Assembly: GCF_026930045.1 (NCBI RefSeq)
Contig: NC_072740.1
Coordinates: forward strand, 29,684,384 to 29,748,383
DNA: 64,000 nt
Origin: Uloborus diversus
Taxonomy: Eukaryota
Reading direction: 5' to 3'
The notes under the pieces: generated by a model
The model's database searches: none
The model's input: the letters and a program-made list of their open reading frames with translations, nothing else
What the model was told of the DNA's origin: nothing
Translations under genes and position numbers: made by a program
In this document: piece by piece, positions 1-64,000 of the stretch
Layout: each line of letters opens with the position of its first letter
How positions within the stretch are numbered: position 1 is the stretch's first letter

Positions 1-226
1 TTAACCCTAAACTCCAGTAGATAGCGTTCATTGTTTTCGTTTCTTCATTCCTCTGATATGACACAGTCTTACCAGTAAAACTGTTCAAGTTACCGGATCG
101 AGTTCAGCTTTGTCACAATAAAGCCTTTCCTTGCATGTTAAACATTACCAAAACATATCATGCCGTGGTGCGAATTCATTGTTGAAACACGCGGGTTACT
201 CGATCATCGGCATTATTTGTATGAGG

Positions 227-2752
227 ATAAATAAATCTATATCTATGGAGTCGAATGTATAACTATATGAATGTTACATAACGTAACTCTGTCCGATTTG
301 AACAACATTTCAGGCAAAATCCCACAACTCTCTCAACGAAAATATTAACAAGGTTTCATTTAAAAAGCTTGAATTGGTTTTTATTTATTTACATTTATAA
401 TATTCTTTTGATAACACGAAATAGAATGATATTTCCAATCTTATCCGTTTTCTAATTATCATTCCTAATCATCAATTAAAAGCTTGAACAAACTATTAAC
501 TCTTTGAGGGACGGAGGCTTCCTTTGTTGCAACCATTATATATATATATTTTCTTTCTTCAGCCAACTGACAGTGATTTCAGTTAGCTGGAAAAAAAAAA
601 AGAGAAGCAAGAAATAAATGGTGTTTGTTCTCAAGTGAAGTCGCTATTCCTAAAAAGGGTGAAAGCTGTTCGAAAAAAATTTAAATATCGGAAAAGGCGT
701 ATTTTATCATTATTTTTTTCTTTCTAACGGGGCTGTGTTAGAGGCTTTAGCCTTTTGCGGAACAAGTGCGAACAAACGATATGGCATCCAGTCATTCATA
801 TGCCACCCTTAAGGCGCGGATGTGAATGTCACAGGAAAATTTGATGCCCAGTTTCCACCAGATGGAAACACCTGAGCTCTCTTCGATGCGAAACTGCAAA
901 AGGAATTTAATTTTGTCAAGAGTATTCACAGTCAAACGACCTAAGGGATCTTTTACATGACGATTAATGGAATGTATACCTAATGAATTAAATTAAGCAT
1001 CTGTGTAATTTTATTTTAACAACATGTTGTTAATTTTAACAACAGTACATATCATATTTTACGACGCAGGTAATGATTTTTTTTCTTCAATACGATGTTA
1101 GCAAAACACTCTATTGCAAGAAATAGTAAATATCTTTAGCTTGAAGAAAATAAGTGTTTAAAAAAAAGGCAATATATAAAAGAAAAGCTCAAAAACATTT
1201 ACCTCGTATTCACCTTTTTTGTTTCTTTGCTTGTAACGCAGTAAATAGCGGTAATTTTCACCTAGTAATTTATAGTTAAATGCACATGCCTGTTTTTTGT
1301 TACATTTAATGCTACCTTCACAATTTACTAAAGATGGATGCATAGATGCTAATAATTAAATAACTCCTTAGTACAAAGCCAGTGAATAACAATCAGAAAA
1401 TGTGTTCCAATGATGCAAATACAAATATGTTTTATGGAACAACATCGAATAAGATTTTTTTTCGTCAATTAAAAACTAACTTTTTCTTTTGGGATCATAG
1501 AATCACAATTCAGTAAGATTTAAAAGTAATAATTTCTAATAAATTACTTATTACATGCCTTAATATGGCCGAACTTGTAATTTCATAAACTGATCACAGT
1601 AAAATATTCAAGTAATTTTCAATTTAATTTTTCTATACAATTTTTATACCGTAAAAAGTTTGCTACATCAACTTCAAGTTTTATTTATTCATTTATTTTA
1701 TTTATTTTACCTTCAAACACGATTTTTTTTTTGGGGGGGGGGCATTTAATATGTTCCATGATCATGCTTAAATATTGGGGGGAAAACATCAGTAAAAAAG
1801 CTACGTAATTTGTTACTCAGAAAGGAGAGAGATGTTAAAAGTAATCTAAAAGTTCAAATAAAATTTTTATCAAAAAATAAAATGAATCTGAAATGAACCA
1901 TGCCAAAAATATAAGAGTTAAAATGAAAAAAAAATAAAAATCAATAATTATTTTTCTCATCCTCAAACACACGAAATGTGTAGAATTTCTTTTTTCGCTG
2001 CTGGCTTAGAATCTAAAATTAGTTTTTAAATGGAAAAACACATTAACGCGTAAAATTGCTCGTATTATCAAGAAAACTTTAAAAGGGAGCACTACGACTT
2101 ACCTAGTTTGGGTAAACTTAATTTTCTTTTGCATACAATTTTTTGTTCAAGATATGTTTCCTATAAGTATGACGTAGATAAAAACTGCGTGCTAAAACAG
2201 AAAAGAATCGGAATTCAATTACTGATTCACCAGGAACGCACCTCACTCTGACTGTCTTTCGTACAACATGCGTCTACGAAATCCACGAAAATCCAAAAAG
2301 AAAAGAGAAAGAAATAAAGAAAACCACGCCAATGAGAATGTGGGATACGGCGGAAGTGGCAATAAATGCTTGTTTTTACTTTGCCAATGGCAATTTGATG
2401 GACCAAGGAGAGGGGCTGAATTTCAAGGTCACAGGACCCAGCTGGTTTGAAAGTCGAAAGGGACATTTCCCCGTTTCGGACGGAGTAGGTGACACAGCAA
2501 AAAACGGACGAAAATTGGGAACCTGCAGTTGTTGCACGAGGTTCTCGTGTTCTGAATTGACTCAAGCGCTGAGAAAATTGCTGATTACTGGGAATATTTA
2601 AGGGGAGAATGCTGCCTTTTATAAAATTATTGTCTTTCGGAAAATTTTTGTTGATGCGAGATGCAACAATTGAGAAAAAAGGAGAGGAGTCTTTCGGAAG
2701 GGGGGGGGGGGGGTCCGGACCCCATGGACCCACCCCTTGGCTACGTCCTTGG
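227..2752 (+). repeat. Copy 1 of a roughly 2.5-kb dispersed repeat or segmental duplication; copy 2 is at 48636-51795
   Basis: Blockwise colinear similarity, roughly 80-85% by eye, with 48636-51795 in the same orientation. Examples: 'aaatctatatctatggagtcgaatgtataact' at 228 vs 48640, 'aagcttgaacaaactattaactctttgagggacggaggcttcc' vs 48900, 'cattcacctttt...gcgcagtaaatagc' and 'tccggaccccatggaccc...ggctacgtc' at both ends. The short ORFs inside are conserved only at the DNA level and have no recognisable domain. Confidence 0.85.
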
Positions 2753-3377
2753 TTTCAATATCAGCGAACTCAAGTAGACCGCTACTGGGAGGTGCAGAGC
2801 CGTTTGGTTTCATAGACTTTTTACTGCAGCTGTTTGTTTATTTTAGTATTTATCCTCTGTGTTTGTTGTTGTTCTTTTTTTGTTTTATTTGTTCTTCAGC
2901 TGTAGTGGTGTTGTAAACTTTGCCATTGGAAATAAATAAAGTAATTAACGCCTCAAATTATTAGAAATGTTCTGCGTCAGGGTGGAGCGAAAAAACATGA
3001 AGTTCAAAGAACCACAACAGTTGTGTGTGGAACATATGTGTACCCTTACCATTTGAAAATTTCAGTACGATCCAATAATATCTTTTCGACTCTGACGGTC
3101 AAAAGATCAAAAAAGCAGGATTGCTAAAAGACTGAAATTGCACTGCTTAGAGAGTTGTGCGATATTATTCTAATGAATCAATATCTTTTTCCTCCGATGA
3201 TAATCGGCAGAAAAATTAACATTTTTGTTAAAAAATGTCATTTTCCGATCAGTGTTTTAAGAGCCTTTCAAAAATGTTATCATCAATGAGATAGTGAACA
3301 ATTTCTATTAAAAAAAAAATAATAAAATAATTTGAATTTTGTCATCTTGAATTCAAATTATGTTTTTCGCAATCACG

Positions 3378-3710
3378 AGTGTGTATATGTAAGCGTGTGT
3401 GTTTGTGTGTGGAGGGTATGTGTGTGTGTGTGTGGAGGGTATGTGTGTGTGTGTGTAGGCATGTGTGTTTGCGTCTGTGTGCAGGCATGAGTGTGTGGGT
3501 AGTTGTGTGTATGTGTGTAGGTGTGTGTGGGGTGCATGTGTGTGTAGGCATATGTGTTTGTGTCTGTGTGCAGGCGTGAGTGTGTGGGTAGTTGTGTGTA
3601 TGTGAGTGTGTAGGTGTGTGTGTATGTGTATGTGTGTAGGTGTATGTATGTGTGTGTAGGTGTATATATGTATATGTGTGTAGGTGTGTGTATGTATGCG
3701 TGTAAGTGTA
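3378..3710. repeat. GT-rich imperfect microsatellite with a roughly 90-bp higher-order repeat
   Basis: Runs of (GT)n interrupted by 'ggagggtat', 'gtaggcatgtgtgtttgcgtctgtgtgcaggcatgagtgtgtgggtagttgtgtgtatgtg', repeated twice (about 3458-3545 and 3546-3640). The six-frame ORFs 3342-3551 and 3379-3579 are translation artefacts of this repeat. Confidence 0.9.
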
Positions 3711-3892
3711 GGATATTGACGAAACCTGGAGACGGTTTTCGCTAGAGGTGCAGCATCGTGAGGACCCGGTCGACGGTGATGCTGCCGAGCGTGCTGGTGG
3801 GAAAAATCAAAGGAACGTCAAAAACAGTCAAATGAAAGCAATAAGCAATCGTGATTGCTCAAAAAAAAAAAAAAAAAAAAAAAAGAGTTATA
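3710..3892 (+). repeat. GC-rich segment ending in an A27 tract; possible 3' end of a retroposed sequence
   Basis: A 27-nt poly-A run (3866-3892) follows a unique, GC-richer 150-bp segment and a short palindrome 'gcaatcgtgattgc'. No AATAAA lies immediately upstream. Confidence 0.3.
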
Positions 3893-5656
3893 CTGAGAGT
3901 AACAGATTTTTTCAAAGCTACAATATTCTGCTTAAAACCCCTTTTTCCGAATAACAAATCAATTTTCCTTAAGATGCAAGTGAAAATAAATTTTATAATT
4001 TTAGATTGAGCCATTCAAATTCGTGCAGCTCTTCGCTACCAATTAACTTAGAACTCACTACGAGAAGGTGACTGCTCTATCAGTTCCACCCAACTTATTC
4101 TCAATTCGACCAGTCACTGCTATATACATTTAAATCTAATTTCGGTTTTTTAAGCTGGTTGCAACTCGAAAAAGTTTGATAAAAGAAGGTAATAAATTTG
4201 ACTTTAGGGTGGCATTAATGTTTCTAAAGGGACATAGTTGAGTATCAATAATGTAACATCTAGATGGTCTTCCGATTGAAAATAAGAAAAAGCAAAAATG
4301 CACTGTTTCGCAAAAATGTGAAATTTTCCGCCGATCGTCAGAGACTAAAAGTATCCCCCGGTCAGTTGAATTATGCGCACTTTTGCAGGCTTTACAATTT
4401 CCCAACCTTTACGCAACCAGCTGTTATGGACCATTGAGTTTTATGTATTTTTAGAGTATAATAAATAAATTGACTTTTTTTTCCAAATCTTATATTTTCA
4501 TCTAATCACCAGAAGCAAAATATATGAGCCCTCGATTTAACAATTGTCAAGGGACTGGAAAAAGGGATCAAGGATATCGTTAAATCGAGGAGCATAAACA
4601 TTTAATGCAACCAAATCCGCACCAGTGAAATGTATCATTAAATTGAGGAAATCGTTAAATCGGGTATCGTTAAATGGAAGCTATCTGATCGTGGTAGAAT
4701 TTTAGACTTTTCTTATTGATCGTTAGTTTTCGTTGTCTCTATGAACGACAAATGTAGAGCTGTTTCTCCAACAATAGAATCCAACGTAGACTCCCTCCCC
4801 TTCAGAACTACACCAAAACTGTGGAAGTGGTGCTGCCATATATGGAGGCCAAGTCAAACTCCTTCCCGTTTGGGTTCCTCAAATTCTGAAGAGTCGCTTC
4901 TTAGTGCTTTAATTACTCCTTCACCAAAGAAAGGGAGTCTGGATCTTTTATGTGGCATTAGCAACAATAACAGCAAGTCTTTCTGTAGTTTCAAAAAATG
5001 TCAGCTGATTAACATTTTTAATTATTTATATACTTGATTATGTGTTTTGTTTCAGACTTGCAACTAAGTCATTAATAACTGAAATTTTGATGTACTGCAC
5101 CACCTTTGACCATTAGTCAAGCATTATTTTGAACTGAAATAAATATGTAGTTCTTGCTACGTAAAATTACAGCAAAAAAATTAACCCACAAATAAAAGGT
5201 TTGCTTCACAGTATAGGTATTTAAATAGGAGCTTAGTCATTTCGATGCATTCACAATGAAAACTACTCCGAAAACTGGATCATCTTTGTTAAAACTTAAT
5301 TTACACTCAGCCTTCTAGAAATTTACAATCAAGCTCTATAAATATTGTCAATATTTGACGCAACTGCACTAAATTAGAATAACAAAAGTCGCTTTCTAAG
5401 CAACCTTGCTTATTAATCTCTGATAATCCAGTTGATCTCAAGAGTGACAATGGCTTAGTAGACGAAGAGGATTAAAACGTTTGTCTGCCTATATTTTGTG
5501 TGCTTACAGAATCACTTTCATCAGCGTTGAAATTAGCATTGGTATACTTTGCTTAGGTTCGGAAATTTATAATGCGAGCAATAATTTAAACATGGATTGC
5601 TAAGATGAATAATTTTAATTGTTTTAAAGTTAGTCGCCGAAAGTTTTGATTTTACA

Positions 5657-5657
<1 letters not shown>

Positions 5658-5717
<60 letters not shown>
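5658..5717. repeat. (TA)30 microsatellite
   Basis: Perfect TA dinucleotide run of 60 bp. Confidence 0.97.
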
Positions 5718-5720
<3 letters not shown>

Positions 5721-6264
5721 TCCCAAAACGACCACATAAACTCATAAGCTCTGCACTGCTAGATTCCTCGTTCGGAGTATATAAAAACTTCCTAAAGAAG
5801 TGCTCCTGTACGATCCATAGTTTACGAGAAAAAATACGAAAAACTAAGTATGACGTCACTGCCGGTGCTAGGAAAAACACTTGATTGAACATATCGACAG
5901 CAGTTAGTATACGCGCATTACGTATAACAACAAATACGTGTAATGACGTTTTAAACATTATCGTCTGGAAATATATGCAAATACTGTTGTAGCAGTTAGT
6001 ATACTTACATTACATATAACAACAAATACGTGTAATGACGTTTTAAGCAATATCGTCTGGAAAGATATTCAAATACTGTTGTTGATATGTCCACTAAAGT
6101 GTTTTTCCTTGCACCGGGAGAGACGTTATACTTAGTTTTTCGTATTTTTCTTATAAACTATCAGTTTACAAGAACAGGAACGCGCGCTTCTTAGGGCAAT
6201 TTTTATATACTCCCGACGAGGAATCTAGCTGTGCAGAGTTTATGCGGTCGTTTTGAAACACCCT
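5718..6264. mobile_element. Foldback or MITE-like element: roughly 185-bp inverted arms flanking two 92-bp tandem units
   Basis: Left arm 5718-5900 'gtgtcccaaaacgaccacataaactc...catatcgacagcag' is the reverse complement of the right arm 6084-6264 '...gtttatgcggtcgttttgaaacaccc' at about 80% identity. The centre holds two direct 92-bp units (5901-5992, 5993-6084: 'cagttagtatac...caaatactgttgt'). The element lies between (TA)30 on the left and 'tatatatat' on the right. Confidence 0.75.
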
Positions 6265-6794
6265 GTATATATATTACGGTAGAATTTTATTTTCATTAGA
6301 TATTTTATAAAACACTTTTTTGCGTACAATATATATATTGTATATTGAATTAAAAAATGTAAACTGCTTTGGGTAATATTACTTAATGTACCTTTTCTTA
6401 AGGGCTTGTTTAATTTCTGTTTCTGCCACCATGACCTACTGATAAATGTGCTTCATGAATTGCGGTGAACATTGAACATTTCTTCACAATACACGTAAAA
6501 TCTAATATTGTAGCTGACTGATTTATGGGATAGATTAGTTTTTAAACATTGACAAAACTGTCATTACGTCATATCTTTATAGTCTACGATACCCTTCGGA
6601 ATTTTTTCTACTATTTTTTTCAGCTAATTTTGATTTTACTATAATTCACTTTTATTAACGAATCGTCATAGTTTTCTTTCGTCAACAAAGACCTGTGTAC
6701 TATATTTTTTGAGTTCATAACAGTTACTAAAACTTGAAATTGAAACGCTGAAGCATATCAGCCATTATTAAAAACTCTATGAAAGCTATCAAGG

Positions 6795-7140
6795 GTGCCC
6801 CCACCAAGTTCAATGGCGCGAATTCCCCCTTTCACCCAAATTTTCCTCAACCCTCTTTTCCTTTTTTTATTTTTTAGATCGCTTTTTTATTGTATATATG
6901 TTTTAAACATTTTCGATCTATTTATTTATTTTTATTTATTTATTATTATTATTATTTTACTTGGAAAAGTTCTGTGCTACGACAATGACATACACACACA
7001 TGCTAAGTAAATAAATGAAGTAAAATACAAACAGAATAAAATAAAATAAATAATTTAAATTAAAAATAAATCAATAAATAAACTCAAATAAAAAATAAAA
7101 AAAATAAAAAATCCCCCCTCCTGTGGGCACCTCTGAAAGC
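6795..7140. repeat. AT-rich palindromic element with short GC-rich terminal inverted repeats
   Basis: 'agggtgcccccacc' (6795) pairs with 'cctgtgggcacctct' (7118) as inverted termini. Internally a T-rich half (tttatttatt...) mirrors an A-rich half (aaataaaataaa...) around about 6990. Confidence 0.4.
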
Positions 7141-7728
7141 GATAAAGCAAACATCCCGAAAAAAAGGTCTTGCCAGCATATCAGTAATACAGTAGAACCT
7201 CATTAAACTACAAATAGGGGTTTCAGGTAGTACGAATTAATTAAAGTACGGTTTAAACAAAATAACCCCAAAAATTGAGCCAAGGTACATAAACTACTGT
7301 ACGCAGTAAAAATTGCGTTTGAATTTAACAGAATAAAAAATAAAACTAAACAGAATTTTTTTTTAATGCATTACGAAAAAAAAAAGGAGGAAAAAATATG
7401 GCATAAAAAGATTTGTTATTACGCTAAAGTGCATTTTATTTATATAGTGTACATTTGAATGGCGATCCGGATTAATCAAAATCCAGTTTAATAGGGCTTG
7501 GATTAGTGAGGAGTTAAAGTATTGAATTGAAATTAAAATCCTACTAACACATGATCTATAAATGCCCAGACGCAGACAAGTGCATCCGACAAAAATCCTC
7601 GTCACGTAGAGATACTAGACATCATAAAAAAAAGCCAAGTAGCTGAGCAAACTGATAAAAATTTGGCTAAGTTTCGACAGTTATTACATTCCCTATTCCT
7701 ATTACGAGTCGGGGATTGTATAAATTTA

Positions 7729-7838
7729 CCGGTAAATGTGATAAATATGCTAAATATTCAATAATTTATCACAGCTACCAATTTTAGTGAGGATTGTGAA
7801 CAATCACCGGATTTATCACATTTACCGTAACATATACA
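7729..7838. repeat. About 110-bp hairpin: inverted arms of roughly 19 bp, 'accggtaaatgtgataaat' / 'atttatcacatttaccgt'
   Basis: Arms at about 7729-7748 and 7813-7833, separated by about 65 bp. Sits immediately 5' of the hAT-like MITE. Confidence 0.6.
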
Positions 7839-8380
7839 CAGTGGCGCAGTCAGAAACCTTTTCTGGGAGGGGTTTTCCAGATTGGAAGTTGTTGTTTTCT
7901 TTCGCATTCATTTATAATGAAAAAAAATATTCAATATCATTTAAAAAACGAAAATCCATGAATTAGTAATAATTCATTTATAACACTCGCTTAAAAATAA
8001 TTAATAATTCGTATTGATATCACTATGACTTTAAAACGAAGAAAGTGGGAAAAAGCACAGTATATATTAATCATTAGTTTTACTTTAATCTTATATTAAT
8101 TTTTTGTGGTTTTTGATTATTTAAAACCTTCTCTTCAAACACCAATATCTTTAAGAATGTCAAGTGGTAGAGGTGTGCTCATCATGAAATATTATTTGGT
8201 ATTTGTTGACTGCTTCCCGATTATTAAAAGCAGTAAGCAATCTTGTTGAAACCAATCTCGCTTGGAAAAGTCTAAGTACTGCTTTTTCGTTGATTTGTAC
8301 GGGCCGGGGGGGGGGGGGGGGGGGATAATGTGTGTGGGAGGGGTTTTAACCCAAAAACCCCTCCCATGGCTGCGCCACTG
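7839..8380. mobile_element. Non-autonomous hAT-like MITE (542 bp) with a perfect 8-bp target-site duplication
   Basis: Termini 'CAGTGGCGCAGTCAGAAACC...' (7839) and '...CTGCGCCACTG' (8380) are inverted; the CAGNG terminus is typical of hAT. Identical 8-mers CATATACA flank both ends (7831-7838 and 8381-8388). It also has a subterminal 'gggaggggtttt' on each side, a perfect hairpin 'gggaggggttttaacccaaaaacccctccc' at 8344-8373, and contains a G19 tract at 8306-8324. No transposase ORF. Confidence 0.7.
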
Positions 8381-11300
8381 CATATACACTATATATGACC
8401 AAAAGCATTGGGAAATTTTCAAAAATTCACATTTTAAAGAATTTCTCAAGAAATTAAAGACCAATTGCTTTGTAGCTTTCGTCACGTAGAAGATATGCTC
8501 CAGATGTCATTTTGCAATGAAAGTTACATTGCTCTTGCGTTTAGGGGATCAGTAACAAATTGAGGAAAACAAAAATTGTTTTTGATCATCATTCATCTTA
8601 AAAAGCTGAAAATAAGCTGAAAATTTCAGAAATAAGTTAACTTACTATGTACAATTATTTCTCATATTTTTGAGCAAGTATCACTGATATTCACGAAGAT
8701 ATGAGCATTTCTTTCAAAACTACGAATTTTATTTGAAGGTTTTTTGCTCATAACACGCAAAGTTTTTCATCAAAGCTTACCAAACTTTCAGAAAACTTGA
8801 CAGTATACAAGAAAAGGGTAATACTAAAATTTGAATATAAAATGTTGAGAATTTAATAAAATATAGACATTTATAGAAATTAATTTTTCACTGCGCATGC
8901 GCGAAAAATAGATATTTATAACTTTCAATCTAAAACCAAGACAGATTCTTCAACTCATAATAAATTCCAGTTCAAAATCTCAACAATTCAGAAAGTTATC
9001 AGCGATCTAACGAGCAGAAGTTCAATAATTCTTGGATAGGCGAAGAGTCGTGAGGGATTGTTTGTAAGTTAGAAACATTTGCTTGCAATCCTTCAGTCTG
9101 ATTCATGATAAAAACAGATTATTTACAGAAACCTAGTTGGAAAGTGGTCAACTGTTTAAAAATGTTCTTAACAATCTGTGTCAGAACATGCCAATAGTGA
9201 TAAAAAAAGTTTCCATTTTACTTCTCTGCCTTTTTCCATTCTGAAATTTTAACATTGCTTCTTTCCAATAATAATCGATCATTAGAAATGAAGCGAGACG
9301 GAAAAGAAATTAAATAAACATCATTATAAAAAATAAATGGAAATTTCACTGAAATTTATCTTTCATATTTTATTCCCTTTCGAAACACATGTTTTTGCAA
9401 CAATTACTTCAGTTTCGAAACCGTATATTGCACAATAGTTACTCATATTTCTAACAGATGGCGCTACAGCCTCGAATATAAGTTGAGTTCTTTTCCCAAA
9501 CGAAAATCGAAATAACCTCCGAAACTAAAATTTCTATGAAGTCATGAAAATGAAACGACTTGTATTTACTAGTGTTGGATTCCACAGGGGCCAAGACATT
9601 CTTAAGGGGCATAGGGGGATGACGAGTAGTTAAAAGTCAAAATAATATTATCGGCGAATATCGAAATTGAAAACAGAACGAAACCGATTGTTCAGAGTTC
9701 AGGCAAAGAATTACAAGTTTTAAAGAAACAAATTTAAGTTCAGGAGCTTCCTCTTCAGACCTTGGTTGAACCACAAAGAAGCATTTCAGCATTCAACGCC
9801 AAGTTTATAAATTCTCAAATAATTTTTTTTTTAAAACTGTAGTGTCAGTTTGTATCTTTGATTCCCGAAGTTTCAATTAAAAAAAAAAAAAAAAAACTTC
9901 TGTTTTTGAAAAGTACTTTAATGAATTACAAGAAAGTGTGTTTTCTATTTTTGGAGCTGAAGAAATAGAACAATGACGAATGTTTCCATTCATATGAGCA
10001 TTCGACACTATTCTAAGGCTTAAGTGTTTCACGAATTGGTTTTTTGAACCATTTCCAATTTTTAAGTGTTCTTACACCATATTGCATTTCATAAACATTC
10101 AAGTTCCCATTCCAAATCAATAGCTGGTGGTACTGGATCAGGGGTTGCTCGGCTCATGCTCTGGATTGAAAAATAAAACTCATTAGGGCCAAATCAACTA
10201 GTTATACCACACGCAGTGATAGGTACGAGGGACCCTGAGGTGTAGTGTGACTCAATTACGTCCCTTTAACATTGTCGTGACTTTCATTCATATAAGATGT
10301 GACTGAACGAAATTTTGATTTTTTTAAACAATTAATCTACGTCACCATATTGTTTCCAATCAATATTTACACCAATCAGGTGTTTCAGAACAAACTTTTC
10401 AACTGTCCTGCTATCTAATCCACCTACAATCTCTTTTTCTCAAATGCAACAATTTAAAAACGATGCAATCAGAAATGGTTTTAAATTTGTGTTCTAATAT
10501 CAAAATTACACTGACGCTAGAAAAGTCATAGGATGCCTCCCAATACCGGGCTGTACGTTATTTTGTTTTACTTAATGACTTAATCTATGACTATCACGCC
10601 GCAAAATGATTTAAAACGATTCCCTATCAATCAGGTTGCAAATCGCTGCCCAAAATCAGCCCAATCGATGTTTTTTTACCAACCAACATGAACAGCATTA
10701 TTATAATATATTGCTAAATCAAATCATATTCTTGATTGTGCAAGTACATGGCGAAAAAGCGAAAAACCACATGAATTCAATAGGAATTTGAACGATAAAT
10801 TAAATATAAAATAAAGCAAGATCGATTTACTTCAAAACCAGCTCAATCCAAGTTACTTTTATTTGTTATAATGCTGCTATATTCGACTGCATGCTTACTT
10901 GAAGATGGAGAAATAAGCTGAGGCCAAGCGAAGGAAATAGTTCCTAGCGCCCCTTGTCCGATATTCGGGTGAAATTACGCTCTTCACTTTAGAAATCGGA
11001 TTAGTTAGTTAAACCCATGCATATGTAATTTTTTTTGTCACAATTTCTGTCAATCGTTAAGTATTTTCAGTTTTACGAGCGAAGCAGCGCGGAGCATTGC
11101 ACCCATTTGAATCAAACGCGCCAGCCAGCGTTCATAAACAGGTGGCGATCTCCTCTTATTCGCGAAGTAGGTAGGGTGTTAGCTAGTAAGAGTGAAGTTT
11201 TTATCTGTTAACTCGGTTTTTCTTTCGCGCGTAGTGACGTCCCTGCATATTGACTTTGCAAACAAGTATATTTTAAAAAAGAAATAAAAAATGAAGTTGG

Positions 11301-11645
11301 TTTGCAAACGTTTTTCAAACTAAAAAAAAAGAAAACCATTTGAAAAATTAAGCATGCAGAGCGTGAATTTCTTTTTTTAAAATCCCACCTATAAAATTTT
11401 GACAAATGGATTGATCTGGTTTTGATACTAAACTCTTCGTAAGCAATATAAAAAAAATATTATTTTTCTGAGTTGGCGAGTTGCTAAAATTGCCAGTGCT
11501 ATGTTTGCTTATTAATTTGAAATTATTTGTTTCAAAGATCTTTGCTACAATATTTATTAATCGCTTGGCAGCGCACGCGCGCTACTATTGCTTCAGTAGA
11601 ATTTTTCTTTAAATGCGAATGTAAATTTGTGTTTCCAAAAGTAGT

Positions 11646-12256
11646 TACAGTGTAAAAAAATTCCGAAACGTTACTGAGTATTTCCGTGTAACGTTTCGGG
11701 ATTTCTGTGGTTTTTATGCACTTCCTGGAAAAGTCAAGTATCCTTGACAAAAAGTTTCCTGGATTGCTACAGATCTAGCGAATGCAGACTTCTAGCTATT
11801 ATAAAAAACATTTTTAGCTCCCAGTTTAAAGATTAAATGAGCGTTTTTATAAAGTGTATCCGCTTTAGTTCAAGTGCGGCCCGTCCAGACTGATAAGGCG
11901 TCCAAAGGGTGCAAATCTGTCTATGGACTACGTAGCTTTGCAAGAATTGCAGGCGAGAAAAATTCTTGATACTTACTTGCAGTTCTGTCTTAGCTTTGGC
12001 CATGAATGAAATACTGCTTTTGGAACTTTCCCCGAAACGCAGTAAGATGTTTATTCTAAGATTCCAGAGATACGACTGGCTTTAAACGGGAAGAGTTCTG
12101 AATATTTTAGGGAGCTTCCAGGATAATTTCAGTAAGGTTACTGAATTTCAGCGGAAAACGTTCCTGGTTTTTCTAAGATATGTTACTGGAAGAAATTGGG
12201 CACATCAGATGCCCATTATTTTCCAGGAACGTTTCTGAATCGTTTTTACAGTGTAG
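11646..12256 (+). mobile_element. MITE-like non-autonomous TIR element, copy 1 (about 610 bp)
   Basis: Colinear with 18548-19199. For example, 'tacagtgtaaaaaaattccgaaacgttactgagtatttccgtg...ttcggg' matches 'tacactgtaaaaaaatctgtaaggttactggttatttccgtgg...ttcggg', and '...ggaaaacgttcctggttttt...attattttccaggaacgtttct...tttttacagtgtag' is shared. The termini 'TACAsTGTAAAAA' / 'TTTTTACAGTGTA' are inverted. Confidence 0.75.
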
Positions 12257-15200
12257 GCTCTGTGTGTGTCTTCGGGAAAGAAATGTTCTGTGTAGACTCA
12301 GAACGAGAGATTTCTTGAGATATTTGTAAATAAATATATATCGTATTTAATCCATTTGAGTTTATGAGTTCGACTATTTGGGAAATATTTTTGAAACTGA
12401 AGTGACAACTTCACAAATAAGGGAGAGTCGAGATACATGATCCCTCAGGAGTCAGAAGACCTGTTCACCCTCTCAAATCTCGAAACTCCAATTATACAAA
12501 ATGTTTATAACGGCAACATTACGAAGTAGCTATGGTAAGTTTACATCCCCAAGTGTCAGATGAACCGTTTTGCGCTTTTGATATTATACGTCACTCTCAG
12601 TTTTCGGAGGTGAACTTTTTTTTTTTTTTTTGATCGTGGATCAAAGAGATTGCTAGCTTTAGTTTAACCGAATGGCTTAAAGTAACCCAGAATGATTCTA
12701 GTCATAACATATCATACAATTTTGATTATATAATAGTATTCAAGCATAAATAAGTTTATATTAGTATACTGCCATGTTAAGCGCAAAAAATAGTAGGGGA
12801 GAGTGCTGTACCTTAGAACCCTTATAATTTCTAAGAATCTATTTTTAGCAGTCCCGTTTTTGTAATCTCTAATAGTAACCTTCACCACTAAATGGTGCCA
12901 TTGTAAGAATCAGCATCAAATGAGTAAAATTGACGATTTTGTGAGAGAAAGAAAATTTCATGACTCAAAATTAAATATTTTCTTCGTTTTTAATTTATTT
13001 TCTGTCTTTGTATTTGTAAATTTAATGAACTGAATTTTATTTTGCTGTAAAAGAGAAGTACCTCAGATTTTGCTTATGAGAAAATAATGATAGTGCATCT
13101 AGATTGACTATTATTTTGGTTTTTCTTAAACCATGTGGGGATTGTACGTTGGGACAGCCAAACGTTTTGTACCTTCGGACATGTTCCAAGGTACGACATA
13201 TTCATGGTTCTTAATAGTTAAGATATGTTTAGGAACATGGAACAATTGGTTTAACACATTTAAGGGGTTAGATAATAATTCATTATTCATAATTCATTAT
13301 TAAATATTCATGATTTCATTCACTACCATGAGAAAAATACATTTTTTTGTTTTCTGGTGCAAAATTGGTTCAAGTATATGGCTGTTTCCTGAATCATGAA
13401 GACTTTCTCATAGTACAACAGGATGTGTCCCAAGGTATAATAGGATGTTGTACCTAGGGAAAACTTGAAACTTTTACTTTAAATGGCTGGCAACATTTTT
13501 ATTTTCAAACGGTCTGAATTAAAAAAAATATATGGGATAGAAGTATGTTGGGGCATTTTAATAAGACTTTTAGATTTTAAATTTGATTCAAATAATTTAC
13601 GTTAAAAATTAATGCATGAAAAGTGTCCCAAGGTTCAAGGTCACTCTCCCTTATCTGTAGCTGAGATCAAAATGAGATATTGCTCTTTAAAGCTTTACCC
13701 GTCTTGATTCGGACGCCACTTTTTCAGAATCTATGAAGGGGAGTCGGTACCCTGCATACACGTGTGTTAAATTGCTAATCTTTATATACCTTTTTCTCAA
13801 AAAAATATTTCACTATAGAAACATACAATTTTCGCAGTGTTTTCAAAAGATATATCTAAAGAGTCCACTGAAGTGAAGATTTAAAGCAATTCTGTTTATT
13901 TCATAATTTATTCAACTTTAACCAATAGTCAATATTTAAATGAAAAAGAAAGACCGAATTCAGAATAAAAACAGCAGTTTAGGAAAAAGTTTAAGTTCTA
14001 AAGCAAATATTTGATTTAGTTTTAGTTATGATCATATAAATAAATGTGATGAAAATTTTCGAAGTAATATGCAAAGTAGTTTTCTGGAAAATATTTTAAA
14101 ATTGACGTTTCGAGAAAATAAAGTTGGACGTACATTTTGAAACACTCCTGCTGAATTGATATTTAAATTGAGTTACTTTTAATATACGGGTGATTCTCCA
14201 AAAACGTGACATTTTCCAATCACAAATATTTTAAAAATACTAATGCTTTTCAAAATCTGAAAAACATTATACTTACTCTATGTTAAGAACTTATTAGGGG
14301 AAAATTAGAGGGAACTCACTTTAACTATGTTACACCTCTCAAAACTGGGGGCTCAATTTTTCACACACCAGGGGAGTGACCAGCAGTAAGTTTAATCAAG
14401 GGATATAAAAAAATCAATTATAGTAATAAAGAAAAAACTGTAACCTAAATCAAAAAGTATGTTATTGCATAACAAAACAAAATCTATGTAAAACCTCCCT
14501 TAACGGACACTCGCTAACAACGAACATTTCTTTGAGTCCCGGTCCCTTTATATACATTTTCCCATATTATTTCCTCTGAATATCTTACACTCCGAATAAC
14601 AGACAGTTATTTTAACAAAAAAAAAAAAAAAAATCAATTGCTATACTAAAATTCTAAACCAAAAAATAAATAACAATTTTCACATTAAGTTCTATTGCTT
14701 GTTACTTTGAATTCTCTAATTTAGAAAAGTATTTAGCTAATTTTAAAAAGTTGTGCTCTAATTTATCTAAGGCATAAATTTAAAGCAAATTCATTTACCT
14801 ATTCGAGCAGCATTGAAATTAAGAAATGTATAACCAACAAAACGCTTTTTGAAATATTCCACTGAACAAGAGAAAAAGAAAAAAAGAACTTAAATAAATA
14901 GAATTTTTCTACTACTACATTTTTTATTTATCCATTTTTTATTTATCGTTTCGAAATTCAGCTTTTTTCAATCGTAATTTTATTTTCCAACTATGTATTG
15001 GAAATAAATCCTATTCTACTGGATGTATTACCAACGCTTCATAAATAATGACAGGAGAGTGATTTTTTTTTGCACCAAGAGAGTGACATTATTTTGAGCC
15101 AGGAGAGTGACATTTTCCTTACAACTTGCCTGTTACGTATCCCCAGGATTATAATTAAGGTAAAGAATGGTATTTTCTATTCTAACCTCTTAATTCAACT

Positions 15201-18200
15201 ACACCCTATGATTATAACTAAAAATTTTCTTTTATTTAAAACAAAAATGTTGTCCAATAGAGTGACATCACCCCCGAGGGCCCCTTGTTCCAATCATTGC
15301 GGGGACTAACCAGATGGGGGTCTCTAGCAGAAATGTTACGCACTTTATTTTTGAACTCCAAAATTTCAATGTGAACAGCAGACAAATCATATTAACAAAA
15401 TACTCAAGGAATCCAACAAAATGGCGATCATAAACAGTGTTGTAGTACAGCAGAATAAAAATTCCCCCTTTTTCATCTATAATAATTGAACTCATTCCTA
15501 GGACAGGAGAGGGACATGAAAACCTGACGACAAACTTGAAAATGATGTACCTTATTATTTAAATAATTAAATTTACTTAAAGAATGTTATTTTACACCTT
15601 TAAGTATGCATAATTTAGCACTACAAATTAAATTTTTGGAATGTTCATAAAATTTTTTTAAATAATTTAATTGTATTTGAGAAACGAATGGGGACACGCA
15701 GAACGAATGACATTCTGGTTATTCAAAAAGTTTTGTAGAAAAAAATAAATGAGTTACTGTTTTAATAAAAATTGAATAACATCGAAAAAGTTATTTCTCG
15801 CTAATAAAAAAAAAGAAAAAAAAAATCTAGGTCAAACAATCTTTGTGTTAGGCTCCTGGGACATAACATTTTTAGGATTTTGAAGAATCACCCATACATT
15901 GAAATATGAATTCAATGTTGCTTGAAAGCTCTGTATTTGAATATTTAAAACATATAATAACTGAAAAAGTATTATTTAAAAAGGTTTTTGGACACCATCA
16001 CTTCACAAAGATTATTTCTCATTTCCAATGACCACAAAACATTGTATTTAGATAAAATATGTTACAAAGAACCACCCAATTTTGATAAAATTGGATGATT
16101 ACGACATCAGTGCTTACCACCGCTCCTTTTTTTGAAAGATGTTTTACTATTGTTGCCGATGGACGGTATCTACATCGTAATGCTGAAACTCTACAAAAAC
16201 ATTTATTTAAGTAAGGTATAATCGAATAACATATAGAATAAGAGAATAAATACAAAATAATGTAAACTTCAAAGCATTTTTTAAGTAGTAGCTTTCATAA
16301 TCCGATATAGAGTGCAAAACATGCGCAAAGAGAATTCTAAATCGTTATAATTAAACTATCTGCATGAACGATCTAATAGCTAACACACGCAAGAATGTTC
16401 CAGCATCGATCACAATGTTCGCCAGACAATGACTTTGGACCATCGTTAACCTCATGTACATTGAATTCTCTACAGCTGGTGAAGTAGTCTATTTTCTGCA
16501 CATAACCAGCTGGTGTCCGCCGCTGAATATAAATTAGACAACTATTTTCTCTATCCACGCATTTCTCTAGTTACATTTCGAAAAACATAATATGAGATTG
16601 GTTAAGATTATATCGCAAAAGTAGTCAGCAGAAACATAAAATATTTCCCATGCGTTGATACATATTACTGTTAAAGTATAGTTTTGCAATGAAAATGAAA
16701 TTACCAATTTTAGGGCTTCAGAGAGCCTTGCCCTCAGTAAATTTGAACGTTTTTTTTCTTAACACATTTTTACTGCAATGGATTAATAAAGTGATTTTCA
16801 TCAGTGCTTGATACTAAAAATGTTCATTACAAATACAATACAAAAAGCAAAGCTTTACACAAAGGCTAAGTATGTTGGATTTGAAATTTAGTGTTTTATG
16901 TATTAGGAGTCATTGCTTCTGACTGGTTAATGTTTAAGTACCAACACTATAGGCTGTTCTGTACGAAAAATACATATAAATAGTTAGCAATTATGCTTAT
17001 TAAATGCTTATCTTAATATATAAAAATCTTCTGTGCGGACGTTTGTCACCATAAGGTTTTTAAACGGCTGGACCGATTTTGATCAAATTTTTTGTGTGTA
17101 ATTAAATTGTGGCAAGCATGGTTTCGAAGCGCGATGGAAAGAATCGGAAACGTTTTTGTTAGTGAATTAATTAATTTAAACATTGGATGGTTATGTCTCC
17201 CAAATGATTAATATTTATTTTAACCTATTGCTGAGTGAGAACTGAAATAAATATTTAACCCGTTGCCAAAGGACAATAAGAAAACCAGCTCTGCTTTTTG
17301 TAATGAAATTTTCTACTGTGATATGTCAATTGAGAATAGATAAAACGTAAAGAGAGAGAGAGAGTGAAGCCTTCACATTTCTTGAAAGCAACGATTTTAG
17401 GTCCCGAGATATATTTCAAAGTATAAAGTACTGGAAGGTTCACGCAAAACGTGTGTTCTGTCGTCGTAGTTGAACCATGTGACCGGATCGGTGCTTTAGG
17501 TTTTCCTAACCAAATGATCAGAAAGTACCGTACCTAGCAGCATTTGTTTCTCGGATGAAATCCATCTGAGTTTGGGCACCAATGTCGAGAATACTTTAAG
17601 GTTTTTCTAACTAATCAGTACATTATTAAAGGAAAAGATGATGGAATTCAAAGACGAAACAAATTTTATTTTCGTCCAGATAAAGTACAACAGGGTAGTT
17701 CTGTACACACAAGATCAGTGCAGTGGAAGATTTTTATCTTTAGTAGAAAGAACAAATTATGGAAATATATGAAGTTTTCGTTCAAAAGATGGGACCACTA
17801 ATCGGTCGGGGTTTGCTTCGCTCACTGATCGGCTGGATTACAGTAACGTGGTGACTTGGCGACTTTGGCTATAAACAATAGAGTTGCGTGATCATTTGTT
17901 TACATTTTAAAGCTACTGTTAATGTAATTTATTGTATTTTTGTTTATTTGGCGAAATATTTCAAATTGCAAATAATTGTTTTTCGTTTTTAAAGTGTTTT
18001 TAGTCATTTTAGTTGAAGAATGTGTTTATTTTATATCGGAAGGGGGGGAGGGATTAGTGATTTTCGCTCTTTCAGAAAACTGTTTTTACCTTTATCATTT
18101 TTCTAAACGATATCCTTTCGATTGTTTTATTATTTTTCATATGGGGGATGTTGCAGCGGGATTTCCCGTTTTTTCTAGATGGGTAGTTAGATTTTTACAC

Positions 18201-18547
18201 TTAATATCTGAGGAAGCTTTTTATCCTTTGAGTATGGCTGTAGGAGCAAACCATTAAGTATGGGAGAAAAAAATGGTTAATAAAACTGCTCAGTGGGCAT
18301 TAGATCAATCAAGTTCTAATAAATACAAGCATTCTGACACCATAGCAGCTTAAAACATTTTTTATTGTTTTCAACAGAATTGTTCAAACACTTGATAGTT
18401 TATTGAAATTTTTTAACTTTTCAATTTACAAAGTTTGAACAGAACAGCGTCTGTCGGGTCCTCTAGTAATTCATATAAACCAATTGATAAGCTATACCAA
18501 ATCACATTTATGCATTTATGTTACGTTCAATGGTTGACACATGATGA

Positions 18548-19199
18548 TTTTTTAAAATACACTGTAAAAAAATCTGTAAGGTTACTGGTTATTTCCGTGG
18601 AACGCTTCGGGATTTCACACGTTTTCACCTATTTCCCCGTAAAATCGACTATCTTTGAGACAAAGTTTCCTGAATTGCTACAAGTTAGACGAATATAGAC
18701 TTGTCACTGTTGAGAAAAACATTTTTAGCTGACAATTTAAAGATTGAATGAGCGTGTTTATTAAGTGTGTCGGCTTAAAGTTTGATTAAAACCTGCTCGA
18801 GTTGACTATGCCCCCCATGGGAGCGAATAAGTCACTGGATAGCCGCACCCTTGGAAGGCAGGAATTGCAGGCAAGGAATGTGTGTAGTTCTTGCTTGCCA
18901 ATTTGGCTTGCCTTTGCAGTGGTTTACTCTAATGCTTCGGGAGTTTTTTTGGTAAATCAGGAAGATTTTAATCCATTACATTAAACCTACTTGTTTTATT
19001 TAGGTTTCCGAGACATGACTGACTTAAGCACAGGAGGAGATTTCTCTATTCTTCAGAAAGTTTCGATTAAAATTTCAGAAAGGTTGCTGACTTTTAGCGG
19101 AAAACGTTCCTGGTTTTTGCAAGAAATGTTACTGGCAGAATTTGGGTATATCAGCTGCCTATTATTTTCCAGGAACGTTTCTAAAGCTTTTTTACAGTG
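18548..19199 (+). mobile_element. MITE-like non-autonomous TIR element, copy 2 (about 650 bp)
   Basis: Same family as 11646-12256 (see that entry) and in the same orientation. The flanks differ, so these are independent insertions; both copies are followed by 'tag'. Confidence 0.75.
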
Positions 19200-22100
19200 T
19201 AGAGGCATGTAACCGTTCTGTATCTTACTGGTGACATAACAGCAGTGCCAGATCTAGAAATTTTCTGAGGTGGGGCAAAACCTTAAAATGCCGTCTCCCC
19301 CAACACATCCATCCATCTTGTTTTAAATTTTTCTATCAAGTTGAATTTTCGTAATTTTAATTAACCTGTAAAGTTCGATATAGATTGACTACAAATTCAT
19401 TTTGTACTAGTAATGTCATTATGAGCAATTTTTTTGTTAAAACGGAGGCATACCGTAACACAAATTGCAATTAAAAACCTTCTCTGCTCCTCTTTTTTCC
19501 GATAACGAGTTCAGTGTTCGGATAAGAATGCTTTGGTTTTAATCTTCCAGTTTTCGCCACCTGCAGCTTTTTTGCTGCAAGGGAACAATGGATCTTCAAC
19601 TTACGGTCCGCGAACAGATTTTTCCCGGCCCGCGGGAAGCTTACAAACTGAGATTTTTTTCTTTCAATTGATAATTTTGAACATTTTGAAAGAAAACTAA
19701 GCCCAAAACCACTACTAGCCAGAGAAGAGCAGGGGGGGGGGGAGAACTGTCTCTTTCTACAGGAGGGTCTTCGACTTTCACTTTCCTCCTTCAAGCCATC
19801 AAAGATAGTTTAAAATTGCATTTGTGAGACTTTAATGTCGAAAAATTTCTGTAGGAGAGCCGTTTACCTGCCTTTTCTTCTTCATTTGACCAAAAATAGC
19901 CTTAATTGGGGACTTTGAGATTTTAATTTCTTGAAATTTCCGGGATGAGCCACGATCCCCTTCCGGAACGTCTCAATGAAAATATTTTAAAATTGCGGCT
20001 CCTTAAAAGAACAGCTCCAGAATTCTGACTATTTTTCTAACATCATAAAGGATGTCCAGAAATATGTTTTTAGAATATCATTCCAAAAAATTTTCCGAAT
20101 AGAGCATTTGACCCCTCCTCATCTCCTAAACATCACAAATTACCAAATTTTTCTCAACTTGGCAAATAATTTTCAGGACAATAATTTTCTGTAAAAAAAT
20201 CACATATGTGAATATATAGGCGGCTCCTGTAAGCTATCATTTTTTTTATCTTTTTTTATTTTTTGAAGTGAAGGACTATAAACCATGGGCCTGTAAAATC
20301 AGGACTGACACGCGACAAGACGTGCTCAATGCTAGTTTTGTCGCCAGTCCCTCCTCCTGTTACGCTAATTTTACTCTATGCGCACTACTTTAATTCCGAT
20401 AATGGTGAACATATGACCAAGCATTTCCATGAGTCAATAATTATCGGGAGTTGAGGAGCGAAGCGAGCAGTAGTTGCAGCCCCCTAGTTTCATAAAATAA
20501 AGCAAATGCCCTGTTTTGAATTTGCTCAATCCAAATCAACACTTTTAAAACTAATACGTCCTAAGTTACGGATGCTGGGCCGGTCATTTCGAATTTTTTC
20601 CCGGGGAGATTTTGCAGGGAAAAATAATTTTTACTTTCTATTCATGGTTACGGCTAGAAGGGGGAGGACGCGTCTTTTTATCTCAAAGTAATTAGCTAAC
20701 TTGGTTTTTTAAGGAACTGCGGTTAATCAAGATGTCCCGATAATGATCTGCAAAAATAACCCAATGCATAAAAGCAGAAAAAAGCTACTATCTTTCCTGT
20801 ACTAATTTCACTGGTAACGATTGATTAATGTATAAAGGAGCCTATGAAAACCTGCACACAGACCCACGATTCCCTACAACGTTCTTTGTTACACCACCGA
20901 GCATTTTTCATTTCAGAACAAATATGAGAGATTAGAATAAATAAAATAACTTCTACATTACATTTTTATGACTAAGTTTTCACTTTTATTTTGTAATTTA
21001 CCTCGTATCCAGAGCAAATAAGAAAAAAAGTAAACGTTAGATACTGCACACTTTTATAATCTTTTCTTATAGAAATCAATGCTAGCGAAAATATCTTTAA
21101 TAGCGTTTTTGAAGTTTTTACTTCTTCCTGAAAAATATTGAAATTAGCTTCCTTTTTTTTTGTCCAATTTGGAGATGAAACTATATTTCTCCTTTCTGCA
21201 CCCATGACGGAGAGCAATATGTTTATTTGCTGGATTTTGTAAATGCCTCTAGCAACATTTACAAGCTCATCCTCTCCCTGTTTCTAAGCAAAGGGTGCTT
21301 CAGAAAATTTGTGAAGAATGAACTTTTGTATGGTTTTAAGCATGAAATAATTTCAACCCCAAGCGAATATGTATGTATTTTTATTTTACCTTGACATCGT
21401 AAAATGTGCCACCCCTAAAATATGTCGCCATTAGGTAGTAGCACGGTGTGTACACAAAAAGCCAGTTGATCAACGAGGAAACAATCAATAATTAATATAA
21501 TTTTATTTAATTTTACTAAGGTCGAATTTATTTAAGTGGCTAGTACACGTGTTCAGGTTCAGTCCTATCAGAAGTGCTTACTTATCTCCCTTTGTAACAC
21601 CTAAAAACGCCTGTGTAAAGAGTCGCTTGCTGCTCGTCGCCCCGTTTTGCCGACTTCTTTTGTAAAATATGCATCTGTTTTTGAAAATAAATGACTCTAT
21701 AAGTCAATTTCAATTGTCAGCAAAATAAACGAGAAAGCACGAAACTCTTTTGCATTACTTTCTTTTTTTTCCCCAGTTTCAAATTGTTAATATTTAATAC
21801 TTACAGTACTTTCCAGAATTTCTTAGAATAAGCAATGTTTTTCTGCCGGAAGAACCACTCGAATTTGCCACCTCCTGAAGCTGCCGCCCGAGGCAAGAAT
21901 CTCGGATTGACCCCTTCCCCCGCTCCCATAGATCCGGCTGTGTATAATAGTAAGTTGAAACGAAACATTTAAATGAAGATTGGCTAACCATTGGCTAATT
22001 TGAGGCAGTTTATTTTTAACTCAAAATTAAGAACTGCAAATCATTTTATTTTTGCTATAAATAATTTATTAAGATGTAATTTTTTCATTTGGGTTCAAAA

Positions 22101-25100
22101 TTCTGCTATTTTTGTTATACAATTAAAGTGATTTTTGTTAGAAGAGCTGAAAACGTGGCTGCCGTATGGCATAAATGTTTATTTTTTTGCTTTAGATGTG
22201 TATTTATATATTTTTTAAAAATATTTGTTAAAATTTTTTGCAGGGAGAAATAATTTTTGCAATTGAGTTCTAAAATTTTTTTTTCTATGCTATTTCTCAA
22301 GAATATTATAAAGTCGCTTGAATTCAACGTATTAGACTCGAAAAAATTCATTAATAGTTGAAATAAAATGACCAGCTGTTGGAGAAAAAGTACTAAATAG
22401 AAATTTTTATCGAACCAATAGTTTTCTTTTCTTTTTTCTTTTTTGCGTTCAAAAGACACAGTTTACTTTAAAAAGAAAAGTTCTAAAAGTTCGAAATAAA
22501 TTACACCCTTAGTCTGTTGAGAGAGATGATGCTAATGTGCTGTTAGAAAATCGATGTTGGTCTTCGGGAAAGTAGGCTCAATTAGTTCTTGACGGAGCAT
22601 TTTGTTTCATTGGAGCTGCTAGAACTCATAAGAAGATCAAGTGTCCGTGACTAGTGAAATAAAATTGGTGATACATTTGAGGAGTGTTTTTTCATGAAAG
22701 ATATTTCCAGTCTTTTAAAAACATGCGAATTGGAAAAAGGCATGCTATTACGTATGGAATGTTAAGCAAGAATGGAAGAGAGATTAAATCTACATTTACT
22801 TCCGGAGTAAATTTCGATTAACATTTAGGCGTGGCCAATATTATGTACGAAATAAGGAATTGTTCGTTTAGATTAACTATGAATAAGCTTTGGGGAATGA
22901 AGATAACGAAAGATGAAATGTACATATTATTCATTTGAAAGCTTTTAATAAGTACACACTTCTGGATTTCTATCTCAGAATCATCAAATGGCGTAATCGA
23001 AGATATCTCATTGCTAAGTAAGTTTCAGAAAAGTTTTGCATCTAGAAGCAAATGATAATTTGCCTCAATTTACCGAGCGCTTGGGTTTTTATTGGTTTAT
23101 TTAAAAACTCTAGTTGCCTTTATGAGTAGTAAAGACCAAAATTGCAGGAAGTAGTCAAGTTTAACTTTGACTTTCAACCAACTTTGATTGTGTTTCTTAC
23201 GCTGCTTGATTTCTTTATTATTTCTAGTTTCTGCATGCGTTGGAGATGTTAGATATCTTTAGGACTTACAGAAAACACTTTGTAGTAACTAAAATTTAGT
23301 TGCAATCACACAATCAATTTCAAATAAGTTTGAAGAGTGTAAGTTTATTTTTGCTTTTTTCACTCTAATGTGCAGAGCTTTGATCACTTATATAATAATA
23401 CTTTGATTAGAGAAGTTGGCAAATTATACTCGCTACAATATCTATTGGAACAGGAACAACGGTTCTTAAATAGTTACAGCAGTCCCTAAAATTTTCAATA
23501 AGAATAAAGTCAGCAGTTCCTCTTATTTCTATCTGAATGCGGACAAGAGTCCCTAAAAACGCACAGATCCGCAACGCAAGGCTGCACAGTTCCTAAACAA
23601 CACAACTGTCCATAAAAATATCGATTACAATAAGAAAAGAAACTCCTGAAAATCCCAATTGGAAATGGGCATGTTATTGCAAGGTGAGGGGAGACAACTT
23701 GCGAAATCTTTCAGTTGTCGATGCTTGAGAATTTTGTCCTTATTCTATCGATTTTTAGGAACTATTGTTAACAAAATAACATCTCATCGGAGCAAGAAGT
23801 CACTGAAAACTTTGATTTAGTCGTAAACATTAGATTATTTTTATACGTTTTTTCAGCTTAATAAGATACTTTATATCACCTGCAAATGTTTCGTTTTCTA
23901 CGTCATGATTACATAATTAAAAATATACCATTGAATGCCATTTAATATAGCAACATAAATAGTTTTAGCAATATAAATGTAATCTTCCGGATGTGTATAT
24001 TTATATGGTGCATTCTGCAGTGCGATATACTTTTTTTTGTTTTATTAAATTGCTAAAAATTGTTGCTGATAAATCTTTCTCACTTTTAATCAGAGAATAC
24101 TTCCTTGAAAACTTAGCATCAGCAGAAGGGACATCACTTTTTTCAATCTTACTAGTAATTTACACTCTCCCTATATAAGTTTGTCTATCTTGTTCAAGTT
24201 TTCAATCGTTAGTAAAACACTTTTTATTCATCTGATCAAGTTTAAATACATTTTTTAAAAACTTGCAGTGGATGACAAAACAATATGGTTATACAATTTT
24301 TTGAAATATTAATTTAAAAATTAAATTAATTTTCTATTTTGCCTCTTAATATTGTGATTCTGTCATATGTATATACATATCTTTATTAATTGTAATTATT
24401 TAATAAAAAGTAACAAAATAAAAATATTTTTTGTTGACTTAAGTAGGAATTGACTTTTTATATTACTTGTTTGTACTTACTGCTCTGAGACAAATCATTT
24501 CAAATCTTTGACACAGCGTTGAAAAAGAACAATGTGTATGAAGTCATTAAGACTCACCAGTAGTATAAACTGAATAACTGCAGCAACTTAATTCACCTTT
24601 TGACTGTACAAGTCATAATTCCGTTTTATGAGAGTGAGAATCCACCCTCATCACGTGTTAGATTCATGACGCTGGAGCTGAAATACAATCCTCTTTGTTC
24701 TGCAATATAAACATACTCAAAATTTCCTTGCAATTCTCCCTCCAACTAACAGGATATTTATGCTCTCTTACCATAAAGTAAGTGTGATACACTGTTGTAA
24801 CCCTTGTCTATAATATCTCGGCGACAAATGTGAAGATGAATCCAAAGATTTACGACTATAGCGTGATTAAATTTCTCGCTACATCTTCAATGGTAATGCT
24901 TTAAAGAAATAATTCATAACACATTTTAATTCCATTAGTTATTCGAACAACATTGAAAACATTTCAAATGCATGAAATGCATTTTATTTCTTAATTTTTT
25001 ATGGAAAAATGTAAAAGGAAAAAAAAAACTTTTTGAAAACTAAACAAAACATTGCGAACTTTCTTATGAGTAACATTTCCGAAATCCTTTTCATTACTCA

Positions 25101-25215
25101 TGAGTTTCTCACGAAAAAATCCCAAATTTTACTTGTTGAAAGAAACATATTCTAGAATTACCGATAGATTAGTCTGCACCCTAATGTATTGAAATGCAAT
25201 TTGTAGACAAACACG

Positions 25216-25960
25216 TAGGGTAACGGCACTAGTAACAGACATGATTAAGACATCGCTCTGAGGTCAACTTAATTTTCTGAGCCTTTTAATGTATTTAGAC
25301 TTTTGAAACTATTTTTCTTTCATGAAACTACATCTCATCTAACGTTTGGCTGCTTCTGAATCCCCTGAATTAGTTGATTCTATTTTTATTTGCTCAATTT
25401 CGAAAAAAGGTTCGACCCCAGAAACAGACACCGACAATTCTGATGATACCCAGCAATAGATAGGATGGGGAAAGGATGAATAATGGACAGAATTTCCCTT
25501 TTCTCTTCAAAATGTACAAAAGTTCTTTATTTTTAGAGCTAAAACCTTAATATATTCAAATGAACATGAAACACCGGCAGACCTCGGGGTGACTATTCAT
25601 AACCTTCCAGCCAGGGGCGTGCACAAGGGGAGAAGGTAGTTCTGTCACCCGGGCCCCGAGCCTGAAGGGAGCCCAATATTCTCGAAACTATTATTGAAAT
25701 ATAGGGGTAAAAAATATGGAGGGGGTCCCGGAAAAGTCATTTGTGACGGACTCCAACATTTCTGTGCACGCCCCTGCTTCCACCACTGCCTTGTAAATAC
25801 CAACTGGCTCATAAATTCACTCTGATAACACTGGATGGTTGCACCGTATTCATGGATCGCAGCAACATTGGTTTTACCAGCCTAAAATTCTTATTATTTA
25901 AATCCAAACTTACGACTGTCTGTTACTGGACCCTTGTCTGTTACTGGTGCCGTTACCCTA
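25216..25960. mobile_element. Candidate non-autonomous TIR element of about 745 bp, possibly with a TA target site
   Basis: Left terminus 'tagggtaacggcactagtaacagaca' (25216) is inverted against the right terminus 'tgtctgttactggtgccgttacccta' (25935-25960). A subterminal direct repeat 'ctgtctgttactgg' occurs twice at the right end. An internal inverted pair 'aggggcgtgcacaa' / 'ttgtgcacgcccct' lies at 25608/25768. Confidence 0.5.
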
Positions 25961-26974
25961 ATACAGTCAACTCTTGATAACTCGAAGTCCTAAGGGACCG
26001 GCTAAAACCTTCAAATAATCGGCAGTTCGAGTTGTCGAAAGCTACTTATCCAGCCTCCTAAAGATTTTTTTTCTTTTTTTTAGGAATAGTGCATAGTAGA
26101 TAGATTATAACGCTGATAGTTTCGATAAAACTAAATATTAGTAATTCATAAAATTATCTTTGCGGAGCGTGACAAATAATAACTTCGTTATCATTGCTGT
26201 TTATGAAACCAGTTCTTAAAGCAGTTTTAACTACTTAAAGCCATAAGCGAAGTTTCTTTTCTCCTGAATTCAGTTCACATTCTTTTAAAATGTCTTTTGC
26301 CCTAAAAGCACGATTATTTGAACTATCCAGAAAATAAAGAATACCTTTTTCATTTTTTTAATAAAATTTTAAATCTTTCAAAAATTAGCCAGCAATGAAA
26401 TTTTAGATTGTCAGCCACGGCAAAAAGTAGCCCGATCGGCTACTTTTCACGCTGTCTTGCAGGAATGCGCATTAAGGAGCACTGTAGTAAATTAATAATC
26501 CCACTCATACAAACTGATGAGAAAAACAATCTTATTTTGGCTACATTTTTATGCATAAATGAAAACGAAACTTTTGTAAAAACTTCGACTTAAAAGGAGT
26601 AAATTCGAGATAAAGATACAACTTTGAATTGAAAAAACTAAGTTATTTTGGGACCGAATGAAAACTTCGAGATAAAGGAATCATCGAGTTATAAGGCTTC
26701 GAGTTATGGAGAATCGACTGTATTAAGAGATCGATCACGAAATGAAACAATACCACGAAATCTGAAATGAAACAATACCATAAAATCCGATACAGACAAG
26801 TAACTTGACAGCTCACTTGCCAACTACAACTGTTACAGAAGCTTTGAACACTTAAAAAATAGTACTAAAGTTTCAAAAAACAATAGGCATTACTAAAAAA
26901 CCATTATACTTTTTTTATGCTCGAAAATAATTTGCAGGAAATATATTTGTGCTGTAGATAAAATAGTAAATGGG

Positions 26975-27014
26975 CCATTCCACGGAAAACAGTAATTTTG
27001 TCCCGCACGTGACG
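26975..27014 (+). repeat. Left arm of a 40-bp inverted-repeat pair flanking the mariner insertion; contains the GTCCCGCACGTGACG motif
   Basis: 'ccattccacggaaaacagtaattttgtcccgcacgtgacg' is near-perfectly inverted against 28700-28740. Confidence 0.7.
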
Positions 27015-27021
27015 CTTCATA

Positions 27022-28569
27022 TACGAGGCTTGTCCGTAAAACAAGTTCCACCGGCTGCCGCTAGGATCGTTTCTATGCGCGGCCAGGCAACAGAGGCAGG
27101 TTGTTTGGTTCCCCCACTCCAGGGCTGTCCAACTAAAAAGAGCCCACGGGCCAGAACTCCGGTCACTGATCACCTGGCGGGCCGCAGTTTGAAAAAGTTA
27201 AAACAGTAACCTTTTACTTCTTATACAATAAAAATTAGTAGTTGAATCAATTATTATAAAACAAAAGGATTACAAAACAGTTTCATTATTGCCAGCAGAA
27301 GGTCTATCAATGAACTGTCGGAGAGAGAACTCCTGTGACGATTCTTGTTAAAGTTCATCACCGAAAAAGCACTTTCGCATAAATATGTGCTCCCGAAATC
27401 AACAAAGGTCGTAGAGTCAGTGAGGGGGTAATTTTTTTAACCAATTGCAGGCAGGATTTGCTTATCTGAAATATTTCTCTCTTCCCTCCCTGTCTCCCCC
27501 CACCAAAGCGAGGCAATACTATTTCTAGGAATTCGTTTGAACACCAGCTTGCGGGGTGTGACTGCTTGATATTGACCTGTAGATGTCCTGTACCTTTTTC
27601 TCCCAGTACAATGAAAGGAGTAAAAGAGCGATCAAGAGGAAATTTCGAGAACCCTGGCTTGACCAAGAATGGTAGTCACGGATGCTTCATGATACCATAC
27701 AATGTCGAAATAAGAAATATGCTGAATAAGAAGTTGGCGGGCCGCACAATATGTGTTGGCGGGCCGTCAGTTGGACAGCCCTGCCCCACTCAAATCCCTC
27801 ACCAATCCAGCGTCGCTGCGACGTTTAGTCTTGGCTCAGCAGCCGTTAGCAATGGAGCTTCTTCTTGCGTCTCCCGCCAGCTGCGAGTAGCGGTCTGTTA
27901 TTCGTTTTCTGGCCGCTAAGAAGAAATCGGCGAAGGAAATTCACGAAGAACTTTGTCAAGTGTATGGAGAAGAGTGTATGAGCTCCGGGATGGTGCGCAG
28001 ATGGGTCAGGGGCTTTAAAAATGGCCGAACAGACGTCCACGACGAAGCCCGTGCAGGGCGGCCATCGGTTTCCGACGAAACAATTGCCAAAGTCGGAGCT
28101 GCAATGCTTGAAGATCGACGAATTGCAGTTCGGGAGCTGTGCGAAAAGATTCCGGAGGTCAGCAAAACCACAATTGACAAGATTTTGACTGAACATTTAG
28201 GCACAGCTCTCATCGAAAGATTTGGATGGGAAATGGTGTCTCACCCACCCTACAGTCCAGACTTAGCACCAAGTGACTTCCATCTCTTCCCCGAGTTGAA
28301 GAAAAACCTTGGCGGAACCCAATTCCAGACAGATGAAGAGGTACAAAACGCGGTTGTTCGTTTTCTACACGGACAGACGGCACAGTTCTATGACTCTGGT
28401 TTGAAGAAGTGGGTTCCTCAAATGCAAAAGTGCATAGAACGCAACTGCGATTATGTAGAAAAATAAAAGAAAGACTGAACTTTCCGAAAATGTACTTTTC
28501 TTTGCAATTAAACCAGTTTTTTTTATGTGAAAAAAATTCGTGGAACTTATTTTACGGACACGCCTCGTA
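27022..28569 (+). mobile_element. Internally deleted mariner-family element with about 35-bp TIRs and a TA target-site duplication
   Basis: The 5' TIR 'tacgaggcttgtccgtaaaacaagttccac' (27022) is inverted against the 3' TIR 'gtggaacttattttacggacacgcctcgta' (28540-28569). TA lies at 27020-21 and at 28570-71. Encodes the mariner transposase remnant listed below. Confidence 0.8.
27852..28466 (+). pseudogene. Mariner transposase pseudogene: N-terminal HTH region fused in frame to the C-terminal tail, with the catalytic DDD core deleted
   Basis: The translation 'MELLLASPASCE*RSVIRFLAAKKKSAKEIHEELCQVYGEECMSSGMVRRWVRGFKNGRTDVHDEARAGRPS...TIDKILTEHLG' is a mariner HTH/paired-like N-terminus. It joins directly to 'WEMVSHPPYSPDLAPSDFHLFPELKKNLGG...FYDSGLKKWVPQMQKCIERNCDYVEK', the mariner C-terminus. 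There is an in-frame stop at about 27888, and about 200 aa of catalytic domain are missing. Confidence 0.85.
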
Positions 28570-28699
28570 TATCATAAAAAATAATACCTTAAAAGGATGA
28601 TGAACAAAATTTTGTTGCTTAAGAAACCACAAACACATGTGTGACTTCTTCAGCAAAAACTTTCTTCAAAAATTATTTCTTTTTTATGAAATATATTAA

Positions 28700-28740
28700 C
28701 CGTCACGTGCGGGAGAAAATGACCGTTTTCAATGGAATGG
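28700..28740 (-). repeat. Right arm of the inverted-repeat pair flanking the mariner insertion
   Basis: 'ccgtcacgtgcgggagaaaatgaccgttttcaatggaatgg' is the reverse complement of 26975-27014 with 3 mismatches. Confidence 0.7.
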
Positions 28741-28915
28741 ACATATACATATTTTTTTTTCAATGGTTTAAATAATTATTTCTAAACTAATGAGATGTTT
28801 CCTTTACGTTGGAACCATAGCTTTCAAAATCTGCAGTTTGTTTCGTCATTGCTGTATTAATAGAGCAAAAATATTAGCTTATTCATAAGCAAGTTACCAG
28901 AGGTTGTCTTTGGAT

Positions 28916-28930
28916 GTCCCGCACGTGATG
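28916..28930 (+). repeat. Additional copy of the GTCCCGCACGTGA(C/T)G motif
   Basis: 'gtcccgcacgtgatg' with the same 5' context (t-rich, then GTCCCGC) as at 27000 and 29096. Confidence 0.6.
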
Positions 28931-29095
28931 CATGTAAATATTTTTTTTTTAAATAACAAAATTGTTTAATAAAAATATAATTGTGTCATGAGTATCTTTG
29001 TATCAAATGTAAAGATTAAAAAAATTGCTTACCCCCTGTTTCATTAAAATATTAAGAGATATGACGGAATGTTAATTAAATTTAAGCGTATTTAT

Positions 29096-29111
29096 GTCCC
29101 GCACGTGACGG
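29096..29111 (+). repeat. Additional copy of the GTCCCGCACGTGACGG motif
   Basis: 'gtcccgcacgtgacgg' is identical to the core of the arms at 27000 and 28703 (minus strand). It is followed by 'tttcatggcccaaata', which resembles the outer part 'taaatgggccat' of the left arm. Confidence 0.6.
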
Positions 29112-31539
29112 TTTCATGGCCCAAATAGTCTTCTTGAACTGCTTGTCTGCGAGAAGTTGTCGATCGTCGAGAAAATTACATTTTTCTGCTCATTTTTACA
29201 CAGCACCGAAATGGTTGGAATTTTTGTTCTTTTCATTTTTTTTCAAATCTGAAATGGTATGTTTTTTTTAAAAAAGTTAGTGAAAATAAAAAACTTTAAC
29301 GAGATCTCAGAACTTTCAACTAACTATTCAACATTTACACATCATATTGATTAGCTTCAGCTGCTTTCCTTTAAAACATCTTGATATTTCGTTGAATTTA
29401 TTTCCGTAGCTTGACAAACCTCGGCCTTAAAACTGGAATATTAGTTGCAGTGACAGTCCCTGAAATACTTTTTGTTACTACTTTTTCTTCTACTAGTCGG
29501 AATGCAATCAAATTTGGTACTCAGTCTAATTTTAGCCTTCGTTGTTAATTTACGCATAAAATTAAGGATTTTTAATCAAAAATTCCACCTTTGCTTTCAT
29601 TTTACCACACACAAGGCTCCTCATTCAAATTTTACTTGAAAATTTTAAAAGAATTCCTTAATTCTTATCGATTCACGTTTTTCTTTCTTACGTAGTACGT
29701 ATAATGGCTGAGAAATTTAGAATTTCGTTTTTTCTAGGACTCTACCTACATTCTTTTTTATCAACCCTTTTTGTTTCAAACAGCACTTAAGTAATGAATA
29801 TGTCGTGCTAAAACATTGTACAAAGAACTTCATTTGTAGTTTTTCTAACATGAATCGGGGATGTATTTTTTATCTTAAAAACGAACAGCTCTTTTTATTC
29901 TAATTTGAGTAGACCAAGTCACGAAAGAGACAATTTTTCCCCCTTAACATAGTTCGCGTGCTGCACCAAGAGATAGTAAGATGATCTATTTCTGCTTTTT
30001 TTCGAAATTAGTATGTTATATATGCTACTGAAAAACCATTGAGGCTTCCATCAAGATTGAAAACTTGGTAATAAAGAAAATGAAACAATTCTCGCGTAAG
30101 ACATTATATTATCTTCATGTTTCAAAGCTTTCAAAATAAGTAATACATTGCATTTCATTTTCTTAAAAGGGACAAAGACTGTTATTTACTTCCTTTTAGA
30201 TATTTTGAAAGTAATGAAATACGTGAATGTAGCAGGTGAAGTTAATGCTACCGTTTAAAGAACAGAAAAATAATTCATTTTTTTTCACATGGGTTTATTA
30301 CGAACATGATTATTGAAAAACAATTTGCATGGAATACAATGTACATAATGTACAAAACGTTTAATAGATAAGTTTTATTTTCCCAATTAGGGTTGAAAGC
30401 GTTAAAATGACGCTGCATTCTCAGATGATTGTTCAGTTATTCGTTTATTGAACCCATAATTTTTCATTTTTGAGCAGTATTACTTGCTTTTAACTATGCT
30501 TATCATTATAAAGTAATTTTAAACCTTAGTCATGTTTGTTTTTTAGTATCTTGCATGCAAATCAACTTTTATTTATGATATACAACTTGATAATGGATGG
30601 ACACACGTTTTTTTACAGTATTTGAAAGCATAAAAACATCATCACAAGTATTAAGTTAGGATTAAAAATTATCTTAAATCCTAGTCATGAAAACTGAAAA
30701 TTGTATTACATAATATACATAAAGATAAATTAAATTATTACGTACAGATAGACGTTGTTTTGCTGATGAAATTTGAAACCACACTGCAAAAAATAATTGT
30801 TGTTTTTACAGTAATATACTACTTTTTCCTACAGTTTAATACTGCTCAGCTAAATAACAGAGAAAAACTGTAAAAATATTTTAGATTGCGCAAAACGATG
30901 CGCAAAAGGTGTTTCTTTCATACGGGAACAGAAACTAATGAATTCAAGATATTGGCAGCCATGTTTTTTGATGATTCGGGTGTGCTGAGGCAGGACTGCT
31001 GAGACTGTAATCCATGTTAAAGGTAAGTGCTGGTTATATTATATTCATTCCCTTTTCCTCAAAATATAGTTTTCTTTATCATCGAGAATGTATGTAAAAT
31101 AACAGTTTATTTTGAAATCGCAATTCGTATCCTAATATTCGTTGATGCTGACTTTGCAATTTCTTATAGTTGCTAAGTTGTAGCGATTGCTTTCTAGCAA
31201 AAATCCGAGTAGTTGTTGTGATTCTGAATATTTTATTGCATGTGTGATAGTTTTTAAACATTTTCTGAAACTCAAATTTTATTTAAAAATAAATCAATTC
31301 CTTTCTTGATCGTATTTAAAGTTATTAGAACATTAAACTTTGTGTACGATTATATTTTGTGTTATATACTATGTCAGTACTTAAAATTTAAATTTTTATC
31401 TTCTCTAGTGAATTTTTAACATATCGCGATTGACTTCTTTCTTCTGTTTTTTTTTTCTTTCTTATGTTCAGTTTTAAATTCTTTAACATTTTGCATTTAA
31501 CCATTTTATTGAAAAACTTTACGTTATAGCATCAGTAGC

Positions 31540-31800
31540 TTTTATACATAATTCGATGAATAAAATGAAAATAAATAAAATAACAACGTGACAGAGAGAC
31601 ATGCAAACAGTATACAATTTACTGATATTTTCTGTTGAAGAATTTGACACTGTGGAAATACAATACTCTGATGTCTGAACGACTCAAAATTCTCTGAAAT
31701 CTGGAGCCAGCTTTCATACTTAACGGTCGAAAGTAAAATAATAATAATTGAAAAAATCATCAATAAAGAACTCAAAAAAAAAAAAAAAAAAAAAAAAAAC
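31540..31800 (+). repeat. Probable retroposed 3' end: AATAAA signal followed by an A26 tail
   Basis: '...tcatcaataaagaactc(A)26': a canonical polyadenylation hexamer lies 7 nt before a 26-nt poly-A run (31775-31800). The 5' boundary is undefined. Confidence 0.4.
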
Positions 31801-32699
31801 TCAAAAAATAAGCATCTTAAAAAACAAACACGAAACCCTTGTGTTTTAAAAGTTTTATATTTGCGTCAGCAGGAAATTAAAGTTTTACTTCAGGAAAATT
31901 GCACTAGTACCATTGAAACTTGGGAACGTAAAAATAATTTTAGAAACTATATTCAAAGGCACTCGATTGGAGGTCACGGGAAGTCTCTATGACCTCCCCA
32001 AAAATGCCATACTGGGAAAATTTTGTCTGGCTATTCGGCAAATTTGGGGACATACTTGTAATGTTGCAATTTTTAAATTCTCGAATGTGCAAATTTCATT
32101 AGATATTGTACTTAATTGTGCGTACTTAATGTGTGCATTTACCAGTATTTTATCAATCGGCAAATATTTAAGTTCCATTTGGCAAATTGAGATTATACGC
32201 CTTCCCAACACATTTAAGTTCAGGCCGTGCCTGGCTATATTTTAAAATTTTCGGCTTTTCATTTCTGATCTGGCAGTGTTTCGTTCTCGTCAAAATTACA
32301 GCTTTTAAATTTAAAGTAGAATATTTACATTATTATGCATTGTTTGTCATATTTTATTCGCTTTGAAGGACATGCTCATTTAGAAAAGTAGATGCTCGAG
32401 AACTACAGTAGAATTTGAAACTCTTATAACCTTGAAACTCATCAGTTTCCTTACATTTTAACTTTTAGAACACTTTGAGTCTTAAATTTTGGCATCAACA
32501 TGTTCAGGATTAAGACAAAAAGTATATTATAAATAATGAAAAGTGTGATTCTGTACTTCACTGTCTTTCACTGCTTATCAAAAGTAAAAATATGTCAGAT
32601 TGTTATCCGTGTAAAATGAAAAAATCGGAGAATTTCGTTTAAACCTGTAACGGAGATTCAAGCCAACACCCGGTAAGATCTTTTGCATTTGAATACGAT

Positions 32700-34545
32700 G
32701 GGCTCCTTAGCAGTTGAGTTCTTTAAAGTGAGGGGGGGGGGGGCGATTATTTTCACAATAAAGGACGATTTTTCAAGAAACTCTCCAGTTTATTTCTTTA
32801 AGAAGAAAAGGGAGGTTTAAGAACGTTTTGTCAGGTTTCAAAAGATAAGAGAGATTTGTGGCAAAGCTCCGATAACGGAAAGGAATTTCTGAACTCCCGG
32901 TTTGAAATTTACCTTAGCGACCAAAGCATAAGAATCGAAAAAACCAACAAATCCTCTAATTAACAAAGTAGCGTCATAGAACACTATAAGTCAACATTAA
33001 TTGAGAGCGGCTTTAAAAGGAAAAACCAAACCCTTTTTTGAGCTTTTTGGGGGAAGAAAGTCATCTATTAAACAAAACCTATTTTGAGCTATTTGGGGTA
33101 AGAAAGCCATCTATTAAACACTTCCGGGGGTTTTTTTTGGATGCATTTCGTATATTGGACTTCCAAAACAGAAAATAAACAAATTGGATATGAGAACTCA
33201 ACAAGGAGTCATGGTAAGATATGCGTTTCATACGAAAGGTTACAGAATTTGGGATCTCAAAAATCGCGAAGTGACAGAAACGCTGAATGTTAAATTCGAT
33301 GAAAATAAATTCTGGACGAAACCCCCCCCCCCCCAGGAACGAGAAACAGAGGGACACAGTTTTATTTCACTACTGAGTAAATCTGAAGTAGAAGAAGAAT
33401 ATCCTGAAAATTATAAAATAGCATGTTGAGAATTAAATGGGTTAAAGCAAGTCAAACGCAAAATAAAGAATACAGGGATAAGTATTATTCTATTGACACG
33501 ATGGTTCTAAAGTCCGAATCGTGAAGCCGAGGTTTATTGTTCTGAAAATAACATTGAATATGACACAAAATATTTTAATTTCACCTTGTGATGATAATTC
33601 AAGAAAAGTATAGGATTTTTATGAAGATAGGGGGGATAATTCAAGTATGCTAGAAGCTAACATTTCCGAGATTTAAAATTGGCAAAACGGAATGGCTCAA
33701 GAAATTCAGGTGATATGAGAAAGAAACGTTTACGTATTGGTTCCACTGAATGAAAGTTTTAGAAAGAAAAAAGGGTACAGATGTTTTTTTTTTAATTTAA
33801 AAACAAATGAGCAGAATGAAATAATGCGCTTCAAGACCAGACTGGTAATTTGAAATACCCACCAGGTGGGGGGGGGGGTACTTTTCGAAAGTGTTCTCTC
33901 CAGTAATTTCCTTTCCTTTGATTAAGGCTTTCTTTTCAGTTTTTGTGTATAAGCTACATTGAGTCCATTTCCATGTAGATGTTTGCAATGAGTATCTAAA
34001 TGCGGATGTAAAAGAGGAGATTTGTGAAACAACCTGAAAGGTTTGTCCGTCCCTGAAATCTAAATTTTGTCTGTAAATTGAATAAATCATTGTCATTCTG
34101 ATACAGATTACGCCTCGAATCACGACGACCGGATTTCAATGGGGGGGGGGGGGCTTGTAGTGTTTTTGGATAGGGTACGAATAATATGGTGGTACATTCA
34201 AACAAAAATGCGTACAACTGTCAACGATGGAAGCGGAGTATATTTCAATTAGTGAATAATCTAAGGATGTGAGTTAAAGGAATTTTAAATCAATTGGCTA
34301 CGAAAAGAGTTCAGAATTTTAGATTGTCACAGTACAGAGTACTATTAATCAATCTAGTTGCAATCGATTTTTCTAGTTCTGCAATAGAAAATTGCAGAAC
34401 TAAGCAGATTGATGTGGGGTACTATTTCCTAAGGATTTTGATTGATAAAAATGAATTTGGAATACAATTTGATGAAACTAAAAATAATGTAGCTGATTGT
34501 TTTACAAAACCTTTCTCTAGGGAAAATTTACATAAAGCTTGAATT
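32700..34545 (+). mobile_element. Degraded, internally deleted Ty1/copia-type LTR-retrotransposon pol fragment
   Basis: Integrase-core-like 'KPTNPLINKVAS*NTI' resembles TPQQNGVAERKNRTI. 'KGYRIWDLKNREVTETLNVKFDE' at 33230-33300 is the copia integrase C-terminal motif. 'EEICETT*KVCP' at 34014-34049 resembles the RT motif EEIYMKQPEGF, and 'STMEAEYISISE' at about 34218-34253 is the RNase H motif. The pol C-terminus 'KQIDVGYYFLRILIDKNEFGIQFDETKNNVADCFTKPFSRENLHKA' lies at 34400-34542. The remnant is interrupted by G/C homopolymers at 32742, 33322, 33868 and 34141 and by frameshifts. No LTRs identified. Confidence 0.7.
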
Positions 34546-37500
34546 GCAATGACATATTTTTCTAGGCTTTTTTTTTTCTTTTTTTGAAATGTTTCAATTA
34601 TTCCATTATGTTTAAGTTATAATTTGTGCACACAAACGGATGGCCTGTAATATATTTCTATTTTTTTTCTTCATGTCTTAAAGTATTTCATTCCAGCCGC
34701 CTGAATTTCCTTCATCTAAATTTATTCACTAATGCAATATTATTTCTATGAGTTTAGTGGTATGCAAATGTAAAGAACTACGTAACTTGTGACCAGAATT
34801 GAATGGGTGGTCTCATTTTATCAAGATGGCAATTCGTGGTTGTGTTCCGCTTGGAATTTCAAAGAAGCCTCTAGTCTGAACGATGTTGCGATGATTCACT
34901 TAGTGACATGAATGCCGGTAATGGAAGTTTATAAGTACCTTTTTCATTTATATTTTTATGTTTCAGGATGTAATTTGTAATCACAAATGCTTTTGAGCTT
35001 TAGAGCGTTCTTAGCCACTAAAGCCTATCCTACGGTCTGTGTGCCATATTGGGCCCCTGAAGCTGATTTTTGTGTGCCCGTTGTCAGGTTTTATGTTACA
35101 ATCAAGAACTATGTATTGGAACAAGATAAACTAAATTTTGTTTTGATTTAAATGTGATGGATCATACAATTCATTTACGTCTGGGTTTTTTAAACTTGTA
35201 ATTCAATATTGGTTTTTATGGGTAGTTGAATAATATCTTTTCAAGAATCACCGGAATATAGAAATTTCTGTTAGTGCTAAATTGAATGTAATTTATTTCA
35301 TTATTTATTTATTTTTTTATTTTTATTTTCCAGTAAATTTTGGAGCACTGATTCTTTGTTTTTACATGTTAGTAAAATTGAAGGAACCAAATCAGAATGT
35401 TAAGTACTTTATTATTTATTGTACGTATGTTTGTAAAAATTTAAAGAAACAAAACTTAAGTCAACTTTATAATGAGAGCAACAATAAAGATTAGAGTTTA
35501 AAGTACGATGTATTACAGCATATGAAACTTTCTTCGTATATTCAGACTTGTGACACTTATCAAACAAAATTATAGATTATTTTTATTGTAATGTAAATAA
35601 AAAGCAGTTATTTTGCAAATGTGAGCATATTTAAATTTACAGTTAAAAGAGGTGGCAAGCATTTCCAAGGGTTTCTTCCTTCTGGCAAGCATTTCCAAGA
35701 AGGGTAGCATTGTTTACAACAAGGACGGCGGGCCAAATGTGGACTTGCAATTTCTTAATGATTAGAACTGGCAGTATCAGATTTAATCTATTTCTTGACA
35801 TGTTTGTCGATTTATTCTTTTGTTAAAAACTTTCAACTTTTCTGATCGATTTTCACTTTTTACTGAATTGACTTTAACTAAGTCATCTTGATTTGGGAAT
35901 ATAGAATTGTTTCTTCCGAGTTTCAGGTAAATTCTGAAAAACTTAAAGATAAATTGTCTAAATCATATCAAAAGAAGTAGCACTTAAAAAAAAAGCCGCT
36001 GGCGGATTAAATGGGGATATCGATAGCTGTTCAAAACGGGGGGGGGGGGGGTTCCACATTTTAAAAGACATAAAATATAAATGAAACATCTTAAATTATG
36101 CTTAAATATTAAGACAGATATAAAATAGAATGCTCTTACGGTATTATTTTATTTCAACTCAAATAATTTTTTTATGCAGTTCCTTAGTACTTAGAAAAAA
36201 AGCTCCAAAAAATTAAATTTAAACAATATAATAACACAATTGTGGAATAAAATATATGAAAAAAAAATATTTTAAAAATTACAAGTAAAATATTTCATAT
36301 TAAGTACAGAAATCTAAATTATTTTACATCACACATTGTTTCATATTCAGATTTCTAAAAATGGGCAGCTGTCGAAGAAAAAGAATATGAAGCTGGTATC
36401 AGTTGAACATAGCTCGAGCTGTTAACAAGTGTTGGAATGGAATTTTAATTAAAGAAAAAGAAAGAAAAAACATCTACGGTTTTCAGTGCCACTATAGCAA
36501 CTCGGGGAGGGGGGGGGGGGCTAAAAGAGGCTACATGCAGTATTCATTATTTTGAATGAATACCTCAATATTTCCCAATTGGTTGTCCTAAACGTCGACC
36601 TTGCTCCATTTTCTAAAAAAATAATTCTCTACCGCATCCTAATTATTGCTTTGAAGTAAACATATTGCAATCCAATAATCTGGAGCCTATTATAAGAAGA
36701 AACTAGTTTTAAGTTTTATTATCCTTAAGATATATATTCTCCCAATCACCGATCACTTCAGTTATCCGATTGAAAAAAATAAATATTACTCTTAATCAAC
36801 GGTCTCCTATGTATTACAAAATCCTTCAAAACTACCGAAAGTTAGAAGGATTTTTTTGAATTGTATTTCAGAAACCAGTATAAATGCATTTCCTGACATG
36901 GAAGATAAAATGTAAGATTATGTTCTTTCTTTCTTCTTTTTTGAGTTCTTATGTAAAGTATTCAGATTAGGTCTGTTTTAATTAGACACTAATAAACCAC
37001 CGTTTCAATTGCGTAGTTTCCAAATTGCTGCACAGCAGTTTTTTTTTTCTCCTTAAAACAACGTATTTAGCGCTTAACTGGTTCCTGAAATAAACGATTC
37101 AATTACAATTTAGGTATATGTTAAGCGGTTTCAAAATAAAAGCAACTCCCAAGGCAATCTTAATTTCAGATCATTCAGAGTCATAATTTTAATCATTTTA
37201 GGGCGTATTTTTATACCTACGTAATTTGATTTTTCCATGAATGTTTTTTGGTGTCCACAAGTTTTATGAGATTCTAACAATTTTTATTTTGACAGATGCT
37301 TTCATGATATAAGGCCTAATGATGGCACCCAAGTTGACAAAGATGTCACAAAGAAGAATCAAGTTTGTAATGTAAAAACATTGGCCTTGAAAAAATTAGC
37401 ATTCGGTTTTAAATGAATTTCTGCAATTTCACTGTAAAAACTACTAATCGATATTTATAGGTGATGTATACGAAATAAAATAATTTGGCAATTTTTAATG

Positions 37501-38718
37501 CTGTGAATGTTTCATTTTTTCTCATGAAAACAGTATAACATAATATAAAGTTATGTAATTTTTGGAGTAGTAAAACCAATTTTTAACTTTAATACTAGTA
37601 CTCATAAACCTGCAGATTTTATTATACCGAGTGAAAAATTGTTTCCGTTTAGTAGCTCTGAAATTTTAAACCGTCACATATTTATAGTTTTTATCTATGT
37701 AAATTTTAAAAGGTTAATAGGATAAAGTATTATCTAATCTATAATAATCAGTTTAGAATAAAAACCATTCTGTGCAGTCTAAATGCTGTATACTGCACAT
37801 ATGGTGTGAAATAAAATTAGTTTGTTACTAGTATTTTTCAAATAAAGTAGGTCCAAATGCAACGTATAACATTAAAAAAAGAAGAAAACCATGAAAATAT
37901 TCTGTTTTACCATAAAAGAAAAATAAATGCATATAATTGCATGCATCAAGTTAAAATAAACTTAAAGGTTTAATGGATTGCATATTGAAAAACATTTCTC
38001 ACGTTATGCTGCACATTTTAGCATTACAATAATGCTGGAAGTGAAAAAAGTACTTTTAGTGAAGATACGATGTAGTATTTTCAGTTATATATAAAAAAAC
38101 CTTTCTCATTTTTACTACCTCCATGGATCAAAAAGTTTTGTATTATGAAAAAGCTATAACTGTTCTTAAAATAAAGCTTCAGACCATATTTTGCAATTTC
38201 CTTCAATTTGTAAATTTTTAAGTCTGCAATAGAGCTAAAAGTTTTTTGTAGAAATGAAAATGCACCACTTTTTCTTCTTTAACATGTGTTTATAAAATAT
38301 TGAGATGGGGCATTGATTTATTTTGTCTACAACGAAATTAATATCAATAAAACATATATTTAGCAGCAGTTAACTATTTTTATGTAAAAGTGTTTTATAT
38401 TTCTTTATTTGTCGCTTTTCATAGCCTAAAACATTTTTGTTGTTGAAAAACTTAAGAAAAGGAACAGATTTCGTATGTAGGCTGATTTATACAACGTACA
38501 TACTGACTCAATTGCTTTACTTTTCGATATTGTTCTTCAGCTGTAAAAGCAGTGATTTCAGCTATGAAAAGAAACGATAGGGTGAAAAAACCCTTTTGCA
38601 TAAAAATTGATGACTTCATTTTATGGTTTACTGCTGTTAATTTTACTGTACAAATCATTTATAAAACCGTGTACTACTGCTGCTTTTATGGCACAATTCA
38701 GTTGATTCCGCAGCATAA

Positions 38719-38978
38719 TACTGCTAACTTTACAGTTTGATACTGTAAGTTTTACAGGGCAGTTTTATTAAAAAGCAGTATATTACTGCTAATTTTACAG
38801 TTTGATACTGTAAGTTTTACAGGGCAGTTCTATTAAAAAGCAGTATATTACTGCTAATTTTACAGTTTATCACTGTAAATTTCACAGTAAAAGTCTGTTA
38901 TAAAACAGTATATTACTGCAAATTTTACAGTTTAGAATTGTAATTTTTGCAGTTTTTCTTTGGAATGCGAGCTGCCAG
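38719..38978. repeat. Minisatellite: four tandem copies of a 65-bp unit
   Basis: Unit 'tactgctaattttacagtttgatactgtaagttttacagggcagttctattaaaaagcagtatat' starts at 38719, 38784, 38849 and 38914, with increasing divergence. It contains the internal palindromic core 'tactgtaa/ttacagta'. Confidence 0.9.
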
Positions 38979-41900
38979 TATTTTACTGTAAAAACAACAG
39001 CTTTTTTTTTTGCAGTGCATAAGGACATATAATTGTTCGCTGTTATATTATTTTGAAGATCGCTGTTAATCTCATTCATTTAACTCAGTATAGCGCATAT
39101 TCAGATAAGTTTATATATCTGTTTAAGCTACACATTGGGTTTAAGTTTTCTATTTGGAAACTTAAATATATTTTGAAACTCATTGATTACTTACAGCAAA
39201 CGATGTGTCTCAAAATATTTTCAACAAAAATTAAATGTTATTTCAGAAAAACTACCGATATATTTCCAAGTTCTTAAAGGTAAAGCGTTAGCAATTAAAT
39301 ATTTTTCATTAAAGTGAGCAAAAAAGACAAAAAAGTGACACTTAGTTGCCTGTCCCAAAATTTAAGGTTAACGGCACATTATTTTGTGATTTTCAAACTC
39401 TTGTGCTAAATTCAGCATACTGCGTTTTCGGATTAAGTTCTATTGCACCTAGATTACCATTTACCTAGGACCATTTGGAAACTGACAATTGATTTGAACT
39501 TGATCACGTACTGCAAAGGGAGCAAATAACTCCGTAACGAAACGAGCGATTATTACATAATATCTTTTCAAATAAATTTAAACATTGAATGTTTGACAGT
39601 AAAATTATCATAAATTTGAAGTAAGGGAAAAAAAAGAGTAGATTCCAATCAGAAAATAATGTTTCTTGACTCAAAAAGTAAAATTGAGGCAAGTGTACTA
39701 TACTGAATGTCCAAAAAATACAGACATCCCAAAATAACAGAATGATTCAAATTTTCTCTGATGGAAGCCGTTATCTTTCTTGGTACAGACACAAGAAGGA
39801 GCGTTCCTCAGCATAAGTATGCTGAGGAGCGCTTGTCCACGATGACATAATAGTAGTTTTTAGTCGAGTCAGTTTGGATGGTTAATCTCCCATGCTTTCG
39901 ATTTCTTCCTAGAAATAGTCACTATGATTGATGGTGGTCAATGAACTAAACTGACCATGGAAGTAGTTTAAACCAGTCAATGTTCTTGAATTCAATTTGA
40001 GCATCGGTTGAGTACGATAGCAGGCACATCCGCATGCTAAACTAGATCATCTCTGCACGGAAATATTGTAGCCATAAACGAATGTACGAGATCGGTAACG
40101 ATGTTGAGGTTATGTGCGGTTCAGAGTCATGTTCCAAAGATATCAAACACTCAATTGGTCCTGAGAAAACATTACAAAACCACAATTTCACAGCCAACAG
40201 CATGAAAAGCGAAGCACAGCGTCAAAATCTGCAATTCCAAACGACAGCTCCTTGATTTTGTGTTGGTCCACCACATCTAAATTGAAAACTGAATTCTGCC
40301 GATCAGGTCACATCTAATTTGTTGTCATGTGACTAATTTTGTCGTTCTTTAACCCAAAACAGTTGCCTAATTCTATTTTTCCTCTGCAACGAAGGCAGTC
40401 TTGATGGTCTGTTGCTGTTGAAGTCCACCCTTTTCAGAGTATATCTTGTACTTTTGGATATGATTTGTGACACATCTCCAATCAAGTGAGCTGTAATTTG
40501 TCTCAACATTGATCTTTTGTAGTTACGGGATTCGCGCAGAGGTCCAACTTTGGGACACGGTACTCTCAAAGTTAGCTTAGTTTTTTATCCTACATTTTTA
40601 ATCACCTCTTACCTTCTGCAGTTGAAGATACATCACAGAATAATCGAACTTCCAGGTACATTTTAATTCAGTTGATGAACCAGGTGAAAATACACGAGAA
40701 ATTTTTTTCGTAAGCATGTCTAGTGATTTTCATGTAAAAGTCAGTGTAATTTTAATAAAAATGCTTTGAAATCAAAAGAAACAGGATGAAATTTAAAGTA
40801 TTCACTATTAAATGAATGTATAGACGAAATCTAACAGCATGACATTCTAAAATTTCATAGTGGATTTATGGGGTCCTTGGAACAGGTGGATAAGAGACGC
40901 ATAAGACACAATAAATGCATAGAAAACTTTTGTTCAAACTATTTTAACAAATGTATCATTGTTTCCGAACAACAGTAAGATATCATTGTTTCTGAGATTG
41001 GATGCCTTAAAGTTGCTCTGATATTCTGTAAAAGATGATATTATAGCGTTAAATAGCACAAACTTGCAAGGAACTATAGACACGATATTCAGGGTTGCAA
41101 ATAGCCCCTTTTCAATGCAAAAGAAGTGAGCTAATGAATGAAAAAGCATCCGGTTGAAAGACATCTAATTTGATATTTTACACTTAATTTTTCAGCTACA
41201 ATAGATAACTTTTCTTATTCCGGTCGACTTTGAATTCAAGCAAAAACATTCCTCATACCTTTTGGTTCGCCGAAGAACCTATCATGACCACAAGGACTAT
41301 CTCGTATTTTATTACTCCTATTCCTATAGTTCCTATTTTCCTCTTCTAAATTCCGATTCATTCAGAGGGACAGTATCAATGATTTAATTGGCTGTCAAAT
41401 GCATCATGCCAGTAAATGTAAGGAAACGCAATAAACATGCCAAGATAAGATAGTAAATAATTATACTTTCAAAACTACGATGCTAGGAAAAATAAAGTTT
41501 TGAAGTTTCCAAAGTATAAATACTCAACTTTTCAACCCATTAGATTCATACATGCTTGTTGATTCTCACTGCGTAGAATTACCATCATTTTATGAACAGA
41601 AGAATTTTTAGAAATAAAAATGGTGCGTCGTAAAATTTTAGAACTCGCTCTTGGGTTACCATCAGATAAAAGACCGAAAAATGTGGTCATTATGATAAAC
41701 TTTTTTTGCCTCAAAGTTCTTTTATATCCTTTTTAACGTTGTTAAAACTTCTGATGCATAATGTAAAAAAGTACCCTAGTGAATAGAAAGATTTAGAGTG
41801 AAGGAATAACAGATGAAGTGAGGTTTTTCTTCTTGACAGCATATATACTACCTCCCCTATCGTTTAACTATCTTTGAGATTATTTTCAACTCTGTATCTT

Positions 41901-42170
41901 TAAGCAGTTGTTATTGAATTCAAAGCATTAACTTTCAAATTTACTGTGAAATTTTCGAGCGATCTTAAATAACGGAAAAACCAAGACATTTATAGCTCTA
42001 CTTATGTACCCATTACTACCAAAAATCCGTCTCAGGCGTATTTTCAAAAGAAAAAAGCTGTTTTTTTCCTTCACTTTAAACCAGTTAAAAAGAGAAAATG
42101 TCTTTTTTTTTAATTTCATAAATACTTATTAGATGTAAGTGTTATTGCTTTCAAAAAGAAATGAATACTC

Positions 42171-42386
42171 CCGTGTGCAGGTAAACGGCAGTATCTGCAG
42201 AAACGTGTAGTGGATTCAATACTAACAATAGGAAAATGTTGGAATTAGGCGCCGTTTTTGCGCCTCTTTTTCAGCGGAAACCAAATAAGCGGGCTTGTAC
42301 AATAAAGATAATATACAATAGATGACGAAAATGCAAAAAAATGAAAAATGAAAAATTCGCAGTTTCTGCCCTTTACCTGCACACGG
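42171..42386. mobile_element. MITE-like element of about 215 bp with roughly 30-bp TIRs
   Basis: 'ccgtgtgcaggtaaacggcag...agaaac' (42171) is inverted against 'gtttctgccctttacctgcacacgg' (42362-42386). 'aatactc' occurs immediately 5' (42164-42170) and 3 nt after the 3' end (42390-42396), a possible imperfect TSD. Confidence 0.5.
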
Positions 42387-43201
42387 CAAAATACTCAAAT
42401 GTTATCAAATATTCCATCCTAACTCTAGAAAAGAATTAAAAACTTCATTAGTGAACCTTTCATTGGTTAAATGAATTATGATAAATTTATATGATTACAT
42501 ATATAAAGATATATTTAATATGAGTTATTCGCGTGAATAGCGGTTACATAATAATAGGATACTTACACTTCTTTTTAAAGTTAGTTGCGGTTTCTAATAG
42601 AAATGTGTATTGGTTCCTCTCCGTTTGAAGACTGAATGCATCCACCCCTAGAGGCCGATAGTCATTCTTTCATAACGTAATTCTATCGAGGGATAGCCAT
42701 TTCCACTTCAGAGTTTTAACACCCACTTAGCCTTCTAGGCTTTCGCGATGCAAAATTGCACTTGAAGCTTAATGTAGCCAAGATCATTTAAACCAAATAC
42801 ATATGCAAGGAATCTTGAACATTTCACAGAATATCATAGGGTCATTCCATAGAAATGTCAACCTCAACCACAGAAATGTTTTTTCCACAAAGCCTTAATT
42901 GTGACCTATCATTTCATTCAGCATACTTTCTAGTACATAAATCCAGTAACAGTTTTCAAAAATTTCATTCGGTGTTTCTCTTCAGGCTCTAAACGTGCGA
43001 GGTTGTAGAAAAGGCTTAGCATGTGCAAAAAAACATGCGTCTACGTTTTCTTGTGTAATGCAAAATGTTTTGCAAATTTTTAAAAGAACTATGTATATTC
43101 TAAATGATTAGATGTTGGCCCAATAAAATTCAGGGTTATTTTTTCATACATTATAAGATAAGTATTTTAATTAGTTTGGTTATTTCACTGAAAATATTTA
43201 C

Positions 43202-44801
43202 GTTACGTTAGTCACGAAAATGTACTATTTTCTGCTTAAAAACTAAACCAGATGATTGAACCAAACAGCACTTTTTATTTTCTTACATCTATGTCATATC
43301 TACTTAAAAAGTGCAAAATATTTATTTCAGTATCAGTAGATATAAAATAATTAGTGTGACTAACGTAACATTTGAGCTGTGACTAACGTAACCGTTTGCA
43401 TGTCACTAACGTAACATTTTAAAAATGACTGCTAATATTTAAAACTTATTTAATTTAATGTACATTTTCATGAACAATTTTGAACATGCAGGCATTCTAT
43501 ATTGATTAAAAATATAAAGGGTGAAAAATACCAGTAAAATTACATTGTATAGACCTTCTGTTTACTTCGAAAAATACTTTTTTAAAAGTAGATACTTCCA
43601 ATTTAAAGAATTGTTAGAAAAGAAAAAAGGTGAGTAAAGCAAATTGAGTGCTCTGCTAAAGGTGCATTAAACACAAGAATCCAAGCTTAAGAATTAAGTT
43701 AATAGAAATATAGTTTTAACAAAGGAGAACGTCTCTATTTTTTAGAAAATACATGTCTACCTATTATTAAAATGAAATAATGGATGCTCGTTGGAAAACA
43801 TTAGAAGATGTTACATGATACAGTGACAATAAGCGCTGCTGCCATATATTTCAGAAAATGCAAGACTGATCATTTAGAAATTCAAACAGTTGCGGTGATA
43901 TCTAGAACTAAAATGCATTCTGCAAAAACGTTCAAATATTTTTTTTCAATATTACATTTTAATTCAAAAGCATGCACAACACTAATCGTTCGATGAATCA
44001 GTAAACCTTAAAAAATAATATGCCATTGAAAAGTACTACGGAGTTTCGACGATACCTAGTATATGGGCAGAATACTAGAATTCGGTGAAACTGTCAATTT
44101 GCATAAAGTTTACTTTTTAAAAGAGATATTTAGGACTTAATTAGCCCAAGAATGATGTTATTCAGTTTGTAAAAGCAGTTTTTTTTTATTTGTTTATTTT
44201 TTTTTCGCACATTCAAATTGAATTAATTGAACTGAATCCTTCCATTCAATTTCTTACCCTATTGTAGAAAAAAAAGTAAAGAAAGAGCCATAATGCAACA
44301 CAAAGAAAGTTCCCATAAAGTGTAAAAGTAGAATAAGAGCAAAAAATTAATTATAAAAAGTTTTTTATATGCATTCATTGTTTGCTTTTCGATGGTTACG
44401 TTAGTCACGTTACGTTAGTCACACACAGTTTTTCGTAAAAGTACCATTAAGGGCCAAAAAAGATTCATCTGTAAAAAATCTGTAGTACATTTTTAAAAAT
44501 AGATTGTTTACCTCTTACAAATATATCGGCCAATTTTAAATATCTGCGTAAGTTTCAGAAAAATTTGCCTCGTAACATAAGCATTGTTTCTCAGGGTTGC
44601 AAAAATGTTACGTTAGTCACGATGCCTTTTTTGGTGGAAAAACACCTGCCAGCGCTTATTTTGCTTCAAATTCTTGGTAGAAATGAAAAATAGTCACCTT
44701 GTACATTTTAAATCTGCACATTAAACCAAAACACATTCATTTTTACTCCCGGTGTAAATCAAAAGAGTTTGAAAATCAGCTGCGAATGTTACGTTAGTCA
44801 C
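43202..44801. repeat. Cluster of eight or more copies of the 14-17-mer (AAT)GTTACGTTAGTCAC in both orientations
   Basis: Plus-strand copies at 43202, 44396 plus 44409 (a tandem pair), 44606 and 44788. Minus-strand copies (GTGACTAACGTAAC) at 43366, 43389 and 43412. Most are preceded by 'aatgtt'. The intervening sequences are mostly unrelated to one another. Confidence 0.8.
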
Positions 44802-44859
44802 TATGGAATGACCCCATACGACATGAAGGCTTACGATTTTCTGCATCTCGAAACTCTAT

Positions 44860-44935
44860 CGACTGGCGCCGGATTTGTACCCGAGAGTTTGGGCGCAGGA
44901 GGTCGGTACTTAACCACTACGCCACCCTGCTGGTA
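44860..44935 (-). pseudogene. Degenerate tRNA-like sequence, possibly a SINE head or tRNA pseudogene
   Basis: The minus strand reads 'GGTGGCGTAGTGGTTAAGTAC...CTCGGGTACAAATCCGGCGCC', with a D-loop-like TAGTGGTTA and a T-loop-like GGTACAAATCC. The stems are poorly paired. It lies directly downstream, on the minus strand, of the GTGACTAACGTAACATT motif. Confidence 0.35.
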
Positions 44936-46175
44936 TTTTTTAACTATACCATTCGTAATGAATAAAATATTATATCTACTATTTAATGAAATACTATAAT
45001 ACAATTTAATCACGTGTACAACCGCAAAATCATAAAATATCTTTATTTCTCACGTAATCATCTTCAGTTAAAGAATGAAATACACTATTAAAAAATTGGT
45101 ATGGGTTATTAGAGGATGCGGCCGCAGAGGTCAGGAAAGGACATTTTACTTAAGCTATACAGTTCACCCTCTCATCAAGCATATTCAGGGCAAATTTGAA
45201 GTTATTCTGAACAGAGGTTCTTTTCATACTGTATTTTGAACGAGGAATTACAATTACCCTGCATAATGTTGCGACTGAAGTTCTTAACAAGTTAGACGCG
45301 TTACTTAGTTATCGTAAACAACAGACCGTAAGAATGGTTTGAAAAATCGTCTAAAACGGGGGAAAAATCACTCAACTTTTAAAAGAAAACTCTTTTACGG
45401 ACATTAGAACTCACCCATTAAAGATTGGATACAGGGTTATAAATATGGGCATTTATATTTTTTGAACTGTAATTCACATCAAAATGTCAAAGTTATGGAC
45501 CGTATAACTGTTCAAACTGTTGAGTAGCTATGTAAATAGATATCGACACAATCCAATGCGGGTTGCAAGGTACATAGACAGATAAAATAGAGATTGACAC
45601 TAGTAGTACGAGATCCGGCTGCAGAATCATTGCAGTCATAGAGTCAAAAACTAATTTTTATATTACATTATGAAAGGGGCAAAATGTTTTGGCTGGATTG
45701 CCTAGAAAGAAGTGCTCGCAAGTATTTTTTATCAAATTAATATTGTTTGACATTTTGGGGTAAAAATGACGCATTTATTATTAAAATAAACTATACTCTA
45801 CTTCAAAGAAATATACTTACACTGTTAAATTTTTTTTTTAAAATCAAATGTTACTGTAAAATTTTAGTTTCCTCGGTAGGACACAGCAACCAATTGGAGC
45901 TGGGATCGCTTATTTCTCCGGTATAAATTACCGTAAAAATCAGCAATACTTAAGTCCGCCATTTTACAGTAACAATTACCAGAAAATCTTCCTGAATTTT
46001 TAACAGTGTAAAAACTTGAAAAGCTATGGTTGCCGTTGCGCAACTGACCGCTACCTATTCGAAGCCACATGTAAACGTGTACTATTAGTGCACATCTATG
46101 CACTCATAAAATGTAGTCATCATTTACGTATGAAATCAAAGCTAATTTTTTTCTGAACGAGATAAACTAAGGTAT

Positions 46176-46608
46176 GCAAAAAAATTTTGAAAAAAAATAG
46201 AACCGACTTCAAAATTGCTCTAAAAAGTGAAAAATAATTTTATTCTTTAAACACCATCGATAATACTTTTAAACATAATTTTTGAAGTTGGCGCAAAAAC
46301 GATCGATAAAATCATTCACAGCCATAACTCAACTACAAGTATAAATTTAACCACGTCCAGTTTCTTCACGCATTGATGACAGCATATTTGAGTAACGATA
46401 TAAATGTTTCGTTCCTAAGTTCGGATGATTTTTTGATAAAAATGTGAACGAAGCATGGTTACAATGGATTTTACTTTTTGCTTTTGCGCCAACTTCAAAA
46501 ATTATGTTTAAAAGTATTATCGATGGTGTTTAAAGAATAAAATTATTTTTCACTTTTTAGAGCAATTTTGAAGTCGGTTCTATTTTTTTTCAAAATTTTT
46601 TTTATTTC
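46176..46608. repeat. Near-perfect palindrome: 125-bp inverted arms (100% identical by eye) around a 185-bp unique spacer
   Basis: The left arm 46177-46299 'aaaaaaattttgaaaaaaaatagaaccgacttcaaaattgctctaaaaagtgaaaaataattttattctttaaacaccatcgataatacttttaaacataatttttgaagttggcgcaaaa' is the exact reverse complement of 46485-46607. Confidence 0.9.
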
Positions 46609-47013
46609 ATTCTTTTTAGTGTAAATGTAGATATTTCAGTAAAATTTAGACGTTACCTAGTAAGAAGTGCGGCTCTATATCACTGTATTGCTTTAGAAAA
46701 GCCTTTATTCAAAATTATCATTACAATTACTATTAATGTTACAGTTATATGGCACCAAACTTTTATAACAATGAGTTTTATATTGTCGCGTAGATGAAGA
46801 TAGCGAAGACAATGTGAAAGCCAAATGAAGCGAATACTCCTTAGTCTCAACTCGAGATCTTTATTCAGAACCACGAATGAACGTTACATCTCCTTATATA
46901 CAACTTGAAAAAGTGCTGGAACTTTCCAGACTTTAAAAGATACAGAAATTAATAGAACATTCGAGAAAATACGGGAAACAGTAGAAACGAAATTTTAGTA
47001 ACATTCACTTTGT

Positions 47014-47085
47014 CCTAGTCGGGATTTGAACCCTGGTTGCTCGTGTGGGAGACGAGAATTCTACCACTGAGCCACCGTTATCCTC
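47014..47085 (-). pseudogene. tRNA-Gly(CCC)-derived pseudogene or SINE head
   Basis: The minus strand reads 'GTGGCTCAGTGGTAGAATTCTCGTCTCCCACACGAGCAACCAGGGTTCAAATCCCGAC'. The A box, D arm and anticodon arm (stem CTCGT/ACGAG, loop CTCCCAC, anticodon CCC) are intact and close to animal tRNA-Gly-CCC. The T stem (CCAGG/CCCGA) and acceptor stem no longer pair, with changes that look like CpG-to-CpA decay. Confidence 0.55.
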
Positions 47086-48635
47086 GGATGAAAAGAGCGA
47101 ACTTCGCTACAATATGATTTTAATCATTTAATAGGGAAATTTACTGTTTTTTGCCCATAACTTTTTATCTAAAGAACAAATATGGTCAAACAAAGTAATG
47201 GGACCTAAGTTGAGCCATCCTCTATCCATTAAAAAAAGAATCATCAAAATCGGTTCACTAGGTGAGACGCTATGAGTGGACAAACAAAAAAAAAACATAC
47301 ATACGGTATGAACTGATAACCGCCTCCTTTTTGAAGTCGGTTAAAAATTAATTTCTGCAGCCGATATTTTTATTCGTATTTATCCAATGGATATATTTTA
47401 TGTGACATTCATACTTGAAACGACGGGATAAATGCTGAAGCACAGGTAATAAAATTTGACTAATCTTGTGCGTAGTTTGTACGTCGATTAACCAAAGTGC
47501 AAGTTGATTCAATTAAATTTACATAGAAAGTTTGCTAAGTTCTGTAAGCTTTAGCTTTAAGCTAAGTAACAATTTAAACTTAGCATGCAGTACACCTTAA
47601 AACAGCATTTCAAGACTAACCAGTTTTCAAAGATTTAGGAAGAAAAGCACATTCATCTCGCTTCAGCTTGGCTAATGGAATAATTCCCTTGACCACTTAG
47701 CTTTAAGTTTTAATCCTTTGTTAACTTGTCAATCAAAATCAGTTAACAGTAATAAATCCCAAAATGATTGAGCAGAAATTTTCTTGGGGAATAAGAAGAT
47801 AAATAGTGGTAACCGTTTGAAAAAACATACATCTAAGTATTAGCATAATTTTTCTTTTTGAAACTTTTACTATACATTTTACATTTATTCAACTTCTGTA
47901 TAGATATATTAAATATCAAACAATGCATTTGGAAATAATAGGGCTACATATAAACTTTATTTTTGTATCTTCTATATTTTTACGCAACATTTCAGCTATC
48001 AATTACAAGCCTATACAATGATAAACTTATTCATTAAAAACTGATTTATAACAGAATATTAACTGTCAAGGAAAATCTTTTCAAATTGATTGATAATAAA
48101 ATTGAAACCAGACAACCATGTCAGGCACATAGCTAGAACTTTGTTAAGGGGGGGGGGGGGGTTCAAGGTTGCACGAACTTCAAAAGAGGAGGCATGCTAA
48201 AGCAAAATTAGTAGCTCATATTTACGTTAAAAAATAAATCCAATTAAAAGTATTTATTAAAATATGATAATTAACTAAAATTAATTAAATAATTGAAATT
48301 GATAGAGCATTTATTTAAAAAATTAGTTAACAAAAATTTTACATTAAGTGGCAAAGAAATTATTGTCAGTTTATAAAATTAACATTAAACTGAAAGTTAT
48401 CCCATACTAAGTTTTCATACATGGATAGAAAAATTCCATCACATAAGCTTCCTCGGTTCTGATGCTTTGAAAATGAGTGATATAATTCCTATTAATAAAA
48501 AGTTCACAATAAAAGAAAATCGGAAAACGAAAACTGTTCTATGGATTACTTGGAAAATGCAGGTAATAATTTAATAAAATATTAAAGCGTTGTAATATAT
48601 TTCAACAAAATATGTACAAGTCATTTTATTTGAAA

Positions 48636-49401
48636 AAATAAAGAAATCTATATCTATCGAGTCGAATGTATAACTGTATGAATGCAATATAACGTAATTC
48701 CGCCTCCCTGTCCGATTTGAACAAGATTTCTGGCAAAATTCAACCACCCTCTCGACGAAAATGTTAGCAAGGTCTCATTTAAAAAGCTTGAACTAGTTCT
48801 TTATTTATCTACGTTTATAACATTCTTTTGATAATACGAAATTGAATGAAATGTCTAATTTTTTCCGTTTTCAAATTATCATTTCTAACCATCATTTAAA
48901 AGCTTGAACTAACTATTAACTCTTTGATGGACGGAGACTTCCTTTGCTGCAATCATTAAAAGAAAAAAAAAAAAAAAAAAAAGCGTACTGCCGTTTTTTT
49001 TTATCGTTATTATTATTTTTTTGCAACGAATTGGTAAAATAAGCTATCTTAGGATCCGTTATGGTATTTTTTTTTCTTTCTAATGGGGCTTAGTTAGATG
49101 CTTTAGCCTTTTCGGACCTAGTGCGAACCACCGATATGGCATCGAGTCTTTCAAATGCTACCATTAAGGCACGGATGTGACTGGCACAAGAAATTTTGGT
49201 GCCGAGTTTCCACCAGATAGAGACACTTGAGCTCTCTTCGATGCGAAACTGCGCTAGGGGTTTAATTTTGTCAAGCCAAACGAATAGCTGAGAGATCTTT
49301 TACCTGTCGATTAATAGAATGTATAGTGAATGAAATTAAGCATCTATGTATTTTTATTTTAACAACATTTTGGAAAATGCAAATGATTGCTTTTTATAAA
49401 T

Positions 49402-49450
<49 letters not shown>

Positions 49451-50816
49451 GTTATGAATGATTTGAACATTATTGGCGATTTTCCCCTGATGTTTTCAAT
49501 TTGATGCTTCATTTAAAAGACCAAGAGGAGGCATCGCACCCTCCTATCTCACCACCAAACACGAGTTCAGTTTATTCTGCCAATACAAAAAAACTTCTGT
49601 ACAAATCAGTCTTTTTCAAATTAAAAATTAAAACAACTACAGCGAAAATGGCAATATACTCTACTCTATTACGAATTATCGCGTCAATATTTGATTATAA
49701 CCTGGTTACTTTACTGTCTTTATTAGCAGTAAGCAAGTGTTCGACTCAAAAATTTCATAATTTGGAGTCAAACGTCAAATTTTGATCATTAAGGTAATCT
49801 TCGTCCCGTTTGCGATTGCGATAATACAGTAGCATTAAATTAGATACATTTTCAACAAGATGTAATAAGCATAAAGCTAGCCAATTTTTGGAATCAAAAC
49901 TTATAGGTTTCTTATAGCCTCAGTTTGTAAATTTTTTGCTCCTCAGTCATCTGATGTTCAAAAGTCTAAAGTCAATCGTTTGTAAAAACTCTTAGAATGA
50001 TTGTGGCTAAAAATCCAGTAATGATTTAAATCTACCTTTCAAAATTCATGTAACAATAATAACACTTCTGATTCTTTCATTTTCAAGTTGGTATAACTGC
50101 CATTTTAGGAGCGATTTTGTAATCATCCTGTATTCTCGAAAGCATATCATATTTTATAACGTAGGTATTGACTTTTTTTCTTTCTTTTATGTGATGTTAG
50201 TAAAAGATATTCTATTGCAAGAAATAGCAAATAATTTTAACTTGAAGAAATTAAGAGTTAAAAAAAATAATTCTAATATAGACGTGAAATACACAAGAAA
50301 ATTTACCTCGCATTCACCTTTTCTTAATTATACGCGCAGTAAATAGCAGAAACTTTCACCTAGTAATTTATAGTTAAATGCACATGTCCGTTTTTTGTTC
50401 CGTTTAATGCTACCTTCGTAATTTACTAATGATGGATGCATAGATGCTTATTAAATAATTCCTCAGTAAAAAGGCGGTAATACTAATCAGAAAATTTATT
50501 CCAATGAAACAAATAGAAATTTGCTTTTCTTGAAAAACGGAACAACATCGAAGAAAATTTTTTTCTTTAGTTAAAAATGACTAGCCGCTCTTCTCTTGGG
50601 ACCATAGACTCACATTTCAGTAAGATTTAAAAGTACGAATTTCAAATAATTACTTTTAAATTACTTGTGTTAATATGACCGAACTTGCAATTTCATAAAC
50701 TGATCACAGTAAAATATTCAAGTAATTTTCAATTTCATTCTTCGCTTCATAAAATTTTGATACAGCAAAAGTAATTTCGTTGCATCAGCTTCAAATTTAT
50801 TTATTCACTTATGTTC

Positions 50817-50847
<31 letters not shown>

Positions 50848-51795
50848 TTTCAGGATTACAGTTTAAAAGTTGTAAGCTTCCGGGGAGATAAGTAATCTAT
50901 TATTGTTAAAAATAAACTAAAAGTTTAAATAAGATTATTAATCAAAATATAAAATGAATCTGAAATGAATCATCCCAAAAATATAAAGAGCAAAAATAAA
51001 TTAATTAATAATTAATGTTTATTTTTCCTCATCCTCAAACACACGTAATGTGTAGAATTTCTTTTTCGTTGCTGTCTGAACTTAGTTTTAAAATGGGAAA
51101 ACATATTAACACATAAATTGCTCGTATTTTTAAGAAAACTTTAAAAGGGTTTTCTTACTTTACTGTTCACCACAAAGGTATTTATTTATCTTACAACTTA
51201 CCTAGTTTGTGTACACTTAATTTTCTTTTGATTACAATTTTGTTCAAGATATGTTTCCTATAAGCGCGTGGTAGAAAAAAACTGTGTGTTAAAACAGAAA
51301 ATAGTAGGAATTTCAATTACTGATTCACTAGGGATGCACCTCACTCTGGCTGTCCTTCGTGCAGCATGTGTCAAGGAAATCAAGTCCAAACGGAAAAAAA
51401 GTCAAAACAAAAAGAAGAAAGAAAGAAAACCACACCAATGAGACTGCGGAATGTTTGTTTTCAATTACTTTGCCGATAGCAATCTGGTGGACTGAGGGAA
51501 AGGGGCCGAATTTCAAGGTCACAACTTCGGACGGAGTACGCGACACAGCAAGAGACAGGCGGCAACTGGGAACCCGCAGTTATTGCACGAGGTTCTCGTG
51601 TTCTGAATTGACTCGGACGCGGGAAAATATCCGATTAATGGGAATATTTAAGGGGAAAATACCAGGTTTCATAAAATTTCTCTCTTTGAAAAATTTTTGT
51701 TGACGTGAGGTGCAACAACTGAGAAAAAGCAGACAGTGGTCTTTCGGAAAGGGGGGGTCCGGACCCCATGGACCCCTCCCTTTGGCTACGTCTTT
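48636..51795 (+). repeat. Copy 2 of the dispersed 2.5-kb repeat, expanded to 3.2 kb by a copy-specific insertion
   Basis: See the entry for copy 1. Colinear blocks are 48636-49375 vs 227-1055, 50140-51320 vs 1095-2230, and 51320-51795 vs 2230-2752. The G-run is G8 here vs G14 in copy 1. An A31 tract at 50815 replaces T10G10 in copy 1. Confidence 0.85.
49375..50140 (-). mobile_element. Roughly 765-bp insertion present only in repeat copy 2, ending in a 45-nt poly-A on the minus strand (T45 at 49403-49447); a retroposon-like insertion
   Basis: It is absent from the orthologous position in copy 1 (1055-1095). The long homopolymer at one end suggests a poly-A-tailed retroposed element inserted in minus orientation. 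There is no tRNA-like head and no recognisable ORF product (ORF 49501-49785 has no detectable similarity). Confidence 0.45.
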
Positions 51796-53149
51796 GACCA
51801 TGTTTTCTTTCACGCTAGCGGTACCCGCACGGCGCGGCGTTGCTCGTGAAAGAAAAATTAAAAGACCAGATGCTTCGCCATTATGTAAAGCAAGGGTTCT
51901 CAATCTTTTAGACATTGCGACCCCCTTTTTAGACTAAGTATTTTGGTGACCCCCCCCCCCAAGTTTTAACTCTGTCTAAACCCTAAAACAAGCTAACTAC
52001 ACAAATGGTTAAGTTTTATCCTTAGAAACAAAAGTAACTAGTAAAATAAGCATGCATTTTTGTCTCTTGAATTATTTAATAAGAGACAGAAGTTGACCTT
52101 ACTGATTTTATAAACATGCAGTAGTTTTATGACAATTGTTACCTTGCGCTCCTTCAAGTCCTATATCATTGCACACAGTACGAAAAACACAGCAATAAAT
52201 TAATTTTCTTTGAACTTTTCTTACACAGATCGCGAACCTCTGGACCATTCCGCGACCCATCTAAGGGTCGCGACCCAATGTTTGAGAACCCCTGATATTG
52301 AGGGTGGTTATGAAATAACGTGAGGTGCTCAGAGGCCTCTAGCGAGTCAAGTATTGGACGAAACTCACTCAAAATAAATAGGCGTACAATGTACACAGTA
52401 GACCATGGGATTTCGATTTCTGAAACAATAAATAAAGTTACAAAAATATCTACGAGTGTAAATTTTGGAGTTGAAAAGGTGGAAATACTCTCATATTGGA
52501 GAATTTAACGCCAACCGATCAAATGAGCATCTTTTTTATAAACAAATGATGATTTTTTTTTACTATTACGTTGTTGTTTCAAGAACTGCCATACGATGCA
52601 TAACCTTTCCCACACATCCGAATTAATTTGTCCCACCTGTAACATCATTCAAGTTCTCAGAATTGCAATATCGAGAACATGTTCTCGATACACAACATTT
52701 TCAAGAAATCACTGTAGTGTTACAAGAAGAAACATTGGAAAACCGAGGGGCCTATACCATAAGATATGCACAACTAATGAATGCCATAGAAGAAATATTG
52801 CTGTATCTAAAATCGAATGAGAGATCGTTCACCACCCTGCTTGAATATGGTCTAAAAAACTCATTCTCGCTGCAGTACCAAAATTTCATTGCGGTGACTT
52901 TTTGTGGTTTTTGTTTTAATATTAGAAATTGAAATTCGATTGTGGTTTTATTGAACGTCCTTTGTAAGTAACAATCAATTGTAGCTCAAAAATTGATGTT
53001 TGCTGCACTGTTATTCATTTAACCCTTACAATATACATTTGTTCAACATTCAGTAAGTTCATGTAACTTTCGGTACGAGAATAGTAATATTGTTCTTTTG
53101 AGATCTAAGTAGGGTCAAATAAAGGAGATCACCCGAGCATAATCAACGA

Positions 53150-53790
53150 TAGATTAAAATTGCAGTTTTTAGACTTCAGTTTCGAAAAATTTCCAGGGGA
53201 GAACCCGCAGATGGCCTAAATTAGTGTTATTGAGGTTCCAATTTCAGAATTTTTTTTCTAGGAAAAGAACCCACTTGCTTCACGCTTCTTACATGAGTAA
53301 AAATATGTAAAAATGCGTTTTTAAGATTCCAATTACGAAACAAATTCGGGGGTAGACCTCCGAATTTTCCTTTGAAGTCACCGAAGGAAGTTTAAAATTG
53401 AGTTTTAAATGCTTTATTAGTTCCCAAGAAGAATCTCCACCAACTAATTCTTTCCTCATTAACTCATTTAAAGATGTCCTGAAATAGCGGTTTTGAAACG
53501 ATTCAACTTTGCAAAATTTTCGGGAGAGCACCCCAGCACGATTTGCTGTCAGTTTGCTAAAAATGTCCTAAATTTGCCTTTTTAAGACATCAGTTTCGGG
53601 ATTTTTTTCGGGAAGTTACCTTATTTACATCACTAAAGACAGCCTAAACTTTTTCTTAATACCTCAGCTTCGAAAATTTTCCGTGGAAGAGCTTCCAAAG
53701 CCTTAAGTCACCGAAAGATAGCCAAAATTAAAATCTTCAGTTTCCAAAAAAGTTTTGCCCCCGGCACTTACAATCTCCAACAGCAGACTC
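53150..53790. repeat. Degenerate satellite-like tandem array, about 8 copies of a 75-85-bp unit
   Basis: Recurring unit core 'tt(c)agtttcgaaaa(a)ttttccnggga(g)...cctaaa' at 53177, about 53243, 53328, about 53420, 53503, 53589, 53663 and 53737, with about 25-30% divergence between units. Confidence 0.7.
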
Positions 53791-54434
53791 TGCCAAGAAT
53801 ACTGAATCTGCGAGCATGTCCACTGAATCCTAAAAATATAATCTGAAATCACTTAAGAATAAAATCATACAAAAATTTAAGTTATGCCCTAAATTTATGT
53901 AAAATACACGCAAAAGTGCAACTAATTTCGGCCCTTCAAGTTTCGGAACGACGAGAAAATTTTCTATTAGGGTATTATTTCTGGGAACAAAAATTGTACC
54001 AATGGTGCAAAAATTAAAACATTTCCTCGCATAGAAAAGCAATTGAAAATTGCAACACTTAATGGTTTAAAATAGCAACACAAAAAAGAATAAATCGAAA
54101 TCTAGAAGACAACTTCGAGATGCACGTCTTACACTCCAAACCAATTTAGTGTCGAATTTCATAAAAGTTGACCAAGCAGTCTTGGCACAAGACGAGTCTC
54201 AGACATGCACTCATACATATTGACACATAAACTTACTGTTTTATTATTTATAGATAATTGATGAAACATCATCTGTTCTATTAATGAAACGAAATCATGA
54301 ATGTTATTGAAATGGTGCTTATAATCTTACAATCTTAAATGTGAGAAATGCTCGATGCAGTTTATTTGAATGTTCGCTCTGCTAAATTTTTGTTTTTGTT
54401 AGCAATTAGAAAAGTATTTAGGTATTTATTAGGT

Positions 54435-54590
54435 GCTAATGTTAATTTGGTATGATGACCTCTGTCCCTTTATGCGACCCCAAATGCATGTTGCTAATTC
54501 GACGTGTTGACATCTGCTCCTTTATTCGAATCCAAATGCATGTTGTTAATTCAGTATTTTGACATCTGTTCCTTTTACAATTCGAATCAT
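54435..54590. repeat. Three tandem copies of a roughly 52-bp unit
   Basis: 'tg(t)tgctaat...gacatctg(c/t)tcc(t)tt(t)a...cgaa(t)ccaaatgca' repeated three times. Confidence 0.7.
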
Positions 54591-55799
54591 TAATTGATCT
54601 ATCGCTTTCAAACTGATGATACTTAAGAAAATTTCTTTTTCCAAGAAACAAAAACTAGGGGAGGAGGAGGGAGGATTAGATTCTTATGATCCAACTGATT
54701 AAATAGCTTTCTGGCAGTTTTCATGCTTTGCATATTCTAAAAATTAGACTGCTTATTAAAACTTCATATCAAATAAAATGTAGTCCATCTTTTATCATAA
54801 ATTTATTGATTTCAGGGAGGCTACCAAAATGAGAAAATTACATATTGTAGCTTAATTGTACTTTGTTTTGTTTTGTTGCCTAGGAACCGTTTTGAAACTT
54901 TCTTGAACAACATAGCATTTGTGTCAAAATTCTTTGACCCATTATGAATATATCATTAACGGCATCGGGTATCATACCACTTATTCGGCCTTGAATAAAA
55001 TATTTCCTCTTATTAGGATTGTCTTACAAACCGTTATGATATTTTCGAAAAGAAAATATGATCAAGAAAAACTATTTTGTTTATAAATAACAATTCCTCA
55101 AATTGAATTTGAAAGAAAAGAATACATTTCATTTCATGAGAAATATCAGATGACTTTAGCTTGATGAAATTCAAAAATATCAAAATAACCTATTGATCCA
55201 AAGAGAAATCATTATTGTTGTTATTTTTATGATTATGAAGAATTTATATGCATAACATAGATGTTTAGTTAATAATTTGATTGAATACTGAACTAAATTT
55301 TTGAAAGGTTCCTTTGCGTTTGGTTTAGTACAATGATTGAAATAATCTACTTCAATGTTTTCTTTTCAATGTTTCTCATCGAAATTTCACGAAGATCAAC
55401 ATTAAATGAAAGGAAAATAAAAGTCATGTTAATAGATAAGACCATTCTTTGGAAAATATTATTTGTAGTCCTCAAAATAGGAAACTAGATCGCTAAATTT
55501 TCAGAAGATTTATTTTTTCAAGTTTTTGCTGCATAATTATGGGTTTTCCTTTTGTTTAAGGACCATGCACACAAACACAAAATTGAAAAATACCTACATT
55601 ATTAATATTCGACTGTGTATATGTGTCTACCTGTATGTATGTACAGATGGGTAACAAAATAATACGTACTCCCATAAACAAACACTTGGTCAATTTCAAA
55701 GAAGCACTTTTCCACTTAGCATCCAAGTTTGCCTCTTAGTGTTTATGAAGGATATGGTATAAGGCATTCAACATCAGTAATAGCCGTTGCATGCGTTCT

Positions 55800-56090
55800 G
55801 AAAAACTCAATAATGACTGATCTGTCAGACTTTGGAAAACTCATGATTTTTAGATTGCGATGCACTGGCTGCTCGGTGGCGGAAGCAGCTAATTATTTCG
55901 GGTGTCCAAATGGTATTAAGTCAGCGTATACGAGAGCATACATGAAATGCGGTAATGTGTCGTCTTCGAGGTGCAACAGAGGACAGAAAACTACACTGTT
56001 GACCCACATAGTGGTCCAAAAACGCAAGAAATATATATTCCAGATAACGACAGACTTAAATAAACATTTCCAGAATCCCGTTTCAGCAAT
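55800..56090 (+). pseudogene. Older Tc1-family (DD34E) transposase N-terminal remnant
   Basis: 'LSDFGKLMIFRLRCTGCSVAEAANYFGCPNGIKSAYTRAYMKCGNVSSSRCNRGQKTTLLTHIVVQKRKKYIFQITTDLNKHFQNPVS' aligns to the paired-like HTH region of Tc1/Sleeping Beauty-type transposases (SDFERG...SAKRNSGRK...NPVS). The similarity stops at about 56090, and it is a different sequence from the adjacent element. Confidence 0.75.
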
Positions 56091-56307
56091 AATTGTCATT
56101 TTTAGCATTTTTTTGCACATAGCAGTATATTTCCACTTTTATATTCTACTTTTACATGTTTCTCAATACATTTGCATTTTTCAGCTCTTTGCCAGTAATG
56201 CAGTTATAGTTTCTTCATTAACAACGCAGAACTCAACAAGTTTAAGTGGTTGCGCTTTATTCCACCCTGCCTTTCCCATCCCCCAAATCAAGAAAAACAG
56301 TATTTTA

Positions 56308-57745
56308 CAGTAGTTACATACACCCCTGTTTGTGAAAATTGCAACACCACGAAGGACTTACGTGAGTGAGCTGAAAATTGCAGGAATGTAAGGTAGGGCG
56401 TAATATGCAAATGATTAGAATTGCAGACCGGTAGCGCATGCGTATGCTGAGCAGCACCCTCTGAACGGTGGATCGAACCGGATATAAATAGGCGGCTGTA
56501 GCGAGCCGTGTATGATTATTGGCGGTTATATGCTAGAGTACACATTAACTGAATCTGTACTATGCCTCTTCGACGAAAGAAAGCGAAATTTGAGCAAATT
56601 TCGGAGTTTGAACGGTGCATAATCGTTGGCCTTCGTGAAGCTGGATTGTCTTATCGTGCAGTAGCCGCTCGTGTGCAGCGTAAAAGCAGCACAATCATGC
56701 GTGTTTGGAAGTAGAGGACGGACGAGGGTCGGACAGCTCGGAAATCCGGGAGTGGACCCCGAAATGTGACGTCAGCTCGCGATGACAAACACCTGGTGCG
56801 TATGGCGCTGACGGACTGCACAGCTTCTTCTAGACAATTGGCAGCACAGTGGTCAACAGCTACAGGTGTTTCATCGTGTGCTTCATCAATTCGGAGACGT
56901 CTGCTGCAGCGTGGGCTGCGCGCAAGGATTCCTTTATACAGGATTCCTCGTGCGCAAAACCGTCGCCGCCTGCGGATACAATAGGCCAATGTGCATAGGA
57001 GCTGGCGTGCTGATTGGCAGCAGGTCGTCTTTTCTAACGAATCCCGCTTCAATTTGTGGCACCGTGATGGCCGAATTCGTGTCAGGCGCTATGCCGGTGA
57101 ACGGCACATTCCGGGTGCAATATCGAACGCCGGTGGACGAACACCCGGAGTTATGGTCTGTGGTGCCATAGAATATCATGGACGATCACAATTGCTATGA
57201 ATTGTGGGCAGTTTGAACAGTACCTGATGCATAAACGAAGTTTTACAGCCACAAGCTATTCCTTTCCTGCAAGGATTGCCAGGGGCTGTATTCCAGCAGG
57301 ATAATGCCCGTCCACATGTCGCCAGGACTGTAAAATCCGACCTTGATTCGCAGCAGGTACAGCTTTCTTTCTTGGCCTGCATATTCCCCGGATATGTCAC
57401 CGATTGAACATGTGTGGGATTTCGCTGGGCGGCGTCTCGCTCGTGATCCTCGTTCTGTTGCTTCGACAGACGAACTTTGGTTGGGCATACAAACAATATG
57501 GAATGCTCTTCTGCAGGCAGATATTCAAACTTTGTTTCACTCCATGCCGAGTCGTGTAGCAGCTCTTATTGTGGCGCGTGGTGGCCACACAAAATACTTA
57601 TTTCTATCTCTTTTAATTGTTTGTTTGGTTTGAAAATGTAATCATTTATTTGTACCATTACCACTCAACTGTGTATTAAATTTCATTCAGCTATGATGCT
57701 TCCTTTATGGTGTTGCAATTTTCACAAACAGGAGTGTAGTAATTG
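56308..57745 (+). mobile_element. Tc1-like DNA transposon of about 1.44 kb with roughly 40-bp TIRs
   Basis: The 5' TIR 'cagtagttacatacacccctgtttgtgaaaattgcaacacc' (56308-56348) follows a TA. The 3' TIR 'ggtgttgcaattttcacaaacaggagtgtagtaattg' (57709-57745) is its inverted counterpart, with the inner 24 nt identical. A TATA-like 'atataaatagg' lies upstream of the ORF. Confidence 0.9.
56562..57603 (+). pseudogene. Tc1-like (DD34E) transposase with three in-frame stops and one frameshift
   Basis: 'MPLRRKKAKFEQISEFERCIIVGLREAGLSYRAVAARVQRKSSTIMRVWK*' matches the Tc1 HTH N-terminus. '...WQQVVFSNESRFNL...GRIRVRR...' and 'FQQDNARPHVAR' are DDE-core motifs. 'LSWPAYSPDMSPIEHVWD...LWLGIQTIW...MPSRVAALIVARGGHTKY' in frame +1 is the Tc1 C-terminus. 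There are stops at about 56712, 56982 and 57198, and a frameshift near 57350. Confidence 0.9.
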
Positions 57746-59424
57746 AAAAAAAAAAAAGACTTTCTGTAGAATATTAATTTTTTTTCGGGACATATTTGTT
57801 AATGTCCTTATATTTGTTTCACCTAAAACATTTGTGTTAATTGGTGATTTAACAAATATATTGTACTTTAATTTTATACCAACATGTTTCTAATGTGTCC
57901 TATTTACAAGTAGTAAATTATGTTTGATTTTGTTTGCAGTTTATGATTACTTTCATAGATAACTCATTTTTCAACGTGTCCTTATAATTTTTTCCATGGC
58001 TGTAATGTTTTCAAAAATATGTGTTTTTTGCACAGAAACAGCTTTATTAGCAGTATTAAAAAAAAGGAATTTTTTTTTTTAAACTAGAAAATATCGAAAA
58101 TTCAAATTTTATGAAACTTTATCGTACTTGCGGCACCTCAAGATGTGATTCAATAAATATATATATATATATATTATTTTACATAATTTACGCCAAAACG
58201 CAAATTTTCCGCTCTACCGCAAATTACAAATTATTTTTTCATTCCACTCTAGTGTAGGTTTTGCTCTTTTACTAATACTAGGTTAACTGAACAATATACT
58301 GAATAAATATCTGATTTCGTAAGAGAATGTGGGGGACGATAAAATTTTGTAATATTTACTCTGTTTTTAGTGCCACCTATCTGTTAATATTTTAACTAAG
58401 TAGTAACGCATGTAATCTATTCTAGTCAAGAAAAAGTTATGTCTGAAGACAAAAGCATATGATAATACAAGCGTTTTGCAAAAATTGATACTCATATTGT
58501 AAAATTTTGTTGTAGTTAAAAATAATGAAATAATGTTTTTAAAAAATGATAAAGTTCTTGTTATATGTATTTCAAATGTTTTCTACAATTAGTTAAGTGC
58601 ATGCTGAGCAAAACTGATAAGACAGCGTGAAATAGTTCATTTCGTTTACTTATTAAATTACTTACGTATTAGTTAATTGATTCATTCATTTACATTCCTT
58701 CATTTAATAATTCACTTATATTTATTCATTCTTTCACTTATTTTCTAAGTCATACGCTATTTTATCTATCAGCTTTGAGAAATAATATACACTGATTTTG
58801 CTTATGAGATAAGTAGAAAAAAGTTTTGAATGTAAGATTTTAACAATTATTTTATTGTAGGATGCATCAAATGAAATTAAGAGAAAACAACTAGCTTCAG
58901 AATAATAATCGAGCAAATATATTTGTTATTTATTCAAAAAACCCCGAGTGCGAACAAATCTATTAGTTGCTAAGTAAAAGAAAAAATATCATTAAGAAAG
59001 CAATCAAAACTTGCACTTTCTATTAAAGACGACAGATTACATTAGCGACACTTGTTTATATTCATTTTCTTCAGAGAAAACATCTATTTATATTCAGCTA
59101 AAAGAAAATCACATAATAAATTTTATTAAGATACTAATAAGTTCAAAGTTAACATTCATTCATTCCAATGATAAATTCTCTAGCAAGCGTAATTAATCGA
59201 AATTTCTTCAATGTTTTCTTTTACCCTGCATGAATTACAAATCCTTAGGGAAAAAAATAAACTCATTTTTCCAGAAAATCAAATTGAGTATCAGTAATAT
59301 TTGTTTTGCATTATTTATTTCTGTACGATGAGTCATTTTCTTAATTTTACGATTTAAAATTCCTCTTGGTTTTTTGAAAACATGTATTTAGTCAAGTTCA
59401 AATGTATTTCAGCACAAAATTTTT

Positions 59425-60950
59425 AATAAAATAACCGTTCAGCTGGTCCAGACAGAATTAAAGCAGAGCTTTTGAAGTTCAAGGACCAAGATCAGCTACG
59501 TGCTATCCATGAAATCATTTGTAGAGCATGGCAATTGGAAGTATTGCCCAATGAGTGGGACAATGGATCTATTTGCCTTATTTTTAAGAAGGGGGACAAA
59601 TTTGAATGTGCCAACTATAGAGGATTCACTCTACTTAATACTGCTTTTAAAATTTTATCCTACGTGCTTTGCACTAGGCTGCTACCACACGTGGAGAAAG
59701 TTATTTTATCATATCAATGTGGTTTTCAAAGAGGAAAATCCACTTCCAACCAAATTCATGCCCTAAGACAAATCATTGAGAAAACAAAAGAATTTAATAT
59801 CAGTACATCCCACCTTTTTATCGATTACAAGGCTGCATATGACAGCATTAGAAGAGACAGGCTCTTCGCTGCCATGGAAGAGCTCGGTATCCCATTAAAG
59901 CTTGTTAACCTTACGAGAGCAACTCTTAGAAGAGTCAAATGCCAGGTGAAGATGCAGAACGAATACTCCGAGCCCTTCCTTCTACACCGACAGAGGGTTG
60001 AGGCAAGGGGATTCTCTTGCATGTATCCTTTTCAACCTTGCCCTTGAGAAAGTCATTAGATCTTCTGGTATCAACACTCGAGGCACTATTTTTCAATGAA
60101 CAGTACAGATTCTTGCATATGCCGATGACATCGACATAATTGGAAGATCCAAAAGAGCTGTCACAGATGCTTTCATCGCTATTGAGGCTGCTTCTAAAGA
60201 AATGGGCCTTAGCATTAATGCTGAAAAAACCAAATATATGGAAATAAACCATAAATCATTTGATTCTACCCCATTCTTTGTTAATGGCTACTCATTCGAA
60301 TCCGTTGAGGAGTTTAAATATCTTGGAAGTGTCATCACTAGAAACAATGATATTAGCGTTGAAGTCAATTGCCGCCTAACTATGGCAAACAAATGCTACT
60401 TTGGTTTGAAAAGCCAATTAAAAAGTAAACTTCTTTGCCAAAGTACAAAAATAAACATATACAAGACCCTTTTAAGACCAGTCCTAACTTATGGAAGTGA
60501 GTGTTGGGCTTTAACTAAAGCAGAAGAAGAGAAATTGATGGTTTTTGAAAGGAAAATTTCAAGAAGAATTTTTGGTGCTGTCCAGGAAAACAACAGATGG
60601 CGCACTCTCTATAATTTTGAGATATATAAAAAATTCTATAAACAGCCAGATATTATCCACTTTATTAAAGCCAATCGCATCAGATGGCTGGGGCACCTCT
60701 TTAGACTAGGTAGTAGGTTCCCAATCCATAAAGTCACCTTCACAATTCCAGATGGTGCGCGCGAGGGACCGCCCACCAACCAGATGGCTCGACTGTGCCG
60801 AAAAAGACTCAAAAACTGTTGACCTCAGTGGATGGAGGAAATCTGTTTCTGACAGGACGGGATGGAGGAAACTGATTGAGACGGTCTTGGCCTGCCCTAG
60901 GCTGTAGTGCCGAAAAAGAAGAAAGAAGAATTTTCAATAAAAGTTTTGCA
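59425..60950 (+). mobile_element. 5'-truncated non-LTR (LINE) retrotransposon: reverse transcriptase plus C-terminal tail
   Basis: The translation contains 'GPDRIKAELLKFKDQ...', 'FQRGKSTSNQIHALRQIIEK', 'LFIDYKAAYDSI', a YADD box ('LAYADDIDII'), 'GLSINAEKTKYMEI', and the conserved LINE tail 'GSECWALTKAEEEKLMVFERKISRRIFG...IRWLGHL...DRTGWRKLIETV'. The frame is broken near 60047 and 60100. No endonuclease or ORF1 lies upstream. Confidence 0.85.
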
Positions 60951-61959
60951 TCAAATGATCTACATTTTGTGCTGCATCTACATAACGACTAATTGCGAGC
61001 ACCCAACCAGTAATATGCAGATTTGTTTTGTACTGACAATATTATGTTTGTAATCGATATTCCACGAACACTATCAGTGAACTTTCAAAATCTCTGCATC
61101 TGTTCAATCTTCAATGCGCCGAAGATGTGAGGCATGCATCACTGAACGGGGTTGTAATTTCGAACACCTAATTTGATGACGATCGTTGTCTCCTTATTGT
61201 TCTTTTTTTAGTTTGTTGCTGTACTAAAGATAATAAACATGTTTTCTTCTCTTACTCGTGTCTTGTCTTTTCGGTGATTTGTGTCGTCACTACCGCGCCA
61301 GGAAAGCGTTTCCGACCATGCATTGCTGTGTGGTTTCCATCGTCTAGGTGTACTCTATCTACCCTGAAAGTCTGTAAACACTGTACTAATACACCCTGTA
61401 GATATATTTTTGCCACCAATTAAGATACTTAAGATCCTTTTAAGTTGATGTGTCAAAACTAGTTAAGTAAAAGTAAATACATCAGTTATGAGCACATATG
61501 ACCATAATCTATTAGCCATTCTTACTCAAAATTTTTACTTAGAATCTGATGATAAAACATAAGCTAAATTTGACAGAGAATAAATAAAAAATGCATTTGT
61601 TTATTTTTGTTGTTGTTCAGACAAACCTTTTAAAATTGATTTGTCCACCATCTATTTTTTAATTTTAATATTGCTCGAATTGTTAAGTTGAAATTTGATT
61701 ATATTGTAAGAAAAGTAAGTGTTTTAACATGGTTGAATACTTTTTACTTCCTTTTACAAAAAAGGAAGTATTGTATTCGCGAAAAAATTTTCACTCAAAA
61801 ATCGGCCTTAATTTCCATTTTGCTCGCCCTCGAATGAATATTGATTTTTTTTTCAACCCGACCACTCGTGGATACATGCCAAAGAACGTGTAGACACCTT
61901 ATAGACACCTGAAAAATCCATTTTGACGATCCCCGAGTTAATTACAACGAGTTTTCTCG

Positions 61960-62012
61960 TGACTTCCGTATGTACGTATGTATGTGCGTATGTGTGTATG
62001 TGCGTATGTATC
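61960..62012. repeat. (GTAT/GTGC)n compound microsatellite
   Basis: 'gtatgtacgtatgtatgtgcgtatgtgtgtatgtgcgtatgtatctcgc'. Confidence 0.8.
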
Positions 62013-64000
62013 TCGCATAACTCAAGAACGGTATGTTCTAGAAAGTTGAAATTTGGTACATCGACTTCAAGTGGGGTCTAGTTGTGCACCTTCTCTTTTG
62101 GATGCATTCAGATGTTCCAAAGAGGTTTTTTTACACTTTTTTGAGGTAAAATCACTGTTAAATTCAATGTAAACTGAAGCGGTGCTATAATTTGGCAAAC
62201 ACTTGGCAATATGCCGCCAAGCTTTTAGTCGCCAAGTTTTGTCGCCAACTTGGAGATGAATTTGGCGGGTTTTTTTTTTTTTTAAATTTTTAAATCTGGT
62301 TTCAATTTGGCCATATTTAGAGAGTTAACCATTGAATCACATTAAAACTGCCAATATTGCGAAAATTTATCTGTATAAAACGTTTTCTTTGCTTCGGTTC
62401 GCAACAAACATGGGGTGAAAATATTTAAAGTGTTTCTTTGCTCACACCGAGGTTTTAAATTGGAGTAAAAGGAAGTCATGTGATGCACACATCAGCTCGT
62501 TTTTGTGTATTTTCCAAAAATAATTGAGTTTATCTAGCATGACCATTATTACTTTTAGTATGAACATAACTAAGCGAGTGTGACCATAACCGGTCAAACC
62601 AGTGTATTCAATTTATGTCAAAATATATACATAAATCATACTTGAAAATTAATGAAAATTTCCCCATCTACAAAAATGCAATTTCTAAGTTATAACAATG
62701 TGAGCATTAGTTTTGTCATGAACTCGAAGGGCAACATCACAGTTCAACAACAATGCAAATTAAAAAATTAAAAAAAAAAAAAACGATAAAACCTTATCCA
62801 TGCTCATAACTCGTCATTGGCCCTACAAAAAGTTAAAACAAATTTAAAATAACATCTTTAAAAAAGTAACATTCATCAAATTTATTAAGAATGATACAGG
62901 AGACACCGGTTAATTTAATCAGTAGTTAATTGAATCATCCGCTTTAATGAATCAAAGTCAAAAACAGAACAAAATCCAGTTTTATTGAACTAGCCGCTTA
63001 ACTGAATCAGTCGCTTAAAAGAATCAAAATTGTTTAGATTAAGCGTGATTCATATAAGCGAAATGTACTCCAAAAAAAAACCGGCCACTGTATACTAATT
63101 TATTCATTTCTTGCTTATTTTATAGGGTGCGGCACAAAAATTCGGACAAAGTTTGCATCATCGAATGGAAGTAAACTAATTTCTTTTTAATGAGTGTCTT
63201 TATTCATTTTTGTCTCTCACTTTATTAGAAAATAATTTAAAATATATTTCCTAGTTTATACTTTTTTTTCGGTGTCTTACAATTTTAAATAAAAGACCTG
63301 CTGTTTCAAAAGTGTCTAACCAAGGAGAACGACAGTTCGTTTGCTTGTTGTGCCTCGGCAAACAGTATTGATGCAATATGCCGTTTCAAGTAGCTTGGAA
63401 ATGATAGTCGACGTCCAGGATGTGTACAAAAATGAAAAATGAACATTTCCGTTAATCGTCAGACCATCCAAAAGAGAGTTCAATGAAATCCTTGAGTTTC
63501 CACTAGAGAAGTCGTTCGAGAGACGGGAATTTGTGACCGATAAGTGCGACTAAGGGCAAAAACAGAGCTCGGACAGAAGTTTTACGAGTTCCAAAATGTT
63601 CAGCCTCTTGCTGAAGAAAAAAATTCGTATGACTCCAAAGATGGCAGAAACGTTTGAGACGGGCTGTAAGTCCGCGCTGGAAGAGATACCTTTCACTGAT
63701 TTATCGTTCAACCAACTCATAAGCTGGTTAAGTTTCTTAAGGAACATTTAACTTACTTTTGTATTAGAAAATTCTTTATATTTTGCTTGGTTAAAAAGTA
63801 AACACATGGAGATTATGATTTTTTAAATGAAACAAATGCAAATCTTTTGTCATGATCTTTTGAGGAGGTCTTCTCAAAATACCCTAATTGTGACGGACTG
63901 TTGCGGAAAGATTTTCTATAGAATACTGTCAATTACTTTGGCTTTGTTTACATTTGAACGGACTGTATAAGGATGGTCATTTCTTTTGTTTTCCTTGTCT

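Follow-up and report, generated by a model that had tools for sequence, protein, structure and literature searches.

The window, a 64,000-nucleotide stretch of Uloborus diversus DNA, carries on its forward strand at 27024-28567 a defective transposon of the Mos1-type mariner family, bounded by 28-nt terminal inverted repeats (TIRs; 27024-27051 and 28540-28567) that are complementary at 26 of 28 positions (two mismatches). A repeat scan recovered these ends as an inner inverted pair at 27019-27051 and 28540-28572 with 94% identity, in agreement with an earlier, sequence-only reading of the region, which had reported mariner inverted repeats with a TA on either side. The TA duplication lies at 27022-27023 on the left and at 28568-28569 on the right, as set by the sequence together with comparison to eight other copies of the family. 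The mariner ends given in that reading, 27022 and 28569, include the TSD, a discrepancy of no consequence given the TATA at this point; the true ends are 27024 and 28567.

The nested insertion described below aside, the mariner is 876 to 878 bp long. Its transposase remnant (27852-28466, forward strand) starts at an ATG at 27852, is interrupted by a premature TAG at 27888-27890, contains HTH_48 (Pfam, E = 1.8e-11) and HTH_32 domains, and keeps the C-terminal YSPDLAPSDFHLFP segment. An internal deletion of ~451 bp, whose junction at 28202 joins positions corresponding to 6456 and 6908 of a Trichonephila clavipes locus (L003), has taken out most of the catalytic domain; PF01359 is deleted in the window copy and present in relatives that are 91 to 95% identical. 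With its premature stop and the loss of ~451 bp from the catalytic domain, this copy is dead. The closest protein matches were mariner/SETMAR-like sequences from T. clavipes (91 to 97%) and Ischnura elegans (94%), with others from Uloborus and a pseudoscorpion. A 310-aa relative matched Mos1 transposase structures at E = 1.5e-35, and metagenomic collections yielded distant relatives only.

The eight copies used for comparison comprised six from T. clavipes (L001-3, L006, L007, and L009), one from I. elegans (L014), and one on a Logan contig (L008). The T. clavipes and Ischnura copies, seven in number, are full length at ~1.33 kb. The ends CGAGG...CCTCG are common to all eight, which fixes the window mariner at 27024-28567, and TA is found on either side of every copy but one, the damselfly copy L014, which reads T|CGAGG on its left. 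At the DNA level the window mariner is ~94 to 95% identical to the T. clavipes and I. elegans copies, and the T. clavipes copies are 99 to 100% identical among themselves. As a separate observation, the ~95% identity of this mariner family in a spider and in a damselfly makes it a candidate for horizontal transfer.

A second, noncoding element of 664 bp interrupts the 5′ region of the mariner (27120-27783). It has a perfect 15-bp TIR, CAGGGCTGTCCAACT, complementary at 15 of 15 positions, and is flanked by two copies of the 8-bp TSD CCCCACTC (27112-27119 and 27784-27791). In intact mariners CCCCACTC is present as a single copy (detected as a blast-segment overlap at L003 6038-6047), which establishes that this element was inserted after the mariner. 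Pfam searches of the open reading frames inside the element returned no match, and neither an autonomous partner nor a second full copy was seen; the one further partial likeness was a weak similarity over 57 bp in one T. clavipes locus. We refer to it as a hAT-type MITE, a putative assignment made from TSD length and terminal sequence alone.

Outside the mariner lies a longer inverted pair, also described in the earlier reading and recovered here both by the repeat scan (26953-27023 and 28692-28762, 76%) and by blastn (26960-27023 versus 28692-28755, 83%). We reconstructed the empty site by removing 27024-28569, that is, the mariner and one TA, and joining 26960-27023 to 28570-28756. The result is a continuous palindrome of ~250 nt, whose local alignment runs from 26960 to 28756 with arms ~78 to 83% alike and whose symmetry axis falls in ACACATGTGT at 28633-28642. 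The outer part of the left arm (26960-27023) pairs with 28692-28756 at 76 to 83% and is broken off by the mariner after 27023, the inner part of the left arm resumes at 28570-28637, as located by local alignment across the empty site, and the right arm occupies 28638-28756. Deletion of 27024-28569 brings GACGCTTCATATA next to TATCATAAAAAATAAT, and the reverse complement of the right arm, GACGGTTAATATATTTCATAAAAAAGAAA, matches these joined ends, so that the arm homology runs unbroken across the junction. The preinsertion site would accordingly read ...GACGCTTCATATATCATAAAAAAT.... Given this homology across the junction and the central axis, the 130 bp on the 3′ side, which had been taken to be unrelated, form the inner half of the palindrome and consist of the remainder of the left arm and the inner right arm.

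The reconstructed 262-nt stretch holding the palindrome folds as a DNA hairpin at −59.3 kcal/mol, compared with −21.8 ± 3.4 kcal/mol for dinucleotide shuffles (z = −11.2), and a second computation agreed on a strong hairpin. The palindrome is AT-rich and noncoding, with stops throughout all frames, and it shares terminal inverted repeats, small size, and lack of coding sequence with MITE and foldback elements. At its boundaries we found no TA, TTA/TAA, or 8-bp duplication at symmetric positions; the best TSD candidate is a 3-nt ATA within AT-rich sequence. Neither the 64-kb window nor 101.6 kb of T. clavipes loci contained a second copy. When public collections were scanned for the arm core together with its flanks, metagenome contigs gave no matches, viral contigs two with unrelated, phage-like flanks, and prokaryote genomes six single matches, where roughly 17 would be expected by chance (an estimate), so that the matches found are at chance level. 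Pseudo-proteins read across the reconstructed palindrome and the two core copies downstream of it had no match at E ≤ 10. We take the palindrome to be, most probably, a foldback or MITE-like repeat of some age, or else an inverted duplication of local origin.

The analysis shows the element boundaries and TSDs at this locus and the order in which its parts were assembled: palindrome, then mariner, then hAT-type MITE. The oldest layer is the noncoding palindrome of ~250 nt, with arms of ~120 to 130 nt that each contain a CpG-rich core, GTCCCGCACGTGACG. Into it the mariner moved by cut-and-paste insertion at a TA of a TATATA tract, 6 to 9 bp inside the left core, duplicating the TA; because the target was a palindrome that already existed, the outer arms are target DNA and not part of the mariner. 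The 664-bp hAT-type MITE later entered the mariner 5′ region, leaving its perfect 8-bp duplication. The palindrome arms differ from each other by ~20% and the window mariner from the T. clavipes copies by ~5%, values that are consistent with the palindrome having preceded the mariner. On these results the locus is very probably a standard nested-transposon structure, in which the hAT-type MITE sits within a defective mariner and the mariner in turn within an older palindrome. One of two proposals in the earlier reading, that a mariner had inserted into a preexisting palindrome, is borne out by the continuous arms and the clean TA duplication, but its identification of that palindrome as a MITE with relatives downstream is not established: a convincing TSD is missing, a second copy was found neither in the window nor in the T. 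clavipes loci or public collections, and the downstream sites have only the core in common with the palindrome.

The only nonroutine feature of the locus is this core, a 15-nt sequence containing the E-box CACGTG, whose four-fold recurrence is unexplained. Within 2.1 kb, GTCCCGCACGTGACG occurs four times at no more than one mismatch, as the earlier reading had noted while giving the length of the core as 16 nt. By pattern search, copy A (27000-27014, forward strand) is exact and copy B (28701-28715, reverse strand; CTCCCGCACGTGACG) has one mismatch; these are the cores of the left and right palindrome arms, each ~45 nt from the outer end of its arm. Copy C (28916-28930, forward strand; GTCCCGCACGTGATG) also has one mismatch and lacks flank homology, and copy D (29088-29113, forward strand) includes an exact core at 29096-29110 within 26 nt that are 88% identical to the arm segment 26992-27017. 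The core motif holds three CpGs, and copy C departs from it by a single CpG-to-TpG transition. Of the nine CACGTG hexamers in the window, four belong to the cluster (27006, 28704, 28922, and 29102). No further match to the core was present in the 64-kb window at up to three mismatches, and TRF found no relevant tandem organization of the four units.

How far the similarity of the solo copies C and D to the palindrome extends differs between them. The T-rich 5′ context that had been ascribed to both is weak: copy D shares ~26 nt with the arm (88%) and copy C ~15 to 17 nt, but beyond these limits the resemblance is at shuffle level, and, over 150 nt on either side, the flanking DNA of C and D resembles the arms, or that of the other copy, no better than shuffled sequences do. 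Conservation of the core between copies A and B does not exceed what is expected for arms ~78% alike, so any argument for constraint rests on C and D only. That these two retain an intact 15-mer without recognizably related flanks could reflect selection for protein binding, or the same short fragment of older repeats may have survived by coincidence. At ≤2 mismatches the core was absent from the 101.6 kb of T. clavipes loci, some gene 5′ regions included, and from further loci that were fetched. Searches of the literature with 12- to 15-mers of the core gave no match, and 10-mers returned only papers with unrelated titles.

The setting of the locus is noncoding, transposon-rich arthropod DNA. 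Pfam searches of 126 stop-to-stop open reading frames across the window, inspected for host genes near the cluster, gave transposon domains only, and a 61-aa open reading frame that starts just past copy D had no relatives. We found no gene or exon near the cluster that could be the target of a regulatory role. There is no CpG island, the observed/expected CpG ratio being ~0.9 throughout. A larger element, its subterminal repeats or LTRs enclosing the cluster, was considered and rejected: the window contains no matching second cluster or long repeat. Rfam and tRNA scans of the window found nothing. Elsewhere in the window, a reverse transcriptase open reading frame has its best named match, at 50% identity, in T. 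clavipes, and a repeat of ~300 bp (24172-24475) is shared with three T. clavipes loci at 74 to 83%; the host would accordingly be an arachnid with a probable relationship to Trichonephila, though a species other than T. clavipes. Ten window open reading frames had no exact counterpart in the protein collection, a comparison that was imperfect for GTG and TTG starts, which had been translated with V or L, and the protein similarity search likewise gave no full-coverage match near 100% identity.

What the outer arms and the four cores represent was weighed against several explanations. One, the second proposal of the sequence-only reading, treats the outer arms as part of the mariner itself, that is, as compound or extended TIRs of its lineage, with copies C and D as solo termini. 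Its sole support is that the arms adjoin the mariner ends in the window copy, and we consider it very improbable. Neither arms nor core adjoin the mariner in any of the eight other copies, which come from at least two species and one sequencing run and of which seven are full length; the check proposed at the time, for arms contiguous with the TIR in full-length copies, revealed instead unrelated DNA directly outside CGAGG...CCTCG, different in each of the eight. Aligned with the terminal 80 nt at each end of the mariner, the arms scored no better than shuffled sequences. The mariner also sits off-center, 9 bp inside the left core compared with 131 bp (28570-28700) from the right core, and those 131 bp are themselves palindromic. 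A mariner with compound TIRs was rejected on the absence of arms from all eight family copies and their dissimilarity to the termini. Chance recurrence of the core in AT-rich DNA was likewise rejected and has a negligible probability: 0.13 matches are expected in 64 kb at ≤3 mismatches, and none of 100 dinucleotide shuffles reached four.

More credible, though still doubtful, is that the palindrome belongs to a multicopy MITE or foldback family and that C and D are the mostly deleted remains of further copies nearby. The typical architecture (~250 bp, noncoding, AT-rich, and palindromic over the whole length) favors this explanation, as do the dense packing of the window with transposons and the extension of copy D into ~26 nt of arm-like sequence. 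It is weakened by the lack of a convincing TSD, by the failure to find another copy in the 64-kb window or in the 101.6 kb of T. clavipes (although the host is probably a different species), and by the metagenome scan without a match; that two independent relics should both keep the same 15 to 26 nt alone is also hard to explain. A somewhat less likely possibility is that the core is functional and binds a protein, either as an extended E-box recognized by a bHLH or bHLH-ZIP factor or as a longer site recognized by a protein with multiple zinc fingers, and that the four copies formed a cis-regulatory or boundary module later split by the mariner. Equally tentative is the arrangement that this would imply, with homotypic sites spaced ~155 to 215 bp apart once the mariner is removed and two of them lying in an old local inverted duplication. 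Across 15 nt the four copies vary by no more than one mismatch, whereas the DNA flanking C and D cannot be told from shuffled sequence, the three CpGs are kept apart from the one CpG-to-TpG change in C, and the cluster accounts for 4/9 of the CACGTG hexamers in the window, all of which fit a bound motif. Against it, the surroundings offer no gene, exon, or CpG island signal, 15 identical bases exceed what a bHLH site requires, the literature contained no match to the core, and the core is missing from the T. clavipes loci even where these cover gene 5′ regions.

We infer that the two solo cores, C and D, may be what erosion has left of the same short repeat, or may equally be copies of a protein-binding motif (an extended E-box CACGTG) kept by selection. 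The more specific proposal that GTCCCGCACGTGACG is a selectively maintained binding site, recognized by a bHLH factor with an extended E-box, by a boundary protein with multiple zinc fingers, or by the transposase of some as yet undescribed element with subterminal repeats, and that the palindrome and solo cores would make up a functional four-site module predating the mariner, is unlikely on the sequence evidence at hand.

The value of the locus is mainly for annotation, as a clean three-level nested insertion that provides a relative chronology. Its markers are the palindrome arms at ~20% divergence, the mariner at ~5% from its relatives, and the TSD and TIRs of the hAT-type MITE, which are still perfect. 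In practice, a mariner consensus should leave the outer arms out. If the core proves to be enriched genome-wide, it would mark either a new family of repeats or a motif with a regulatory role in the lineage. The identity of the mariner between spider and damselfly and the four-copy CpG-rich E-box motif may be of interest to transposon specialists.

Among known systems, clusters of CACGTG E-boxes are bound by bHLH and bHLH-ZIP factors such as USF, Myc/Max, MITF/TFEB, and CLOCK, and the CACGTGAC half-site, present at the four CACGTG sites here, is typical of USF/TFE-type motifs. Like such homotypic clusters, the locus has four CACGTG sites within ~700 bp of preinsertion sequence; it differs in that the identity spans 15 nt, longer than a bHLH footprint, and in that the cluster is known from sequence alone and has no linked gene. 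The outer palindrome resembles palindromic MITEs and foldback elements in being short, AT-rich, noncoding, and self-complementary over its full length, but it differs from palindromic MITEs in having no convincing TSD and no demonstrated second copy. MADE1-type MITEs are built from mariner TIRs, whereas the arms here are unrelated to them. With no convincing TSD, no demonstrated second copy, and arms unlike the TIRs, the palindrome can be filed neither as a MITE nor as a mariner-derived analogue of MADE1. The MITEs of the hAT superfamily are short nonautonomous hAT elements with CAG... termini, and the nested element, at 664 bp, has in common with them its 8-bp TSD, its perfect 15-bp TIR starting with CAGGG, and its lack of coding capacity. 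The mariner shares with Mos1-type elements the TA duplication, the 28-nt TIRs, the HTH_48/HTH_32 N terminus, and the C-terminal YSPDLAPSDFHLFP, and its full-length relatives, 1.33 kb long, have PF01359 as well as a match to Mos1 structures; the window copy differs in that most of the catalytic domain is gone, in its premature stop, in being split, and in its ~5% divergence from the T. clavipes and Ischnura copies.

The defective Mos1-type mariner copy itself carries a nested element: its 5′ region holds a hAT-type MITE of 664 bp (window 27120-27783). This insertion is bounded by perfect 15-bp terminal inverted repeats (CAGGGCTGTCCAACT) and a perfect 8-bp target site duplication (CCCCACTC), and the subterminal motif GGCGGGCCG is present at each of its ends.

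Downstream of the palindrome that hosts the mariner, an ATG-initiated open reading frame of 51 codons (29117-29270, + strand) starts 7 nt past core D, an exact copy of the CACGTG-containing motif. Its predicted product has a hydrophobic N terminus (MAQIVFLNCLSA...), and a GTATGT donor-like site lies immediately upstream of its stop codon. Because a homology search found no homologues of this reading frame, we consider it probably spurious.

Sequences of other transposons were also observed in the window. An isolated fragment of a Ty1/copia-type integrase SH3-like domain lies at 33118-33426 on the + strand (PF25597, E = 8e-21), and remaining parts of a Ty1/copia-type element were not detectable in its surroundings. 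A Tc1-like transposase remnant at approximately 56500-57640 was recognized by a YSPDMSPIEHVWD motif and a weak HTH_Tnp_Tc3_2 match. The closest named relative of a non-LTR reverse-transcriptase reading frame at 59430-60819 comes from Trichonephila clavipes and is only 50% identical, so T. clavipes itself is not the host.

Several further repeats were noted. A perfect (100%) inverted repeat of 121 bp (46178-46298 and 46482-46602, separated by a 183-bp spacer) might represent a foldback or MITE-like element of very recent origin or, alternatively, an assembly artefact. Positions 227-2751 and 48638-51796 form a long, diverged direct repeat of ~2.5 to 3 kb, with four collinear blocks at 73 to 85% identity, which is either a large repeat present in two copies or an old segmental duplication. 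Positions 11646-12256 and 18558-19202, which are 70% identical, make up an additional direct repeat. At 38710-38953, the sequence repeats in tandem every ~65 bp, forming a short array.

An interspersed repeat of ~300 bp (24172-24475) is shared with three unrelated T. clavipes loci (L003, L006, and L009) at 74 to 83% identity and, the mariner aside, was the sole similarity found. It hints that the host is an arachnid related to T. clavipes.

Comparison of the mariner (27024-28567) with copies from the damselfly Ischnura elegans (OV121109.1; locus L014, 9875-11206) and from T. clavipes (including L003, 5942-7274) gave DNA identities of ~94 to 95% among the copies from the window, the damselfly, and the spider. 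Within T. clavipes, the six copies share 99 to 100% identity. Together, these sequence identities suggest that the mariner underwent a recent burst in the spider and that the family may have been transferred horizontally between arachnids and an odonate.

Follow-up and report, generated by a model that had tools for sequence, protein, structure and literature searches.

The En/Spm element of maize is bounded by terminal inverted repeats (TIRs) of 13 bp, and near both of its ends it carries many 12-bp sites for the TnpA protein, which occur in both orientations. In Ac/Ds and other hAT elements, multiple subterminal transposase-binding motifs (AAACGG in the case of Ac) are needed in cis besides the short TIRs, and in the PIF/Harbinger elements subterminal sites are bound by a Myb-like accessory protein. 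The IR-DR type of Tc1/mariner elements, such as Sleeping Beauty, is characterized by direct repeats that resemble the termini and are found at the ends of inverted repeats of about 200 bp, and the target-site duplication (TSD) of these elements is TA. Finally, the Su(Hw) array of Drosophila gypsy consists of about 12 degenerate sites in one orientation, located within about 350 bp of the 5' UTR of this LTR element.

In a stretch of 64,000 nucleotides of Uloborus diversus (contig NC_072740.1, positions 29,684,384 to 29,748,383; hereafter called the window), a 14-mer, GTTACGTTAGTCAC, was found in eight copies, all within 43202-44801 (positions are those of the window). Seven of these copies are exact, and one differs at a single position (GTTACGTTAGTGAC). 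We tentatively propose, at a probability that we place somewhat below even, that the segment 42839-44814 is a candidate non-autonomous DNA transposon of the TIR type, with subterminal binding-site repeats similar to those of En/Spm and of unclassified superfamily. The individual features of the locus are listed in Table 1.

Table 1. Position and strand of the motif copies and of the putative boundaries of the candidate element in the 64-kb window
Feature	Position	Strand	Remarks
Left CATA, putative 4-bp target-site duplication	42835-42838		identical CATA directly outside both arms
Left terminal inverted repeat, candidate, GGGTCATTCCATAG	42839-42852	+	top candidate of the boundary scan; perfect over 14 nt
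Motif copy 1	43202-43215	+	exact; 363 nt from left end of candidate element
Motif copy 2	43356-43369	-	exact; unit of the triplet phased at 23 bp
Motif copy 3	43379-43392	-	exact; unit of the triplet phased at 23 bp
Motif copy 4	43402-43415	-	one mismatch, GTTACGTTAGTGAC; unit of the triplet phased at 23 bp
Central core, motif-free and non-coding	43416-44394		979 bp; no enrichment of motif or half-motif; short ORFs only
Motif copies 5 and 6	44395-44422 (starts 44395 and 44409)	+	exact head-to-tail doublet, spacer of 0; TRF: 14 bp x 2, 100%
Motif copy 7	44607-44620	+	exact, with AAT 5' extension
Motif copy 8	44788-44801	+	exact, with AAT 5' extension; last base is first base of right inverted repeat
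Right terminal inverted repeat, candidate (CTATGGAATGACCC on + strand)	44801-44814	-	complement of GGGTCATTCCATAG; adjoins copy 8
Right CATA, putative 4-bp target-site duplication	44815-44818		matches left CATA

When up to two mismatches are allowed, the 64-kb window contains eight matches to the 14-mer, compared to 0.32 expected on the basis of dinucleotide shuffles, and none of 100 shuffles reached this number. The same eight sites were recovered with the 17-mer that includes this motif at up to three mismatches (0.27 expected); exact occurrences of the 17-mer number only three. No further copies of the 14-mer could be identified in the window outside 43202-44801. When the window was scanned in full by Hamming distance, the mismatch spectrum proved to be of the all-or-nothing type, with seven exact copies, one copy at one mismatch and none at two, and the sole match at three mismatches (at 53615) is at background level. 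Across the eight copies there is agreement with the consensus at 111 of 112 positions. In addition to the doublet, TRF reported a 23-bp array of 2.9 units at 43355-43419. Hence the dense cluster in both orientations, including a tandem doublet, that was described in the original prediction is upheld, with eight sites found versus about 0.3 expected and with the doublet confirmed by TRF. Some details of that description have to be corrected, however: the minus-strand copies start 10 nt lower than the positions given at the time (43366, 43389 and 43412), the 14-nt core is identical in seven copies, copy 4 being the exception, and the 5' extension ascribed to most copies was found, as AAT, in only four of the eight.

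Sequence conservation is restricted to the motif. The 14-nt flanks on either side of the copies have a pairwise identity of 31–33%, which equals the random level, and relatedness of the flanks has disappeared from about 4 nt beyond the 14-mer, the sole exception being a 5' preference for (A)AAT. In a global flank-to-flank comparison of the copies, not a single comparison was significant. Within the triplet phased at 23 bp, the motifs are identical at 13–14 of 14 positions, and the two internal spacers each have a length of exactly 9 nt but are alike at only 3–5 of 9 positions. With a motif that is nearly invariant and spacers that are random, the conserved unit is therefore the 14-mer together with its spacing, and not a duplicated block. 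This pattern points to the GTTACGTTAGTCAC copies being putative recognition sites of one sequence-specific DNA-binding protein, the binding of which we infer from the sequence. An array of protein-binding sites was among the possibilities raised initially; it is compatible with the degree of motif conservation (111/112), with the random spacers and with the two spacers of exactly 9 nt, and it is implied by the transposon reading as well. The retention of CpG within the motif is uninformative on its age, because the observed/expected ratio of CpG is about 0.9 across the window.

The intervals of 140–990 bp between copies consist of unique sequence, in which no inserted repeat could be recognised. 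Neither periodic self-similarity nor enrichment of half-motifs was detected in the DNA between copies, and a lattice of about 199 bp in the copy positions was dropped as a candidate since it came without supporting periodicity. A weak inverted similarity, in register, was observed between 43416-43460, beside the triplet, and 44345-44390, beside the doublet (score of 17 versus 12.2 +/- 1.7; 3 of 300 shuffles reach 17), which should be regarded as a lead only. By eye, a possible decayed fourth unit of the triplet can be seen in phase at 43425-43438, where just AGTCA is kept, and this is not separable from chance. Furthermore, copy 1 carries a slippage-like stutter of 5 nt, TTACGTTACG.

Candidate boundaries of a larger element were searched for in a scan of inverted repeats whose arms lie in 42300-43360 and 44400-45400, respectively, in which the direct repeats that flank them were scored. 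Apart from pairs of the motif itself, the top candidate combining a TIR and a TSD is a perfect 14-nt inverted repeat, GGGTCATTCCATAG, that encloses all eight copies. Only two exact copies of GGGTCATTCCATAG are present in the window, and these are inverted relative to each other and bracket the cluster. On the basis of composition, 0.018 such inverted repeats are expected by chance in the scanned grid, or 1e-4 if a 4-bp flank is included, the grid having been defined with the cluster already known. When the same geometry was slid to 115 other positions in the window as a control, complex perfect inverted repeats of at least 14 nt were found three times, in two cases at or within an arm of another long inverted repeat, and a TSD of at least 3 bp was found at none of the 115 placements. 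The inner AT of the CATA flank could also belong to the inverted repeat, which would then extend to 17 nt with one mismatch and leave no TSD. The TIR and the TSD are thus not independent evidence, because the 4-bp TSD overlaps this possible extension.

As an observation on related sequences elsewhere in the window, GGGTCATTCCATAG resembles GGGCCATTCCACGG (at 26972) and GTCCATTCCATTG, which are found within both arms of an inverted repeat of 71 nt (26953-27023 / 28692-28762) that flanks a mariner insertion; by count, this resemblance is at chance level. The occurrence of GGGTCATTCCATAG-like words in both of these arms hints that the termini might be related.

With the boundaries of Table 1, the candidate element has a length of 1,976 bp, and the eight motif copies fall into two subterminal groups of four, the left one (+, -, -, -) confined to the first 580 bp and the right one (+, +, +, +) to the last 420 bp. 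The left end does not mirror the right one: the copy nearest to the left TIR lies 363 nt away from it and has the "wrong" (+) orientation. The sequence adjoining the left TIR has a weak resemblance to the motif. Coding potential could not be detected inside the 1,976 bp, where no Pfam match was obtained in six frames and no ORF exceeds 62 residues; such a lack of ORF and Pfam signal is as expected of a non-autonomous element. A second copy of the candidate element was not found within the 64-kb window.

We propose that the eight GTTACGTTAGTCAC copies would serve as recognition sites, carried in both subterminal regions of a cut-and-paste element whose ends would be formed by the perfect 14-bp TIRs, flanked by a probable 4-bp TSD, CATA. 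On the model of En/Spm, Ac and Harbinger, these sites, which include closely spaced pairs with spacers of 0 or 9 nt, would be bound by a transposase or an accessory protein that an autonomous relative elsewhere supplies, and this binding might join the two ends for excision. We infer, rather than observe, that the element is mobile and that a protein binds to it, and the same holds for the identity of that protein and for the superfamily. The evidence counted in favour of the transposon reading includes the bracketing by the TIR and CATA, the adjoining of TIR and copy 8, and the transposon-dense surroundings. An undescribed transposon with the motif as its terminal or subterminal repeat had been suggested originally, and this idea survives in a modified form, for the larger element 42839-44814, but not for the 220-bp MITE (43202-43425) in which it was first cast.

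Several properties are shared with En/Spm: a short TIR (13 bp there and 14 bp here), a motif of 12–14 bp that is repeated in both orientations near the ends, closely spaced pairs with non-conserved spacers, and asymmetric ends; non-autonomous derivatives of En/Spm are also devoid of ORFs. Among the signatures of the CACTA/En-Spm superfamily, the subterminal one is present, as a short motif is arrayed near both ends in direct as well as inverted orientation. In contrast, the termini read GGGTC...GACCC instead of CACTA...TAGTG, the putative TSD is 4 bp rather than 3 bp (the 3-bp flanks are ATA and CAT), the host is an animal, no TnpA- or TnpD-like partner is known, and the copies at the left end do not start until 363 nt inward from the TIR. 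To a lesser degree, the locus is similar to Ac/Ds of the hAT superfamily in having multiple short motifs in both subterminal regions in combination with short TIRs. An 8-bp TSD is lacking, however (8-bp flanks atatcata and catacgac), the longest flanking direct repeat being 4 bp, and the motifs of Ac are degenerate hexamers compared to a near-invariant 14-mer here.

As in the IR-DR elements, there are several candidate binding repeats per end that are inverted between left and right, but motif and TIR are not related here, and instead of the TA/TA flanks of Tc1/mariner transposition there is TA on the left and CA on the right. With the gypsy Su(Hw) array the locus has in common a homotypic cluster of sites with unrelated, AT-rich spacers that, in the proposed reading, would be part of a mobile element; unlike that array, it contains eight near-identical sites, in two opposed groups over 1.6 kb, and has no LTRs. 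On its complementary strand the motif includes TAACG, which we take to recall a Myb core. PIF/Harbinger elements resemble the candidate in a TIR of about 14 bp that starts with GG. Their usual 3-bp TWA duplication is not seen, the 3-bp flanks being ATA and CAT and the 4-bp flanks CATA on both sides, and the candidate offers no transposase or Myb-like ORF to compare. The TSD of the PHIS group is reported to be 0–4 bp (PMC10045372). A TTAA target duplication is typical of both piggyBac and Kolobok, combined in piggyBac with 5'-CC...GG-3' termini (PMC10045372); the flanks found here are CATA and the termini are GGG...CCC. TSDs of 4 bp and 3–4 bp have been described for Ginger1 and AcademX, respectively (PMC10045372), and a 4-bp TSD does not discriminate between superfamilies because several of these (Ginger, AcademX, PHIS) are compatible with it.

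The window is AT-rich (about 33% GC) and dense in transposons. It contains a mariner remnant with an HTH_32 domain (ends at 27020-28571), which is 87–94% identical at the protein level and 92–96% identical at the DNA level to copies from Trichonephila clavipes, and a LINE reverse transcriptase (RVT_1) at 59472-60822, the best relative of which is a Trichonephila protein with 53% identity. MITE-like and foldback inverted repeats as well as dispersed repeats are also present. Among the window ORFs of at least 90 residues, no host-gene domains were identified, and the ORFs around the cluster are all short. Seven spider loci from Trichonephila and Araneus, taken around mariners and totalling 132 kb, have only the mariner and one other repeat in common with the window; both the motif and the TIR are absent from these 132 kb of Trichonephila and Araneus ventricosus DNA.

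Searches in other sequence collections and in the literature were performed for the motif and its surroundings. The two-copy pattern (motif, 0–30 nt, motif) had no match among prokaryotic genomes or among contigs of viral and metagenomic origin, collections that do not cover the source genome and hence do not bear on copy number in it, and the 17-mer was found in metagenome contigs at 22 loci with one copy each, which is chance level. A literature search with the motif and its reverse complement gave no relevant match, only one unrelated paper matching a 12-mer, and an exact look-up of one window ORF gave no match either. Rfam and ARAGORN reported nothing credible across the cluster region. 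A scan for bacterial promoters and terminators remained at chance level, and is in any case irrelevant in animal DNA.

As an alternative to the candidate transposon, the copies may represent a host cis-regulatory or architectural array (an enhancer, silencer or boundary) that is non-mobile or has long been domesticated, in which case the bracketing inverted repeat would be coincidental. This alternative appears somewhat unlikely. It shares with the transposon reading the argument for protein binding, since conservation of the motif versus the spacers and the fixed 9-nt spacers argue for such binding whether the DNA is mobile or not, and it agrees with the absence of another such cluster from the 64 kb and of a second copy of the segment from both the window and the 132 kb of spider DNA. 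The ACGT core and the half-sites of the TGAC/GTAAC type in the motif presumably recall bZIP sites; CTAACGTAAC resembles what we take to be the PAR-bZIP palindrome, GTTACGTAAC, and TGACTAA likewise resembles what we assume to be sites of the AP-1/Yap type. On the other hand, clusters of host sites are normally degenerate, and seven exact 14-mers would be unusually uniform for such an array. No gene or exon was detected nearby, and the ORFs of at least 90 residues contain no Pfam domains other than those of transposons. Moreover, the presence of a perfect 14-nt inverted repeat plus CATA around exactly this cluster would have to be due to chance, with a probability of about 0.02 or less.

A bolder interpretation, which we regard as unlikely, is that the 14-mer would be the high-affinity site of an uncharacterised protein. 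It could then mark a new lineage of animal DNA transposons that would combine a subterminal organization like that of En/Spm with termini unrelated to it (GGGTC...GACCC, and a 4-bp TSD), or else a host or domesticated array, boundary- or enhancer-like, under selection on both the site and its 23-bp (two-turn) phasing.

It is very unlikely that the copies are the seeds or remnants of a 14/23-bp minisatellite, i.e. of slippage arrays without a binding function that rearrangement subsequently fragmented, inverted and scattered over the neighbourhood. Two short tandem arrays do exist (14 bp x 2 and 23 bp x 2.9), and the stutter in copy 1 would also fit. Duplication followed by neutral decay, however, cannot yield the combination of unrelated spacers and near-identical motifs seen in the 23-bp array. 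Decayed copies with 2–3 mismatches are absent in and near the cluster, there is no periodic signal between copies, and the unique intervals described above argue against local dispersal of such arrays.

The 220-bp MITE of the original prediction (43202-43425), in which inverted motif copies would act as TIRs and the right-hand copies would derive from further elements, is highly improbable. Copy 1 (+) and copies 2-4 (-) are indeed inverted with respect to each other, at a distance of 140–186 nt, but no direct repeat flanks 43202 and 43415 (the flanks are ...atatttac and attttaaa...), so that a check for a TSD gave none. In addition, the sole mismatch of the cluster falls in the outer right arm, two further copies lie inside the supposed element, and this proposal leaves unexplained both the nesting of three "right ends" spaced by 23 bp and the four copies of the same orientation that are 1–1.4 kb away.

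Beyond the right end of the candidate element lies a tRNA-like segment (44860-44937) with an exact A box, TGGCGTAGTGG (44914-44924), and a B-box-like site, GGTACAAATCC (44871-44881), which deviates from the consensus GGTTCGANNCC and matches only its loosened form, GGTWCRANNCC. It was initially described as a SINE head abutting a motif copy on the same strand, but it is actually separated by 58 nt from copy 8, and both boxes are on the minus strand. No tRNA was called in this segment by ARAGORN or Rfam, even at E<=10, and its fold (z-score of -2.0) is marginally better than that of shuffles. No homologue was found for an ORF that spans copy 8 and the tRNA-like segment. A second segment with A and B boxes (47022-47074) has an unrelated body and no motif. 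That the copies are truncated 3' tails of SINEs or LINEs, from a family with a tail ending in AATGTTACGTTAGTCAC, could be suggested by this proximity of Pol III boxes to copy 8 but can hardly be correct, as retroposon tails would share upstream homology, whereas identity is random within about 4 nt on both sides (flanks unrelated at 31–33%), no shared body or decayed tandem background exists, the other seven copies have nothing like 44802-44940 nearby, this segment being single in the window, and eight tail-only insertions in 1.6 kb with none in the other 62 kb are implausible.

If the locus is indeed a transposon, the repeat library of an arthropod genome with poor annotation would gain one unclassified family of non-autonomous DNA transposons. 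The matching transposase or accessory protein could also be traced from the motif, which would be a clean candidate for its recognition sequence, spaced preferentially by 14 and 23 bp. Such a finding would have annotation value and would leave our understanding of these elements unchanged. A defunct cut-and-paste transposon, the most likely reading, is ordinary for a repeat-rich animal genome. A cluster that occurs just once in the genome and is conserved across species would instead represent an unusually uniform, spacing-constrained array of host binding sites, and would then matter more.

A mariner (Mos1-type) remnant lies in the window between the arms of a 71-nt inverted repeat (see table), and because this repeat flanks the mariner on either side, it looks like a MITE-like element that later became the host of a mariner insertion. 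Both arms contain a GKKCCATTCCAYKGAAAAC segment, which is similar to the terminal sequence GGGTCATTCCATAG of the candidate element (42839-44814), the putative non-autonomous DNA transposon with terminal inverted repeats. The mariner remnant itself is interrupted by an insertion and carries an internal deletion, and in its 168-aa ORF the HTH region is joined to the catalytic region from the C-terminal end. Copies from Trichonephila clavipes show 92-96% DNA identity to it. When the window was compared with 132 kb of spider DNA, consisting of seven loci fetched from Trichonephila and Araneus around mariner relatives, no non-mariner similarity was found beyond one short repeat, which is common to a T. 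clavipes contig (L024 3513-4018).

Repeats and transposon-like features in the window
Feature	Position	Strand	Properties
Dispersed repeat, two copies	289-2679; 48708-51728		~2.4-3 kb; direct orientation; 75-87% identity
Inverted-repeat element	5743-6244		arms 61-75 nt, 85-88% complementary
Tandem duplication	5899-6082		92 bp
Direct repeats	11655-12256; 18566-19202		76-82% identity; ~6.9 kb apart
Short repeat	24136-24472		74-83% identity (T. clavipes)
Inverted repeat around mariner	26953-27023; 28692-28762		71 nt, 76%
Mariner remnant	27020-28571		terminal repeats 32-33 nt
Insertion in mariner	27121-27784		~660 bp
ORF in mariner	27960-28466		168 aa
Deletion in mariner	28202		internal
Small MITE-like element	42171-42386		28-nt arms, 89% complementary
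Foldback or MITE-like element	46178-46602		136-nt arms, 96% complementary, 153 nt between arms
Second Pol III A-box/B-box pair	47022-47074	-	TGGCTCAGTGG ... GGTTCAAATCC
1,408-bp element	56325-57732		perfect 25-nt terminal inverted repeats (CCTGTTTGTGAAAATTGCAACACCA)
LINE reverse-transcriptase fragments	59472-60822	+	two ORFs

Several other elements with inverted repeats were identified, including a small MITE-like element just upstream of the candidate element and a foldback or MITE-like element with longer arms. The 1,408-bp element lies where the GC content of the window is highest, and the ORFs within it gave no match in Pfam. The inverted-repeat element near the start of the window encloses a tandem duplication and is adjoined by a (TA)30 microsatellite.

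The second pair of Pol III boxes is, by eye, similar to the head of a tRNA-Gly-derived SINE; ARAGORN called no tRNA at this position, and the body of the segment is unrelated to that of the tRNA-like stretch at 44860-44937.

Of the longer repeats, the two direct repeats could be LTRs, or one element present in two copies. The LINE reverse transcriptase, with an RVT_1 domain in one of its ORFs, has as its closest database relative a 'transposon TX1' protein of T. clavipes, with only 53% identity. The dispersed repeat is an unclassified transposon family.

Follow-up and report, generated by a model that had tools for sequence, protein, structure and literature searches.

How does a transposon-rich stretch of DNA, in which every other repeat is visibly diverged, come to contain an inverted repeat whose two arms are identical over their full length? 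The question is raised by a short locus in the window, the 64-kb stretch of DNA analysed here, which is eukaryotic, 33% GC and apparently gene-free, no host exon having been recognised in its 64 kb. A sequence-only reading that drew attention to the locus asked whether it is very recent or is maintained by conversion or selection. This proved to be the right framing, the foldback being clean and recently homogeneous, and the sections below consider in turn its structure, its age, its relatives and the ways in which it may have arisen.

Structure and boundaries of the hairpin

Position-by-position comparison of the arms, together with an exhaustive scan for inverted repeats free of mismatches, defines a foldback of 425 bp, made up of two 121-nt inverted arms, 100% complementary over 121 nt with 0 mismatches, and a 183-nt spacer between them. 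The structure originally described, with 125-bp arms and a 185-bp loop at 46176-46608, thus stands, and its figures shift by 2-6 nt; the perfect identity reported over about 123 nt likewise holds, but over 121 nt. The parts of the locus and its borders are as follows.

46168-46177, + strand: left flank, TAAGGTATGC, neither complementary to the right flank nor directly repeated in it
46178-46298, no strand assigned: left arm, 121 nt, 22% GC, starting with AAAAAAATTTTGAAAAAAAATAG and finishing with GTTGGCGCAAAA
46299-46481, no strand assigned: spacer, 183 nt, unique, 33% GC, of ordinary complexity; the loop if the locus is transcribed
46299-46325, no strand assigned: possible degraded inward continuation of the repeat, in register with 46455-46481 and 15/27 complementary
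46476-46487, + strand: inner right junction, TTTTGC followed directly by TTTTGC, the final 6 nt of the spacer being the same as the first 6 nt of the arm
46482-46602, no strand assigned: right arm, reverse-complementary to the left arm at every position
46603-46612, + strand: right flank, TATTTCATTC, whose first T extends the T7 run of the arm to T8

The outer edges of the hairpin are abrupt, with an outward extension score of 0 in all nearby registers, and the inner edges are nearly as abrupt; since the first T of the right flank lengthens the T7 run of the arm to T8, the exact position of the right junction is ambiguous within that run. The left arm is preceded by GGTATGC and the right arm is followed by TATTTCA, and the check for a target-site duplication (TSD) that had been proposed for the repeat ends found none of any length, in any register, directly at the arm ends. 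The only word common to both flanks is TAT, which on the left side does not touch the arm, and the 2-10 bp TSD flanking the terminal inverted repeats (TIRs) that generically identifies a MITE is likewise absent from these flanks. A positive control for TSD detection on two other TIR elements of the window was not clean, being disturbed by a (TA)n tract in the flank and by alignments that ran too far, and was excluded.

Read directly at the junction, the spacer ends in TTTTTGC, the reverse complement of the GCAAAAA found at the left arm's end (46293-46299). The hexamer at the inner junction would be compatible with a microhomology-guided switch point but is only suggestive, because simple priming would leave one copy of it and two are present. 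Further inwards, 15 of 27 positions pair where 7.6 would be expected, a level that 0.36% of random pairs of the same geometry reach; the length of 27 nt was picked post hoc, however, and an unbiased extension score gives p ~0.07, so that an inward continuation of the arms would be marginal. A general repeat finder reported the hairpin as 136 nt at 96%, because TAAAATC matches in register beyond an 8-nt mismatch patch.

In composition, the description of the arms as AT-rich and of low complexity is borne out in a mild sense only: their GC content of 0.22 lies at the 4.5th percentile of 121-nt windows in the 64-kb stretch and their trinucleotide entropy at the 5.8th percentile of the window background, where the spacer falls at the 69th. 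The termini are homopolymer-rich (A7 T4 G A8) and several T4+ runs occur within the arms. No tandem repeat was found by TRF in 45800-47200 at a score of at least 30, and the arms are thus without tandem sub-repeats. A palindromic loop was considered and rejected, as the two halves of the spacer have no significant self-complementarity in gapped alignment and score no better than shuffles (193 of 500 score equally well). The folding check suggested for the hairpin was carried out and gave a long stem on either strand (dG ~-209 kcal/mol, z ~-24), an energy that follows directly from the inverted repeat and adds no independent support to any account of it.

Reality and age of the repeat

The 121-nt hairpin is the longest perfect short-range inverted repeat of the window, the runner-up being a (TA)n tract of 34 nt. 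In 20 composition-matched 64-kb sequences simulated under a Markov-1 model, the longest perfect short-range inverted repeat spanned 13-16 nt, against 121 nt in the real sequence, and chance is thereby excluded. When the window is compared with itself, the hairpin proves to belong to no larger repeat and the other repeat pairs are 69.5-91.3% identical, so that the earlier estimate of 15-25% divergence for everything else repetitive here was roughly right. The other repeats of the window are far older than the locus.

Zero differences over 121 sites imply an arm divergence below ~2.4% (95%). Insect mutation rates are of the order of 1-5e-9 per site per generation, and under this assumed rate the 2.4% bound allows up to ~2.5-12 million generations since the arms became identical. 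The proposal that such perfection calls for selection or conversion is accordingly weaker than claimed: with divergence bounded only at ~2.4%, perfect arms can be accounted for without selection and without continuing conversion. The locus is a real, young, structurally clean non-coding DNA foldback of an ordinary kind; there is no indication that it has a function, most likely it has none, and we infer that it is neutral.

Searches for relatives and coding content

No further copy of the arm, the loop, the flanks or the 1-kb region was found in the 64-kb window, either by blastn at word size 7 or by self-blast of the whole window, and no arm word of at least 15 nt recurs elsewhere in these 64 kb; the observation that the arms share no terminal motif with the other elements present is upheld by both results. 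The hairpin is therefore present as a single copy in 64 kb, whereas several transposon families are represented twice in the same stretch. One candidate for a nearby parental or diverged copy was rejected: the exact 14-mer AACCGACTTCAAAA recurs at 47329-47342 without extending into a longer alignment, an equal score being reached by 25% of random chunks, and the motif is not over-represented, its observed count being reached in 16 of 100 shuffles. Three sub-sequences, a 29-mer and a 22-mer from the arm and a 27-mer from the loop, had no exact match in metagenome, prokaryotic-genome or viral contigs, and Rfam returned no family at its gathering threshold in the window and none at E-values up to 5 for the hairpin locally.

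The 425-bp element contains no open reading frame of at least 30 aa within it, and exact-protein look-ups for four open reading frames of the window found nothing on record. A 60-aa open frame that crosses the arm and the spacer has no match in Pfam, and in a phmmer search of 1.84 billion protein representatives its sole match was P0113, a 3,637-aa bacterial T9SS repeat adhesin (E = 4e-48). This protein was rejected as a relative: the E-value is spurious because HMMER summed 21 copies of one chance match (~25 bits). As this case shows, E-values built from multiple stretches can mislead when the target is a tandem-repeat protein.

Origin of the inverted repeat

The account that best explains the hairpin, favoured tentatively and at a little short of an even chance, takes one arm to be an in-place copy of the other, produced by a template switch in replication or repair that either created the repeat or re-homogenised an older one. 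On one recent occasion, while the DNA was being replicated or a break repaired, the nascent strand would have switched templates over a short range, copied 121 nt of nearby sequence as its reverse complement and then returned to its own template. The outcome would have been an inverted repeat newly made from unique local sequence, or else the re-homogenised outer part of an older and decayed repeat. Template-switch mutations, known from the quasi-palindrome correction of Ripley and from the four-point model of Loytynoja and Goldman (PMC5453318; PMC8794818), are likewise reverse-complement copies of a nearby segment and, like the hairpin, have a perfect inverted repeat, sharp boundaries and no TSD, all produced in one step. 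Template switching makes perfect hairpins in a single event and also homogenises the arms of imperfect repeats (PMC5453318, PMC8794818), as PMC8604942 documents too. Those events are documented elsewhere, whereas here the mechanism and the direction of copying would have to be read from the present-day sequence.

Several features of the locus point to such copying. Its anatomy matches the four-point model, with an exact 121-nt reverse-complement copy, 183 nt apart, and a sharp outer edge; 100% arm identity together with abrupt boundaries is the expected product of a one-step reverse-complement copy, and a missing TSD is what in-place copying predicts, whereas almost every cut-and-paste transposon should leave one. 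That arm, spacer and flanks each occur once in the 64 kb also speaks for copying. Both junctions appear to lie in short repeated or homopolymeric sequence (the doubled TTTTGC inside, the T-run outside), as would be expected for switch points, and the termini, which look homopolymeric and not like recognisable transposase-binding ends, would also favour copying. The weak inward similarity (15/27) may fit the homogenisation of an older repeat. Against a template switch stands the size of the event, since documented short-range events involve tens of bases, the largest in PMC8794818 being 59 bp, and a 121-nt copy across a 183-nt spacer would be unusually large beside that maximum. The junction hexamer, present twice and not once, is ill suited to simple microhomology priming, and the residual inner similarity is marginal at the p-value given above.

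In arthropods, transposons insert anew far more often than inverted duplications of this size arise spontaneously, which also counts against copying. The principal rival, which we regard as possible but unlikely, is a recently inserted non-autonomous foldback DNA transposon (a long-TIR MITE) whose class generates no TSD, such as a Spy-like element. The arms would then have arrived already identical, and the element would be multi-copy elsewhere in the genome. The hairpin is MITE-like (425 bp, non-coding, AT-rich, with 121-nt terminal inverted repeats) and lies in a transposon-rich window with mariner, Tc1, copia and non-LTR remnants and a second foldback-shaped element at 5705-6274. Spy elements, found in insects, arachnids and other invertebrates, produce no TSD, integrate between a host AAA and TTT, and have TIRs of 9-1,474 bp without sub-repeat structure (PMC4122938). 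The hairpin begins with AAA and ends with TTT, as 6.1% of arbitrary positions do, and lacks both a TSD and sub-repeats as Spy does; like Spy and its non-autonomous derivatives (PMC4122938), it combines the absence of a TSD, AAA...TTT borders, and long TIRs, of variable length in Spy, without sub-repeats. The Spy terminal consensus 5'-GGANNNNG-3' is missing here (PMC4122938), however: GGA/TCC occurs nowhere in the arm, the nearest relaxed match to the consensus, GAACCGAC, lies 22 nt inside it, and the A/T termini of the hairpin sit in longer homopolymer runs, which are unlike known transposase-binding ends. With four Spy features that fit and a terminal motif that does not, we have not filed the hairpin as Spy and keep that assignment as a live rival. 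Autonomous Spy copies encode a related DDE (IS5/PIF-like) transposase. In the 64 kb there is no second copy of the hairpin and, among the long frames, no transposase of Spy/PIF type, though the absence of a transposase from a span of this length says little.

For the other cut-and-paste superfamilies, a missing TSD beside perfect 121-nt arms is contradictory, since an insertion young enough to have such arms should still carry its TSD, and the other transposon copies of the window, at 9-30% divergence, give no sign of recent transposition. MITEs and the Drosophila Foldback (FB) elements resemble the hairpin in being small, non-coding, AT-rich, bounded by inverted repeats and mostly arm; they differ in that the hairpin has no TSD, no recognisable superfamily terminus and no arm sub-repeats, and occurs once in 64 kb. 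The hallmarks of Drosophila FB are arms composed of tandem sub-repeats and a 9-bp TSD, and the hairpin has neither, there being no TRF tandem repeat and no TSD. The expectation that many copies with TSDs would mark the locus as an ordinary MITE needs amending in this light: because Spy inserts without TSDs (PMC4122938), copy number and empty sites are the proper test of a transposon, and TSDs are not.

Three further candidates for a hairpin-forming element were set aside. A terminal hairpin of a parvovirus or densovirus is disfavoured, as the arms enclose no viral gene and viral matches are lacking, a Helitron would carry 5'-TC and CTRR-3' ends that are lacking here, and a Pol III hairpin transcript is at odds with the several T4+ terminator runs in the arms.

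Possible hairpin-RNA gene or assembly artefact

The sequence-only reading emphasised an hpRNA locus. As a functional gene, such a locus would be transcribed through both arms, the product being diced to 21-nt endo-siRNAs against a target located elsewhere, and selection would keep the arms identical. The emphasis finds no support in the present analysis, and we consider a selected hpRNA gene very improbable. The sequence would, from either strand, fold to a perfect 121-bp duplex, and new hpRNAs of Drosophila simulans have near-perfect arms and were born by local inverted duplication (PMC10317233). Drosophila hpRNA loci such as hp-CG4068, Nmy/Tmy and the de novo loci of D. simulans resemble the hairpin as inverted repeats of a few hundred nt with a long perfect duplex, near-perfect in the arms where they are young (PMC10317233). 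An hpRNA is defined by yielding siRNAs that depend on Dcr-2, by a primary transcript that accumulates when dcr-2 is mutated, and by the homology of its arms to the gene or transposon it targets (PMC10317233). Whereas the arms of the Drosophila loci stem from identifiable genes or transposons (PMC10317233), those of the hairpin have no such parent or target in the window, where they match nothing else, have no homology to genes or transposons and no Rfam match; they are AT-rich and non-coding, with several T4+ runs. Their perfection, with the divergence bound of 2.4%, needs no selection.

Base rates speak in the same direction. A Drosophila genome contains some tens of validated hpRNAs. Inverted repeats, by comparison, are very common, LIRBase listing 297,317 with arms above 400 nt in 77 invertebrate genomes after discarding shorter ones as possible MITEs (PMC8728187). 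The base rate for an hpRNA is accordingly low. Any through-transcript of the locus would nevertheless form a 121-bp perfect duplex, as its base sequence dictates. In arthropod RNAi a long perfect duplex is a Dicer-2 substrate, and the dicing of such a hypothetical transcript is predicted behaviour if the locus is transcribed, not evidence for an hpRNA gene. A variant that joins the two ideas, an hpRNA caught at birth, would have one template switch just create the perfect hairpin within an existing transcription unit, already yielding Dicer-2 siRNAs against an AT-rich, UTR-like target at another genomic site; we give it little credence, but if true it would carry the de novo emergence of hpRNAs seen in D. 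simulans to another arthropod lineage.

An artefact of library or assembly, in which a chimeric foldback molecule was taken into the consensus, would account for exact identity between two close segments, which is a hallmark of assembly artefacts, and the hairpin is the only perfect repeat above 34 nt in the window. Known chimeras of this type, which stem from missed adapters, template-complement read-through or MDA inversions, are spacer-less palindromes or show a single onward strand switch, however, and the unique 183-nt spacer and the unique flanks on both sides of the hairpin would need two precise switches in the consensus. The window is also free of Ns and of other irregularities, and an artefactual origin strikes us as highly unlikely.

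Significance of the locus

As it stands, the hairpin matters little, short inverted repeats being abundant in invertebrate genomes and no function being indicated. It would gain interest if an outgroup or an allele without one of the arms were found, as the copying event proposed here would then be an unusually large single-step template-switch product, and such a one-arm ancestor would make the locus a concrete illustration of how the raw material of hairpin-RNA genes arises. If the element should instead prove multi-copy, with uninterrupted AAATTT empty sites, it would represent a Spy-like family without the canonical terminal motif.

Other elements of the window

The second foldback-shaped element, at 5705-6274, is unrelated in sequence to the 46-kb hairpin and has arms of ~200 nt at 77% identity and a spacer of ~170 nt. 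A 92-bp tandem pair, 91% identical, occupies its spacer region (5899-6082), and the element is embedded in a (TA)n microsatellite (5658-5717). Closest to the hairpin, at a distance of 415 nt and oriented towards it, is a tRNA-Gly(CCC)-like fragment (47018-47075, - strand) with good A and B boxes but without an acceptor stem; it scores 23.4 bits against an Rfam gathering threshold of 29 bits, is not called by ARAGORN and probably represents either a pseudogene of a tRNA or the head of a SINE derived from one.

Among the transposons, a mariner-like element at 26960-28755 is internally deleted and has 64-nt terminal inverted repeats that are 83% identical; its 191-aa frame (27891-28463) fuses the HTH region to a C-terminal DDE tail (HPPYSPDLAPSDFHLF). 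A Tc1-like transposase remnant (HTH_Tnp_Tc3_2, DDE_3) lies at 56715-57630 on the + strand, and a fragment of a Ty1/copia-type polymerase, SH3-like, at 33118-33426 on the same strand. The remnant of a non-LTR retrotransposon reverse transcriptase (RVT_1) extends over two frames at 59430-60819 (+ strand); its named relatives are all from insects (Colias, Cacopsylla, Periplaneta, Blattella and Cataglyphis), the best match being only 62% identical. These relatives indicate an arthropod host, most likely an insect, whose lineage appears to be unsampled among the proteins searched.

Two dispersed repeats were also recorded, one a pair of ~2.5-3 kb in direct orientation (227-2751 and 48638-51796; 73-85% identity) in which no protein domain can be recognised and which we leave unclassified, and the other a pair at 11646-12256 and 18558-19202 with 70% identity. 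Tandem repetition is represented by a TG-rich minisatellite with a period of ~89 nt (3416-3709) and by a 65-bp tandem repeat, 79-92% identical, at 38710-38953. Pure A or T tracts of 24-43 nt, which are unusually long, occur at 31774-31800, 49405-49447, 50817-50845 and 3861-3884, and some of them, situated at the edges of dispersed repeats, could be retroposon tails.
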